64,000 nucleotides of DNA from positions 96 to 64,095 of the forward strand of contig CANQCW010000002.1 in NCBI GenBank assembly GCA_947591055.1. Reading direction: 5' to 3'. A program made the position numbers and the translations under genes. Below are positions 1-64,000 of this stretch, in pieces. The stretch comes from an uncultured Clostridia bacterium (GTDB lineage: Bacteria; Bacillota; Clostridia; TANB77; CAG-508). The notes below the pieces were generated by a model. It saw nothing but the letters and a program-made list of their open reading frames with translations, was not told the origin of the DNA and ran no database searches. Numbering within the stretch: position 1 is the first letter of the stretch; every line of letters begins with the position of its first letter.

Positions 1-8496: not shown

Positions 8497-8717
8497 AAAA
8501 ATAACATAATATAAAAATGGAGGGGTAAAACAAATGAAATGTAAGAAAATACAAGAAAGAAAAAAGATTAATTTAAAGTTGCAAAATAAGGAAAAAGTAC
8601 AAAAATTAAAAGAAAAAGGAATAACTTTAATAGCGTTAGTAGTAACAATAATAATATTGTTAATTTTAGCAGGAGTAACATTAAATATGGCATTATCAGG
8701 AGATGGACTATTTAGCA
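8492..8717 (+). repeat. direct repeat copy B (5' UTR + leader/TM coding cassette)
   Basis: Near-identical to 6992-7218. Confidence 0.85.
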
Positions 8718-9764
8718 AAGCAAAATTAGCAGCAAATAAATATAATGTAGCAAGTGAACAAGAAGTATTACAACAACAAATAATAGAATATCAAATGGAT
8801 AATAGTGTAGCTAAAATAGGAGAAAAATTGTCAAACAATTCAACAGATAATCCTAGTTGGACAATAATAAAGCTAAGAAATGAAAATAAACAATATGGAA
8901 CAAATTACAACTATGTAAAAGAAGGAACAGAAATAGAGGGTTATGGAACAACAAAATACAATTGGGTAATAAATTATGAAAATGGAGAAGCTATTCAATT
9001 AGATGATTATATAAAAGTATCATCAGGAGAGGGAGTGTCAGTAACAGAAAATTTAGAGTTAAATATAAATCCAAAAAGTATGGCAAATTTAGATACACTT
9101 GGTTCAGGAGTAACATTTGTAAATGGACAAGACTCGAGTTCTTCAGGAGAGTTTTTAAAAGGTTCTTACATAGAATTTGATGGAAAAGATGATTATTTAA
9201 GACTTGATGGAGTCAAAGTTGATAATAATGGAGGAATCACTTTTGAAATTTTTGGAAAGAAAAATGATAATAAACAAGTTTTTTCTCTAAATAAAACTTT
9301 ATTTGAAGAAGATAAAATTGCTTTGCGTGGGACAACGTTTAGAAGTCATTTTAATCAAAATTGTTTCAGTTGCTGTTTAGGTAATGGAAAAGCTCGGTGG
9401 TGAATTTCAAAGTAAGTCTTCAAATTCTGAACATTGGATGGATTTTGATGGAGAAAATTTGATAAATAGTGAAGATGGAAGTTTTTATTTGACAATGACA
9501 TTAAACTTAGAAGATAATGCAGTTAGTTTATATTCTTTAGGCTCATGTATAGGTAAGAATATATGTAATGAAAATTATCTGGATTCAACGTTAATTTGTG
9601 ATAGTTCTATTCCATTTACCGTTGGTGTTCTTGTAAGCGGTTCCACGATGAATATTCAGTACAGTAATTTTTTACTATACGGATGCAGATTATATGACAG
9701 AGTGTTGAGTGCAACCGAAATTAAGCAGAATTATGATGCTTCTAAAAATCTATTGGATTCCTAG
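8534..9764 (+). pseudogene. pilin-like surface protein paralogue P2 with C-terminal LamG-like domain, split by a frameshift near 9381-9401
   Basis: Same leader/TM as P1. ORFs 8534-9403 and 9384-9764 overlap by 20 nt in different frames. A single concanavalin/LamG-like domain spans both: GSYIEFDGKDDYLRLDG...GGITFEIFG upstream and LYGCRLYDRVLSATEIKQNYDAS downstream. Confidence 0.6.
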
Positions 9765-9910
9765 TTGGTTCTATATTTTAATTTTTAGTTTTAAATAAAA
9801 AAATATATATTTTTCTATTTACTTTTAAAAAAATTATGTATAAAATAATATGGATATAGAAAAACGGCTAAAAATAATTACAAAAGAAATATTGAAAGGG
9901 ACTTAGAAAT

Positions 9911-11200
9911 ATGAGAATTTTAATGCTATCATGGGAGTATCCACCAAGGATAGTTGGAGGAATATCAAGAGTTGTACATGATTTATCACAAAGATTAATA
10001 AAAGACGGTCATGAAGTAACAGTAGTAACTTATAGGGATGGAGATGCACCTTATTATGAAAACGACAAAGGTGTAGATGTATATAGAGTAGATAACTATA
10101 TTATACATCCTAACAATTTTATAGACTGGATAATGCAACTAAACTTCAACATGATATCAAAAGCATCTGAAATAATTAATGAACAAGGTAAATTTGACGT
10201 AATACATGCACATGATTGGTTGGTTACTTATAGTGCTAAAGCATTAAAAGAATCTTATAAAATTCCAATTGTAACAACAATACACGCAACAGAAAGTGGA
10301 AGAAATAGTGGAATACATGACGAAGTCCAAAGATATATAAATGATTCAGAGTGGCTTCTTACTTATGAATCTACAGAAGTAATTGTAAATAGCAATTTTA
10401 TGAAAAATGATTTACAAAGATTATTTGGCCTACCTTATGAAAAAATAAATGTTATACCAAATGGTATAAACTTAAGTAATTTTTCTGGAGTTGATAGAGA
10501 TTATGACTTTAGAAGACAATATGCTATGGACAACGAAAAAATAATTCTATATGTAGGAAGACTAGTATATGAAAAAGGAATACAACATTTAATTGGTGCA
10601 ATGCCAAAAATACTTGCAAATTATCATGATGCCAAATTAATTATATGTGGTAAAGGCGGGATGATAGAAGAATTAAAGCAAGAAACTAGAAATTTAGGAA
10701 TTGAAAATAAAGTTTATTTTGCAGGATACTGTGATTCTAAAAAAGTTCAAAAAATGTATAAATGTGCTGATATAGCTGTTTTCCCAAGTACATATGAACC
10801 ATTTGGAATAGTTGCATTAGAAGCAATGCTTGCAGGCGTACCAACAGTAGTATCAGATGTTGGAGGATTAAATGAAATAGTAGAACATGGTGTTACAGGT
10901 ATGAAAAGTTATGCAGGAAATTCAAATTCAATATCTGACTCAGTATTATCATTATTATTTGATGCAAAACTATGCGACAATGTTTCTAAAAATGCAGTAA
11001 AGAAAGTTAAAGAATTGTATAACTGGAATAAAATTGCACAAGATACACATTATGTATATGAACAAGCAATATGCCAAACAGAAGCACAAAGACAGCTTGA
11101 AAAAATGGCTCAAGAAAAAGCAAATAAAAAATCAAAAACAAAAACTCAATCTGAAATTTCTAATCTTATTAATTTTAGAAAACGTAGTGCTTATGCTTAA
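9911..11200 (+). CDS. GT4-family glycosyltransferase (glycogen-synthase-like, alpha-glucan set)
   Basis: MRILMLSWEYPPRIVGGISRVVHDLSQ N-terminus. C-terminal GT-B motif is FPSTYEPFGIVALEAMLAGVPTVVSDVGGLNEIVEHGVTG (EX7E region). Confidence 0.75.
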   Translation: MRILMLSWEYPPRIVGGISRVVHDLSQRLIKDGHEVTVVTYRDGDAPYYENDKGVDVYRVDNYIIHPNNFIDWIMQLNFNMISKASEIINEQGKFDVIHAHDWLVTYSAKALKESYKIPIVTTIHATESGRNSGIHDEVQRYINDSEWLLTYESTEVIVNSNFMKNDLQRLFGLPYEKINVIPNGINLSNFSGVDRDYDFRRQYAMDNEKIILYVGRLVYEKGIQHLIGAMPKILANYHDAKLIICGKGGMIEELKQETRNLGIENKVYFAGYCDSKKVQKMYKCADIAVFPSTYEPFGIVALEAMLAGVPTVVSDVGGLNEIVEHGVTGMKSYAGNSNSISDSVLSLLFDAKLCDNVSKNAVKKVKELYNWNKIAQDTHYVYEQAICQTEAQRQLEKMAQEKANKKSKTKTQSEISNLINFRKRSAYA

Positions 11201-11214
11201 AAAGGAGAAATTGT

Positions 11215-11559
11215 ATGGAAATATATGATACAACTAATAGATTAGCAGAAGAAATTAGAAACTCAATTCAATATAAAAATTTAAAAGAGTCAAAAGAAAA
11301 ACTATTTGCAGATCCAGAAAAAAAAGAATTAATAGAAGAATTTGAAAAATTAAAACAAGAAGTTCAGCTTATGGAAATAAGAAGACAAAACAATCAAGAA
11401 ATAGATGAAGAAGATAAAAAAGTAAAAGTTGCAAAATTATATAATGTTTTAATTGAAAACAAAGATATAAAGCAATACTTTGATTATGAAATAGAATTTA
11501 GCAAAATGATGACTGATATTAATAAAATTATTGGAGATGCTATAAAAGAGGTTATGTAA
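11215..11559 (+). CDS. YlbF/YmcA-family (UPF0342) regulatory protein
   Basis: 114 aa, helical. Pattern ...EIRNSIQYKNLKESKEKLFADPEKKELIEEFEKLKQEVQ... fits YlbF-like proteins. Confidence 0.55.
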   Translation: MEIYDTTNRLAEEIRNSIQYKNLKESKEKLFADPEKKELIEEFEKLKQEVQLMEIRRQNNQEIDEEDKKVKVAKLYNVLIENKDIKQYFDYEIEFSKMMTDINKIIGDAIKEVM

Positions 11560-11575
11560 TATAAAGGAGAGATTA

Positions 11576-11782
11576 ATGAAAAGAGAAGAAGGTGTTACAT
11601 TAATTACAGTAGCAATTACAATTATTATTTTAGGATTATTAGCAGCATTACTTGTTAAAGCATCAGTAAAAGGAAATATTTTGGAAGAATCTAATGGAAT
11701 AAAAGAAAATGTCCTTGATATGATTGATGACACGAAAGATAAAACAAAGAATATTGAGCAAAAATGGGATGGCATAATATAA
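11576..11782 (+). CDS. 68-aa mini pilin-like protein
   Basis: MKREEG-VTLITVAITIIILGLLAALLV resembles the KG-ITLIALVVTIIILLILAGV segment of P1-P3. RBS AGGAGAG lies upstream. Confidence 0.45.
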   Translation: MKREEGVTLITVAITIIILGLLAALLVKASVKGNILEESNGIKENVLDMIDDTKDKTKNIEQKWDGII

Positions 11783-11803
11783 AACTGAGGAGGAAATTCA
11801 CTA

Positions 11804-12961
11804 ATGAAAATAAATCTAACTTGGTCTGCAGAAGAAAACTCAAATATGTCTGGCAAAATATGTGCAAAAAAAGCAGTTTTAGATTTAAATGAAACAAAAT
11901 TAGCAATTGTTATAAATTCAAATAAATATAATCAAGATGAATTAATAAAAGGGGCAAAGTCAGTATTAGGGACAGCCCCTATTATTGGCTATTCTTCTAA
12001 TGAAGGAATAATAATTCCAGATGGTTATTTGGATACAAGAAAAAATGCATTTGCAACAATGTTTGCAATAGGTGATAATGAAACAAAGGTAGGAACAGCA
12101 ATTTCTACAAAAATGGAAAATGAAAGAGAAACAGGAAAAATTGTAGCAAAGATGGCAATGGAAAAAGTAGGAACTCCATATTCTCCAGCATATTATATGA
12201 TGATTGTTTCGTCAGGAAAAGAAGAAGAATATGCAAAAGGAATTAGAGATGTTATTGGAAATGTTCCTTGTTTTGGAGGAAAAGTTGTATCTAAAGATAA
12301 TAAAATATTTACTGAAGACATGATAATTTCAAGTGGAATAGCTGTTGCATTTTTTTATACAAACAAAAAAATAGAAAATTTATTTACAAGTAAATATCAC
12401 GAAACTGTACACTCTGGAGTAATTACAAAATCTAGAGATAAAAATAAAATAGAAGAAATAGATGGAATAAAAGCTTTAAAAAGATATTGTGAGTGGACTG
12501 GAAAAAAAGTAAAAGATGTAAGAGAAGAAAAAATATATGAAGAATCAATTTTAAAACCATTAGCAATAAAAACAGAAAATGGAAATTTAGCAGTTATAAA
12601 ACAACCGATATATGGAAATAATGATTATAGTATAGAAATGAGTAACGATATCTTTGTAAATACAGCAATAATACAAATGCAAATATCAAAACAAGAATTA
12701 ATAAGTTCTCCATCAATTGTATTAAGAGATTTGAAAAGAAAAATAAAAGAAAATCCAAAAGGATTTTTATTATTTATAAATAGCGCAAGAAAAAATATTT
12801 TAAATGAAGACGAAATAGAAGAACTTGCAAATAAATTAAAAAAAGAAGCGGGAGATATTCCATTTTTAGTAACATTTACGGCCTCGGAAATTGGAAATGG
12901 AGAAACAACATTAAGTAATTTTGGAACACTAATGTTATCTGAAATTGCAATATGCGAATAA
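11804..12961 (+). CDS. FIST-domain (FIST_N + FIST_C) sensory protein, putative
   Basis: ~385 aa. LAIVINSNKYNQDELIKGAKSVLGTAPIIGYSSNEGII resembles the FIST_N pattern, and IEEIDGIKALKRYCEW resembles FIST_C. Recognised by eye only. Confidence 0.45.
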   Translation: MKINLTWSAEENSNMSGKICAKKAVLDLNETKLAIVINSNKYNQDELIKGAKSVLGTAPIIGYSSNEGIIIPDGYLDTRKNAFATMFAIGDNETKVGTAISTKMENERETGKIVAKMAMEKVGTPYSPAYYMMIVSSGKEEEYAKGIRDVIGNVPCFGGKVVSKDNKIFTEDMIISSGIAVAFFYTNKKIENLFTSKYHETVHSGVITKSRDKNKIEEIDGIKALKRYCEWTGKKVKDVREEKIYEESILKPLAIKTENGNLAVIKQPIYGNNDYSIEMSNDIFVNTAIIQMQISKQELISSPSIVLRDLKRKIKENPKGFLLFINSARKNILNEDEIEELANKLKKEAGDIPFLVTFTASEIGNGETTLSNFGTLMLSEIAICE

Positions 12962-12987
12962 GAATATGATTGAAAGGAGAATTTAAA

Positions 12988-14151
12988 ATGGAAATTCAAA
13001 AATTTACATTAAATGAAACATCATATTTTGGAGATGGAGCAAGAAAAGTGCTACCAGATGAAATAAAAAAGAGAGGATTTAAGAAGGTCTTAGTAGTTAC
13101 AGATGAAGCTTTATATAAAGCAGGAGTAAGTGAAAAAATAACAGATTTATTAGATGCAAATAATATTAAAAATACAGTATTTTATGATGTAAAACCAAAC
13201 CCTCCAATAGAAAATGTATTAGAAGGTGTAAAAGTTTGCAAGGAATTTAAAGCAGACTTAATAGTAGCAATAGGTGGAGGTTCAAGTATTGATACAGCAA
13301 AGGGAATATCAATAGTTATGACTAATCCAGATAGAAGTGATATAGTATCATTAAATGGCCCATCAAATACAAAAAATAAAGGACTTCCTCTTATAGCAAT
13401 TCCAACGACAGCAGGAACAGCAGCAGAAGTTACAATAAATTATGTAATAACTGATCCAGAAAGAAAAATAAAAATGGTATGTGTTGATGAACATGATATA
13501 CCAATTATGTCAATAGTAGATACAGAATTAATGGAAACAATGCCAAAATCAGTAGCATCATCAACAGGTATGGATGCATTAACACATGCAATAGAAGGAT
13601 ATATAACAAAATCAAAAAATATAATGTCTCAAATGTTCTCAATGAAGGCAATAGAATTAATATATGATAATTTAGCAAAAGCAGTAAATGAGAAAGATAA
13701 AGAAGCCATTGGAAAAGTAGGACTTGGACAATATATAGCAGGTATGGCATTTTCAAATGTAGGACTTGGAATAGTGCACTCAATGGCACATCAGTTAGGA
13801 GCAGTATATGATACTCCACATGGATTAGCAAATGCAATATTATTACCAACAGTAATGGAATTTAATGGAGAAGTTGTATATGAAGACTTTAGAGAAATAT
13901 TAATACACGCATTTCATATAGATGCAAAAGATTTTACAAAAGAAGAAGTAATAAAAACATTTTGTGAAACAATAAAAAATCTTTCTTATGATGTAGGAAT
14001 TACACAAACAATAAAAGATGTAGGAGTAAAAGAAGAAGACTTTAAAATGCTTGCAGAAAAAGCAATGGAAGACCCTTGTAAACCAGGAAATCCAAGAGAA
14101 GTAACAAAAGAAGACTTTATAGAACTTTATAAAAAAGCGTATAGAGAATAA
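12988..14151 (+). CDS. iron-containing (group III) alcohol dehydrogenase
   Basis: GGGSSIDTAKG NAD-binding motif and metal-ligand His cluster (THAIEGY, VHSMAHQLG). RBS AGGAGA precedes the ATG at 12988; the track start at 12970 is TTG. Confidence 0.85.
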   Translation: MEIQKFTLNETSYFGDGARKVLPDEIKKRGFKKVLVVTDEALYKAGVSEKITDLLDANNIKNTVFYDVKPNPPIENVLEGVKVCKEFKADLIVAIGGGSSIDTAKGISIVMTNPDRSDIVSLNGPSNTKNKGLPLIAIPTTAGTAAEVTINYVITDPERKIKMVCVDEHDIPIMSIVDTELMETMPKSVASSTGMDALTHAIEGYITKSKNIMSQMFSMKAIELIYDNLAKAVNEKDKEAIGKVGLGQYIAGMAFSNVGLGIVHSMAHQLGAVYDTPHGLANAILLPTVMEFNGEVVYEDFREILIHAFHIDAKDFTKEEVIKTFCETIKNLSYDVGITQTIKDVGVKEEDFKMLAEKAMEDPCKPGNPREVTKEDFIELYKKAYRE

Positions 14152-14165
14152 TGTATGTTAAAATA

Positions 14166-14203
14166 AAAAGTTGTGTATCTTTTAAAGTAGGCACAACTTT
14201 TTC
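14166..14203. terminator. rho-independent terminator after adh (bidirectional)
   Basis: AAAAGTTGTG-16 nt-CACAACTTTT followed by T residues, with an A-run upstream. Confidence 0.65.
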
Positions 14204-14245
14204 ATATTATAAGTATGTAAAAGAAAGCAAATTGAGAAAGAAATA

Positions 14246-14440
14246 TTTTATTAATGTAAAAACTTAATAAAAATTATTATATTAAAAAAATAGCATAATA
14301 TAGGGAAAAATTCAATAAAATAAAAATTAAAAGTTTGTAATAATTTAATAAAAAATGAAAAGTAAAAATCTTATAAAAGGCTTGAGTAAAGCTGATTATA
14401 AGATTTTTTACTTTTTTATTAAGTTTTTACATTAATAAAA
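14246..14440. promoter_or_regulatory. putative invertible promoter element (inverton) 3, OFF orientation
   Basis: Perfect 28-bp inverted repeats 14246-14273 / 14413-14440. The core holds a minus-strand promoter, TTGAAT (14315-14310)-17-TGCTATTTT (14295-14287), and a terminator-like hairpin at ~14364-14409. Confidence 0.6.
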
Positions 14441-14472
14441 ATTACATAATGTGGAGGGAAGGTATAAAACAA

Positions 14473-15123
14473 ATGAAATATAAGAAAATACAAGAAAAAA
14501 ACAAAATTAATTTACATTTACCAAATAAGAAAAAAGTGCAAAAATTAAAAGAACAAGGAATAACATTAATAGCATTAGTAGTAACAATAATAATATTATT
14601 AATATTGGCAGGAGTAACAATATCACAAATAGCAGGAAGTAATGGATTGTTCCAAAGAGCAAGACAAGCAGCTGAAAAATATAAAAATTCGGCAGAAGAT
14701 GAACAAACTAAAATAGGTATGACAGAACAATATGCAAACGATTTTTCAGTATTAGGAAAAAATGCAGGAGAAAATGAAGAAGAAGATAAACCAGAGGAAG
14801 AAGAAAAAATTTATAGTACTACGTCTTATAATATATCTGCAAGTTCAACTGAATTTAAATGTACGATAGATATAAGAGGTCTTGTCCCTAGTGATTGGTT
14901 AGCAAGCCTTACAAGAGATAATATAAAAGTTGAGCCAGGTCCACTTGAAAGATGGGATAGATTTTATGGTAAATATACTCGTAGAGAATCAACATATTGG
15001 GATTATAGTGGAGGCGTAATTACTGTCCATTTAGCAGCTGGTTGGAGTACGAGTGGAGGAATACCAACAGTTTCATTAGCTCCCAAATGGGTTAAAGTAT
15101 CTGTAAAAAATACACCATGGTAA
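14473..15123 (+). CDS. pilin-like / signal-anchored surface protein paralogue P3
   Basis: MKYKKIQEKNKINLHLPNKKKVQKLKEQG-ITLIALVVTIIILLILAGV then GSNGLFQRARQAAEKY. The C-terminal domain is unrelated to P1/P2. The ATG at 14473 aligns with the P1/P2 starts. Confidence 0.6.
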   Translation: MKYKKIQEKNKINLHLPNKKKVQKLKEQGITLIALVVTIIILLILAGVTISQIAGSNGLFQRARQAAEKYKNSAEDEQTKIGMTEQYANDFSVLGKNAGENEEEDKPEEEEKIYSTTSYNISASSTEFKCTIDIRGLVPSDWLASLTRDNIKVEPGPLERWDRFYGKYTRRESTYWDYSGGVITVHLAAGWSTSGGIPTVSLAPKWVKVSVKNTPW

Positions 15124-15170
15124 AAGAATATAGAATAAAAAATAGAAATTGAATAAATTTGCTTATATAA

Positions 15171-15196
15171 AATCCCCTAGAAAAATCTAGGGGATT
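15171..15196. terminator. stem-loop between convergent P3 and asnS
   Basis: AATCCCCTAG-aaaaat-CTAGGGGATT, a 10-bp stem. Confidence 0.6.
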
Positions 15197-15199
15197 GTT

Positions 15200-16591
15200 T
15201 TAAAATTCACAATTTTTAGGTGTACGTGGATAAGGTATAACATCACGAATATTTTGCATACCAGTTACATACATCATAAGTCTTTCAAATCCAAGACCAA
15301 ATCCAGAGTGAGGAACACTTCCGTATCTTCTTAAATCTAAGTACCACCAATAATCTTTTTCATCTAAGCCTAAATCCTTCATACGAGATGTAAGCTTATT
15401 TATATCTTCTTCTCTTTGACTACCACCAATTAATTCTCCAATTCCAGGAACAAGAAGGTCAGCGGCTGCAACAGTTTTTCCATCACTATTTTGTTTCATA
15501 TAAAATGCTTTTATATCCATTGGATAATCAGTAACAAATACAGGTCTTTTGAATATTTTTTCACTTAAATATCTTTCATGTTCTGTTTGAATATCAACTC
15601 CCCATGAAACTTTATATTCAAATTCATCATTATGTTTTTCCAATTCTTTTATTGCATCTGTATAAGTTATTCTTCCAAAAGGTTCATTTATTGTAACTTT
15701 TAATTTTTCTAAAAGACCAGGTGCTATAAACTTATCAAAAAATGTCATTTCTTCAGGAGCATTTTCTAAAACATAAGAAATTACGTATTTTAGCATTGCT
15801 TCTTCTACATCTAAGCAATCAGTTAAATCTGCAAAACACATTTCTGGTTCCATCATCCAAAATTCAGCAGCGTGTTTTACTGTATTAGAATTTTCAGCTC
15901 TAAATGTTGGTCCAAAAGTATAAATATTTCTAAAAGCTTCAGCATAAGTTTCACCTTCAAGTTGTCCACTTACTGTAAGATGAGCATTTTTTCCAAAGAA
16001 ATCTTTAGAATAATCTATTTTTCCATTATCATCTTTTGGAATATTATTAAAATCAAAAGATGATACATTAAACATTTCTCCAGCACCTTCACAGTCGCTA
16101 CCTGTAATAATTGGAGTATTTACATATACAAATCCTCTTTCTTGAAAGAACTTATGAATAGCATAACTTAGCATACTTCTTACTCTAAATACAGCATTAA
16201 ATGTGTTTGTTCTTGGGCGAAGATGAGCTACTGTTCTTAAAAATTCAAAGCTTGTATTTTTCTTTTGAATAGGATAATCTGTGCTTGATAAGTTATATAT
16301 TTCAATTTCAGTTGCATGTATTTCAAATGGTTGTTTTGCATTTTCTGTTTTTACTAAAGTTCCTGTTACTATAATAGATGAACTAATAGTTAACTTGCAA
16401 ATATCTGCAAAATTATTTAATTTGTCATCAAAAACAATTTGTATATTATTAAAGAAAGTTCCATCATTTAATTCTATAAATCCAAAAACTTTAGAATTAC
16501 GCATAGTTTTAACCCAACCAGCAACTTTTACTTCTTTTTCTATATACTTTTCTGTATTCTTAAATAAATCTTTAACTAAAATATAGTTCAT
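15200..16591 (-). CDS. asnS: asparagine--tRNA ligase
   Basis: 463 aa. N-terminal OB anticodon-binding domain ([27 protein letters not shown]) and class II core motifs ([19 protein letters not shown]; GFGLGFERL). Confidence 0.92.
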
Positions 16592-16680
16592 AAATATCCC
16601 TCATTTCTAAAATAATATTTCCAATTATACAATAAATTATTTAAAGAAACAATATTTTAAAGACATTTTTAAAATTTAAT

Positions 16681-16716
16681 AAAAAAATACTAGTAAATTT
16701 TGCAATTTACTAGTAT
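16681..16716 (-). terminator. rho-independent terminator of the 618-aa membrane protein gene
   Basis: ATACTAGTAAATT-ttgc-AATTTACTAGTAT, a 13-bp stem. On the minus strand it is followed by a T7 run. Confidence 0.75.
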
Positions 16717-16736
16717 TAATTATTAACATTTATTTT

Positions 16737-18593
16737 CTAATTTAAAACATCAGATAAACCAGCATTTACATTTGCTACATTTTCAGAGTTTACTTCGTTT
16801 TCGTCTGCAACTGTATTAGTATCATCAACTGCTGTATTTACATTATTATCTGTTTCATTTTCAATTATATTTTCATCTTGTATTTCATTATCATCATTAG
16901 TTTCAATATCTTCATCTTCATATACACTTGTTAAAATATTTACTACTTCAAGATTTGTTTCATAATCTATAGTTGTATCATTTACAGTTAAAACAAATTG
17001 GAATAATAAATTTTCATCTGGAAGTAAAACAAGATAATATCTTGAAACATCTTCTGTAGCTATTACATCAATATATCCATAATATGCATTTGTTCCCATT
17101 ACGAAATTACTTACACCTGCTTCAACACTAAAATTACGTGCTGCTGCTTGAGTTTCTAATGAATTTAATAATGTACCAAGTAATGTAGATCTACCAGAAG
17201 GTGTAGTAACATCAGCATTAAATACATTTCCTACATTAGGAATACCTTGAGCAAATAATAATGAATAATCACCTTTAGTTAATGATTTATTTTCTTCATC
17301 ATTATACCATACATTAGAATCATATTCTAAAACATAATTTTCAATAAAATTATATAATTGAATATCTGTGATAGTAGCATTATCATCAGCTGATATTTCA
17401 TTAGTTGTATTTTCAGTAGGTTTAGCTCCTATATCAACTAATCCAGATGTAAATAATATTCCATAAATAATAGCTAATATAAATGGTACTGCAATGCAGA
17501 AAACTATAACTGAAGTTAAAGAAGTATTTCCTTTAGTAGTTGCAATATTTAATAATTGTGAATTATCAGTAATAGTTTGTTTATATTGCTTTAATTTACC
17601 TTGTACAAAATTTTTGTATAAAGGATAAAAGCTAAATCCAAATATTAATACAAAAACAGCATAAGTTACTAAAGCTAATATCAATGAAGTTGCACCTATT
17701 TTTGCAGCTAAAAATGTAAATAGTGCAATAAGTAATATTTGTAATACTGTAAATAAACTACCTACTAAATACATTTTTCTATATAAATAATAAGCACCAC
17801 CTAAAAGACCAGCAGGCCAATTAATTTTTGCAGATTGAGATTTTACAAATAAACTTCCCATCCAATTTTTTATAAAATCAGTATTATAATCATCAGAATC
17901 TACGCCTTGAGATTGATTAAAATTATTATTTTGATATATCATATTAGGGTCTGTGAAGTTATTTTGAGCATAACCCATGTTAGAATCTGCAACATTATTT
18001 TGAACGTAACCCATGTTAGGATCTACAACATTATTTTGAGCGTAACCCATGTTAGGGTCAACAGCATTGTTTTGAGGATAGCTCATGTTAGGGTCCTCAA
18101 TGTTATTTTGAGGATAATCCATATTAGAAATATTTTGACTTAATATAGGATTTATTGTAGGTTGATTATCAAAATCATTTGCACTAGTAGCTCCTTGATC
18201 AACAGGAACACTATTTGCAAGATTTTCTATAGAATCAGCATCAAATTCTTGAACAGGTGGATTTTGCATTTCAGGTGCGTTCATTGTTTCATTATTAGAA
18301 TTAGCTGATTGATCTATACTTGGATCTACTCCAGAAATGGTATCAAAATCTTGGAAAGTATTATTATCTTGATATGGGTTTGAATCTTGATAAGGATTTG
18401 CGTCTTGGTAAGGATTTGAATTTTGATAAGGATTAGAATCCATATCAGGATTAAAAGGTGTAGGATTCAAACTTGCATATGGATCTGTTGCTTGATTAGG
18501 ATCAAATCCCATATTAGGATAAGGATTAGGTCCTTGAGTAGAATTATTTTGATTTTGATTATCATTAGGATTTAAATTGTTTAACTCGTCCAT
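16737..18593 (-). CDS. DUF2628-like multi-pass membrane protein with Asn/Pro-rich repeat N-terminus
   Basis: Central INWPAGLLGGAYYLYRKMYLVGSLF plus TM helices (DUF2628-like). The N-terminus has NPYQD and DPNMGYAQNNVV tandem repeats. Confidence 0.45.
   Translation of the reverse strand: MDELNNLNPNDNQNQNNSTQGPNPYPNMGFDPNQATDPYASLNPTPFNPDMDSNPYQNSNPYQDANPYQDSNPYQDNNTFQDFDTISGVDPSIDQSANSNNETMNAPEMQNPPVQEFDADSIENLANSVPVDQGATSANDFDNQPTINPILSQNISNMDYPQNNIEDPNMSYPQNNAVDPNMGYAQNNVVDPNMGYVQNNVADSNMGYAQNNFTDPNMIYQNNNFNQSQGVDSDDYNTDFIKNWMGSLFVKSQSAKINWPAGLLGGAYYLYRKMYLVGSLFTVLQILLIALFTFLAAKIGATSLILALVTYAVFVLIFGFSFYPLYKNFVQGKLKQYKQTITDNSQLLNIATTKGNTSLTSVIVFCIAVPFILAIIYGILFTSGLVDIGAKPTENTTNEISADDNATITDIQLYNFIENYVLEYDSNVWYNDEENKSLTKGDYSLLFAQGIPNVGNVFNADVTTPSGRSTLLGTLLNSLETQAAARNFSVEAGVSNFVMGTNAYYGYIDVIATEDVSRYYLVLLPDENLLFQFVLTVNDTTIDYETNLEVVNILTSVYEDEDIETNDDNEIQDENIIENETDNNVNTAVDDTNTVADENEVNSENVANVNAGLSDVLN
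17931..18122 (-). repeat. ~36-nt (12-aa) imperfect tandem repeats, 5-6 copies
   Basis: The protein reads PQNNIEDPNMSY / PQNNAVDPNMGY / AQNNVVDPNMGY / VQNNVADSNMGY / AQNNFTDPNMIY. Confidence 0.8.
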
Positions 18594-18920
18594 TTATTAT
18601 CTCCTTAAAATTATATTTAGGCATAGTTGAGGTTCGCCTAAAAACCGATTTTTTACATAAATACACGATAATTATAATTTAAACAGAAAAAATATACAAT
18701 AAAAATATAAAAATGTAATAGAAATGTAAAATTAAAAGTAATCACTACTATTAGCACTAAACAAAATATTTGCATGAGAAAATTTAGATGTATTATTGAA
18801 AAATAAATAGAGGTATAATATAATTAAAATTGTAAAATATTAGCTCAAAATGAAGTAAAACAAGCTAATAAAACCAAATGAAAGGAAAATGTTAGTGAGC
18901 AAACTAACAGATAAAATGTA

Positions 18921-20981
18921 ATGACAGATTTAAATAGAAATGTTCAGTATGTAAAAGGCGTAGGAGAAGTTCGCGCTAAAGTTTTAAATAAACTAGGAAT
19001 ATATACTTTAGAAGATTTAATTACATATTATCCAAGAGACTATGAAGATAGAAGCAAAATAAAAAACATTGCTGAAGCAGTAGATGGTGAAAAATGTTCT
19101 ATTGAAGCAGAAGTGATTTCAGGCTTAAATGTTAGAATGCTCGGAAGAAATAAAAGTTTAGAAAAAGCAATTGTAAAAGATGAAACAGACCATTGTATGA
19201 TTACATGGTTTAATCAACCTTATTTAAAAACACAAGTAATTAGAGGAAAAAAATATAGATTTTTTGGAAAAATGCAAGTGAAAAATGGAGTAAAAGAAAT
19301 TAATTCACCTGTTTTTGACCCTATTGAAAAAAATAATAATACTGGTAAAATTATACCAGTATATCCTTTAACATACGAAATAAATGGAAACGCAATCAGA
19401 AAAATTATTCAAAACGGATTAACTTTAGTAGGTAATTTAAGAGAAATAATGCCTAAAAAAATAATCGATAAATATAATTTAATGGGATATGATGAAGCAA
19501 TTAAACAAATTCATTTTCCAATTAATTTTGAATCTTTTAGAAAAGCTAGAAGAAGGCTTGTTTTTGATGAGCTTTTAATAATGCAATTAGGACTTTTGAA
19601 ATTAAAAGGAGAAAATAACGTAGAAATAAAAGGAATAAAATATGATGAAAATGTAAATATGTCAGATGTTATAAATGATTTACCATTTAAACTTACAAAA
19701 GCACAATTAAATGTATTAGAAGACATAAATAGAGATATGGAAAAAGATAAACCAATGAATAGACTACTTCAAGGAGATGTTGGCTCTGGAAAAACAATAG
19801 TAGCAATGATAGCAGCATATAAAGCTGTAAAAAGTGGATATCAAGTAGTAATGCTTGCTCCAACAATGATTTTAGCAAAACAACATTTAGAAAATTTTAA
19901 AAATATTTTAGAAAAATATGGAATAAAATGTGAAGGTTTAGTTGGAGGTATGACTGCTAAACAAAAAAAATTAGCACTAGAAAAAATAGAAAAAGGTGAA
20001 GTAGATATTGTAATTGGTACACATGCACTTTTAGAAGAAAATGTTGTATTTAATAAGTTAGGATTAGTTGTAACAGATGAACAACACCGCTTTGGTGTAA
20101 AACAAAGAAGTACAATAATTGCAAAAGGCGAAAATCCAGATGTACTTGTAATGACAGCAACTCCAATACCAAGAACGCTAGCATTAATATTATATGGAGA
20201 TTTGGATATATCTATAATAGATGAACTTCCACCTAATAGAAAACAAATAAAAACATTTGCTGTTTCTAAAAAATTAGAAGAAAGAGTAAATGAATTTGTA
20301 AAAAAAGAAATAGATAAAGGAAGACAATGCTATGTTGTTTGTCCTTTAGTTGAGGAGCAAGAAGAAAGTGATGGACCAAAATTAAAATCGGCATTAGAAC
20401 TTGCTGAAGAATACCAAAATAAAACTTTTAAAGATTATAGAGTTGGAGTACTTCATGGAAAAATGAAACCAAAAGAAAAAGATGAAATAATGCAAAAATT
20501 TAAAGATAAGCAGTTGGACATTTTAGTATCTACAACAGTAATAGAAGTTGGAGTAGATGTGCCAAATGCATCTTTAATGATTATAGAAAACGCAGAAAGA
20601 TTTGGCCTAGCACAACTTCACCAACTAAGAGGAAGAGTCGGTAGAGGGGAGTATGAATCTTATTGTATATTAAAATGTGGAGGGACTAATGAACTTATAA
20701 AGGAGAGGATGGACATAATGACAGAAACAGATAATGGATTTGTTATAGCAGAAAAAGACCTAGAATTAAGAGGCTCAGGAGATTTCTTTGGTACTAAACA
20801 ACATGGTATTCCAGAGTTTAAGATAGCAAATCTTTTTAAAGATATGGAAGAATTAAAAGAAGTTCAAGCTCTAGCAATACAAATAATTGATCAAGATATG
20901 AATTTAGAAAAAGAAGAAAACAGACCATTAAATAAATTAGTTGAAAAAAGATTTTCCTCAAAAGAAGAAATAACAATTTGA
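18921..20981 (+). CDS. recG: ATP-dependent DNA helicase RecG
   Basis: 686 aa. Wedge/OB N-terminus, Walker A GDVGSGKT, DEQH box (VVTDEQHRFGV), motif VI QLRGRVGRG. Confidence 0.92.
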   Translation: MTDLNRNVQYVKGVGEVRAKVLNKLGIYTLEDLITYYPRDYEDRSKIKNIAEAVDGEKCSIEAEVISGLNVRMLGRNKSLEKAIVKDETDHCMITWFNQPYLKTQVIRGKKYRFFGKMQVKNGVKEINSPVFDPIEKNNNTGKIIPVYPLTYEINGNAIRKIIQNGLTLVGNLREIMPKKIIDKYNLMGYDEAIKQIHFPINFESFRKARRRLVFDELLIMQLGLLKLKGENNVEIKGIKYDENVNMSDVINDLPFKLTKAQLNVLEDINRDMEKDKPMNRLLQGDVGSGKTIVAMIAAYKAVKSGYQVVMLAPTMILAKQHLENFKNILEKYGIKCEGLVGGMTAKQKKLALEKIEKGEVDIVIGTHALLEENVVFNKLGLVVTDEQHRFGVKQRSTIIAKGENPDVLVMTATPIPRTLALILYGDLDISIIDELPPNRKQIKTFAVSKKLEERVNEFVKKEIDKGRQCYVVCPLVEEQEESDGPKLKSALELAEEYQNKTFKDYRVGVLHGKMKPKEKDEIMQKFKDKQLDILVSTTVIEVGVDVPNASLMIIENAERFGLAQLHQLRGRVGRGEYESYCILKCGGTNELIKERMDIMTETDNGFVIAEKDLELRGSGDFFGTKQHGIPEFKIANLFKDMEELKEVQALAIQIIDQDMNLEKEENRPLNKLVEKRFSSKEEITI

Positions 20982-21010
20982 TAAAAATTAACAAAATTTA
21001 ACAAAAACTA

Positions 21011-21039
21011 TTGCATAATTTGACGAAATATGATAATAT
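21011..21039 (+). promoter_or_regulatory. sigmaA-type promoter for small ORF
   Basis: TTGCAT (21011-21016), 17 nt, TAATAT (21034-21039). Confidence 0.5.
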
Positions 21040-21068
21040 GTTTTTAACAATACAAGGAGAGTAATTCT

Positions 21069-21245
21069 ATGGAAAAAGAAAATAAAATGATAAAAGAAAT
21101 AGATACAGATTTTGAACTAACAGAAGAGGACATGCAACATTTGTTAAAATCCGAAGAAGATGTAAGGATGGGAAGAGTATGTACTATGGAAGAATTCTTT
21201 GAAAAATTAGAAAAAGAACATGGATTTAAATATATTGAAATGTAA
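21069..21245 (+). CDS. 58-aa acidic hypothetical protein (below the ORF-track size cut-off)
   Basis: RBS AGGAGAG lies 7-8 nt upstream. MEKENKMIKEIDTDFELTEEDMQHLLKSEEDVRMGRVCTMEEFFEKLEKEHGFKYIEM. It has its own promoter and terminator. Confidence 0.5.
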   Translation: MEKENKMIKEIDTDFELTEEDMQHLLKSEEDVRMGRVCTMEEFFEKLEKEHGFKYIEM

Positions 21246-21251
21246 CCAATT

Positions 21252-21297
21252 TAATCGTTGAAACGAAATTGAAATTTCGACAACGATTTATTTTTTT
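21252..21297 (+). terminator. rho-independent terminator
   Basis: AATCGTTG..CGAAATT-ga-AATTTCG..CAACGATT extended hairpin followed by TATTTTTTT. Confidence 0.8.
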
Positions 21298-21337
21298 GCC
21301 TTCACACAAAATTCACAAACTTTATTAGCAATGTATA

Positions 21338-21366
21338 TTGACATTTGCTAAAAATCGATATAGAAT
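21338..21366 (+). promoter_or_regulatory. sigmaA promoter of the hrcA-grpE-dnaK-dnaJ operon
   Basis: TTGACA (21338-21343), 17 nt, TAGAAT (21361-21366). Confidence 0.75.
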
Positions 21367-21368
21367 AA

Positions 21369-21395
21369 TTAGCAGACTGAAAGCAAGAGTGCTAA
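21369..21395 (+). promoter_or_regulatory. CIRCE operator (HrcA binding site)
   Basis: TTAGCAGAC-tgaaagcaa-GAGTGCTAA versus consensus TTAGCACTC-N9-GAGTGCTAA (2 mismatches in the left arm). It lies immediately downstream of the -10. Confidence 0.85.
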
Positions 21396-21409
21396 TAGAG
21401 GTGATAAAA

Positions 21410-22453
21410 TTGGAGTTAGATAATAGAAAAAAAAGAATACTTCAAGCAATAGTAAACGAGTATATTGACACAATAGAGCCAGTAAGTTCAGGAAGTTTAA
21501 TTGAAAAATATGGACTTGATTGTAGTAGTGCTACTGTAAGAAATGATATGGCAGAACTTGAAAAAGAAGGCTTTCTAGAAAAGACACATACATCAAGTGG
21601 TAGGATACCATCTACAAAAGGATATAGATTTTATGTAGATAAACTTTTAAAAGAGAAAAATTTAAGCTTAAATGAAATCAAATACATAAATTCAAAATTA
21701 CAATCTAGAGTAGATGAAATGGAGGAGCTTACTAAAATAGCTACTAATACTATTTCAGAAGTAACACATTATACTACTGTGTCTGTAGAACCAAACGCAG
21801 GTAAACAAAGAATTCAAGAAATTAAGTTTATTTTGATTGGCTCAAAAATGCTTATGGCAATAATATTAACAGAAACAGGAACAATAAAGGAAACTATTAT
21901 TAAGTTTGATAGTGAAATAAATGAAGAGCAAGTAGAAACCTTAAATACTATATTTAACAACAAATTAAAAGGTGAATATTTATCTCTTATAAATGTTCCT
22001 ATTGAGCAATACATAATGAAGGAAATGGCTTACAGAGTTGATGTTATTAAGCCTATAGTAAAACAAATTACTAAACTTATTAATAGTGAATCAAGACTGT
22101 ATATGCAAGGAACAAACAGAGCTTTAGATAATCCTGAATTCAAGTCTGGAGATTTAGCTAAAAGATTTTTAGGTCTTTTGGATAAAAGAGATTTAATTGA
22201 AAATTTACTTGACAATGATGAGGATTTCAATGTATATATTGGAAATGAACAAAATGGCTTAAAAGATTTAAGTATAGTTACTTTTAGAAATATAGTTGCT
22301 GGAAAAGACTTAGGAACAATTGGAATTATTGGACCAACTAGGATGGACTATTCAAAAGTAATTTCTGTTTTAAAATACATTAACAAAGAGTTAAATAAAG
22401 ATGTTAATCTAGGTTTAGGCGACGGAAAAGAGGAAAATAATCATGGAGGATAA
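21410..22453 (+). CDS. hrcA: heat-inducible transcription repressor HrcA
   Basis: LELDNRKKRILQAIVNEYIDTIEPVSSGSL is the typical HrcA N-terminus. TTG at 21410 is preceded by GAGGTG. The track ATG at 21338 would lie inside the promoter/CIRCE. Confidence 0.88.
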   Translation: MELDNRKKRILQAIVNEYIDTIEPVSSGSLIEKYGLDCSSATVRNDMAELEKEGFLEKTHTSSGRIPSTKGYRFYVDKLLKEKNLSLNEIKYINSKLQSRVDEMEELTKIATNTISEVTHYTTVSVEPNAGKQRIQEIKFILIGSKMLMAIILTETGTIKETIIKFDSEINEEQVETLNTIFNNKLKGEYLSLINVPIEQYIMKEMAYRVDVIKPIVKQITKLINSESRLYMQGTNRALDNPEFKSGDLAKRFLGLLDKRDLIENLLDNDEDFNVYIGNEQNGLKDLSIVTFRNIVAGKDLGTIGIIGPTRMDYSKVISVLKYINKELNKDVNLGLGDGKEENNHGG

Positions 22454-23027
22454 TATGAACACAGAAGAAAATATAGAGCAATCAAATGTAATGAAAAATG
22501 ATAGTAGCGAAAGTAATATAAATGAAAATAATATAAATGAAAATATGAAAGTTGAAAAACAAGAAAAAACAGAATTAGATATTTTAAATGAAAAGATAGA
22601 ACAGCAAAAAGAAGAATTAGACTCAAGAGAAGACAGAATAAAAAGACTTATGGCAGAGTTTGAAAATTTCAAAAAAAGAAGCGACAAAGAAAGATCATCT
22701 ATGTACAATAGCGTACTTGGAGATGTAGTAATTAAACTACTTCCTGTTCTAGATAATTTAGAAAAAGCCATGCAAAGCAATACTCAAGATGAGCAATACA
22801 AAAATGGAATAGAGCTTGTAATGAAGCAATTCAAAGATGTGCTTACAGAAAATGGAGTAAAAGAAATAGAAGCTGTTGGTAAACAATTTGATCCAACATA
22901 TCATGAAGCTGTAAGCTTAGTAGAAGATAGCTCACTTGGTGCAAAAATTGTTAAAGAAGAATATAGAAAAGGCTATATGATTGGTGATAGAGTTTTAAGA
23001 CACTCACTAGTTGTAGTCGCAAATTAA
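22443..23027 (+). CDS. grpE: nucleotide exchange factor GrpE
   Basis: RLMAEFENFKKRSDKE and LLPVLDNLEKA motifs; position between hrcA and dnaK. Confidence 0.9.
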   Translation: MEDNMNTEENIEQSNVMKNDSSESNINENNINENMKVEKQEKTELDILNEKIEQQKEELDSREDRIKRLMAEFENFKKRSDKERSSMYNSVLGDVVIKLLPVLDNLEKAMQSNTQDEQYKNGIELVMKQFKDVLTENGVKEIEAVGKQFDPTYHEAVSLVEDSSLGAKIVKEEYRKGYMIGDRVLRHSLVVVAN

Positions 23028-23110
23028 AGTTTTTAATTATATTAAAATAAATTTTACAGAAGAAAATAATTATGTTAAACCAAAGAAAACTATATAAAAA
23101 AGAGAATTAA

Positions 23111-24991
<1,881 letters not shown>

Positions 24992-25003
24992 GTTAAAGAT
25001 TAA

Positions 25004-25026
25004 GAGGTTGGATAAAGTCCAACCTC
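25004..25026 (+). other. stem-loop between dnaK and dnaJ (possible partial attenuator or processing site)
   Basis: GAGGTTGGA-taaag-TCCAACCTC, with no T-run after it. Confidence 0.4.
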
Positions 25027-25070
25027 AAGATTTAATGTAGGCATATAAATAAATTAGGTTGGAGGAAAAA

Positions 25071-26240
25071 ATGGCAAAAGATTATTATGAAGTCTTAGGT
25101 GTCAGCAAAAATGCGTCTGAAGATGAAATAAAAAAAGCATATAGAAAATTAGCAAAACAATGGCACCCTGATGCCAATCCAGATAATAGAAAAGAAGCAG
25201 AGGAAAAATTCAAAGAAGTAGGAGAAGCTTATTCAGTTTTATCAGACCCAGAAAAGAAAAGAAATTATGACCAATTCGGTTCAGCAGATGGACCTAGTTT
25301 CGGAGGCGGAAGCGGATTCGGTGGATTCGGCAATGGTTTTGGTGGATTTGGAAATGGTTCTTATACATATACAACAAGTGGATTTGGATTTGATGATGTA
25401 GTTGATGACTTTGTTTCATCTATATTTGGTGGTGGAAGCAGAAGAAGAGCTAGAGCTACAAATGCACCACAAAAAGGTCAAGACTTAAGATATAATATTG
25501 ATATAAGCTTTGAAGAATCATATACAGGAGCTAAAAAAGAATTTACGATTACAAAAAATGTAAAATGTGATGATTGTGATGGAAGTGGAGCAAAACCAGG
25601 AACAGATATTGAAACATGTCCAATTTGCCATGGAACAGGTCAAGTTAAGAAAAATCAAACAATAGGAGGATTTGCAACATTTCAAACTGTAGGACCTTGT
25701 GAAAATTGTAGAGCAACTGGAAAAGTAATAAAAGAGCCTTGCGAAACTTGCAAAGGTAAAGGAACAGTTAGAAAAACTGTAAAAATTAAATTTGATATTC
25801 CAGCAGGAGTTAAAGATGGAGCTACTTTAGTTTTATCTGGTAAAGGTGAACCTGGTAAAAATGGTGGACCAAATGGAGATATTTATGTAGATGTAAGAGT
25901 AAAAAAGAGTAGTATTTTTACTCGTAATGGTGATGATATAGAATTAACAGTTCCAATTACTATTACACAAGCTACATTAGGTACAAAACTAAGAATTCCT
26001 ACGGTAAATGGTGAAGATGTAGATTTTGACATATCTGAAGGAACACAATCAGGAAGCAAATTTACTATTAAAGGAAAAGGATTTAAAAAGCTAAATTCTA
26101 ATTATACAGGAGATTTAATTTTTACTGTTCAAGTTCAAACTCCAAAGAAACTTACAAAAGAACAAAGAGAACTATTTGTTGAACTTGCAAAAACAATGAA
26201 CGAACAACCACCAGTAAAGAAAAAAGGCATATTTGGATAA
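25071..26240 (+). CDS. dnaJ: molecular chaperone DnaJ
   Basis: J domain with HPD (KQWHPDANP), G/F-rich region, four CxxCxGxG zinc-finger repeats. ATG at 25071 follows GGAGGA. Confidence 0.95.
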
Positions 26241-26252
26241 AGGAAAATAAAA

Positions 26253-27029
26253 ATGAAAGATATAAAAATTATAGTAGCAACACATAAAAAATATCAAATG
26301 CCAAAAGAAGATATATATTTGCCACTTCAAGTAGGAGCAGAAGGAAAAGAAGACTTAGGTTATAAAAAAGATAATGAAGGAGAAAATATATCAAATAAAA
26401 ATGCGTATTACTGTGAGTTAACAGGTCTTTATTGGGCATGGAAAAATTTAAATAATGATTATATTGGCATGGTTCATTATAGAAGATATTTTTCTAAAAA
26501 TAAAAAAGGCAAAGATAAATTTGAAAATATAATAAATAGAAAAGAAATAGAAAATTTATTAAATGATGTAAACGTTGTACTACCGAAAAAAAGAAAATAT
26601 TATATAGAAAATTTATATTCGCATTATGAGCATACTATGTATATAGAGCCTCTATTAGAAACAGGTAAAATAATTGAAGAAAAATATCCAAAGTATTTAG
26701 AAGAATTTAATAAATTAAAGAAAAGAACATCTGCCCACATGTTTAATATGTTTATTATGAAAAAGGAAATACTAGATGAATATTGCAAATGGCTTTTTGA
26801 CATATTATTTGAAGTGGAAAAAAGATGTGATCCAACACAATATGATAATTTTCATGCAAGATATTTAGGAAGAATATCAGAGTTACTTTTAGATGTTTGG
26901 ATAAATACCAATAATGTTAAATATGAAGAAATAAAAGTAATTAACATGGAAAAAACAAACTGGCTAAAAAAAGGATCTGCTTTTTTAATGGCAAAATTTA
27001 CGGGAAAAAAATATAATAAAAGTTTTTAA
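26253..27029 (+). CDS. DUF4422-domain protein (putative glycosyltransferase)
   Basis: IIVATHKKYQMPKEDIYLPLQVGAEGK...GENISNKNAYYCELTGLYWAWKN...HYRRYF matches the DUF4422 pattern. Confidence 0.7.
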   Translation: MKDIKIIVATHKKYQMPKEDIYLPLQVGAEGKEDLGYKKDNEGENISNKNAYYCELTGLYWAWKNLNNDYIGMVHYRRYFSKNKKGKDKFENIINRKEIENLLNDVNVVLPKKRKYYIENLYSHYEHTMYIEPLLETGKIIEEKYPKYLEEFNKLKKRTSAHMFNMFIMKKEILDEYCKWLFDILFEVEKRCDPTQYDNFHARYLGRISELLLDVWINTNNVKYEEIKVINMEKTNWLKKGSAFLMAKFTGKKYNKSF

Positions 27030-27037
27030 AATATAAA

Positions 27038-27071
27038 GGAACGATATAAAAAAATATCGTTTCTTTTTTTT
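27038..27071 (+). terminator. rho-independent terminator
   Basis: GGAACGATAT-aaaaaa-ATATCGTTTC followed by a T7 run. Confidence 0.8.
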
Positions 27072-27125
27072 ATAGAAAAAGCCAAAATTTCATTAAAATA
27101 AAAGACAAATAATAATTTTAAAAGG

Positions 27126-27155
27126 TTGACTAAATAGATTTATAAGAGATATAAT
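27126..27155 (+). promoter_or_regulatory. sigmaA promoter of the polysaccharide operon
   Basis: TTGACT (27126-27131), 18 nt, TATAAT (27150-27155). Confidence 0.6.
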
Positions 27156-27217
27156 AAAAAAGTATAATTATCATATGAGAAGTTACATAAATAAAACAAC
27201 AAAGGAAAGAGGAAAAA

Positions 27218-28282
27218 ATGGCAAAAAAAGAAAAAAAACAAAAAACAGCAATACAAAAGGCTATAAAAATTATATCAATATTATTAATTATACTAGTAAT
27301 TGCCTTAGTAGCGATATTTACAGGTGGATATACATATATAAATTCTTTGATTGGTACAATGAATCAAGAACAAATAGATGAAAGCCAAATAGGCGTAAGT
27401 AGTAAAAGCGAAGAAAATTTAAAAAATTATAGAAACATTGCCTTACTTGGAGTTGATACAAGAAAAGATAATTATGAAACATACAATAACAGAAGTGATT
27501 GTATAATAATTGCAAGTATAAATGAGAAAAATGGAGATATACGATTAATATCTGTATATAGAGATACATATTTGCAAGTAAAAGAATATGGAAAAGATAA
27601 ATTAGACAAAATTACACATGCTTATTCATTTGGAGGGGCACAAAATACTTTACTTGCATTAAATACAAATTTGGATTTAAACATAAAAGAATATGTAACA
27701 GTAAATTTTGATGCAGTAATAGAAGCGGTAGATGCACTAGGTGGAGTTACAATTAATATTACTAATGAAGAAATAAAATATATAAATGACTATATTAAAT
27801 CACTTAACCAATTATTAAATAGATCAGCTAAAAGCATTACAAAGGCTGGACAACAAAACTTAAATGGAATACAAGCACTAGCATATTCAAGAATAAGATA
27901 CACAGCAGGTGGAGATTATAAAAGAACAGAAAGGATGAGAGATGTCTTAGAGGCAATGGCATCAAAGGCAAAAAATCTTGGAATAGGTCAATTAATAAAT
28001 TTAATTAATCTTCTTGTACCTAAAATTAGCACAAACTTATCAACAGGAGACATTATATCATTAGTCCCAACATTGATTAATGGAAATTTCACAGAGAGTA
28101 TGGGATGGCCATATAATACAAAAGGAGTAACGTTTGATTTGTGGTATGGAGCACCTGTTACACTAGAAAGTAATGTAGTAAAAATGCATAAAGAAATATT
28201 TAATGATGCAGATTACGAAGCACCAGAAACAGTAAAAAAGATTAGCAATGATATAATTAGCAAAACTGGATATAAAGAATAA
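27218..28282 (+). CDS. LCP-family (LytR-CpsA-Psr) glycopolymer-peptidoglycan ligase
   Basis: N-terminal TM anchor. NIALLGVDTR...RSDCIIIASINEKNGDIRLISVYRDTY and ALAYSRIRY motifs. Confidence 0.85.
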   Translation: MAKKEKKQKTAIQKAIKIISILLIILVIALVAIFTGGYTYINSLIGTMNQEQIDESQIGVSSKSEENLKNYRNIALLGVDTRKDNYETYNNRSDCIIIASINEKNGDIRLISVYRDTYLQVKEYGKDKLDKITHAYSFGGAQNTLLALNTNLDLNIKEYVTVNFDAVIEAVDALGGVTINITNEEIKYINDYIKSLNQLLNRSAKSITKAGQQNLNGIQALAYSRIRYTAGGDYKRTERMRDVLEAMASKAKNLGIGQLINLINLLVPKISTNLSTGDIISLVPTLINGNFTESMGWPYNTKGVTFDLWYGAPVTLESNVVKMHKEIFNDADYEAPETVKKISNDIISKTGYKE

Positions 28283-28326
28283 AAAACGTACTAAAATTAG
28301 TATATAAAAAGACCAAGAAAAAGGAA

Positions 28327-29046
28327 GTGAATAGTAAAATTAAAATGCAAGCAACGGAAAATGTCGAAAATAATAAAATGATACGTAAAAGAAAAAATGT
28401 AAAACTAATAAATAATAGCGTTAGTAGAAAAGTATATTTATTTATAAAAAATATTTTAGATATATTCGTTGGATTAATAGGGATGATTATATTAATACCA
28501 TTAACAGTTATTGTTTGGATTGTTTTTAAGATAACTAGAGATAAAGGACCAATATTTTACTCACACACCAGAATAGGTAAAGATGGAAAACCTTTTAAAT
28601 TACATAAATTTAGAACAATGTATATCAATGCAGATGAAGAATTAGAAAAAATATTGCAAAAAGATGAAAACTTAAGAAAAGAGTGGGATGAAAATCGCAA
28701 ATTGGCTGAAGACCCAAGAATTACTAAGTTTGGAAAAATATTAAGAAAAACTTCATTAGATGAGTTTCCAAATTTTATTGAAGTATTAACAGGAAAAATG
28801 AGTTTGATTGGACCTAGAGCAGTTGTACCAGAAGAATTAAAAATGTTTGGAAAATATAAAGATGAAATTCTAAAGGTAAAGCCAGGAATAACAGGATATT
28901 GGGCTGCTAATGGAAGAAGTAATATTTCATATAAAGAAAGAGTAAAAATGGAAACATATTATGCTAGAAATGTCTCTTTTATGCTTGATGTGAAAATATT
29001 CTTTAAAACTATAATTTCTATTATAAGTAAAAATGGAGCATTTTAG
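28327..29046 (+). CDS. polyprenyl-phosphate sugar-phosphate transferase (small bacterial sugar transferase, priming enzyme)
   Basis: GPIFYSHTRIGKDGKPFKLHKFRTM...DEFPNFIEVLTGKMSLIGPRA...PGITGYW. The start codon is uncertain (GTG 28327 or ATG 28345). Confidence 0.85.
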   Translation: MNSKIKMQATENVENNKMIRKRKNVKLINNSVSRKVYLFIKNILDIFVGLIGMIILIPLTVIVWIVFKITRDKGPIFYSHTRIGKDGKPFKLHKFRTMYINADEELEKILQKDENLRKEWDENRKLAEDPRITKFGKILRKTSLDEFPNFIEVLTGKMSLIGPRAVVPEELKMFGKYKDEILKVKPGITGYWAANGRSNISYKERVKMETYYARNVSFMLDVKIFFKTIISIISKNGAF

Positions 29047-29074
29047 AGTATAAATTTTAACAAAGGAGGACATT

Positions 29075-30385
29075 ATGCCAAACATAAAAGTAAATTTAAA
29101 ATATGTAGGCATTAAAGAAAACAAAATCTTAGAAAATTCAGATGTTATTGAAGAAATACACAATGAATTAGAAGAAAAAGCAAAACAACCAGAAGAATTT
29201 TTAGGGTGGTTACACTTACCTACAAACTATGACAAAAAGGAATTTCAAAGAATAAAAAAAGCAGCAGAAAAGATAAAAAAAGATTCCGATATTTTGTTAG
29301 TAATAGGAATTGGTGGATCATATTTAGGAGCAAGAGCTGTTATAGAATCTTTGCATAGCTCTATTTACCAAGAAAATAGTAAAGGTGCAAGGGTAATATT
29401 TGTAGGTAATAATTTAAGTCCAAATTATATTAATGATGTAATCGAGCTTTTAGAAGGAAAAGATTTTAGCATTAATGTAATTTCAAAATCAGGAACAACA
29501 ACTGAACCTGCTATTGCATTTAGAATATTTAGAGAAATAATAGAAAATAAATATGGAATAAAAGAAGCAAGAAAAAGAATATATGTTACAACAGATAAGA
29601 AAAAAGGTGCTTTAAAAACATTGGCAGATTCTGAAGGATATGAAACATTTGTAATTCCTGATGATGTAGGAGGAAGATTTTCAGTCCTTACAGCAGTAGG
29701 ACTTCTTCCAATTTCTGCAAGTGGACTAGATATAGAAAAACTAATGAAAGGAGCCTCTGTTGCAGAAGACAAATATGCAGATAAATCACTAAAATACAAT
29801 GAGTGCTACAAATATGCAGTAATAAGAAATTTACTTTATGAAAAAGATAAATCTTTAGAAATACTTGTAACATATGAGCCAAAAATGCATTATTTTATCG
29901 AGTGGTGGAAACAGCTATTTGGCGAAAGTGAAGGAAAAGACGAAAAAGGATTATTTCCAGTTGGAGCAGAATTTACAACTGATCTTCACTCATTAGGACA
30001 ATATATACAAGAAGGCAGAAGACTAATGTTTGAAACAGTTTTGAATATTGAAGAAAGTAAAACAGATATAAAAATAAATTTTGATGAAGATGATTTAGAT
30101 AATCTAAATTATTTGCAAGGAAAATCATTATCATATGTAAATCAAAAAGCTATGGAAGGAACAATTAATGCACATGTAGAAGGTGGAGTTCCTAATATCG
30201 TAATAAATCTAAAAAAATTAGATGAAGAAGCATTAGGAGAACTTATATATTTCTTCGAAAAAGCATGTGCTATGTCAGCGGAATTATTAGAAGTTAATCC
30301 GTTTAATCAACCTGGTGTTGAAAAATATAAAACAAATATGTTTAAGCTTTTAAAGAAGCCAGGATATGAAAACAAAAGAAATTAA
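29075..30385 (+). CDS. pgi: glucose-6-phosphate isomerase
   Basis: 436-aa Firmicute-type PGI: [42 protein letters not shown]. Confidence 0.92.
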
Positions 30386-30407
30386 ATAAAAATAAAAGGA
30401 GAGACTA

Positions 30408-32699
30408 ATGTCAGCTATTGCATGCTTAACAAGTTTTATATTTCTAATCATAAGTATAGTTAGAGAAAAACACAATAAAGCAATAAGCTTTATGTCTCTT
30501 TTTTATGCACTTTGGACTTTTATATTATTTTTATCAATGCTAAATTTATATAATATAACGAAACCTTCAGATGAAGCGTATATACTAATAATGTTAATGC
30601 TTATTTTCTTCGGAATAGGATATTTAATTAGCAATAAAATTTTTAAAAGTAAAAATTTAGAGAAAAAAAATAAAAAAGAATATACGCCAAGATTTAAGCT
30701 CTTTTACCTTTTATGTGGCTGTATTATATTATTTAATATAATAGATATTATAATAATTATAATTCAGTTAACAAAGGGCATACCAATGTGGCAAATTAGA
30801 AATTGGTCATTAGAACCAGTTGGCTCTAGTAATCCAATTTTAGATAGAAGAAGTTTTGTTGAAAATATAATTAGAAATATTATCTTAAGTCCTTTTGCAA
30901 CTATTGTGCCACCAGTTACAGCATACTATTTTTTCTGTAGTAAAGATAAAAAAAATAAATATGCACTTCTTATTATTTCACTTATTATGCTTGTTACAAC
31001 GAGTATAGCCGGAGGTGGAGGAAGACTAGGGTTAATATACTATTTAATGAGTTTTTTACTTGTAGGTATAATAATGCACAGAAATAAAGAAAAACAAGAA
31101 AATACAGTGCATCAGAACAAAAAAATACTAATTATTATATTTGTATGTGCAATATTATTTATAGTACTAGCAACAGTTATAAGAACAGGATTTGGACATA
31201 TTATAAAACAAGTATATACATATTTTGCTTTGCCACCAACATTATTAAGTGTATGGCTTCCAAATATAAAAGAAGTTTCACATACATATGGTCTAACCTC
31301 ATTTTTTGGAGTACATAGCTATATATTTAGAATATTTGAAACAATTGGGGCAAAAGCATTAGTACCACCAATATATAATGAAGCATTTAAAAATATATTA
31401 AATGCAGAAATTTTTAAAAATGTAGGATATGGTATTGCTAACGCATTTGTTACACCAATATATTATTTTTATATTGATGGAGGATATCCTTTTGTTATAT
31501 TAGCATCATTTTTCTTTGGACTTATGATATCGTATTTTTTCAAGAAATTTGAAATTAATATAAATGTAAAAAACTTTGTATTTTATACATTAATCATGTA
31601 TGGTGTTTTATTAACTTTCTCTAGAATTCAAACATCAATACCAGCTTATATTATTTCTTTTGTCATAACAATTTTTATGTTTAAATCTAAGAAAAACGAA
31701 GATAAAAAAGAAGAAATAAAAAGAGATGAAGAAGACTTAATAAGTGTAATTGTACCAGTATATAATGTTGAAGAATATTTAAAAAAGTGTATAGATAGTA
31801 TAATAAGTCAAACATATACTAATTTGGAAATTATATTAGTAGATGATGGATCTAACGATAATTGCGGAAAAATATGTGATGAATATGCTGAAAATGATAA
31901 AAGAATACAAGTAATACATAAAGAAAATGGTGGACTTTCAGACGCAAGAAATGCTGGAATAGATATTGCAAAAGGTAAGTATTTAACATTTATCGATTCA
32001 GATGATTTTGTTGAAAATAACTATATAGAATTATTATATGATGAAGCAAAAAAATATGATGCAGATTTATCAATAGCATCACATAAAGTAATATATAGTA
32101 AAACATGTATGGATAAATCAACAAATGAAGAATTTTGTACTGATGCAAAAACAATATTAGAAAAAATATTATATGATGATGGAGTAGACTTATCAGCATG
32201 GGGAAAACTATATAAATCAAAATTATTTAAAGAAATTAGATATCCAAAAGATAGACTATATGAAGATTCTGCAACTACATATAAATTAATAGATTTAAGT
32301 AATAAAATAGCAGTAAATTCAAAACCAGTATATAACTATGTAATAAGAGAAAAATCTATTACCAATAATGTTTTTTCAGAAAAAAAGCTAGATTTGATTA
32401 CTTCTACAAAAGAAATGACAGATTTTATAAAAACAAAATATCCAGACTTAGAAAAAGCTTGTAACAGAAGATTAATGTATTCATATTTAAGTACATTATC
32501 ACAATTAGCAAAATCAAGTAGTGATAATATAGAAATTGAACAAAAACTTTTAGATTATATTAATGAAAATAAGAAGGAAGTTTTAAAAGACAAAAGAATA
32601 ACTAAAAGAGATAGATTAGGAATATATGCAACAACATTTGGGATGAAATCATATAAATTTTTTTGGAAATGTTATAGTAAATTAACAAAAAGAACTTAA
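30408..32699 (+). CDS. fusion protein: Wzy/EpsG-like polytopic polymerase domain + C-terminal GT2 glycosyltransferase
   Basis: Residues 1-~430 form ~11 TM helices. From ~445 there is a canonical GT2: ISVIVPVYNVEEYLKKCIDSIISQTYTNLEIILVDDGSNDNCG...IDSDDF. Confidence 0.65.
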   Translation: MSAIACLTSFIFLIISIVREKHNKAISFMSLFYALWTFILFLSMLNLYNITKPSDEAYILIMLMLIFFGIGYLISNKIFKSKNLEKKNKKEYTPRFKLFYLLCGCIILFNIIDIIIIIIQLTKGIPMWQIRNWSLEPVGSSNPILDRRSFVENIIRNIILSPFATIVPPVTAYYFFCSKDKKNKYALLIISLIMLVTTSIAGGGGRLGLIYYLMSFLLVGIIMHRNKEKQENTVHQNKKILIIIFVCAILFIVLATVIRTGFGHIIKQVYTYFALPPTLLSVWLPNIKEVSHTYGLTSFFGVHSYIFRIFETIGAKALVPPIYNEAFKNILNAEIFKNVGYGIANAFVTPIYYFYIDGGYPFVILASFFFGLMISYFFKKFEININVKNFVFYTLIMYGVLLTFSRIQTSIPAYIISFVITIFMFKSKKNEDKKEEIKRDEEDLISVIVPVYNVEEYLKKCIDSIISQTYTNLEIILVDDGSNDNCGKICDEYAENDKRIQVIHKENGGLSDARNAGIDIAKGKYLTFIDSDDFVENNYIELLYDEAKKYDADLSIASHKVIYSKTCMDKSTNEEFCTDAKTILEKILYDDGVDLSAWGKLYKSKLFKEIRYPKDRLYEDSATTYKLIDLSNKIAVNSKPVYNYVIREKSITNNVFSEKKLDLITSTKEMTDFIKTKYPDLEKACNRRLMYSYLSTLSQLAKSSSDNIEIEQKLLDYINENKKEVLKDKRITKRDRLGIYATTFGMKSYKFFWKCYSKLTKRT

Positions 32700-32720
32700 A
32701 AAATAAATGGGGAATAAATA

Positions 32721-33752
32721 ATGAAACGAGAAAAATTTATAGATATAGCTAAAGGAATAGCAACAATTTTAGTTATCATTGGACACTGTCAGTACTCTAA
32801 TAGTAAGATAGTAGCTTGGTTATACAGTTTTCATATGCCTTTATTCTTTATGATAAATGGATATTTCATAAAAAATAGTGTAGAACATTTATCACTAGAA
32901 GAATTTACTAAAAGAAAATCAAAACAAATATTAGTGCCATACTTGATATTTTCAATACCAATATATATTAGTTATATTGCAAAAAAGATAATCAAATATA
33001 ATTTCATAAGTACAGATGACGCAGTAAAAAAGTTTGTAGGAATATTTGTAGCAAGTAGAGGTACTAATTTTGATATTGAATTATGGTTTTTAGTTGTACT
33101 ATTCATTGCAGATATATTAACATTTATAATATTAAAAAATATATTTAATAATAAAAAAATAAAAGATAAAAATATAGTAATTGCAGTGCTATCTATTATA
33201 ATTTATTCAGTAGGATTAATTATAACAAATGTAGCAAAAGGATATAACTTTGTTTGGGACTTAGATATTGTTCCACTATGTACATCTTTTATTTTAATGG
33301 GCTATATTCTAAGTGCTATTAATAAGAAAAAGGAAATATTTTCTAATAAAATTTTATGTATAATAATGCTAATAATAAATCTTATATTTGCATACTTGAA
33401 TTATAAAATATGTGGTAAATCAGACATATATGGATCTAATTTAGGAAATGGATTATTTTATTTTGTAGCTGCCATTTCAGGATCAATATTTACATTACAG
33501 ATAAGTAAATTCATAGGAAAAAATAAAATTTTAGAAACAATAGGAAAACACTCATTAACTTATTATGCATTACAAGGGTGTTTAGCATTACCTATTTCCA
33601 AAATGATATGCTTAAAACTATTTAACATAGTAAATTTCAATAATGATTTCTTATTATGTATTTTAATAATTTTATTATCAATTATTATATTAGAAATATT
33701 TAGTAAAATATTAGAAAAGTTAATGCCTAAAATATTTAGTAAAGGGAACTAA
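32721..33752 (+). CDS. acyltransferase family 3 (polysaccharide O-acyltransferase)
   Basis: FIDIAKGIATILVIIGHC...SFHMPLFFMINGYF and ~10 TM helices. Confidence 0.75.
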   Translation: MKREKFIDIAKGIATILVIIGHCQYSNSKIVAWLYSFHMPLFFMINGYFIKNSVEHLSLEEFTKRKSKQILVPYLIFSIPIYISYIAKKIIKYNFISTDDAVKKFVGIFVASRGTNFDIELWFLVVLFIADILTFIILKNIFNNKKIKDKNIVIAVLSIIIYSVGLIITNVAKGYNFVWDLDIVPLCTSFILMGYILSAINKKKEIFSNKILCIIMLIINLIFAYLNYKICGKSDIYGSNLGNGLFYFVAAISGSIFTLQISKFIGKNKILETIGKHSLTYYALQGCLALPISKMICLKLFNIVNFNNDFLLCILIILLSIIILEIFSKILEKLMPKIFSKGN

Positions 33753-33756
33753 TGAA

Positions 33757-34689
33757 ATGAAAAATCCATATGTAAAAATAGCTAGACTAGATCACTGGAT
33801 AAAACAATTATTTATTTTTCCAGGTGTGATAATTGCAATATTTTTAACAAAAGAAAATATATATAATATAAATTTTTTATTTAAAATTATTTTTGGAATT
33901 TTAGGTACATGCTTTATAGCATCAGCTAACTATGTTATAAATGAATACCTAGATGCAGAATTTGATAAATATCATCCAATAAAAAAGAATAGACCTATGG
34001 TTACACAAAATATGAATAAGAAAATTATTTTTTTAGAATATTTTATTTTGATAGTTTTAGGTTTATTATTTGCATATTTTGTTTCAATACAATTTTTTAT
34101 AACTGATTGTATTTTACTTGTGATGGGAATTTTATATAATGTAAAACCTATGAGAACAAAAGATATTCCATTTTTAGATGTATTAACAGAATCAATAAAT
34201 AATGCGTTAAGATTACTATTAGGTTGGTTTATTGTTACAAACAAATATCTACCACCAATTAGCATATTGGGAGGATATTGGATGTTTGGAGCATTTCTAA
34301 TGGCAATGAAAAGGTATTCAGAGTATAAAATGATAAATGACCCTCAAAAAGCTTCATTATATAGAAAATCTTTTAAATATTATACAGAAGAATCTCTTTT
34401 AATATCATCAATATTTTATGCATTATTTTCAATTTTCCTTTGTGGAACTTTTCTTATAAAATATAAAATAGAATTATTGTTATGTATTCCATTTTTATGT
34501 TTTCTTTTCTGTTATTATATACATATAAGCTTTAAACAAGATTCTGCTGCTCAAAGACCAGAGAAGCTATACAAAGAAAAGAATTTAATGATATTTTTAA
34601 TTATGTTTATTATATTATTTTTCATATTATTATACATAGATATTCCACATTTAGATAAGTTATTAGACCAAACACTTATTGAATTATAG
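33757..34689 (+). CDS. UbiA-family prenyltransferase, decaprenyl-phosphate 5-phosphoribosyltransferase-like
   Basis: ARLDHWIKQLFIFPG and ASANYVINEYLDAEFDKYHPIKKNRP (NxxxDxxxDxxHPxKxxRP as in DPPR synthases). 310 aa, ~8 TM. Confidence 0.6.
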   Translation: MKNPYVKIARLDHWIKQLFIFPGVIIAIFLTKENIYNINFLFKIIFGILGTCFIASANYVINEYLDAEFDKYHPIKKNRPMVTQNMNKKIIFLEYFILIVLGLLFAYFVSIQFFITDCILLVMGILYNVKPMRTKDIPFLDVLTESINNALRLLLGWFIVTNKYLPPISILGGYWMFGAFLMAMKRYSEYKMINDPQKASLYRKSFKYYTEESLLISSIFYALFSIFLCGTFLIKYKIELLLCIPFLCFLFCYYIHISFKQDSAAQRPEKLYKEKNLMIFLIMFIILFFILLYIDIPHLDKLLDQTLIEL

Positions 34690-34707
34690 AAAATAGGAGA
34701 TATTAAG

Positions 34708-36243
34708 ATGCAAGAGATTACTAAAAAAAGAATATACAATATTGTAAGTTATACATTTTTATTTATAATGTTTGTTATCATGTGCCTAAATGCTTCAAAA
34801 CAATCATTTTGGATTGATGAATTAGATTGGTGTGTAGAATTTATTTCAAAATCTTCAATATTTGATATGATAAAAGATTTACTAAAAACAGTTTATAATT
34901 TGCCACTTTTTTATTTGGTAATGTTTCCTATATACAAAATAGTTCCATATGGAGAATTTTGGATTTTATTACCTAACATTATAATAACATTAATTTCAAC
35001 TATCATAATGAAAAAAATAGGTGAAAAAATAGGTGGTGAAGATTATGGCTTTGTAACAATGTGCTTAACAATTTCATCATATATTTTGATATATAACGGA
35101 GCATTTGAATTACGACCATACGCATTTTTATTTTTCTTTTCAGCATTAACTTTTTATAGATATATTTGCAAAATAAAAGATAATAATAAGAAAAATAATA
35201 TATTATTCGTAATATCAATGATTTTGCTGGCATATACGCATTGGTTTGGTTGTTTAAGTGTTGCATTTTATTTTATTATTGATACATATTTATGTATTAA
35301 AAAAAGAATACCAATTTCATATATATTACAATATTTTATTGTAGGTTTTACATTTTTACCTTGGTTTATATTTACACTTTTAATGCGAACATCTAATATA
35401 AGCAAATACTGGGCAGATATACCAAACTTGGAATCTGTAATTGAGATGATACAATTCTTATTAAGTGATAATAAGATATGCTTTTTACTATTTACAATTG
35501 GCTTAATATTTTTCTTATTATTAAAAATATTAAAAATTAAGAAAAAATATGATAATTATATAAAACTATGTATATGCGGAATTGTATTTGCTACAAGTGC
35601 CATATTCATATACAGTAGATTCATTAATAATCAAGGTTCATTATTTGTTTATAGATATTTTTTCTGCATATTACCATACATACTAATTATTACTGCATTA
35701 CCACTTTATGAACTTTTAAATTTGAAAATATCTTTTGAAAATAAACCAAAAGAGTTAAGCAATAGAGATATAAAAGTAAGTAAAATTTTAACAACAATAA
35801 TAGTAGTAATTTTATTTATAATAATTACTTGTCAAAATTATTATAGATTATATATAGAGTGTAAATTATACCTTGATCCTTATAGAGAAATTTCAGATGT
35901 TTTAATTAATTCTCCAGAAATATATGAAGAAAACTGTGCTGTAGTAACAAGTGATGGAAAAGGATATTTAACTTATTATTTTGAAAAGCGAGGAAAAAGA
36001 CTACCACTTAATGCATATTCGCAAGTTTTTGGATTCAAGCAATTCGTAAAAAATGGAGAGAGGGTAGAAATAAAAAATCTAGAAAAAGAAGAATTATTAA
36101 ATTATGACGTTTTATATTTGTGTAATGTTAGTACATGGTTTGATACGGATTTTTCAGATTTTATTAAAGAAAATTATAATATGAGAGAGTCTATAAAAAA
36201 ATTAGGAATATATATATTTGAAAAAGATGTTTATCACAACTAA
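34708..36243 (+). CDS. GT-C fold membrane glycosyltransferase (ArnT/PMT/GT39-83-like)
   Basis: ~12 TM helices, first-loop acidic motif SFWIDELDW, and a C-terminal soluble domain. Confidence 0.6.
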   Translation: MQEITKKRIYNIVSYTFLFIMFVIMCLNASKQSFWIDELDWCVEFISKSSIFDMIKDLLKTVYNLPLFYLVMFPIYKIVPYGEFWILLPNIIITLISTIIMKKIGEKIGGEDYGFVTMCLTISSYILIYNGAFELRPYAFLFFFSALTFYRYICKIKDNNKKNNILFVISMILLAYTHWFGCLSVAFYFIIDTYLCIKKRIPISYILQYFIVGFTFLPWFIFTLLMRTSNISKYWADIPNLESVIEMIQFLLSDNKICFLLFTIGLIFFLLLKILKIKKKYDNYIKLCICGIVFATSAIFIYSRFINNQGSLFVYRYFFCILPYILIITALPLYELLNLKISFENKPKELSNRDIKVSKILTTIIVVILFIIITCQNYYRLYIECKLYLDPYREISDVLINSPEIYEENCAVVTSDGKGYLTYYFEKRGKRLPLNAYSQVFGFKQFVKNGERVEIKNLEKEELLNYDVLYLCNVSTWFDTDFSDFIKENYNMRESIKKLGIYIFEKDVYHN

Positions 36244-36328
36244 CTGTAATTTACGAATAATTTTATTTATTTAACACTATTGATTTTTATGATAAGAAAT
36301 TATAAAATCTAACTGAAAGGAGTTATTT

Positions 36329-37045
36329 ATGATATACGCGGGAATATTAGCAGGGGGAATAGGAAAAAGGATGGGAAAAACAGAGCTCCCTAAACAATTT
36401 TTGACTATTACTGAAAAGCCTATTATTATAAATACATTAGAACAATTTGTAATAAATTCAAATGTTGATAAAGTAATTGTAGCAGTTCCTGAAAATTGGC
36501 TAAATTATACTATTGATTTAATAAAAGAATATAAATATAGTGATAAAATTGAAATCACTTGTGGTGGAAAAGATAGAAATGATACTATAATGCAGATATG
36601 CAAATATATTGAAGAAAAGTTTGGACTAAAAGATGATGATATTATAATAACTCATGATGCTGTAAGACCTTTTTTAACACAAAGAATTATTAATGATAAT
36701 ATTGAAGCTTGCAAGCAATATGGAGCAACAGATACTGTAATTCAGGCTACCGATACAATTGTAGAATCAGTAGACAAAGAATTAATTTCCAATATACCAA
36801 ATAGAGAATATATGTATCAAGGACAAACTCCACAATCATTTAAAATAAAAGAACTTATGAATATATATAATGAATTAACAGAAGATGAAAAAAATATTTT
36901 AACAGATGCTTGTAAGATATATGCAATAAAAAATAAAAATGTAAAATTAGTTAAAGGAGAAATATATAATATAAAAATTACTACTCAATATGATTTAAAA
37001 TTAGCAAAAATGATGGTTAAAATAAAAGGGGAAGAAGATGCTTAA
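36329..37045 (+). CDS. tarI: D-ribitol-5-phosphate cytidylyltransferase
   Basis: MIYAGILAGGIGKRMG..LPKQFL (IspD/TarI family); paired with tarJ by a 8-nt overlap. Confidence 0.8.
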   Translation: MIYAGILAGGIGKRMGKTELPKQFLTITEKPIIINTLEQFVINSNVDKVIVAVPENWLNYTIDLIKEYKYSDKIEITCGGKDRNDTIMQICKYIEEKFGLKDDDIIITHDAVRPFLTQRIINDNIEACKQYGATDTVIQATDTIVESVDKELISNIPNREYMYQGQTPQSFKIKELMNIYNELTEDEKNILTDACKIYAIKNKNVKLVKGEIYNIKITTQYDLKLAKMMVKIKGEEDA

Positions 37046-38057
37046 TCAAATTATAAAATTAATAGAACCCAAGAAATTTGAAATATGCTTTAAAGAAGAA
37101 AAAATCGATGACGATGAATATGTTATAATAAGACCTACATATATGTCTATTTGTGCAGCAGATCAAAGATATTATCAAGGATTACGCAATAGGGAAATAC
37201 TAGAAAAGAAATTACCATTATCATTGATACATGAGAGTGTTGGAAAAGTTCTTTATGATCCAAAAGGTGAATTTAAACAAAATCAAAATGTTGTTATGAT
37301 TCCAAATACACCTTCTTTTAATGATGAAGATATTAAAGAAAATTATAGATTAGATTCGTTATTTAGATCTAGCAATATAGATGGTTTTATGCAAAATATA
37401 ATTTTTATAAGAAGAGATAGAATAATACCAATTGAAAATATTAAGGAAAATGTTTCTGTTTTGCTTGAGTTAATGAGCGTAGCAGTAAATGCAGTTGAAA
37501 ATTTAAAAAAAGTTAATATTACAAGTTGTAATAGAATAGGAATTTGGGGACCTGGAAGCGTTGGCTATGCAGTTTATATAATTTTAAAACAATATTTTCC
37601 TAATTCAAAAATAGCAGTAATAGGAACAACAAGAGAAGTTTTAAATTATTATCCTTTAGCAGATGAAAAATATTTGATTACTGAATTAAAAAATGATTTT
37701 ATGATAGATCATGCTTTTGAATGTGTTGGAGGAGAAAAATCAGAAAAAGCAATAGATCAAATAATTAAGCATATTAAGCCACAAGGTACAATTTCATTAT
37801 TAGGAGTATCAGAAGACCCTATTCGCATAAATACAAGAAAGATTTTAGAAAAAGGTCTTACTGTACTAGGTAATAGCAGAAGCAGTTATGCTGATTTTAA
37901 AAAGGCTATTGAAATTTTAAAAAATGATGATATTCAGGAAAATATGGAAAAAATGATATCTGAAATAGTAGAAATTAATGATGTAAATGATATTTATACC
38001 GCTTTTGATAAAGATATTAATAATCAATTTAAAACAGTTATGAAATGGAATTTGTAA
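37038..38057 (+). CDS. tarJ: ribulose-5-phosphate reductase
   Basis: MDR-type dehydrogenase with RPTYMSICAADQRYYQG (TarJ signature ICxADQRY); follows tarI. Confidence 0.8.
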   Translation: MLNQIIKLIEPKKFEICFKEEKIDDDEYVIIRPTYMSICAADQRYYQGLRNREILEKKLPLSLIHESVGKVLYDPKGEFKQNQNVVMIPNTPSFNDEDIKENYRLDSLFRSSNIDGFMQNIIFIRRDRIIPIENIKENVSVLLELMSVAVNAVENLKKVNITSCNRIGIWGPGSVGYAVYIILKQYFPNSKIAVIGTTREVLNYYPLADEKYLITELKNDFMIDHAFECVGGEKSEKAIDQIIKHIKPQGTISLLGVSEDPIRINTRKILEKGLTVLGNSRSSYADFKKAIEILKNDDIQENMEKMISEIVEINDVNDIYTAFDKDINNQFKTVMKWNL

Positions 38058-38061
38058 AATT

Positions 38062-38928
38062 ATGGAGAATAAAATAGACAAAAAACAACAAGAAAAATTA
38101 GATTTGATACATAAAGGAATATTGGAAACAGTAAAAGAATTTATAAAAATATGTAAAAAAAATAACTTCATGTATTTTATGACAGGTGGAACATTAATTG
38201 GGGCAGTTAGACATCAAGGATTTATTCCCTGGGATGATGATATGGATATATTTATGCCAAGAGAAGATTATGAAAAGCTATTAAAATTAAATGAAAAAGA
38301 TTTTCCAGAAGATATTTTTTTGACTCACTACAGTAAAAGTGAAGGAAATAGCACTGACACAAGAATTAAAATAAGAAATAAAAATTACAAAATATATGAA
38401 AACAATGGTGGCAAAACAATTGAATCTAATTTGTTTGTAGATATATTTCCATTAGATGGTTTTCCAACTAACAAAATAAAAACACTTATACATAAAATAA
38501 AATTAAAATATAGAAATGCTATTTTAAGATTTGCAAAATTGCAATTACATAATGAAGAAAAAGATGTTAAAGCTAACAGAAATAAATTAGAAAAAATTAT
38601 ATTTAATATGGATAAAAAATTAAAATTATCTAAACTTATTGACTATAAAAAGCAAATGTACAAATTAGATAATCTACTAAAAAAGTATCCATATACAACA
38701 TCAAAAAAAGTCTTTTTTGCAACAGGACCTTATGGAATGTTTACAGAAATATATCCAAAAAGTTTATTTGAAGAAAGTAAAATGTATAAATTTGAAGATA
38801 TAGAACTTAGAGGAGTAGTTGATTATGATAGACATTTAAGACAAGTTTATGGAGATTATATGGAACTTCCTCCTGTAGAAAAAAGAACATGTAATCATAT
38901 ATTTGATATTAAAAATATAAAGGAGTAA
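38062..38928 (+). CDS. LicD-family phosphotransferase (likely ribitol-phosphate transferase)
   Basis: FMTGGTLIGAVRHQGFIPWDDDMDIFMPRED (LicD DxD region); context with tarIJ. Confidence 0.8.
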   Translation: MENKIDKKQQEKLDLIHKGILETVKEFIKICKKNNFMYFMTGGTLIGAVRHQGFIPWDDDMDIFMPREDYEKLLKLNEKDFPEDIFLTHYSKSEGNSTDTRIKIRNKNYKIYENNGGKTIESNLFVDIFPLDGFPTNKIKTLIHKIKLKYRNAILRFAKLQLHNEEKDVKANRNKLEKIIFNMDKKLKLSKLIDYKKQMYKLDNLLKKYPYTTSKKVFFATGPYGMFTEIYPKSLFEESKMYKFEDIELRGVVDYDRHLRQVYGDYMELPPVEKRTCNHIFDIKNIKE

Positions 38929-38931
38929 TAA

Positions 38932-40002
38932 ATGTCAAAAGTAAGTGTAGTAGTACCAGTATATAATGTTGAAAAATATATACATAAATGTTTAGATTCA
39001 TTAGTAAATCAAACATTACAAGATATTGAAATAATATTAATTGATGATGAATCACCAGATAATTGTGGAAAAATATGTGATGAATATGCTAAAAATGATA
39101 AAAGAATAAAAGTAATACATAAAAAAAATGGAGGAGTTTCAGCAGCTAGAAATGATGGAATAAAACATGCCACTAGTGATTGGATAATGTTTGTTGATTC
39201 AGATGACTGGTGTGAAGAAACTATGTGTGAAATTGCATATGAAAATGCAATTAAAAATAATGTAGATGTTGCTATATTTAATAATTATAGAAACTATGAA
39301 GATTATGAAAAAAAAGAAAAGATTGGACTTAAAGAAACAATTTTTGATGAATATAATGAAATAGAAAAATTACAAATGTCAATGTTATATGATTTTTTCA
39401 TAAAAAAAGTTGATAGTGAAGTGAAACAATATACTGATATAGGGGGACCTTGGAGTAAGATTTTTAAAAAAGAATTAATAGAAAAAAATAATATTGAATT
39501 TAATTTAAAAGTTAAAGGTGTATTTGATGATGCTTTGTTTTGCATAGAAACTATGGAATATGCAAAAAAAGTATTATTTAAAGATGAACTTTTATATCAT
39601 TATAGAATTTTAAATGATTCAATAACAAATAAATTTAAATCAGATAGAATACAAATATACGATACAATATATAAAGAAATAGAACTTTTTATGAATAAAG
39701 CACACAAGAAAGATAATTTCAAAGAAGCATATTATTCAAGAATAATTGTAAATTTATGTAAGTTGCTAAAAATATACTTTTTTCATCCTGCAAATAGTGA
39801 TAAACTATGGAAAAGATTGAAAGAATTGAAAAAAACATTAAATAGTAAACCTTATAATGAAGCTATAAAAAATATAAAATATAGTAGTTTAAGAAAAAGT
39901 TTACAAGTATATTTATGGATATTTAAAACGAAAAGTCCAATTTTAGTTTGGTTATTTTATAAATTAAATGTAATACGAAGGAAAATATTGAGAAAGAACT
40001 AA
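38932..40002 (+). CDS. GT2-family glycosyltransferase
   Basis: VSVVVPVYNVEKYIHKCLDSLVNQTLQDIEIILIDDESPDNCG...VDSDDW. Confidence 0.85.
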   Translation: MSKVSVVVPVYNVEKYIHKCLDSLVNQTLQDIEIILIDDESPDNCGKICDEYAKNDKRIKVIHKKNGGVSAARNDGIKHATSDWIMFVDSDDWCEETMCEIAYENAIKNNVDVAIFNNYRNYEDYEKKEKIGLKETIFDEYNEIEKLQMSMLYDFFIKKVDSEVKQYTDIGGPWSKIFKKELIEKNNIEFNLKVKGVFDDALFCIETMEYAKKVLFKDELLYHYRILNDSITNKFKSDRIQIYDTIYKEIELFMNKAHKKDNFKEAYYSRIIVNLCKLLKIYFFHPANSDKLWKRLKELKKTLNSKPYNEAIKNIKYSSLRKSLQVYLWIFKTKSPILVWLFYKLNVIRRKILRKN

Positions 40003-40030
40003 TACAAAAAACAATAGAAAGGAAATTTTG

Positions 40031-41482
40031 ATGAAAAAATCAATAGCTAAAAACTATATTTATAATTTAATTTATCAAATATTGACTCTAGTATTGCCTT
40101 TAATAACTACACCTTATTTATCAAGAGTTTTAGGCGCAGAAAATATAGGAATATATAGCTATACAATATCTATTACTACTTATTTCATATTGTTTGGTTC
40201 TTTAGGTATAGCTCAATATGGACAAAGAGAAGTAGCATATTTACAAGAAAAAAAAGACAAATATAGTGTTTTATTTTGGGAAATAGTCATACTGAGATTT
40301 ATCACTATGACTATTTCTATGACTATATTTTACTTTACTTTTGCTATAAATAATCAATACCATGTATATTATACTATTTTATTACTTGAATTATTTGGAA
40401 ATTGTTTAGACATAAGTTGGTTTTTCCAAGGCTTAGAAGAATTTAAAAAAACAGTAACTAGAAATATAATGGTAAAGATAATTAGTATTATAAGTATTTT
40501 CTTATTTGTTAAAACATCAAAAGACTTATATATATATATTTGGATATATGTATTAACAACATTAATAGGAAATCTTTCATTATGGGCATATTTGCCAAAA
40601 TTCTTAACCAAGATAACAAAAAAACAAATAAATTTAAAACAACATATAAAACCAACAATTGAATTGTTTATTCCACAAATAGCTATTCAAGTTTATACAC
40701 TTTTAGATAAAACAATGTTAGGAAAAATATTAGGAGATATGTCTGAGGTAGGAAATTATGAACAATCACAAAAGATAATAAAACTTTCTTTAACATTAGT
40801 AACAGCTTTAGGTATAGTAGTATCGCCGAGAATAGCTAATACAATGGCAAAAGGAAAAAAAGAAGATGTAAAGAATTATTTGGCAAACTCATTTAATTTT
40901 GTATGGTTCTTAGGTATGCCTATAATGGTAGGAATAATAGTAGTAGCCCAAAAGGCTGTTCCATGGTTTTTAGGAGAAGATTTTATTAATTCAATTAATC
41001 TATTAATAATTGGATCACCTATTATTATGGCTATAGGATTAAATAATGTATCAGGATTACAATATCTAATTCCAGCTAGAAAACAAAAAATCTTTTCAAA
41101 ATCAGTTATTATAGGAGCAATTTTTAATTTTTGCTTTAACTTAATTTTAATACCGAAATTTAAAGCTATTGGAGCAATTATATCTTCAGTAATGGCAGAA
41201 ATAGTTGTTTTCTTTGTTCAATTATTATACATAAGAAAAGAAGTACCATTAAAAATTGTATATGAAAATAGTTTTAAATACATAATTAGCAGTATAATTA
41301 TGGGAATAATTATATACTTTACAACAATGAATATGAGTGCAAGTATGACTACAACAATAATACAAGTGATAATTGGAATTTTAGTATATGGAATAATGCT
41401 AATTATTTTAAAAGATAAATTTTTATATCAAATTATTGATAAGATAAAAAATAAGATTAATGAAGGCAAAAAAAATATATAA
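40031..41482 (+). CDS. Wzx-type oligosaccharide flippase (MOP superfamily)
   Basis: ~12-14 TM helices. N-terminus KNYIYNLIYQILTLVLPLITTPYLSRVLGAENIG is typical of polysaccharide biosynthesis protein family flippases. Confidence 0.8.
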   Translation: MKKSIAKNYIYNLIYQILTLVLPLITTPYLSRVLGAENIGIYSYTISITTYFILFGSLGIAQYGQREVAYLQEKKDKYSVLFWEIVILRFITMTISMTIFYFTFAINNQYHVYYTILLLELFGNCLDISWFFQGLEEFKKTVTRNIMVKIISIISIFLFVKTSKDLYIYIWIYVLTTLIGNLSLWAYLPKFLTKITKKQINLKQHIKPTIELFIPQIAIQVYTLLDKTMLGKILGDMSEVGNYEQSQKIIKLSLTLVTALGIVVSPRIANTMAKGKKEDVKNYLANSFNFVWFLGMPIMVGIIVVAQKAVPWFLGEDFINSINLLIIGSPIIMAIGLNNVSGLQYLIPARKQKIFSKSVIIGAIFNFCFNLILIPKFKAIGAIISSVMAEIVVFFVQLLYIRKEVPLKIVYENSFKYIISSIIMGIIIYFTTMNMSASMTTTIIQVIIGILVYGIMLIILKDKFLYQIIDKIKNKINEGKKNI

Positions 41483-41497
41483 TATATAGGAGCAAAA

Positions 41498-42466
41498 ATG
41501 ACAATAAAAGATATTATAAAGAAAATCTTAAAAAAAAGTGGATTGTTTGAAAAAATTAAATATCTAAAAAAGGAAAATGAAAAAAGAAAAAAATTAACCA
41601 AAAAATATATATTTGAAAATAAAATGAAAAATCAAGATAAATTATGCATAATACTTGCAGGATATAAAGATTATTTGTGGGATATAGTTTTTAAAAGAAT
41701 AAAAACTTTTATTCCAGAAGATATTGATGTATGTATATTGTCTAGCGGAAAATATATAGAAGAACTTTCAAATATTGCTAAAGAAAATAATTGGTCTTAC
41801 TTAAGTACGAAAAGAAACAATGTTTCATTAATACAAAATGTAGCGATAAAACAATTTAAAAATGCAAAATACATATATAAAATAGATGAAGACATGTTTA
41901 TAACAAAAAATTTCTTCCAAACATTAATGAAAACTTATAATGACTGTACAAAAAATGGAGAATATAGAGTTGGATTTGTAGCACCAACTATACCAATAAA
42001 CGGATTTGGAAATTTATTGGTTCTAAAAAGATTTAATTTAGTAGAAAAATATGAAGAATTATTTGAAAAACCAATTTATTCTACTGGAAGAGATTTAATG
42101 ATAGAAACTAATATAAAAACAAATGAATTTATGTGGGGAAGTGGAAATTTTTTACCTAATATAGATGAGATGAATGCCATAGTACAAGATGATAAATTTG
42201 AATATGTAACCTGCCCTATAAGATTTAGTATAGGAGCTATTTTATTTACAAGAAAACTGTGGGAAGATATGGAAATGTTTGATGTACCTTCAGGACCAGG
42301 TATGGGGAATGATGAGGAAAAATTATGCACATATTGTATGTGCAATTCTAAAGCAATTATTGTATCAAAAAATACAATAGTAGGACATTTAGCTTTTAAA
42401 ATGCTAAATGAAAAGATGAAAGATTATTTCAATAAAAATAAGAACATTTTTGAAATACATAATTAA
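41498..42466 (+). CDS. hypothetical protein, possible GT-A-like transferase
   Basis: Soluble, 322 aa, with a candidate DxD (YKIDEDMF). No family recognised by eye. Confidence 0.3.
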   Translation: MTIKDIIKKILKKSGLFEKIKYLKKENEKRKKLTKKYIFENKMKNQDKLCIILAGYKDYLWDIVFKRIKTFIPEDIDVCILSSGKYIEELSNIAKENNWSYLSTKRNNVSLIQNVAIKQFKNAKYIYKIDEDMFITKNFFQTLMKTYNDCTKNGEYRVGFVAPTIPINGFGNLLVLKRFNLVEKYEELFEKPIYSTGRDLMIETNIKTNEFMWGSGNFLPNIDEMNAIVQDDKFEYVTCPIRFSIGAILFTRKLWEDMEMFDVPSGPGMGNDEEKLCTYCMCNSKAIIVSKNTIVGHLAFKMLNEKMKDYFNKNKNIFEIHN

Positions 42467-42491
42467 AAAATATATAGTAGAGGGATAATAA

Positions 42492-44495
42492 ATGAAAATA
42501 AAAAACATTATAAAAAAATGTCTAGGCAAAAGAGTACAAATAAAATTAAACTATTATAGAAAACTATATAGAAATGATAGTAGAAAATCTTTAAAAAAAT
42601 TTTTAAAAATAAAATTATACAAATCAAAAAATATAGCCAAGTCAATAAAAAAATTATTATCAAATGTGCAACTTAGTGATTTAGAACCAAACAATAAATT
42701 TTATTATAGTATAGATATTTTTAAAATAATAGACACAAATATTGAAAATTTATCAATAGACTATAATAGAATTTTAAATTATTCACTAAAAGATTATAAA
42801 GAAAAACTAAAAGCCAATATTATAGACGAAAAATTTTATAAAGATGAAATAAATACGATTGAAAGTATTGAATTTCTAATAGATAGAACAGTAAAAAAAT
42901 TACAAGATGATAAGTGCGATGAAAACATAATTAATAATATAAAGAATATTAAAGATAAAAAGGCAAATAGTTTATATGAAGCTTTACAAAGAATATTATT
43001 TTTTAATCAATTGTTATGGCAAACAAGTCATAAATTAAACGGATTAGGAAGATTAGACATAATCCTTTATCCATATTATAAAAAAGATATAGAAAATGAA
43101 ATTATAAATGAAGAAGAAGCAAAAAATTTAATAAAAGAATTTCTAACTACTCTACATAAATATTATGAAAGAAAAAGCAATGTGCTATTAGGAGATACAG
43201 GTCAGATTATTGAATTAGGTGGAAAAGACAAAAACGGAAAATATCAATATAATGAATTAACATATATTTTCATAGAATTAACAAAAGAACTACAATTACC
43301 AGATCCTAAAATATTACTAAGAGTATCTTCTGAAACTCCAAGAGATTTAATTGAAACATCTTTGAAATGTATACAAACAGGAATTGGGTGTCCTCTTTTT
43401 GCTAATGATGATGTTGTTATAGATAAGTTAATTAATTTTGGATATGAAAAAGAAGACGCATATGAATATGGAACATCAGCATGTTGGGAGCCATTTATAA
43501 TTGGAAAGTCATTAGATCAAAATAATTTAAAAAGTATAAATTTTTTACAACCATTTGAAAACTTGTTAGAAGTAGAAAATGTAGAAGATATAAAATCAAC
43601 TCAGCAATTAGTAAGTTTATATAAGAAATATTTAGAAGAATATCTAGATAATTTTATAAAAGAGATAGAAAATAAAAAATTCAATGATGATCCAATATTA
43701 TCATTATTTACAGATGATTGTATAGAAAAAAATTTAGATATATCAAAAGGTGGAGCAAAATATAATCATTATGGCTTTACTGGAGTAGGATTATCTAATT
43801 TAATAAATTCTATAAAAAATGTAGAAATAATTATATTTAAAAATAAAGAAATGTCATTTTCAAATTTAAATGATGCTAGAAAAAATAACTATGAAAATAA
43901 TGAAGAATTAATAAACAAGTTAAAGAATCAAAAAATTAAATATGGAACAGATTATGAAGAAATAATCAATATTACAAATGATATAATAAAATACACAACT
44001 CAAGTAATTAATAAATATAAAAATCCATTAGGCGGAAAATATAAATTTGGATTAAGTGCTCCAAGTTATATTGACTGTTCTAAAAATTTTCCAGCATCTT
44101 TTGATGGAAGAAAAAATGGAGAACCATTTGGTGTACATATATCAAGTAGTATAGAAAACGGATATACAGAACTAATTCAATTTGCATCTAAATTAGATTA
44201 TAATGAGAATAGATTTAATGGTAATGTTGTTGATTTTATTGTATCACCTAGTTTTATAGAAAATAACTTTGATAAATTTGTAGATTTTATAAAATTAAGC
44301 ATACAAAATGGATTCTTTGAAATGCAAATGAATGTAGTAAGTAGTACTACACTTATAGAAGCTAGAAATAATCCTGAAAAATTTCCAAATCTTATAGTTA
44401 GAGTATGGGGCTTTAGTGCATATTTTAATGATTTGCCTGATCAATACAAAGATTATTTAATAGAAAGGGCATTAAAAAGTGAAAATAATAGTTAG
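42492..44495 (+). CDS. short glycyl-radical enzyme (PFL-like fold), unknown substrate
   Basis: GLGRLDIILYPYY, Cys loop YGTSAC(331)WEP, and C-terminal glycyl-radical motif LIVRVWG(640)FSAYFNDL 27 aa from the end. Confidence 0.8.
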   Translation: MKIKNIIKKCLGKRVQIKLNYYRKLYRNDSRKSLKKFLKIKLYKSKNIAKSIKKLLSNVQLSDLEPNNKFYYSIDIFKIIDTNIENLSIDYNRILNYSLKDYKEKLKANIIDEKFYKDEINTIESIEFLIDRTVKKLQDDKCDENIINNIKNIKDKKANSLYEALQRILFFNQLLWQTSHKLNGLGRLDIILYPYYKKDIENEIINEEEAKNLIKEFLTTLHKYYERKSNVLLGDTGQIIELGGKDKNGKYQYNELTYIFIELTKELQLPDPKILLRVSSETPRDLIETSLKCIQTGIGCPLFANDDVVIDKLINFGYEKEDAYEYGTSACWEPFIIGKSLDQNNLKSINFLQPFENLLEVENVEDIKSTQQLVSLYKKYLEEYLDNFIKEIENKKFNDDPILSLFTDDCIEKNLDISKGGAKYNHYGFTGVGLSNLINSIKNVEIIIFKNKEMSFSNLNDARKNNYENNEELINKLKNQKIKYGTDYEEIINITNDIIKYTTQVINKYKNPLGGKYKFGLSAPSYIDCSKNFPASFDGRKNGEPFGVHISSSIENGYTELIQFASKLDYNENRFNGNVVDFIVSPSFIENNFDKFVDFIKLSIQNGFFEMQMNVVSSTTLIEARNNPEKFPNLIVRVWGFSAYFNDLPDQYKDYLIERALKSENNS

Positions 44496-45237
44496 TAATA
44501 TACAAAGATTCTGTCTTCAAGATGGACCAGGAATTAGGACTATAGTATTTTTTAAAGGTTGCAATCTTAACTGTCCATGGTGCTCAAATCCTGAAAACAT
44601 AAATCCAAATATGGAAAGCTACAGAGAAAATAATGAAATTAATACCTATGGTTATGAAATTAGTTTAGAAGATTTAGAAAAAGAAATACTAAAAGACCAG
44701 TTGTATTATAAAAGCGGAGGAGGAGTAACATTTTCTGGAGGAGAGTGTTTATTACAATTTGAAAAGATTGAAGAACTATTAAAAAGACTTAAAGAAAATA
44801 GAATAAATATATGCATAGAAACAGCTTTATCAGTGCCACAGAAATATGTAGATATAGCAGTTAAATATGTAGATGAATTTATAATTGATATTAAAATATT
44901 AGATGAAGATAATATAAACAAAATCAATGGAAATGTACAATTATATTTGAATAATATTCAAGAAGTTTTTAAAAACAATAAAAAAGTTATATTTAGAATT
45001 CCATTGGTTCCAAACTATATATTAACTGATAAAAATATGAAAAAGATAATAGAATTTATAGAACAATATAAACCTTCAAAGGTAGAGTTATTTAAGATAC
45101 ATAGATTAGGAGAGAAAAAATATAAAACTTTAGGAAAAATAATGCCAGAATTTGAAGAAGTTAACGATTATATAATAAATGAAATCGAAGAAAAAATAAA
45201 AAGCATAGATGTAGATGTAGAATATATTAAAATATAA
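44479..45237 (+). CDS. glycyl-radical enzyme activating protein (radical SAM, PflA-like)
   Basis: QDGPGIRTIVFFKGCNLNCPWCSNPE (CX3CX2C) and GGVTFSGGECLL. 252 aa with no ferredoxin-like insert. A GTG start overlaps the GRE gene by 17 nt. Confidence 0.85.
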   Translation: MKIIVSNIQRFCLQDGPGIRTIVFFKGCNLNCPWCSNPENINPNMESYRENNEINTYGYEISLEDLEKEILKDQLYYKSGGGVTFSGGECLLQFEKIEELLKRLKENRINICIETALSVPQKYVDIAVKYVDEFIIDIKILDEDNINKINGNVQLYLNNIQEVFKNNKKVIFRIPLVPNYILTDKNMKKIIEFIEQYKPSKVELFKIHRLGEKKYKTLGKIMPEFEEVNDYIINEIEEKIKSIDVDVEYIKI

Positions 45238-45249
45238 ATGGAGACAAAA

Positions 45250-46389
45250 ATGAAAAAATATGATTATTTAGTAGTAGGCTCAGGTTTATTTGGAGCAATA
45301 TTTGCATATGAAGCAAATAAGAAACAAAAGAAATGTCTAGTAATAGATAAAAGATCTCATATTGCTGGAAATATATATACAGAAAATATAGATGGAATAA
45401 ATGTACATAGATACGGAGCACATATATTTCATACAAGTAATAAAGATGTATGGAATTATATAAATCAATTTGCAGAATTTAATAGATACACAAACTCTCC
45501 AGTTGCAAGGTATAAAGATGAAGTGTATAATATGCCATTTAATATGAATACATTTAATAAAATGTGGGGAGTATTTACGCCTAACGAGGCAAAACAAAAA
45601 ATTGAGCAAGAAAAGGAAGAAGCTAAAATACTAGAGCCTAAAAACTTAGAAGAACAAGCAATTAGTTTAGTTGGAAAAACAATCTATGAAAAACTAGTAA
45701 AAGGTTATACAGAAAAGCAATGGGGAAAAAGAGCAACAGAACTTCCAGCATTTATAATAAAAAGATTGCCTGTTAGATTTATATATGATAATAATTATTT
45801 TAATGATTTATATCAAGGAATACCAGTAGGTGGTTATACACAAATTATTGAAAAAATGTTGAAAGGCATTGATGTAAAACTTAATTGCAACTATTTTGAT
45901 AATAAAGAAGAATTAGACAACATAGCAGAAAAAATAGTATTTACTGGACCAATTGATAAGTTCTATGATTATAAATTTGGAGAACTTGAGTATAGAAGCT
46001 TAAGATTTGAAACAGAAAAATTAAATATAGAAAATTATCAAGGAAATGCAGTTGTAAATTACACAGAATATGAAGTTCCTTATACTAGAATTATAGAACA
46101 TAAACATTTTGAATATGGCAAGAGTTTAGGAAATATAGCACAAGGACAAGCAAAAGAAGAAACAATTATAACAAGAGAATATCCTGATAAATGGAATAAA
46201 GAAAAAGAGCCATATTATCCAATAAATGATGAAAAAAATAATGAATTATATGAAAAATATAAAAAATTATCTGAAAATGATAAAAATGTTATTTTTGGTG
46301 GAAGATTAGGACAATACAAATATTATGACATGGATAAAGTAATTGAAGCAGCACTGCAAACAGCAAAAGAGGAAAAATTAATAGATTAA
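45250..46389 (+). CDS. glf: UDP-galactopyranose mutase
   Basis: MKKYDYLVVGSGLFGAIFA (FAD fold), GNIYTE...HRYGAHIFHT, YEYRSLRFE, YYPIND, GRLGQYKYYDMD. An upstream in-frame ATG at 45238 is also possible. Confidence 0.92.
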   Translation: MKKYDYLVVGSGLFGAIFAYEANKKQKKCLVIDKRSHIAGNIYTENIDGINVHRYGAHIFHTSNKDVWNYINQFAEFNRYTNSPVARYKDEVYNMPFNMNTFNKMWGVFTPNEAKQKIEQEKEEAKILEPKNLEEQAISLVGKTIYEKLVKGYTEKQWGKRATELPAFIIKRLPVRFIYDNNYFNDLYQGIPVGGYTQIIEKMLKGIDVKLNCNYFDNKEELDNIAEKIVFTGPIDKFYDYKFGELEYRSLRFETEKLNIENYQGNAVVNYTEYEVPYTRIIEHKHFEYGKSLGNIAQGQAKEETIITREYPDKWNKEKEPYYPINDEKNNELYEKYKKLSENDKNVIFGGRLGQYKYYDMDKVIEAALQTAKEEKLID

Positions 46390-46462
46390 AAAGTATGTAA
46401 AGTAGTAGTCTAAAAAATAGATTATGAAATAACATATAAAAAACAGAGAAAGGAGAAATAAT

Positions 46463-46600
46463 ATGAAATACGTTTGCACAATTTGCGGTCATATATATGA
46501 TGACTCAGTAGAAGATGTAAAATTTGAAGACTTACCAGATACATGGGTATGCCCAGTATGTGGAGTTGGAAAAGATATGTTCCAAGCAGTTCAAGAATAA
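46463..46600 (+). CDS. rubredoxin (45 aa; below the ORF-track cut-off)
   Basis: [45 protein letters not shown] has two CxxCG knuckles. RBS AGGAGA is upstream. Confidence 0.85.
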
Positions 46601-46776
46601 TTATGATTTATTTTAAAATATTATAAAAATGAAAATACAATATTTTTGTTTATTTCTAATACTTTTAAATTGTAATTTTGAAAAATGCTTGATTTTTAAT
46701 AAAAAATATGTTACACTAATCATTGTTACTGCAAAGTAAAATAATTATAATGAATATCAAAGTAGGAGAGTAAAAA

Positions 46777-47028
46777 ATGACAGTATTAAAGTATATATTA
46801 TTGGCAATATACATAGTAATATGCATAGCATTAATTTTAATTACAACAATGCAATCTAAGGATAGTAGTAATTCAGCAGAAGACACTTATGAGAACCCAA
46901 GTTCTAATAAGTATTATCAAAAAAATAAAGGAAGAACAAAAACTGGTAAAACACAAAGAAATACTATAGTATTAGGAATAGTATTTGCAATTTTAAGTGT
47001 TATTACATCAATTGTATTTGTTTTATAG
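46777..47028 (+). CDS. secG: preprotein translocase subunit SecG (probable)
   Basis: 83 aa with two TM helices. Position directly upstream of rnr is conserved in Firmicutes. RBS GGAGAG is present. Confidence 0.55.
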   Translation: MTVLKYILLAIYIVICIALILITTMQSKDSSNSAEDTYENPSSNKYYQKNKGRTKTGKTQRNTIVLGIVFAILSVITSIVFVL

Positions 47029-47070
47029 TAAAATGCCTATATTTTAATACTACTATATAGGTTATGATAG

Positions 47071-47101
47071 AAACGTGCATATTAAAAAGCACGTTTTTTT
47101 A
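47071..47101 (+). terminator. rho-independent terminator
   Basis: AAACGTGC-10 nt-GCACGTTT followed by a T-run. Confidence 0.75.
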
Positions 47102-47130
47102 TACATTTAATAAAATTTAGTGAGGTTAAA

Positions 47131-49056
47131 ATGGAAACTTTACAAGGAACATATATGTCAAACCAAAGAGGTTTTGGATTTGTAAAAATAGAGGGACAAA
47201 GTTCAGATATTTTCATAGCAAAAGAAAACAGTAATACAGCAATGGATGGAGATGTAGTAAATATAATTTTGCTTGACCAAACTCATGGTACACATATAGA
47301 AGGAAAAGTAATAAAAATAATAAAGAGAAAGATTAGCCAAGTTGTAGGTACTTTTAAAAAGAGTAGAAATTTTGGCTTTATTATTCCTGACAAAAATGAG
47401 AAAATAGAAGATATATTTATATCAAAATCTAAATGGGGTAAGGCAAAGAATAATCAAAAAGTAGTAGTAGAGATTACTAAATATCCAGAAAAGGGCAAAA
47501 AAGCAGAAGGAAAAATTATAGAGATATTAGGCTACAGTGATGAAGCAGGAGTAGATATGCTCTCTATAATAAAAAGCTTTAATTTACCTTATGAGTTTCC
47601 AGATGAAGTTTTAAAAGAAGCAAAAAAGGTTTCAAAAGAAAAAATTACTCCAGAAGGAAGGCTAGATTTAAGAAATGTAGAAATGTTTACAATAGATGGA
47701 GAAGATGCAAAAGACTTAGATGATGCAGTAAATGTTGTGAAAAATGAAGATGAAACATATACTTTAGGTGTTCATATTGCAGATGTAAGCCACTATGTAA
47801 AAGAAGGAAGTCTTTTAGATAAAGAAACAATTTTAAGAGGAACAAGTGTATACATGCTAGATAGAGTTGTGCCAATGCTTCCAGTAGAACTATCAAATGG
47901 TGCTTGTAGCTTAAATCAAAAAGAAGACAGATATGCAATATCATGTATAATGCAAATAGATAAAAATGGAAAAGTAATAAGCTCAGATATAAAAAAGTCA
48001 ATTATTAAAGTTACTAAGAGGATGAACTATCATGATGTTTTTGACATTATAGAAGGAAAAAATGAAAAAGTTTTAAAAGAAAATGAACAATACATTTCAC
48101 ACTTTAATAATATGAAGGAACTAGCATTAATATTAAAACAAAGAAGAGAAAAAGAAGGATATTTGTCTTTAGATATACCAGAAAGTAAGATAACGCTTGA
48201 TGAATATGGCTATCCAATAGATATAAAGCCTTATGATTTAAATTTTGCAAATGAAATAATAGAACAGTTTATGCTTACAGCAAATGAGACTGTAGCAGAA
48301 AGATTTTATTGGTTAAAAGCACCATTTATTTATAGAGTGCACGAAAAGCCAGATGAAGAAAAGATAACAGAATTAAATAAGTCTCTCTATAACTTTGGAT
48401 ATAGAATAAAAGGTAAAAAAGATGATGTAAAACCTAAAGCATTTCAAACAGTTTTAGAAGATGTAAAAGGAAAAGAAGAAGAAGGTGTTATATCAAATTT
48501 ATTACTAAGAGCATTAAAAGTTGCGAGATACGAAGCGGAAAATAAAGGACACTTTGGAATAGCAAGTAAATATTATTGCCATTTTACATCACCAATAAGA
48601 AGATATCCTGACCTTTTTATCCATAGAATTATTAGTAAATATTTAGAACTAAATTATAATGTAGAAGAAAATTTGCAAGCAAAATATAATAAACAAGCGA
48701 TAAAATATGCTGATATATCTTCAGAACGTGAACTAAATGCAACTAAAGCTGAAAGAGAAAGTGAAGATATGAAAAAGGCAGAATATATGGAAGGCAAAAT
48801 AGGAGAGGTATATGAAGGAATAATATCTAGTGTAACTAAATTTGGAATATTTGTAAAACTAGAAAACACAGTAGAAGGACTAATACGATTTGAAAATTTA
48901 GAAGACGACTACTATATATATGATGAAAATACAAAATCAATTGTAGGAAAGCACTTAAAAAAAGTGTATAAATTAGGAGATAAGATTGAAGTAGAAGTAA
49001 TAGATGCTAATAAAGAATTAAGAAGGATTGACTTTAAAATTAGTTATCATGTATAA
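47131..49056 (+). CDS. rnr: ribonuclease R
   Basis: Cold-shock-like N-terminus (GFGFVK), RNB catalytic domain (FTIDGEDAKDLDDAV; HFTSPIRRYPD), and C-terminal S1 domain (GEVYEGIISSVTKFGIFVKL). Confidence 0.9.
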   Translation: METLQGTYMSNQRGFGFVKIEGQSSDIFIAKENSNTAMDGDVVNIILLDQTHGTHIEGKVIKIIKRKISQVVGTFKKSRNFGFIIPDKNEKIEDIFISKSKWGKAKNNQKVVVEITKYPEKGKKAEGKIIEILGYSDEAGVDMLSIIKSFNLPYEFPDEVLKEAKKVSKEKITPEGRLDLRNVEMFTIDGEDAKDLDDAVNVVKNEDETYTLGVHIADVSHYVKEGSLLDKETILRGTSVYMLDRVVPMLPVELSNGACSLNQKEDRYAISCIMQIDKNGKVISSDIKKSIIKVTKRMNYHDVFDIIEGKNEKVLKENEQYISHFNNMKELALILKQRREKEGYLSLDIPESKITLDEYGYPIDIKPYDLNFANEIIEQFMLTANETVAERFYWLKAPFIYRVHEKPDEEKITELNKSLYNFGYRIKGKKDDVKPKAFQTVLEDVKGKEEEGVISNLLLRALKVARYEAENKGHFGIASKYYCHFTSPIRRYPDLFIHRIISKYLELNYNVEENLQAKYNKQAIKYADISSERELNATKAERESEDMKKAEYMEGKIGEVYEGIISSVTKFGIFVKLENTVEGLIRFENLEDDYYIYDENTKSIVGKHLKKVYKLGDKIEVEVIDANKELRRIDFKISYHV

Positions 49057-49112
49057 TATTTTTACATATCTTTGCGAGTAAAAAATAAAAAATTTAGCTA
49101 GGAGGTATAAGG

Positions 49113-52100
49113 ATGAAAAAAATAAAAACTTTATTAATTCTAACTTTGATGATTGTATGTTTACCACTTACAGCTTTAGCTGCTGAAGGTATAACATTAG
49201 ATATAAATAAAACAAATTTAGAAGTAGGAGATGAAGTAACAGTAAGTGCTAAAGTATCAAGTGATTTAGATGCTTATGCATTAATTGCTACTTTAAAATA
49301 TGATACAAACGTTTTTGAAACAATAGATGATTCTAATTTTGTAGTCCAAGATACATCAAGCATTAATTATAGCCAAAATACTAACAAATTTGGAATAATC
49401 AATAAATCTGGTAAAGTGAGCACGGGAGGAACCCTTTTTACTGTAAAATTAAGGGTTAAAGATGATGCAAATGTAGGAAATACAAATATTGCTTTAACCA
49501 ATATTTCTTATTCAAGTGGTACTGGAAAAAAGACTTTAGATATGGTGTCTACTAAGGTATTTGTATCAAGAGATGCCAAAGAAGGAGAGACTATTCCAAT
49601 ACAAAATGAAAATATAGTAACTGAAGATGTGGAAAATGAAGTAAAAGCAGTTTCTAATGTTCCTGTTATGAGTACTCTTCTAGTAGCAATAGTCATTTTA
49701 TTGGCAAGCATTATATATATAAAATTAACGAAAAAAAGCGTAAAATCTTTTTACTTTTTAATTGCTTTAGAAACTGTATTAATAATTACCGAATCTGCTT
49801 TAGTTATTGGAAATATTAATAAAAAAGATGTTAATAAAGATGGTATAAATGATTATAATGATGCAGAAGAAATTATTAAATATTTAATTAATATTGAAGG
49901 AACTGATGAAGACTTAAATTTATTTGATGGTAATAATGTAAATAGCACTAACAATAATAATGTAGAGCAAACTCAATCAAGTGTGTCTAGTAGCAATAGT
50001 AATTCTAATAATAGACAAAATCAAACAAATCAATCTAATAGCAATAGTTCTAACAATAACAAGGTAACAAATGGTTCTAGTAGTAACAAACAAACTCAAA
50101 CAAATTCAAACGGTGGCAATTCTAATTCAAACAATGGGAATGCTAATTCTAACGTAAATAATGAAAGTGCTAATTCTAATACAAATAATAACGAAAATAA
50201 TGGCAATGCCAATTCAAATGCAAATAGTAGAAATTCTAATGCAAATAATGGCAATGCTGATTCTAATACAAATAACAACCAAAATAATGGCACAAATAAT
50301 AATACAAATAACAACACAAGCTCTGATAAAAATACTAATACAACTACAAATGATGATAATGAAAATAACAATGAAACAGTTGAACCAAATCCACCAAATA
50401 AAGAAGATAAACCTTCAGAAGATTTTGACGTCAATAATGATGGAAATGTTGATATAGATGATGCAGGACAGTCAGCTGAAGATACAACTAATAAGTCAAA
50501 AGTAATTTTAAAAGAAAAAATTGAGGAAAATAGTTCATATAGTCAAAAAGGTGATATAAATATTAAATTTACAGCAGATATTACACCTGTTGGTACTAAA
50601 ATCACTGAAGCAAAAATAAATAGCGAATATTATGAAACAGCATTAGAAGGTGATGTTTATACTGCTAAAATAAATAATATAGAAAAAGCTGGTAAACACT
50701 CATTTAACATTGAAGAGGTAGTTTTAGATAATGGTAAAAAAGTAAATACAAATTTAAAAATTGAAAAAGATATCTTAAAAGATGCACCTTACATCAATAA
50801 ATTTAATTTAGATGACCAAAAAGGAACTTTAAGTTTTGATGTAATAGACGAAGAAGATGCATTTATTGATGGCACAGTAACCATTAAAAGAGATGAAGAC
50901 TTAGTTAAGACTGAGAAAGTTAAATCTAAAGATTCAACAGTTATAACAAATATTCCAATAGAAGATGATGAAACATATTTAATTGAAATAATTGGAAAGT
51001 ATGATCTTGATAGTGATAAAAATGATCAAAAAAATGTTTACAATACAGCATTGTTTTCTCATACATTTATGATTGGAGGAGACTATAATTTCAATTTAAC
51101 TGATGCAAGTATTACTGATGTTGTTAAAACTGAGGAAACACCAGTTTTAAAATTTAGAAGTTCTAATACTAAAAACAAAATAATTGAAAATGCAAATTTG
51201 AAAAATGATGGTGAAGTTATTTCAAATTGTGAAGTTACAAAATTAGATAATGATAATTATGAAATAAATCTTAATGGTGCAAAAATGACACCTGGTATTC
51301 ACACAATTACACTTGATAGTGTAAATATGGATACATTAAAATCATTTACAAATAAGCAAGATTTTAATGTTAACTCTTTAACTTATACTGTACTAAAAGA
51401 TGCGCCTTCAGTTGAAAATCTTACAGTATCAGATAAAAGCAGTGAGAAAAAGATTAGTGCACAATTTAAATTAATTGATAAAACACAAGCTATCACAAAA
51501 TTAACAGTAGCTTTAGTAGATTCTGCAAATAGAATAGCAGGAAAAACAGAAATAGCAACTGAAAGTCTTACAGACAAAGAAAACATTAAAACAGAAGTGC
51601 CATATGGAAATAATACTGATGGTCGCTTCAAAGTTAAAGTTTTAGCAAATTATGAACTTGCTGATAAATATGTATATACAGACGAAAGCTTAGCAGAAAA
51701 AGAAATTCTAACACATAGTGAAGAAGACATTTCAATAGAAAGCATATATGTAGTAGATAACAGTAACAAACAAATAGATAGTTATGCTAAAAAAGGTCAA
51801 AAAGATTATCAAATTTTCTTTAAAGTAAATGTAAGTCAAAAGATTCAAAATTTAGCTGTTGCAAATCATGGCAATGGTAGAGCATATGGAAGAGTATCTG
51901 CAATAAATATAAATGGATTAAATTATCCAGCAAGTCAAGTAGGAAAAAATGATTTTACTTCAAAAGTATTTCTAACTATACCAGAAGAATCTGGAGTTAT
52001 AGAATTAAAGGCAAATAGAGTAGAACTTGCAAGTGATGGATATTACAAAATATTTAATGATTATTTCTCAGTACCAGAAAAAACTATGAAAATAGAGGTA

Positions 52101-55100
52101 TTAAAAGATGCACCAAAAATTGAAAATCTTTCTGTAAGTGAAAATTACGAAAATAGCAGTAGTACATTTAACTTTAATGTAGTACTAGATGAAAAAGAAA
52201 AAGCAGATGGCTTTACAGATGGTATTGTTGAGTTAAATGGAAAAACTCAAGAAATTCATAGTGGAGAAAATTCTGTAACATTTACAGGTATTGAAAAAGA
52301 TAAAACTTTTGATTTAATATTTAAAGGCAGTTATGACTTAGATACAGATGAACTTAATACAGTAGACGGAGCTGACAAAAATCAAACCCAAAATGGTGTG
52401 ATATATAAAGTTAAATATGGTTTATATAGTGATAAAAAATATGAAAATATTGCACTAGATAAATGTGAAGTTTTAAGTGAAAAGAATAATAAATATTTTG
52501 AAAAAAATGAGAAAATAAAACTTAACTTTGACATCACTGGAATAGATGAAGATTTAGGAGCAGTAGCCAAAAAAGTAGTTATAGATGATAAAGAATATGA
52601 TATATCTAAAACAGATGATATATATAGCTTGTTATTAGATGGATATAGCAGTTCAGGTAAAAAAGAAATAACTATTACAGATATTATTTTAGACAATGGA
52701 AGAGAAGTAAAATTAGCTACACCTTATACTTTCGAATTTGAAGTTTTAAAAGATATTGTAAAAATAACAGACTATGGATTTGAAGACTTAGGCAGTTCTA
52801 TAGATACATTATTAGATATAAAAGATAGTGATAATTCTTTGGTTGGTAATGTAAAAATAGAAATAAAAGATGAGCACAATAAAATTTTATACAATGATAT
52901 TTTCAAAGATGATATAACATTTGAGAAAACTGAAAACACTGTACGTTACTATATTACTGTAACAGCTGATTATGATAGAGATATTGACAAAAATAAAAAT
53001 AGTGAAAATTATAATGAAAATGTAATCTTATTAGATGAGGTTATGTCTTTAGATGAAAATGCGATAGAATTTAAAAATATTACAGATATTAATTTATATA
53101 AAGTTGTAAATAATAAAGGATATGATGAAATAAAACTTATTGACGAAGTTGATGTTGAAGATATAAAAACTAATAAAGACAGTTATTTCGTAGAAGTTAA
53201 AATGGATTCTTTACCTACATCTGAAGCAAAAATAAGTGAAGTTATAATTGAAGATGATACACTAATTTTGCTACTTGATTATAAATTTACAACAATAGAT
53301 AATACTCATGCACCTGAAATAATTAGAATAAATTATGGAATTATAAAAGATGGAAAAGCTAAAAACAACTATCATCCATATTCTGCATTTACTGAATTAA
53401 TTGAAGAATTAAATAGCGGAAATAATGTAACTTTAACAAAAGATTATGATGCAAGTAGCATAAGCACAAGTGAAAATACTTATATTACAAGTGATTATGC
53501 AGGAACTCTTAATGGTAATGGACACACTATAAAAAATCTATCAAAACCTTTATTTAATAAAATAACAGGAAATGTTGAAAACTTAAAGCTTGTAGATATT
53601 AGTTTAAGCTCAAACGGTCAAGGAGCTTTAGCAAATACAACTGAAGGAGCTACTATCAAAAATGTTTTAGTTGATAAATTCTATAAAAGTGGAACAAACA
53701 CTGATGGAAATGGATCTTTAATAGGAATTGCTAAAAAATCTGCAATAGAAGGCTGTCGCTCAACAAATGTAAACCAACATATCACAGGTAGTCAACAGCA
53801 AAATAGTATATTTATAGGAAGAACAGAAGATGGTACTACTGTTAAAAACTGTTATGCACAAGGTACTTTGCAAGGTGGATGGAACTATACAAATGCCTTC
53901 ATAGGAAATGCTTTATCAAGTACAATTACTAATAATTATGTTAGTGCAACAATTAATGCATCAGGATATAATGCTAATTTCGCAGATGCATACAATAACA
54001 AAGCAACTGTATATGAAAATAATATATGTATCGGACCAAATAGCTTTAGTGGCAGTTATAGAGAATTAAAAAATAATTATATTTGCCCATCAGATAATAG
54101 CAAAAAAGAAGAAGCTGGAGTTGAATATATAACTCAAGAAGAAATTACAGAAAATCTATTTAAAGAAGAAGCAAAATTTGATGAAAGTATTTGGAGCATA
54201 AAAGAAACTTCTTATAACAATTTACCAATATTAAATATTGAAATTGAAGAAGATAAATATAGTGATATACCAGATTATGATGAATCTTTAAGCAAATTAT
54301 ATAACAATTTGATGAAATTAATGCCTTACTATAATATGCAAAAAATTGTTGATACTGCAAAATCTGTTACAGATACTAATTTATTAAATAAAGAAATTAA
54401 ATATATTTTACCAGTAGATAAAAATGGAAGTATAGTAACTTATTTAACTACAAGCAATACTAATAAAATAAGTAAATTAAAAGTAATATTTACTGATGAT
54501 ACTAAATGTGAATATGATGTTAAATACGATAAAATGTATGATATGGTTGCAACATATAGAATTAATAATTTAGGAATTGATTACAACTACAAACATTATG
54601 TAATTAATAGCGAATCTCAACTTGTAAGTAATATAGTTAATTATTTAAATGGATTGGATTATACAACCAACTTAGATATATTAACAACAAATGCAAGTTC
54701 TAGATTATACAGAGATTGTTATAATGAAGTAACTAAAAAAGAATTAAAAGATTTTGTACTAAAATATTTGTCAAACAGTAATTATACTAATACAACAAAC
54801 GATAATAATATTAACAATTATCTTGAAAGAGAAATTAAAAAAGATAAAAGAATAGAAAAAGTTTTATATACTTATAATTATTTTAGAAGATTCTATGATT
54901 TAGACGTAGATGGCATGAAAATATATGACTTTGTAATGTTTAATATGGACTGCTTTGATGAAAAATTAACACCTGAAAAAATAGCAGATTTATATTTAAC
55001 AGATAAAACAGGAGCTAGTTTCGATACAGCTAGAACAAATTCAAGCTATATAAGTCTTTTAAGTAATTATACAAAACTTGATACTTTACCTAAATTTTTA

Positions 55101-56822
55101 GAATATATAGTAACTAAATTTAGCAATCATGATATGAGTAAATGGACACATAATCAATTTAAAGGAATAATCACAGAATTTGGAGTAGATGGCCATCCAG
55201 AGATTAAGTATACTTTATGGGATCACTTTATCTCAACGACAAATGATGAAATTTTAAGACAATTCTTACCTATGATGACATTACCTGAAACTGCAGCTTA
55301 TGTAATATCTAGTCCAGTACAATATGCAATAGGTGCTCAAAGAACTTATATGAAAAATCCTAATGACCCAGAAGAAGTAAAACAATTTATGGAAAAACTA
55401 AGCAAATACACAACAAGGATGAAAAGATATTTCGAAACAACATATGCTATATTAGCAGATGCAGATATACTTAATAATGCGCTTATATATCATATAGATA
55501 AAAGAACAACTAAAACAGAAACAGGAGGATCTGTATTTAATACACAATTTACAACAACAGAACCATTTCATAAAAACTTCGTTGAAGCAACAGGCCTTTG
55601 GTCAGCAGCTGCAGGCGTAAATGCAGCAGCATGGGGACCACGTCTAGAGTGGCAAGTTGCAGGAATACTTGATAGTACACTTGCAGAAGAAGGAAAAAAT
55701 GACACATCACATGTAACATTTAGAACTTGGTCTCATGAATCAGCTCACTTAATAGACTCAAAAGTTTTCCTAAAAAATAATGGAAGAAGATTTGATGCTG
55801 GTGGTGAAGACTATGCTGATGCGTTCTTTATGCAAGCATTTGAAGAATTTGGAATAGTAATGAACTTATCAATGAGATTTAATACAGATGTCAAAGTAGG
55901 AACAAACTTTACTGTTGATAGAATAAATAGTAAAGACAAAATACAAGACTATTATAGAAAAGTTTTTGAAACTATATATTTAATGGATTATATTGAAGCA
56001 CAAGCATTTTTGGAACTTGATTTAGAAGAACAAAAAGCAGTCGCAGTTCAAGCATCTTATCCAAATGAAAACGAAAAACTTCCTAATGGAAAAACATATT
56101 CAACTGATGAATATGCAAAATATCGTGCTAGACAAACAACTAGATATACAAGATTAAATTCAATATCTGGATTTAATACAAAATTAAGTACAATAAATGA
56201 TTTAATTGATAACAAAATTCAATTAAGATCAGGAGCAGTTTCAATTCAAACACTTGGAGATAATAGATATGGAGGAGAAGGATTTAACGTAGTTCATTGG
56301 TATCAACCAAGCAATCCAGATGGTAGACCTGATTCATATTCATTGAAATGGCTAAGTTATGAAATGTTAGGATATAAAGGCTATGACAAAGGTTTAGTAG
56401 AATATGCAAGTAATATAAATTATGAGCGTCGCCCAATTTATTCAAGTTTTGAAAAACCTGAAAATGGAACAACAGATGTTAACTACAAATCTGATAAAAT
56501 GGCTCTTGAAAAGATTTCAGATGGAGAATATTCAGACTTTGATACTTATAAAAAAGCAAGATTTGCTGAAGTTGCAGAAAAATTAGAAAGACTTGATACT
56601 ACTATAAATGTAAAAGAATATGTACAAAAATTCTATGAAGCATTGAAAAAAGATGCTGAATTAGCAAAAAGTAATGAAAAAACTGAATTAACAAATTCAA
56701 GTGCATTAAGAAGTGAAATTTACTATACATTAAAGAATAAAACTGATGACTTCAGAGATGAAATTTATAAAAGTACAAAACAACAAGATGTATCTAATTT
56801 AAAAGTAGATAAAGATGAATAA
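49113..56822 (+). CDS. 2569-aa multidomain surface protein with M26-like zinc metalloprotease domain
   Basis: Signal peptide (..LPLTALA-AEG), cohesin-like domain, TM segments, dockerin-like Ca loops (DVNKDGINDYND; DVNNDGNVDIDD) and an Asn-rich linker. Four ~205-235-aa modules begin with (V/I)LKD. A GLUG-like motif (GTLNGNGHTIKNL) is present. HESAH lies at 55734-55748, with Glu 20 residues after the second His (55806). Confidence 0.7.
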   Translation: MKKIKTLLILTLMIVCLPLTALAAEGITLDINKTNLEVGDEVTVSAKVSSDLDAYALIATLKYDTNVFETIDDSNFVVQDTSSINYSQNTNKFGIINKSGKVSTGGTLFTVKLRVKDDANVGNTNIALTNISYSSGTGKKTLDMVSTKVFVSRDAKEGETIPIQNENIVTEDVENEVKAVSNVPVMSTLLVAIVILLASIIYIKLTKKSVKSFYFLIALETVLIITESALVIGNINKKDVNKDGINDYNDAEEIIKYLINIEGTDEDLNLFDGNNVNSTNNNNVEQTQSSVSSSNSNSNNRQNQTNQSNSNSSNNNKVTNGSSSNKQTQTNSNGGNSNSNNGNANSNVNNESANSNTNNNENNGNANSNANSRNSNANNGNADSNTNNNQNNGTNNNTNNNTSSDKNTNTTTNDDNENNNETVEPNPPNKEDKPSEDFDVNNDGNVDIDDAGQSAEDTTNKSKVILKEKIEENSSYSQKGDINIKFTADITPVGTKITEAKINSEYYETALEGDVYTAKINNIEKAGKHSFNIEEVVLDNGKKVNTNLKIEKDILKDAPYINKFNLDDQKGTLSFDVIDEEDAFIDGTVTIKRDEDLVKTEKVKSKDSTVITNIPIEDDETYLIEIIGKYDLDSDKNDQKNVYNTALFSHTFMIGGDYNFNLTDASITDVVKTEETPVLKFRSSNTKNKIIENANLKNDGEVISNCEVTKLDNDNYEINLNGAKMTPGIHTITLDSVNMDTLKSFTNKQDFNVNSLTYTVLKDAPSVENLTVSDKSSEKKISAQFKLIDKTQAITKLTVALVDSANRIAGKTEIATESLTDKENIKTEVPYGNNTDGRFKVKVLANYELADKYVYTDESLAEKEILTHSEEDISIESIYVVDNSNKQIDSYAKKGQKDYQIFFKVNVSQKIQNLAVANHGNGRAYGRVSAININGLNYPASQVGKNDFTSKVFLTIPEESGVIELKANRVELASDGYYKIFNDYFSVPEKTMKIEVLKDAPKIENLSVSENYENSSSTFNFNVVLDEKEKADGFTDGIVELNGKTQEIHSGENSVTFTGIEKDKTFDLIFKGSYDLDTDELNTVDGADKNQTQNGVIYKVKYGLYSDKKYENIALDKCEVLSEKNNKYFEKNEKIKLNFDITGIDEDLGAVAKKVVIDDKEYDISKTDDIYSLLLDGYSSSGKKEITITDIILDNGREVKLATPYTFEFEVLKDIVKITDYGFEDLGSSIDTLLDIKDSDNSLVGNVKIEIKDEHNKILYNDIFKDDITFEKTENTVRYYITVTADYDRDIDKNKNSENYNENVILLDEVMSLDENAIEFKNITDINLYKVVNNKGYDEIKLIDEVDVEDIKTNKDSYFVEVKMDSLPTSEAKISEVIIEDDTLILLLDYKFTTIDNTHAPEIIRINYGIIKDGKAKNNYHPYSAFTELIEELNSGNNVTLTKDYDASSISTSENTYITSDYAGTLNGNGHTIKNLSKPLFNKITGNVENLKLVDISLSSNGQGALANTTEGATIKNVLVDKFYKSGTNTDGNGSLIGIAKKSAIEGCRSTNVNQHITGSQQQNSIFIGRTEDGTTVKNCYAQGTLQGGWNYTNAFIGNALSSTITNNYVSATINASGYNANFADAYNNKATVYENNICIGPNSFSGSYRELKNNYICPSDNSKKEEAGVEYITQEEITENLFKEEAKFDESIWSIKETSYNNLPILNIEIEEDKYSDIPDYDESLSKLYNNLMKLMPYYNMQKIVDTAKSVTDTNLLNKEIKYILPVDKNGSIVTYLTTSNTNKISKLKVIFTDDTKCEYDVKYDKMYDMVATYRINNLGIDYNYKHYVINSESQLVSNIVNYLNGLDYTTNLDILTTNASSRLYRDCYNEVTKKELKDFVLKYLSNSNYTNTTNDNNINNYLEREIKKDKRIEKVLYTYNYFRRFYDLDVDGMKIYDFVMFNMDCFDEKLTPEKIADLYLTDKTGASFDTARTNSSYISLLSNYTKLDTLPKFLEYIVTKFSNHDMSKWTHNQFKGIITEFGVDGHPEIKYTLWDHFISTTNDEILRQFLPMMTLPETAAYVISSPVQYAIGAQRTYMKNPNDPEEVKQFMEKLSKYTTRMKRYFETTYAILADADILNNALIYHIDKRTTKTETGGSVFNTQFTTTEPFHKNFVEATGLWSAAAGVNAAAWGPRLEWQVAGILDSTLAEEGKNDTSHVTFRTWSHESAHLIDSKVFLKNNGRRFDAGGEDYADAFFMQAFEEFGIVMNLSMRFNTDVKVGTNFTVDRINSKDKIQDYYRKVFETIYLMDYIEAQAFLELDLEEQKAVAVQASYPNENEKLPNGKTYSTDEYAKYRARQTTRYTRLNSISGFNTKLSTINDLIDNKIQLRSGAVSIQTLGDNRYGGEGFNVVHWYQPSNPDGRPDSYSLKWLSYEMLGYKGYDKGLVEYASNINYERRPIYSSFEKPENGTTDVNYKSDKMALEKISDGEYSDFDTYKKARFAEVAEKLERLDTTINVKEYVQKFYEALKKDAELAKSNEKTELTNSSALRSEIYYTLKNKTDDFRDEIYKSTKQQDVSNLKVDKDE
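49930..50400 (+). repeat. Asn/Ser-rich low-complexity coding repeats
   Basis: Imperfect reiteration of NSN(A/S)NNGNANSN units, seen in DNA as aataatggcaatgc(c/t)(a/g)attc(a/t)aat. Confidence 0.8.
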
Positions 56823-56828
56823 AAAAAT

Positions 56829-56862
56829 AGACCAGTTTGCATTAGCAATCTGGTCTTTTTTT
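56829..56862. terminator. bidirectional rho-independent terminator
   Basis: A7-T-AGACCAG..TTGC-atta-GCAA..CTGGTCT-T7 between convergent genes. Confidence 0.8.
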
Positions 56863-56866
56863 GTAA

Positions 56867-58103
56867 CTATTTAGTTTCCATTATCAAATAGCTAGAAGAT
56901 AAATTACTTCTAATATCAGCTTTAAAAAATGCATCTTGATATTTATTTAACCAATCATATTCAGTCCAAGAGTTCCAAGTTAGAAAATGCTTAACAGCAT
57001 ATTTTCCAAATTTACATATATCAGACTGGAACTCTTTTGATGTCTTATAAAGATAATTATTTATATGAGCTAGAAAGTAAGAATTTGCATATTCTTCAAT
57101 AAGCTTTTTATTTTCAGTTGTCATATAATTAGCACTTTGAGAAGAAGTAAGAAGCTTCATTTGCAAATCTACATTACATTTTATATATGGAGTACCATTT
57201 AATATTTGTACAGAATTCTTAGATTTTGCACTATAAATATATAAAGATATAAAATCAGAATCATTAAAAGGACTAGGAATATTTACAGTAGCATTTTGAA
57301 AATTATTACTTAAAATAAGATGAATAATTGTTTCTAAACCACTTAATTCTCCAATTAATTTATCTTCTTTAAAAATTGCAAGACCAAGATTTTCAATATT
57401 TTTTTGATTATTCTCATCTGATTCTTTTGCAGTATATTCTTTATCATTTAAAGAAGAATCAGTTCCACTAACATTGTTTGATTCAAGACCATTAACGCTT
57501 CCTAAAATCGCATAAGGAGAACCAAATGTATCAGACAAGTCACAGAAAAAATCCTTTAATGTTACAGCTTCTGTATAACTTGTATTTTTTTCTGATGATG
57601 TTTCTAAACTAAAATATTTAGCAGCAACTTCATCAATAACAGATTTTGAATTTTCTAAAAAATAATTAGCACCACATTTTGAAATTAATATGTTGCAAGT
57701 TGGCCTTATTTCAACATTATTTTTTAAGCTATATATATAATTTCCTATTCCTTTTGAAGCAAGTTCTTCTGAAAAAATTAGATATTTGCAATGAGTCATA
57801 TTAACTTTTTTACTTAAATAACTATTAAGAAGACTTACCCCAATATCAAAGCTATTACACTCAACAGTATTTATAACAGAAGAACTTGATTCTGAAGATT
57901 CACTATCACTACTTTGTTCTTTAGCAGAAGTTGGCATATTAATTTGAAAACTAATTTTTAAATCACTATTTTCTCCAACATCAAAACCAATAGCAACAAC
58001 ATAAGCAAGTTCATCAATAGAATTAACACCGTTTGCCATTTGAAATAGAGAAAAATATAATAACAAGTCCCAGTAATACTATTAAAAAGTTTCTAGCTTT
58101 CAT
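56867..58103 (-). CDS. Ger(x)C-family spore germination protein, apparent frameshift in the signal-peptide region
   Basis: Main ORF 56867-58066 (ELAYVVAIGFD... GerAC-like). The RBS-preceded ATG at 58103 (MKARNFLIVLLGLVIIFF...) lies directly after the gerB-like stop but in another frame. A T5 run lies at the junction. Confidence 0.7.
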
Positions 58104-58119
58104 TAAATTTAATCCTTTC

Positions 58120-59268
58120 TTAATTATTAATTTTTATAATAGATTTTCTAGTTTTTCTTCTTTTTGCCATATAATTATTCTTTTTAAAATATCCAATTAA
58201 AAGAATTACAAAGCTATATCCAAATACCAAAAACAAAGATAAATATTTATAAATATGATCTTCAATAAATCTTATTTGTGTAGAGTTTGTTGGAATAAGA
58301 GTTGCAATTAATGTCAAAAGTGCAATTATATAAATAATTGGAGAAGAATGTTTTGCATTCCATACTTTTTTATTTATTTTTGTAAGATATGATATGATAA
58401 CTGAAAGATAAGATAAAAAGGCAAATATCCATACTAAAATAAATAAAGCGTCAGTTCTTTCAAAAAATTTTCCAAGTTTTATTGCTCTTGTACTCATATA
58501 AACAGACAATGTTTCTGTACCAGTTGTTAGAAAAGGAAATAAGAAAAGCAAAGATGCTACACTTAAAAGTAAATATAAACTTGAAAGTATAATTGAAGCT
58601 ATTCCAACTTTTTTATAGTCTTTTTCATTTCTCAAATTTGGTTTTATCAAATACAAATATATTAGTCCTGCAAAGGCATATATATTTAATATTCCTGAAA
58701 AGAAAGTTTCATTTATTCCTTTTCCCATTATTGGAAATATCCTTTGAAAATCAACATGACTAAAAGATGCAGCAAATACAATAACAACAGCAATTAAAAC
58801 TACAAATACAATTAATGTATTAACTTTTACAACATTTTTAAATCCTATTTTATTAACAATAACGGCAGTTAGCAAAAATATACCAACGATAAATGGTACA
58901 ACTGCATCTGGAAAATATATTAATTTAAGCATTTCTGAAAAGTCTAAAATTAGTATTCCACATGTAAAAGTTAAAGATAAAGTATATAAAATATTTGTTA
59001 TGATTTTTAATGTTTTTCCACCAACATATTCTGAAACATCTAAAATATCTTTTCCGGGAAATGAGCTAAATAGTTTATTTACAATCAAGAAAAATATAAA
59101 TATTAAAAAAGATATATAGAGTACATTAATTATTGCAGAAGACCCAACAGAACTTAGTATTGTGTTTGGAAGGTTAAGTATAATATGTGCAAGTGTTACA
59201 ATAATTACTAAAAAGGTAGCTTCTATTGCATTTAATTTATCTGAATTCAAGAAAATCTCTCCTTTCAA
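58120..59268 (-). CDS. Ger(x)B-family spore germination protein (APC-type permease-like)
   Basis: 382 aa, ~10 TM helices; position between the GerA- and GerC-type genes. Confidence 0.8.
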   Translation of the reverse strand: MKGEIFLNSDKLNAIEATFLVIIVTLAHIILNLPNTILSSVGSSAIINVLYISFLIFIFFLIVNKLFSSFPGKDILDVSEYVGGKTLKIITNILYTLSLTFTCGILILDFSEMLKLIYFPDAVVPFIVGIFLLTAVIVNKIGFKNVVKVNTLIVFVVLIAVVIVFAASFSHVDFQRIFPIMGKGINETFFSGILNIYAFAGLIYLYLIKPNLRNEKDYKKVGIASIILSSLYLLLSVASLLFLFPFLTTGTETLSVYMSTRAIKLGKFFERTDALFILVWIFAFLSYLSVIISYLTKINKKVWNAKHSSPIIYIIALLTLIATLIPTNSTQIRFIEDHIYKYLSLFLVFGYSFVILLIGYFKKNNYMAKRRKTRKSIIKINN

Positions 59269-59328
59269 AAAAATGTGTAAGTTTTTCTAATCTAGCGAGT
59301 TAAATTATTTTTACTAAAATCTTTAAGT

Positions 59329-64000: not shown

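Follow-up and report, generated by a model that had tools for sequence, protein, structure and literature searches.

A probable invertible promoter, at present OFF, ahead of a pilin-like gene, and its sister copies in uncultured rabbit-gut Clostridia

Why should a gene be preceded by a promoter that points away from it? The window, a stretch of 64,000 nucleotides from an uncultured Clostridia bacterium, poses this question at three paralogous genes. The element considered here, switch 3, lies between an Fe-ADH gene (adh, 12970-14151) and the gene for P3, a pilin-like protein of 216 residues (14473-15123, plus strand). It consists of inverted repeats that enclose a predicted promoter directed away from P3. 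We regard it as likely, and with considerable confidence, that switch 3 is a recombinase-driven ON/OFF invertible promoter (inverton), now in the OFF orientation.

The window DNA is low-GC (~27%) and chromosomal, from a spore-forming Firmicute; its genes include pheT, asnS, recG, hrcA-grpE-dnaK-dnaJ, gerA-type genes, and spoIIP. It also holds a long same-strand cluster (26253-46389), cell-envelope polysaccharide or teichoic-acid-like in content: LytR_cpsA_psr, a sugar transferase, GT2 enzymes, a Wzy-like protein, and LicD, along with IspD-like and flippase genes, UDP-galactopyranose mutase, and a glycyl-radical enzyme with its activase. In a giant ORF of 2569 codons (49113-56822), the C-terminal region is similar to zinc metalloproteases of the streptococcal Zmp group (NCBIfam ZmpA, E = 3e-48, though far under the family cutoff).

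Read along the gene strand, the elements of switch 3 are: the gene-distal arm, IRL; the opposite-strand promoter; a hairpin; the gene-proximal arm, IRR; a leader with its RBS; and the ATG. For the 195-bp unit, a repeat search returned two 28-nt arms, 100% complementary with 139 nt between them, just as the initial annotation had described. IRL (14246-14273) reads as a recombination core site, made up of the outer half-site TTTTATTAAT (14246-14255), the spacer GTAAAAA (14256-14262), and the inner half-site CTTAATAAAAA (14263-14273). IRR (14413-14440), its inverted partner, comprises the inner half-site TTTTTATTAAG (14413-14423), the spacer TTTTTAC (14424-14430), and the outer half-site ATTAATAAAA (14431-14440); its spacer is the reverse complement of that in IRL. 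The full arm is an 11-7-11 dyad: TTTTTATTAAG, GTAAAAA, CTTAATAAAAA.

The predicted sigma-A-type promoter lies on the minus strand (14286-14314), pointing away from the gene (OFF). Its -35 hexamer is TTGAAT (14314 to 14309) and its -10 hexamer TATTTT (14291 to 14286), with a 17-nt spacer that ends in TGC (14294 to 14292), an extended -10. The initial annotation had recognised this promoter, but its coordinates were off by one; its further reading, that the promoter faces the adh terminator, stands, and that terminator hairpin (14166-14203, plus strand) folds with z = -4.4. The switch 3 promoter matches 8 of 12 consensus positions and is absent from the list returned by a generic promoter scan. 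Its -10 is weaker than the family consensus; switch 1 has a better version, TTGATT-17-TATATT, likewise with TGC. Between promoter and IRR, and abutting the latter, is a long, A/U-rich hairpin (~14357-14412, plus strand), between an A-run on its 5' side and a T-run on its 3' side. The terminator-like hairpin claimed at the outset does fold, at -23.4 kcal/mol (z = -6.75) on the plus strand and -18.1 kcal/mol (z = -6.13) on the minus strand, and looks like a putative bidirectional terminator or insulator. Beyond IRR, the 5' leader and conserved proximal flank (14441-14472, plus strand; ATTACATAAT) contains the RBS GGAGGGAAGG at 14453-14462, and the P3 ATG follows at 14473, 32 nt past the arm.

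Two sister units precede P1 (7035-8162, 375 aa) and P2 (8534-9403, 289 aa), and both are OFF. Switch 1 (6807-6999) has arms of 27 nt at 6807-6833 and 6973-6999, 100% complementary, 139 nt apart, and identical in sequence to those of switch 3, as had been claimed. Switch 2 (8302-8502) has diverged arms (8302-8341 and 8463-8502, 85%) in which the half-sites are conserved and the spacer allele, TTAAAAG, is the same on both sides. The three units with their flanks align at 84% identity. All three show one polarity relative to their own gene, with an RBS and a paralogous gene behind each, so the common architecture and orientation first noticed by eye is borne out. The 26-nt arm, with three or fewer mismatches permitted, occurs four times in the window, against 0.00 expected from 100 shuffles.

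The following model is proposed. The arms would be inverted copies of a recombinase core site, in which 11-bp dyad half-sites surround a 7-bp crossover spacer. A recombinase encoded elsewhere, most probably of the tyrosine class, would swap strands within the spacers and thereby turn the 139-bp inner segment. In the OFF state, the sigma-A promoter would fire away from the gene, and the gene-side hairpin should stop read-through from upstream. In the ON state, the promoter would face the RBS and the pilin-like gene, and the hairpin, now upstream of the promoter, would insulate it. Dozens of paralogues (sharing a common 5' module, with variable C-terminal domains, some of them fn3/Ig-like) would each have their own copy of the switch, so that a population would display varied combinations of putative surface proteins.

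Is this arrangement peculiar to three genes? A scan with a slightly degenerate arm pattern, over one genome per species, returned 85 stretches. These hold ~80 further unique copies, almost all in MAGs of "uncultured Clostridia" from the rabbit gut. The sequence retrieved from a single MAG, Lapin-015__bin75, amounts to 263 kb and contains at least 43 paired switches, with more arms at contig ends. The 43 copies with a recognisable pilin-like paralogue all have the same inner polarity, and the ATG typically lies ~37 nt outside the arm; essentially all of the ~80 copies sit at a fixed distance and polarity upstream of a gene start. JGI metagenome contigs, searched with the arm pattern alone, gave just 44 single chance matches, the family being absent from that collection. 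Viral contigs gave only two chance matches, blastn of the switch region against plasmids and phages gave none, and no Rfam family matched.

Short units with terminal inverted repeats invite another explanation, namely a MITE-like non-autonomous transposon whose position before genes is incidental. The dimensions would suit such an element: terminal inverted repeats of 28 bp, a length of ~195 bp, and dozens of copies per genome. Its distribution would not, because the copies lie at ~37 nt and in fixed polarity upstream of paralogous genes. Moreover, conservation extends from the unit through the proximal flank and ~240 nt into the coding sequence, but is lacking in the distal flank; the flanks are asymmetric rather than direct repeats, with no pattern of target-site duplication; and there is no likeness to plasmid, phage, or viral contigs. 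A transposon would also leave unexplained why spacers covary between arms beside an adjacent base that differs. The fixed placement, together with conservation of the proximal but not the distal flank, excludes MITE-like scatter, and a transposon origin is in our judgement scarcely credible. The initial annotation had named such scatter, with no heterogeneity of orientation, in a genome-wide enumeration of arms, as the outcome that would count against a switch; the enumeration gave the opposite, copies linked to gene starts. What has been duplicated is thus the switch along with the 5' part of its gene, rather than an inverted-repeat element alone.

Two further features of the copies deserve mention. 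First, one locus recovered from different samples (L149:6238-6427, L150:2768-2957, L152:1570-1759, and L151:1-200) has identical flanks and a mosaic inner segment, with SNP clusters confined to the hairpin half or to the promoter half; this suggests gene conversion among paralogous switches, or else chimeric contig ends. Second, contigs of independent assemblies often stop inside a switch or a few bases from one (at window positions 8471 in L137 and 8482 in L136; at the ends of L155 and L157; at the starts of L160 and L161). These stops were considered as a sign of mixed orientation and rejected, since paralogous repeats account for the breaks equally well. The switch family does account for the fragmentation of assemblies of such genomes at these genes.

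Alignment of 50 copies reveals which parts of the cassette are maintained. Inside the cassette, conservation is found in the -35 (on the firing strand, CTTGAT), in the TG with the -10 (TGCTATAT), and in the hairpin; both hexamers and the TG are the most conserved of all, giving the consensus TTGATT-17-TGCTATATT. The promoter spacer and the distal flank are unconserved, and the proximal flank is conserved. The conserved element, TTGAxT-17-TGnTATAxT, sits on the strand opposite the gene. For the hairpin, a model of 20 pairs over 76 copies has 87% of cells paired, compared with 42-59% when the 3' partner is slid; 17 of the 20 pairs have changed on both sides, and none of 500 shuffles reaches any of the observed measures. 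The hairpin covaries and outperforms both slides and shuffles, and is therefore selected as a structure. On the gene strand, 68 wobble cells are of G-U type and 28 of A-C type, a bias that strand composition could also produce. Confounded in this way, the excess of G-U hints at an RNA terminator that acts against read-through to the gene in the OFF state, and it was set aside as an argument for RNA function.

These patterns might be read without any inversion. The region could be fixed, with the arms serving as operators for a dimeric protein (in a repression loop, for example) and the hairpin as an ordinary terminator or insulator; flipped copies would then be rare evolutionary accidents of homologous recombination between repeats. 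An 11-7-11 dyad is typical also of repressor operators. However, a conserved promoter that points away from the gene, into unconserved DNA, would serve no purpose in a fixed region. The arms themselves provide a second objection.

Arm statistics were compiled from 76-78 unique switches, gathered with a pattern that leaves the spacer free. The 7-bp spacer is the same in both arms of 73 of 76 switches, yet at least 11 alleles occur across switches, and operators need no such identity. Mismatches between the two arms, by spacer position, number 1, 1, 1, 0, 0, 0, and 1 (of 78); switches in which both arms have a common non-consensus base number 17, 7, 2, 2, 0, 0, and 10 at the same positions. Immediately outside the spacer, in contrast, 49 of 78 switches have unlike bases in their two arms at position 14, usually T distally and G proximally, and 49 of 78 likewise differ at arm position 8. 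Identity limited to a freely varying 7-bp core is the mark of a strand-exchange (overlap) region; neither hairpin pairing nor operator function requires it.

The layout, two inverted half-sites around a spacer of the 6-8-bp class, here 7 bp, recalls known recombination sites. In lox sites, the spacer must match between partner sites and is otherwise free to vary, as in heterospecific variants. Like the loxP, FRT, and dif sites, the arms have two inverted binding elements around an asymmetric spacer of 6-8 bp, identical between partners. Unlike them, they have half-sites of unrelated sequence, and no Cre-, Flp-, or Xer-like protein was identified; the analogy is architectural only. The 7-bp width and odd-length layout point to a tyrosine rather than a serine recombinase, and on this reading of the site we moderately favour a tyrosine enzyme. 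The 29-bp site, with its probable crossover spacer mapped, offers a handle for finding that enzyme.

Neighbouring switches in tandem often differ in spacer (L007:46-3367; L059:149-6504; window 6807-8502), for example GAAAAAA, TTAAAAA, GAAAAAA. Different spacers occur in 12 of 17 neighbouring pairs, at most a hint, being not significant against the ~56% expected by chance. It is conceivable, though rather unlikely, that one trans-acting recombinase plays a lottery over more than 50 OFF-biased switches, with the spacer alleles acting as heterospecific sites like lox variants. Were this so, spacer alleles would let switches flip singly and would limit deletions and inversions between neighbours, an inherent protection of a kind that has not been described in other families of invertons.

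Where, then, is the recombinase? Among all ORFs of more than 100 aa in the window there is no recombinase gene. Across ~0.45 Mb of switch-bearing MAG loci plus the window, phmmer searches of ORFs with Hin, XerD, and FimB found none; these single-sequence queries are insensitive, and the Hin query missed genuine Resolvase-domain proteins. A motif search for the tyrosine-recombinase box II in the MAG switch loci also gave no match. The only recombinases seen were large serine ones on some ENA contigs (Resolvase and Recombinase domains, in some cases also Zn_ribbon_recom), encoded ~1.5-2.5 kb upstream of genes that have a switch: 354 aa at L149:3848-4912 and L150:378-1442; and 505-510 aa at L153:4360-5877, L154:2101-3633, and L155:3917-5434. 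The two types are 41% identical, and they look like mobile-element integrases beside strain-variable DNA.

The location of these genes, on several contigs, might nevertheless suggest an inverton driven by a serine recombinase (a Hin/Mpi-type invertase or a large serine recombinase) in place of a tyrosine enzyme, and Mpi of Bacteroides fragilis, a serine invertase, does control many promoters globally. But serine enzymes need identity only at a central 2-bp crossover, within a dyad of even length. The layout here is an odd 11-7-11, with covariation across the 7-bp spacer (positions 15-18, and 21), which fits the 6-8-bp overlap of tyrosine recombinases. Neither the window nor the MAG loci contain the serine recombinases just described, which moreover resemble mobile-element integrases. 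A serine enzyme therefore seems unlikely. The working assumption is a trans-acting enzyme of the kind exemplified by RecV in C. difficile or Mpi in Bacteroides.

On the inverton model, copies should exist in both orientations. Unique switches that can be oriented number ~68, of which ~66 are OFF and two ON. The first ON copy (L138:2727-2915, the same as L154:7241-7429; ENA sample ERZ27249337) has the order distal arm, hairpin, TTGATT-17-TATATT on the gene strand, proximal arm, RBS, and a pilin-like gene of 498 codons. Its inner segment matches that of switch 3 at 83% as reverse complement and at 60% in the same sense; the contig coverage is 3.7x. The second (L011:1691-1879, in Lapin-015__bin75) serves a gene for a small membrane protein. 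In a sister species the homologous cargo gene has an OFF switch (L003), whose inner segment matches that of L011 at 74% as reverse complement and 57% in the same sense. The T/G asymmetry of the outer half-sites in L011 stays with the flanks, on its normal sides, and the inner segment alone is reversed. This is what inversion through crossover in the spacer predicts.

The L011 locus also appears in other samples. Over ~1.7 kb, contig L160 matches L011 at 98.5% and contig L161 at 97.5%; both then part from it precisely where the proximal arm meets the inner segment. Their junction, (A)TTTTTTAC, is the hairpin-side end seen in all OFF switches; that of L011 is the promoter-side end. Of all the observations, this comes closest to both orientations at one locus; the OFF-type junction rests on the 7-9 nt at the contig ends of L160 and L161. 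The other contigs of the L154 locus end 8 nt short of the distal arm or are without the insertion. Strain-level presence/absence variation is evident there between L153 and L154, ~370 nt downstream of a 122-aa gene, and in one sample a different gene replaces the switch and its 498-aa pilin-like gene.

Elsewhere only OFF was found. The three switches of the window are OFF, and colinear with the window, in every assembly found to carry P1, P2, or P3. Exact-protein look-ups of P1, P2, P3, P0018, P0021, P0051, and P0068 returned only OFF copies or switchless loci, and those of P0146 and P0156 returned organisms without the switch. A search of JGI metagenome contigs for the ON junction gave no match, a result without weight given the family's absence there. 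A further copy, L070:343-528, has a flipped inner segment with no recognisable gene on either side, and its promoter runs into a terminator-like hairpin; it may be a decayed locus.

Could the ON copies be artefacts of assembly, and hence no evidence of inversion? The 3.7x coverage of the L138/L154 contig invites this suspicion, as does the frequency with which contigs end at or near switches, given that multi-k de Bruijn assemblers can mis-join across repeats. Yet the two flipped copies were assembled separately, in different studies. With arms of 28-29 bp, below the usual final k-mer of metaSPAdes, the junction k-mers should have existed in the reads; and in L011 the outer half-sites are in their normal places with only the inner segment reversed. 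An assembly origin for these copies is accordingly very improbable.

The fixed-region alternative fares only a little better. In its favour, ~97% of copies have one orientation, and no recombinase was found nearby. Against it, the flips are exact at the arms and place the promoter before an intact gene with its RBS, and the L011 locus shows both junction types in different samples. We judge a fixed, non-inverting region quite improbable, and retain the invertible promoter. Given ~66 OFF and two ON, the flips could be rare inversions that became fixed in evolution; the strong OFF excess also suggests that few switches are ON at one time. The larger claim of the initial annotation, that these are a dedicated inverton-like module and not chance palindromes, is supported by the ~80 copies, the conserved promoter, the covarying arms and hairpin, and the flipped copies.

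What would the switches control? P1, P2, and P3 are near-identical over their first ~80 residues and diverge thereafter. In P3, the shared N-terminus has a basic leader of 28 residues ending in G, followed by ITLIALVVTIIILLILAGV, a type IV pilin-like hydrophobic helix, and then an amphipathic helix; the C-terminal part is variable. Exact copies of P3 occur on four contigs, and its 827 relatives include none that is named or has a Pfam assignment. The profile PF07963 scores 16.5 bits with P3 (cutoff 21.2) and is sub-threshold in 12 of 22 relatives; NCBIfam returned no match to P3. The leader G is followed by ITLIA, so that position +5 is Ala, not Glu. The best PDB match to P3 is the N-terminus of MshA pilin (E = 0.21), and an AlphaFold2 model from a 22-sequence alignment is poor (pLDDT 48.7), with the N-terminal helices better than the rest. 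Several P3 relatives carry fn3/Ig-like domains. No prepilin peptidase or pilus assembly genes are among the window ORFs. From these sequence features, it is reasonable to call P3 a pilin-like putative surface protein, as a label rather than as an assignment to the type IV pilins. The switch family, if it flips, flags such proteins as probable host- or phage-exposed antigens.

Several observations concern the cargo more widely. The 498-aa protein behind the L138/L154 ON switch was not recovered from the protein database. Some cargo is not pilin-like: the switch at L145:14114-14303 is followed by genes for an LRR protein and a sortase (14332-15909 and 15976-16701), and a membrane protein of ~155 aa is the cargo at L011:1184-1651 and in L003 (gene left of 1440). 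In other organisms, the genes for homologues of this membrane protein stand behind an ordinary fixed promoter and ahead of those for large fn3/Big_2 proteins. Many pilin-like genes are overlapped at the 3' end, by 14-41 nt, by an ORF of 120-175 aa (window 9384-9764; L145:8747-9271; L147:8905-9363; L149:7354-7872), at times with faint Glug or Laminin_G_3 matches; they may represent C-terminal domains separated by a split or a frameshift, or else two genes whose arrangement is conserved. The window also contains, between a YlbF/YmcA-type gene and a FIST-domain gene, a 68-aa ORF (11576-11782) that is without a switch; it begins MKREEG|VTLITVAITIIILGLLAALLV and has a weakly N_methyl-like N-terminus.

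If the switches flip, these uncultured low-GC Clostridia of the rabbit gut devote dozens of singly switchable promoters to one pilin-like family. Few of the single-family inverton sets known would be larger, and this one would parallel, in a Firmicute, the variation of mpl in Mycoplasma and of capsules or fimbriae in Bacteroides. The general understanding of invertons is unchanged by it.

By architecture, the closest analogue is the mpl (P35) lipoprotein family of Mycoplasma penetrans. As there, a large multigene family, here of putative surface proteins, would be controlled by individual invertible promoters. The mpl invertible unit, as Horino et al. are said to have described it in 2003, is ~135 bp, similar in size to the switch here; mpl inverted repeats are ~12 bp, unlike the present arms of 28-29 bp with their 11-7-11 dyad. 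Of the 38 mpl genes of M. penetrans, which are distributed over several loci, most turn ON and OFF one by one as the promoter beside each is inverted; recombinases of the Xer (tyrosine) type are the candidates (PMC2268961, PMC10502178). The systems differ also in host (a spore-forming gut Clostridia, as against a Mollicute); in cargo (a pilin-like N-terminus, as against lipoproteins); and in the several spacer alleles and covarying hairpin of the present cassette. Sequence kinship is not to be expected from this architectural likeness.

Comparison with Clostridioides is instructive in a different way. The cwpV switch of C. difficile contains a terminator and no internal promoter, whereas the cassette here has both a promoter and a terminator-like hairpin. 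The C. difficile switches (flgB, cmrRST, cwpV, pdcB) are short sequences flanked by inverted repeats upstream of surface and motility genes, and RecV, a single tyrosine recombinase encoded elsewhere, serves several of them (PMC7446863, PMC9286219). There, however, seven unrelated switches have different repeats; here, one switch sequence has been amplified together with the 5' end of its gene.

The fimS element of E. coli is a single switch of 314 bp with 9-bp repeats and dedicated adjacent recombinases, and differs in this last respect from the present family, for which no adjacent recombinase was found. Both fimS and the Mpi-controlled loci of B. fragilis have a promoter inside the invertible segment, with surface structures encoded adjacently, and Mpi acts in trans on many loci (PMC2268961; via PMC11602134). 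The Bacteroides system resembles the present one in the placement of the promoter; it differs in that Mpi is a serine invertase with other repeat motifs. New in the present case are the lineage in which the switches occur, the protein family they precede, their number, and a clear 11-7-11 site with multiple matched spacer alleles, in what looks like a kind of phase variation that is already known.

Follow-up and report, generated by a model that had tools for sequence, protein, structure and literature searches.

What would a UbiA-fold membrane enzyme do directly beside a GT-C glycosyltransferase in a wall polysaccharide operon, and which sugar would the two handle? This question is raised by two ORFs, P0001 and P0002 (Table 1), of a 64,000-nucleotide stretch of DNA—hereafter the window. 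They are separated by a gap of 18 nt, in which an AGGAG ribosome-binding site is located. The likely answer is that they form a cassette decorating the wall polymer with a pentofuranose outside the membrane, with lipid-linked ribose made inside and moved by the GT-C enzyme. The decorating sugar is most probably D-ribofuranose. The cassette sits inserted in a Wzx/Wzy wall-polysaccharide operon and comprises two genes, possibly three if an O-acyltransferase gene is counted. An initial annotation of the DNA had pointed to both ORFs and to three motifs, HWIKQ and NEYLDAEFDKYHPIKKNRP in P0001 and FWIDELDW in P0002; all were found in place, with both ORFs on the plus strand.

Table 1 Features of the cassette and its surroundings, positions counted along the window
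Feature	Position	Strand	Basis
P0001, UbiA-fold membrane enzyme, PPPRS-like (310 aa)	33757..34689	+	ORF
P0002, GT-C-fold glycosyltransferase (511 aa)	34708..36243	+	ORF
HWIKQ segment of P0001	33793..33807 (aa 13-17)	+	letters read directly
NEYLDAEFDKYHPIKKNRP, first cytoplasmic-loop motif of P0001	33940..33996 (aa 62-80)	+	letters read directly
FWIDELDW, first extracytoplasmic-loop motif of P0002	34807..34830 (aa 34-41)	+	letters read directly
Wall/capsule polysaccharide operon, Wzx/Wzy-type, likely acceptor source	27218..46389	+	Pfam, NCBIfam
Acyl_transf_3 membrane O-acyltransferase, 4 nt 5′ of the UbiA gene	32721..33752	+	Pfam E 3.4e-33

The substrate site of P0001 can be read against Rv3806c, for which residue roles in the binding of PRPP and decaprenyl phosphate are available (PMC10994848). 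By alignment, 11 of 13 such residues are kept in P0001 and likewise in all 77 family members; those kept in P0001 include R22, K28, Y70, N73, D77, K87, R90, Y138, K143, and K191. N62, D66, and D70 of P0001 correspond to the Mg/PPi ligands N73, D77, and D81 of Rv3806c, and K76 and R79 to its pyrophosphate binders K87 and R90. K16 within HWIKQ aligns with K28—a residue that binds two phosphates, the 5′ one of PRPP and that of the lipid acceptor (PMC10994848)—and R10, just 5′ of HWIKQ, with R22. The equivalents of the pyrophosphate K/R cluster and of Y138 (R10, K76, R79, K135, and Y127) are all present and invariant in the family. Five columns separate the two enzyme types: K28, S67, Y70, R160, and K191—K16, S56, Y59, R152, and K185 in P0001—are common to the P0001 family and seven of seven reference PPPRS, and are absent from four of four prenyltransferases (E. 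coli UbiA, MenA, CyoE, and AfUbiA).

The site is not identical, however. P0001 bears the N-D-x-x-D-x-x-x-D motif, but its second position is a glutamate (E63) in 77 of 77 members, which is a conservative change. Together with Q135G (G124) and Y157N (N149), this D74E exchange makes up the family-invariant substrate-site differences from Rv3806c. In the latter, Q135 touches ribose O3 and Y157 touches the 5′-phosphate (PMC10994848). Both contacts are not kept in P0001, but the reference enzymes are themselves not uniform at these columns (Q/N/T and Y/F, respectively), which makes both weak criteria.

Homology and fold point in the same direction as the conserved residues. P0001 is matched by Pfam UbiA (E 2.3e-26), and its top NCBIfam match is DPPRS PRK12324.1-2 at 87.5 bits. 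The NCBIfam scores fall far short of the respective cut-offs (NF008977, 87.5 versus 234 bits; NF006088, 70.7 versus 351). The top PDB match, by sequence and by fold, is 8j8j (Rv3806c), at low identity and a phmmer E-value of 6e-8. A profile of the P0001 family scores 63.8 bits on 8j8j (E 1.6e-16) and 34.9 bits on AfUbiA, and matched no further UbiA-superfamily structure in the PDB. In Foldseek searches with the AF2 model (pLDDT 89), 8j8j_A takes rank one (TM 0.77/0.82, rmsd 3.4 Å), with AfUbiA at TM 0.66/0.70 and close behind by E-value. The model hence predicts a nine-helix UbiA fold whose nearest solved structure is Rv3806c. No quinone or haem pathway genes surround P0001, which is the sole UbiA-family gene in the assembled, 69%-complete genome. 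P0001 is proposed to convert PRPP and polyprenyl (undecaprenyl) phosphate to polyprenyl-P-ribofuranose-5-P. In a phage collection, tblastn with an Rv3806c fragment yielded one unannotated faecal phage contig (MT837543.1), and tblastn with P0001 yielded no match.

In the phylogenetic tree, the P0001 family falls outside a clade made up of the seven reference PPPRS (support 97/100). Both groups stand together against the prenyltransferases with support of 75/50, whereby the four outgroup branches are very long. By sequence, the P0001 family is a sister clade of all sampled reference PPPRS and is not nested inside them. The initial view of P0001 as phosphoribosyltransferase-like rather than prenyltransferase-like is hence borne out by residues, HMM scores, fold, and tree alike, and the family does not cluster with aromatic prenyltransferases. 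Its assignment as an Rv3806c-type enzyme holds in part: residues and fold are PPPRS-like, but the family forms a sister clade, scores below the NCBIfam cut-off, and carries the three invariant substrate-site changes.

P0002 had been described as a GT-C enzyme, and its predicted structure agrees. The AF2 model (pLDDT 89.1, pTM 0.88) shows about 11 to 12 membrane helices and a C-terminal α/β domain of 125 aa, and its best 44 Foldseek matches in the PDB are all GT-C enzymes (ArnT, TM 0.59). Sequence profiles are less telling: Pfam gave no match on P0002 itself, Pfam PMT_2 is matched by 3 of 20 family members, and NCBIfam returned a weak match to the MT1671 mannosyltransferase. Within FWIDELDW, the P0002 family shows no variation at W35, D37, and E38, which follow immediately after TM1, and the basic N terminus predicts an N-in topology. 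D37 and E38 are candidate catalytic acids, and P0002 is proposed to move a pentofuranose from its lipid donor onto the wall polymer outside the membrane. P0002 is nearer to the PMT_2/GT39 type; an hhalign comparison of its family with the 658-aa protein beside the HAD–UbiA fusion of NGR234—a presumed relative of GT136/ORF12—gave a probability of 0.1%. Two relatives have large membrane-protein neighbours, P0124 and P0125, neither of which showed similarity to P0002 in BLASTP. Among the relatives of P0001, a large polytopic protein lies at most four genes away in 66 of 77 loci and a recognisable GT-C family (GT87, PMT_2-like, or window-type) in 44 of 77. These GT-C partners are diverse, so the module cannot be defined by any one GT-C family.

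The surrounding operon encodes an LCP ligase, a phosphoglycosyltransferase, Pgi, a Wzy-GT2 fusion, TarI/TarJ/LicD—for CDP-ribitol and ribitol-P transfer—a GT2, Wzx, and Glf. It also holds a 322-aa protein of no assigned role and a glycyl-radical enzyme with its activase. A terminator-like site (27035-27066) and a promoter-like site (27126-27155) precede it, although the promoter scan did not rise above chance. The Acyl_transf_3 gene may belong to the cassette as its third gene and acetylate the decoration or the acceptor; such a gene also adjoins the module in the relatives' loci L008, L011/L005, L012/L001, and L030. Two other operon genes were considered and rejected: the glycyl-radical enzyme as a missing epimerase or partner, since it co-occurs with the P0001 family in 0 of 80 loci, and the only downstream GT2 as a GtrB-type donor synthase, since it bears no TM helices.

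Which pentose is transferred depends on the presence of an epimerase. The statement that the locus lacks a DprE1/DprE2 pair stands: no FAD oxidase/SDR pair is found among 17 genes at 26.2-46.4 kb. A genome-wide search, which had been suggested as a check, returned no match to the Pfam ALO domain, and tblastn with four seeds, two each of DprE1 and DprE2, gave no DprE1 and only generic short SDR matches—in an assembly that is 69% complete and thereby does not prove genome-wide absence. DprE1/DprE2 homologues within 10 kb are likewise found in 0 of 80 loci of the P0001 family, among whose neighbours only one kind of SDR recurs, a nucleotide-sugar dehydratase of ordinary type (four loci). Since an epimerase occurs neither here nor in the 80 related loci, ribofuranose is the simplest donor sugar, which supports the original expectation of a ribofuranosyl and not an arabinofuranosyl donor.

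The proposed route would comprise four steps. Substrate residues, fold, and context suggest that P0001 puts ribose-5-phosphate from PRPP onto undecaprenyl phosphate at the cytoplasmic face. The 5-phosphate would then be removed, for which about half of the relatives encode an adjoining HAD phosphatase (at most two genes away in 36 of 77 relatives, and in 25 of the 61 having visible flanks), while this locus and the assembled genome encode none. Pfam and NCBIfam revealed no HAD or PAP2 phosphatase, fused or adjacent, at the locus. The genome search for a phosphatase, also suggested initially, did not deliver the partner, with no homologue of the relatives' HAD protein in an assembly that is 69% complete. 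The only ORFs to turn up, a weak, generic HAD_2-like one (C68) and a PAP2-like one (C3), are not informative. The lipid-linked ribose would next be flipped across the membrane. For this step, Pfam GtrA and SMR searches and seed tblastn of the 69%-complete genome gave no small flippase, an ArnE-type gene was not found, and no gap in the locus is large enough for an unannotated gene; among relatives, a small TM neighbour is seen in only about 12 of 77. Finally, P0002 would move the ribofuranose to the polymer, as suggested by its fold, by its adjacency to P0001, and by D37/E38, which are invariant and lie in the first outer loop. The sugar would stay ribose since no epimerase is present.

The dephosphorylation step is where a different product could arise. 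It is quite unlikely, in our judgment, that the donor is never dephosphorylated, with the GT-C enzyme transferring ribofuranose-5-phosphate to give a phosphoribosyl decoration, or with the phosphate lost after transfer. The missing HAD homologue in the locus and the assembled genome, the minority of relatives with visible flanks that carry HAD within two genes, and the invariant Y157N exchange at the 5′-phosphate contact would fit this idea. Yet GT-C orthologues of the P0002 family occur both with HAD (L008, L009, L015, and L025) and without it (L007, L010, L011, L013, and the window), a distribution that favours a single shared donor. In addition, 31% of the genome is missing, the generic HAD_2-like and PAP2-like ORFs are present, and a phosphatase-dead mutant of Citrobacter still makes some Ribf (PMC11127046). 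For the P0001 clade as a whole, the invariant E63/G124/N149 and the usually minimal cassettes—without flippase and often without phosphatase—might go with a distinct mode of action: either a chemically different donor, e.g., polyprenyl-P-ribose-5-phosphate used as such for phosphoribosyl decorations, or a mechanistically distinct two-component system without dedicated flippase. We deem this unlikely as well.

That P0001 might not depend on PRPP at all, using another UbiA-family substrate pair while the GT-C enzyme is fed by a lipid donor made elsewhere, is suggested by the separate clade with its weak attachment to PPPRS, the sub-threshold HMM scores, the nearly equal Foldseek E-value of AfUbiA, and the three invariant exchanges. 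This appears decidedly improbable: the five PPPRS-only columns and the entire pyrophosphate K/R cluster are kept, the recurrent HAD partner is sensible only for a phosphorylated product, and the locus offers neither a quinone or haem context nor a GtrB-type GT2. Very unlikely, finally, is the transfer of another pentofuranose (Araf or Xylf), produced by an epimerase that is unlinked or went unrecognised. Although 31% of the genome is unseen, the operon has unassigned enzymes (the glycyl-radical enzyme and the 322-aa protein), and Kelly et al. describe that a single added epimerase gene alters the sugar and that the GT-C enzyme can be promiscuous (PMC11127046), the searches of genome and family loci for DprE1/DprE2, the ordinary nature of the only recurrent SDR neighbour, and the absence of the glycyl-radical enzyme from family loci all speak against it.

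The preferred reading, a ribofuranose decoration from a lipid-linked donor, has a close precedent. Kelly et al. (2024) proved the three-component logic of pentofuranose side chains biochemically in Citrobacter and flagged Gram-positive candidates (PMC11127046). In the Citrobacter youngae O1/O2 system, ORF15 is a PRP-PPPRS, ORF14 a flippase, and ORF12 a GT-C enzyme of GT136 (PMC11127046). Both systems place a UbiA-fold PRPP:polyprenyl-P phosphoribosyltransferase beside a GT-C enzyme in a surface-polysaccharide locus, and share the lack of DprE1/E2, the predicted ribofuranose, and a modification after polymerisation. Unlike ORF15, P0001 bears no fused PRP (HAD) domain, and neither a separate phosphatase nor a small flippase gene was found. 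Further differences are that P0001 comes from a sister group of the reference enzymes and that the cassette is joined by the Acyl_transf_3 gene. The polymer is LCP-attached and not an LPS O antigen, and its host, sampled from rabbit gut, is a monoderm gut anaerobe.

With the mycobacterial DPA pathway (Rv3806c, Rv3807c, DprE1/DprE2, and Emb/Aft GT-C enzymes), the cassette shares the first-step fold and substrate residues as well as a polyprenyl-P-pentofuranose as the donor for GT-C enzymes. It differs in the absence of a PAP2 phosphatase neighbour and of DprE1/DprE2, in a lipid that is presumably undecaprenyl and not decaprenyl, and in a predicted single side-chain decoration instead of arabinan polymerisation. 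Gtr/Csd-type glucosylation—a GtrB-like GT2, a GtrA flippase, and a GT-C enzyme—is likewise cassette-like, horizontally mobile, and post-polymerisation, with decoration by the GT-C enzyme from a polyprenyl-monophosphate sugar. There, however, a GT2 makes the donor from a UDP-sugar, in place of a UbiA-fold PRPP enzyme, and no GtrA is present here. The EPS cluster of Lactococcus sp. plasmid pLLF27D, known by PGAP annotation only, encodes a hypothetical membrane protein of 533 aa, a PPPRS, a HAD-IB phosphatase, and GtrA. It resembles the present locus in being a polysaccharide locus of a Firmicute in which a gene of PPPRS type is accompanied by an LCP gene and one for a large membrane protein. In contrast to P0001, its PPPRS falls inside the reference clade, the cluster has its own phosphatase and GtrA, and hhalign finds no relationship between its membrane protein and P0002.

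The interpretation is hence supported but not new, as the concept was published in 2024 (PMC11127046). Of the initial remark that this route is poorly documented in Firmicutes, only a narrower form persists: it now concerns the Firmicute or gut-anaerobe version alone, the logic itself being proven in Citrobacter. Beyond Kelly et al. (2024) and its commentary, nothing relevant on this enzyme type in Firmicutes was found in the literature.

If the assignment is right, it is common for wall and capsule polysaccharides to be varied through horizontally exchanged side chains of ribofuranose or a similar pentofuranose. This variation would span gut Firmicutes and their neighbours and bear on phage receptors, immune recognition of commensals, and glycoengineering. 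The P0001 family has 3,674 matches at E≤0.001 in the protein collection, and its clade is found in at least eight phyla of gut anaerobes, Methanobrevibacter included. Since the family is large and no curated model reaches its threshold, a single biochemical assay on one cultured carrier would annotate thousands of genes. Cultured carriers of the family include Butyrivibrio sp. LB2008, Lachnospiraceae bacterium XBB2008, and Blautia sp. HCP28S3_G10.

P0001, the 310-aa UbiA homologue proposed to form polyprenyl-phosphate-ribofuranose-5-phosphate from PRPP and polyprenyl phosphate, and P0002, the 511-aa membrane protein encoded next to it, support a reading as a lipid-linked ribose decoration system—a mechanism deduced from homology and genomic context. 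Both ORFs and three motifs quoted in the initial annotation—HWIKQ and the first-loop NxxxDxxxDxxHPxKxxRP-type motif of P0001, and FWIDELDW of P0002—were found exactly where it had placed them. P0001 matches Pfam UbiA (E 2.3e-26), and four of its top five NCBIfam models are of phosphoribosyltransferase types (PRK12324.1-2, 87.5 bits; the HAD-UbiA fusion model PRK08238, 70.7 bits; two other decaprenyl-phosphate phosphoribosyltransferase models), against 40.8 bits for haem O synthase and 32.4 bits for 4-hydroxybenzoate prenyltransferase, all of these scores lying well under the curated cut-offs. Searched alone against the PDB, the P0001 sequence matches Rv3806c (8j8j) first (E 6e-8) and AfUbiA next; a 30-member family profile gives 63.8 bits (E 1.6e-16) and 34.9 bits, respectively, and matches no other UbiA-superfamily structure. 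Among solved structures, donor-bound Rv3806c is the one that the AF2 model (pLDDT 89.2) fits best (TM 0.77/0.82, rmsd 3.4 Å), ahead of AfUbiA (0.66/0.70), DGGGP synthase (0.56), and UBIAD1 (0.53).

By cryo-EM, Rv3806c binds pyrophosphate via R22, K87, R90, K143, and Y138, Mg via N73 and D77, the ribose via N73 and Q135, the 5'-phosphate via K28, Y70, and Y157, and the lipid phosphate via K28, Y157, and K191; UbiAs that act as prenyltransferases do not share the phosphoribose-binding sites (PMC10994848). Aligned to Rv3806c, P0001 keeps 11 of 13 positions (R10, K16, Y59, N62, D66, K76, R79, Y127, K135, K185, and K204), and the same 11 are common to 77/77 family members from genome contigs. The residue alignment combined the family with seven reference polyprenyl-phosphate phosphoribosyltransferases (PPPRS)—from Mtb, a Rhodococcus plasmid (PAP2 neighbour), Streptomyces, the Lactococcus plasmid pLLF27D, Flammeovirgaceae (DprE1/E2 neighbours), and the HAD fusions of NGR234 and Cereibacter—and four prenyltransferases (E. 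coli UbiA, MenA, and CyoE; AfUbiA). The columns of K28, S67, Y70, R160, and K191 are kept in the family and in 7/7 PPPRS, and in 0/4 prenyltransferases. HMM and PDB scores, fold, retained residues, and these five columns bear out the phosphoribosyltransferase-like character first ascribed to P0001. Three changes from Rv3806c are invariant in the family (D74 to Glu, Q135 to Gly, Y157 to Asn); two of the positions, Q135 and Y157, are ribose/5'-phosphate contacts, and their columns vary among the reference PPPRS too (Q/N/T and Y/F).

Trees were calculated in a quick version (50 rows, with every second family member) and a careful LG+C20 version (27 rows, with 16 family members). The seven reference PPPRS form one clade (97/100) and the family of P0001 a separate one (81/76). 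P0001 does not cluster with menaquinone, haem O, or aromatic prenyltransferases, since the two clades together stand apart from the four prenyltransferases, a grouping with a support of only 75/50 and very long outgroup branches. A quinone or haem role is further disfavoured, as the assembled genome has no second UbiA-family gene. Equally, P0001 does not come out as an orthologue of the Rv3806c type; by sequence, it is best described as a member of a sister family of the reference PPPRS, outside every curated model.

P0002 has no Pfam match and only a weak NCBIfam match, to a mycobacterial GT-C mannosyltransferase. Its family is small (24 matches) and connected (E 5.7e-31) to a protein named "glycosyltransferase family 39 protein" at the source and to a PMT_2-bearing protein; PF13231 is matched by 3/20 aligned members. 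Its initial assignment as GT-C is confirmed by a confident AF2 model (pLDDT 89.1, pTM 0.88), whose best 44/44 Foldseek matches in the PDB are GT-C enzymes—among them ALG9, STT3/PglB/AglB, ArnT (TM 0.59), Pmt, EmbA/B/C, AftA/B, and DPY19—and by W35, D37, and E38 of FWIDELDW, which are invariant in the family. In the model, these residues directly follow TM1 on the face opposite the basic N-terminus, which is where the catalytic acids of GT-C enzymes sit. A similar Asp-Glu pair is found in the first luminal loop of protein O-mannosyltransferases. With hhalign, P0002 shows no relation to the 658-aa protein beside the NGR234 HAD-UbiA fusion or to the 533-aa protein beside the Lactococcus PPPRS. 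Two ORFs, of 405 aa and 113 aa, take the place of the single window-type GT-C in the closest relative, locus L007 (identical to L004; 76% identity); the split may come from a frameshift, mark a pseudogene, or be an error of assembly.

Coordinates of the features in the window and in other sequences
Sequence	Feature	Positions	Strand	Remark
Window	Terminator-like hairpin	27035-27066		ahead of array
Window	Promoter-like site	27126-27155		11/12; ahead of array
Window	Gene array	27218-46389	+	contains P0001 and P0002 genes
Window	Glucose-6-phosphate isomerase (Pgi)	29075-30385		NF010697, 681 bits, over cut-off
Window	Wzy-GT2 fusion	30408-32699		single 763-aa ORF; TIGR04370, 115.7 bits
Window	P0001	33757-34689	+	310 aa
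Window	P0002	34708-36243	+	511 aa
Window	Glycyl-radical enzyme and radical-SAM activase	42492-45237		enzyme 667 aa
L007	Split GT-C	3218-4754
L071	HAD partner	2711-3358		one of two HAD subfamilies (IA, IB)
L023	HAD partner	10923-11510		one of two HAD subfamilies (IA, IB)
L074	P0001 family member	4313-5227		Methanobrevibacter sp. MAG
L087	Four-gene row	7371-10703		plasmid pLLF27D
MT837543.1	Rv3806c-like protein	5129-5734		phage contig

The window represents contig C2 in a MAG of 1.25 Mb and 100 contigs (69% complete, G+C about 26%); judged by the P0001 gene, its nearest relatives are "Lapin" MAGs from rabbit gut that carry the label uncultured Clostridia or Bacilli. Both genes lie within one long array that runs from an LCP ligase through a short WbaP-type phosphoglycosyltransferase, Pgi, the Wzy-GT2 fusion, and an Acyl_transf_3 O-acyltransferase to P0001 and P0002, and on through TarI, a TarJ-like reductase, LicD, a GT2, Wzx, a 322-aa protein without assignment, and the glycyl-radical enzyme with its activase to Glf. 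TarI, the TarJ-like reductase, and LicD are assigned to CDP-ribitol supply and ribitol-phosphate transfer. From this gene content, the array is a Wzx/Wzy-dependent, peptidoglycan-anchored polysaccharide locus. Packing is tight: 4 nt separate the acyltransferase from P0001 and 18 nt, with AGGAG inside, P0001 from P0002; no + strand terminator-like site lies at 33757-36243, and the intergenic gaps of the locus leave no space for unannotated genes. The downstream GT2 lacks a TM helix and is ruled out as a GtrB-type lipid-sugar synthase. The repeat-unit polymerase is fused to a complete GT2 domain, and a bona fide glucose-6-phosphate isomerase gene stands between the phosphoglycosyltransferase and polymerase genes. 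The glycyl-radical enzyme does not travel with the UbiA family (0/80 loci).

The lack of a DprE1/DprE2 pair—the epimerase of the arabinofuranose pathway—extends beyond the locus: DprE1 was not found in the 69%-complete genome, and none of the 80 related loci has a homologue of DprE1, DprE2, or GtrA (E<=1e-5, within 10 kb). A search for a phosphatase returned no homologue of the relatives' HAD partner in locus or genome (tblastn, HMM), and GtrA, SMR, and Rhodococcus-type PAP2 homologues are missing from the assembly, whose only phosphatase-like ORFs are a weak generic HAD_2-like one (C68) and a PAP2-like one (C3). As 31% of the genome is unseen, the absences of phosphatase, flippase, and DprE1 hold for the assembled part and are not conclusive.

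The 80 loci carry family members of 42-76% identity, their neighbours being defined by ORF calling and clustering with Pfam/NCBIfam labels on cluster representatives. Hosts comprise Bacillota, Bacteroidota, Spirochaetota, Elusimicrobiota, Coriobacteriia, Kiritimatiellia, Acidobacteriota, Verrucomicrobiota, and one Methanobrevibacter MAG. A HAD phosphatase lies within two genes in 36/77 (25/61 for loci with visible flanks only), mostly as the immediately following gene; the partners belong to two HAD subfamilies, IA and IB, which suggests that the dephosphorylation step was recruited independently. Within four genes, 66/77 have a large polytopic protein; a GT87-type GT-C is found in 27 loci, the window type in 12, and a PMT_2-like one in 5. 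An SMR homologue occurs in one locus of 80 and a small 2-5-TM neighbour in about 12. This very large sister family without a curated model usually lacks a linked flippase and often a phosphatase.

Among the closest relatives, the order UbiA-HAD-GT-C is seen in L008 and L009 and the window's UbiA-GT-C in L007, L010, L011, and L013; an Acyl_transf_3 gene adjoins the module in the window, L008, L011/L005, L012/L001, and L030. Only the UbiA and GT-C pair is common to these loci and the window, the remaining operon being different. The P0001 gene is absent from 40/40 related genomes (24 from congeneric species, 16 from species of the order), and its nearest homologues (71-76% identity) come from further MAGs of rabbit gut, where the genes on either side are not the same. 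The distribution is thus that of a mobile accessory cassette for decoration, and the pair looks horizontally acquired. The Methanobrevibacter copy (56% identity to P0001), which has a 189-aa gene and genes for two large polytopic proteins after it, suggests cassette transfer between domains in gut communities.

In Citrobacter youngae O1/O2, the PRP-PPPRS fusion ORF15 converts PRPP to undecaprenyl-P-Ribf, the small transporter ORF14 presumably flips it, and ORF12, the GT-C founder of GT136, adds alpha-Ribf onto the finished O antigen; an extra SDR epimerase leads to Xylf, and where glycans contain Araf, homologues of DprE1/E2 are present (Kelly et al. 2024, PMC11127046). Their supplementary candidates without known glycan structure include one Gram-positive, Bacillus sp. 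NP157 (PMC11127046). Judging from this pathway and the listed candidates, the mechanism initially envisaged here is the one published by Kelly et al. The window differs in that its synthase falls in the sister clade and lacks a phosphatase domain, no phosphatase or flippase gene lies in cis, an O-acyltransferase is attached, and the presumed acceptor is an LCP-anchored polymer of a monoderm instead of an O antigen. Its GT-C, too, appears to be of a different family (by hhalign against the 658-aa NGR234 neighbour; P0002 is not placed in GT136). In the literature searched, no experiments on systems of this kind in Firmicutes came up; some family members already bear the PGAP name "decaprenyl-phosphate phosphoribosyltransferase". 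On the EPS plasmid pLLF27D of a dairy Lactococcus sp., a 533-aa hypothetical membrane protein, a PPPRS from within the reference clade, a HAD-IB phosphatase, and GtrA stand in a row, so that a cultured Firmicute carries all parts of a candidate pentofuranose system. An unannotated 6.6-kb contig of human faecal phage (MT837543.1) codes for a protein resembling Rv3806c, 32.5% identical across 94% of the query fragment, which brings to mind the system on a phage that Kelly et al. mention.
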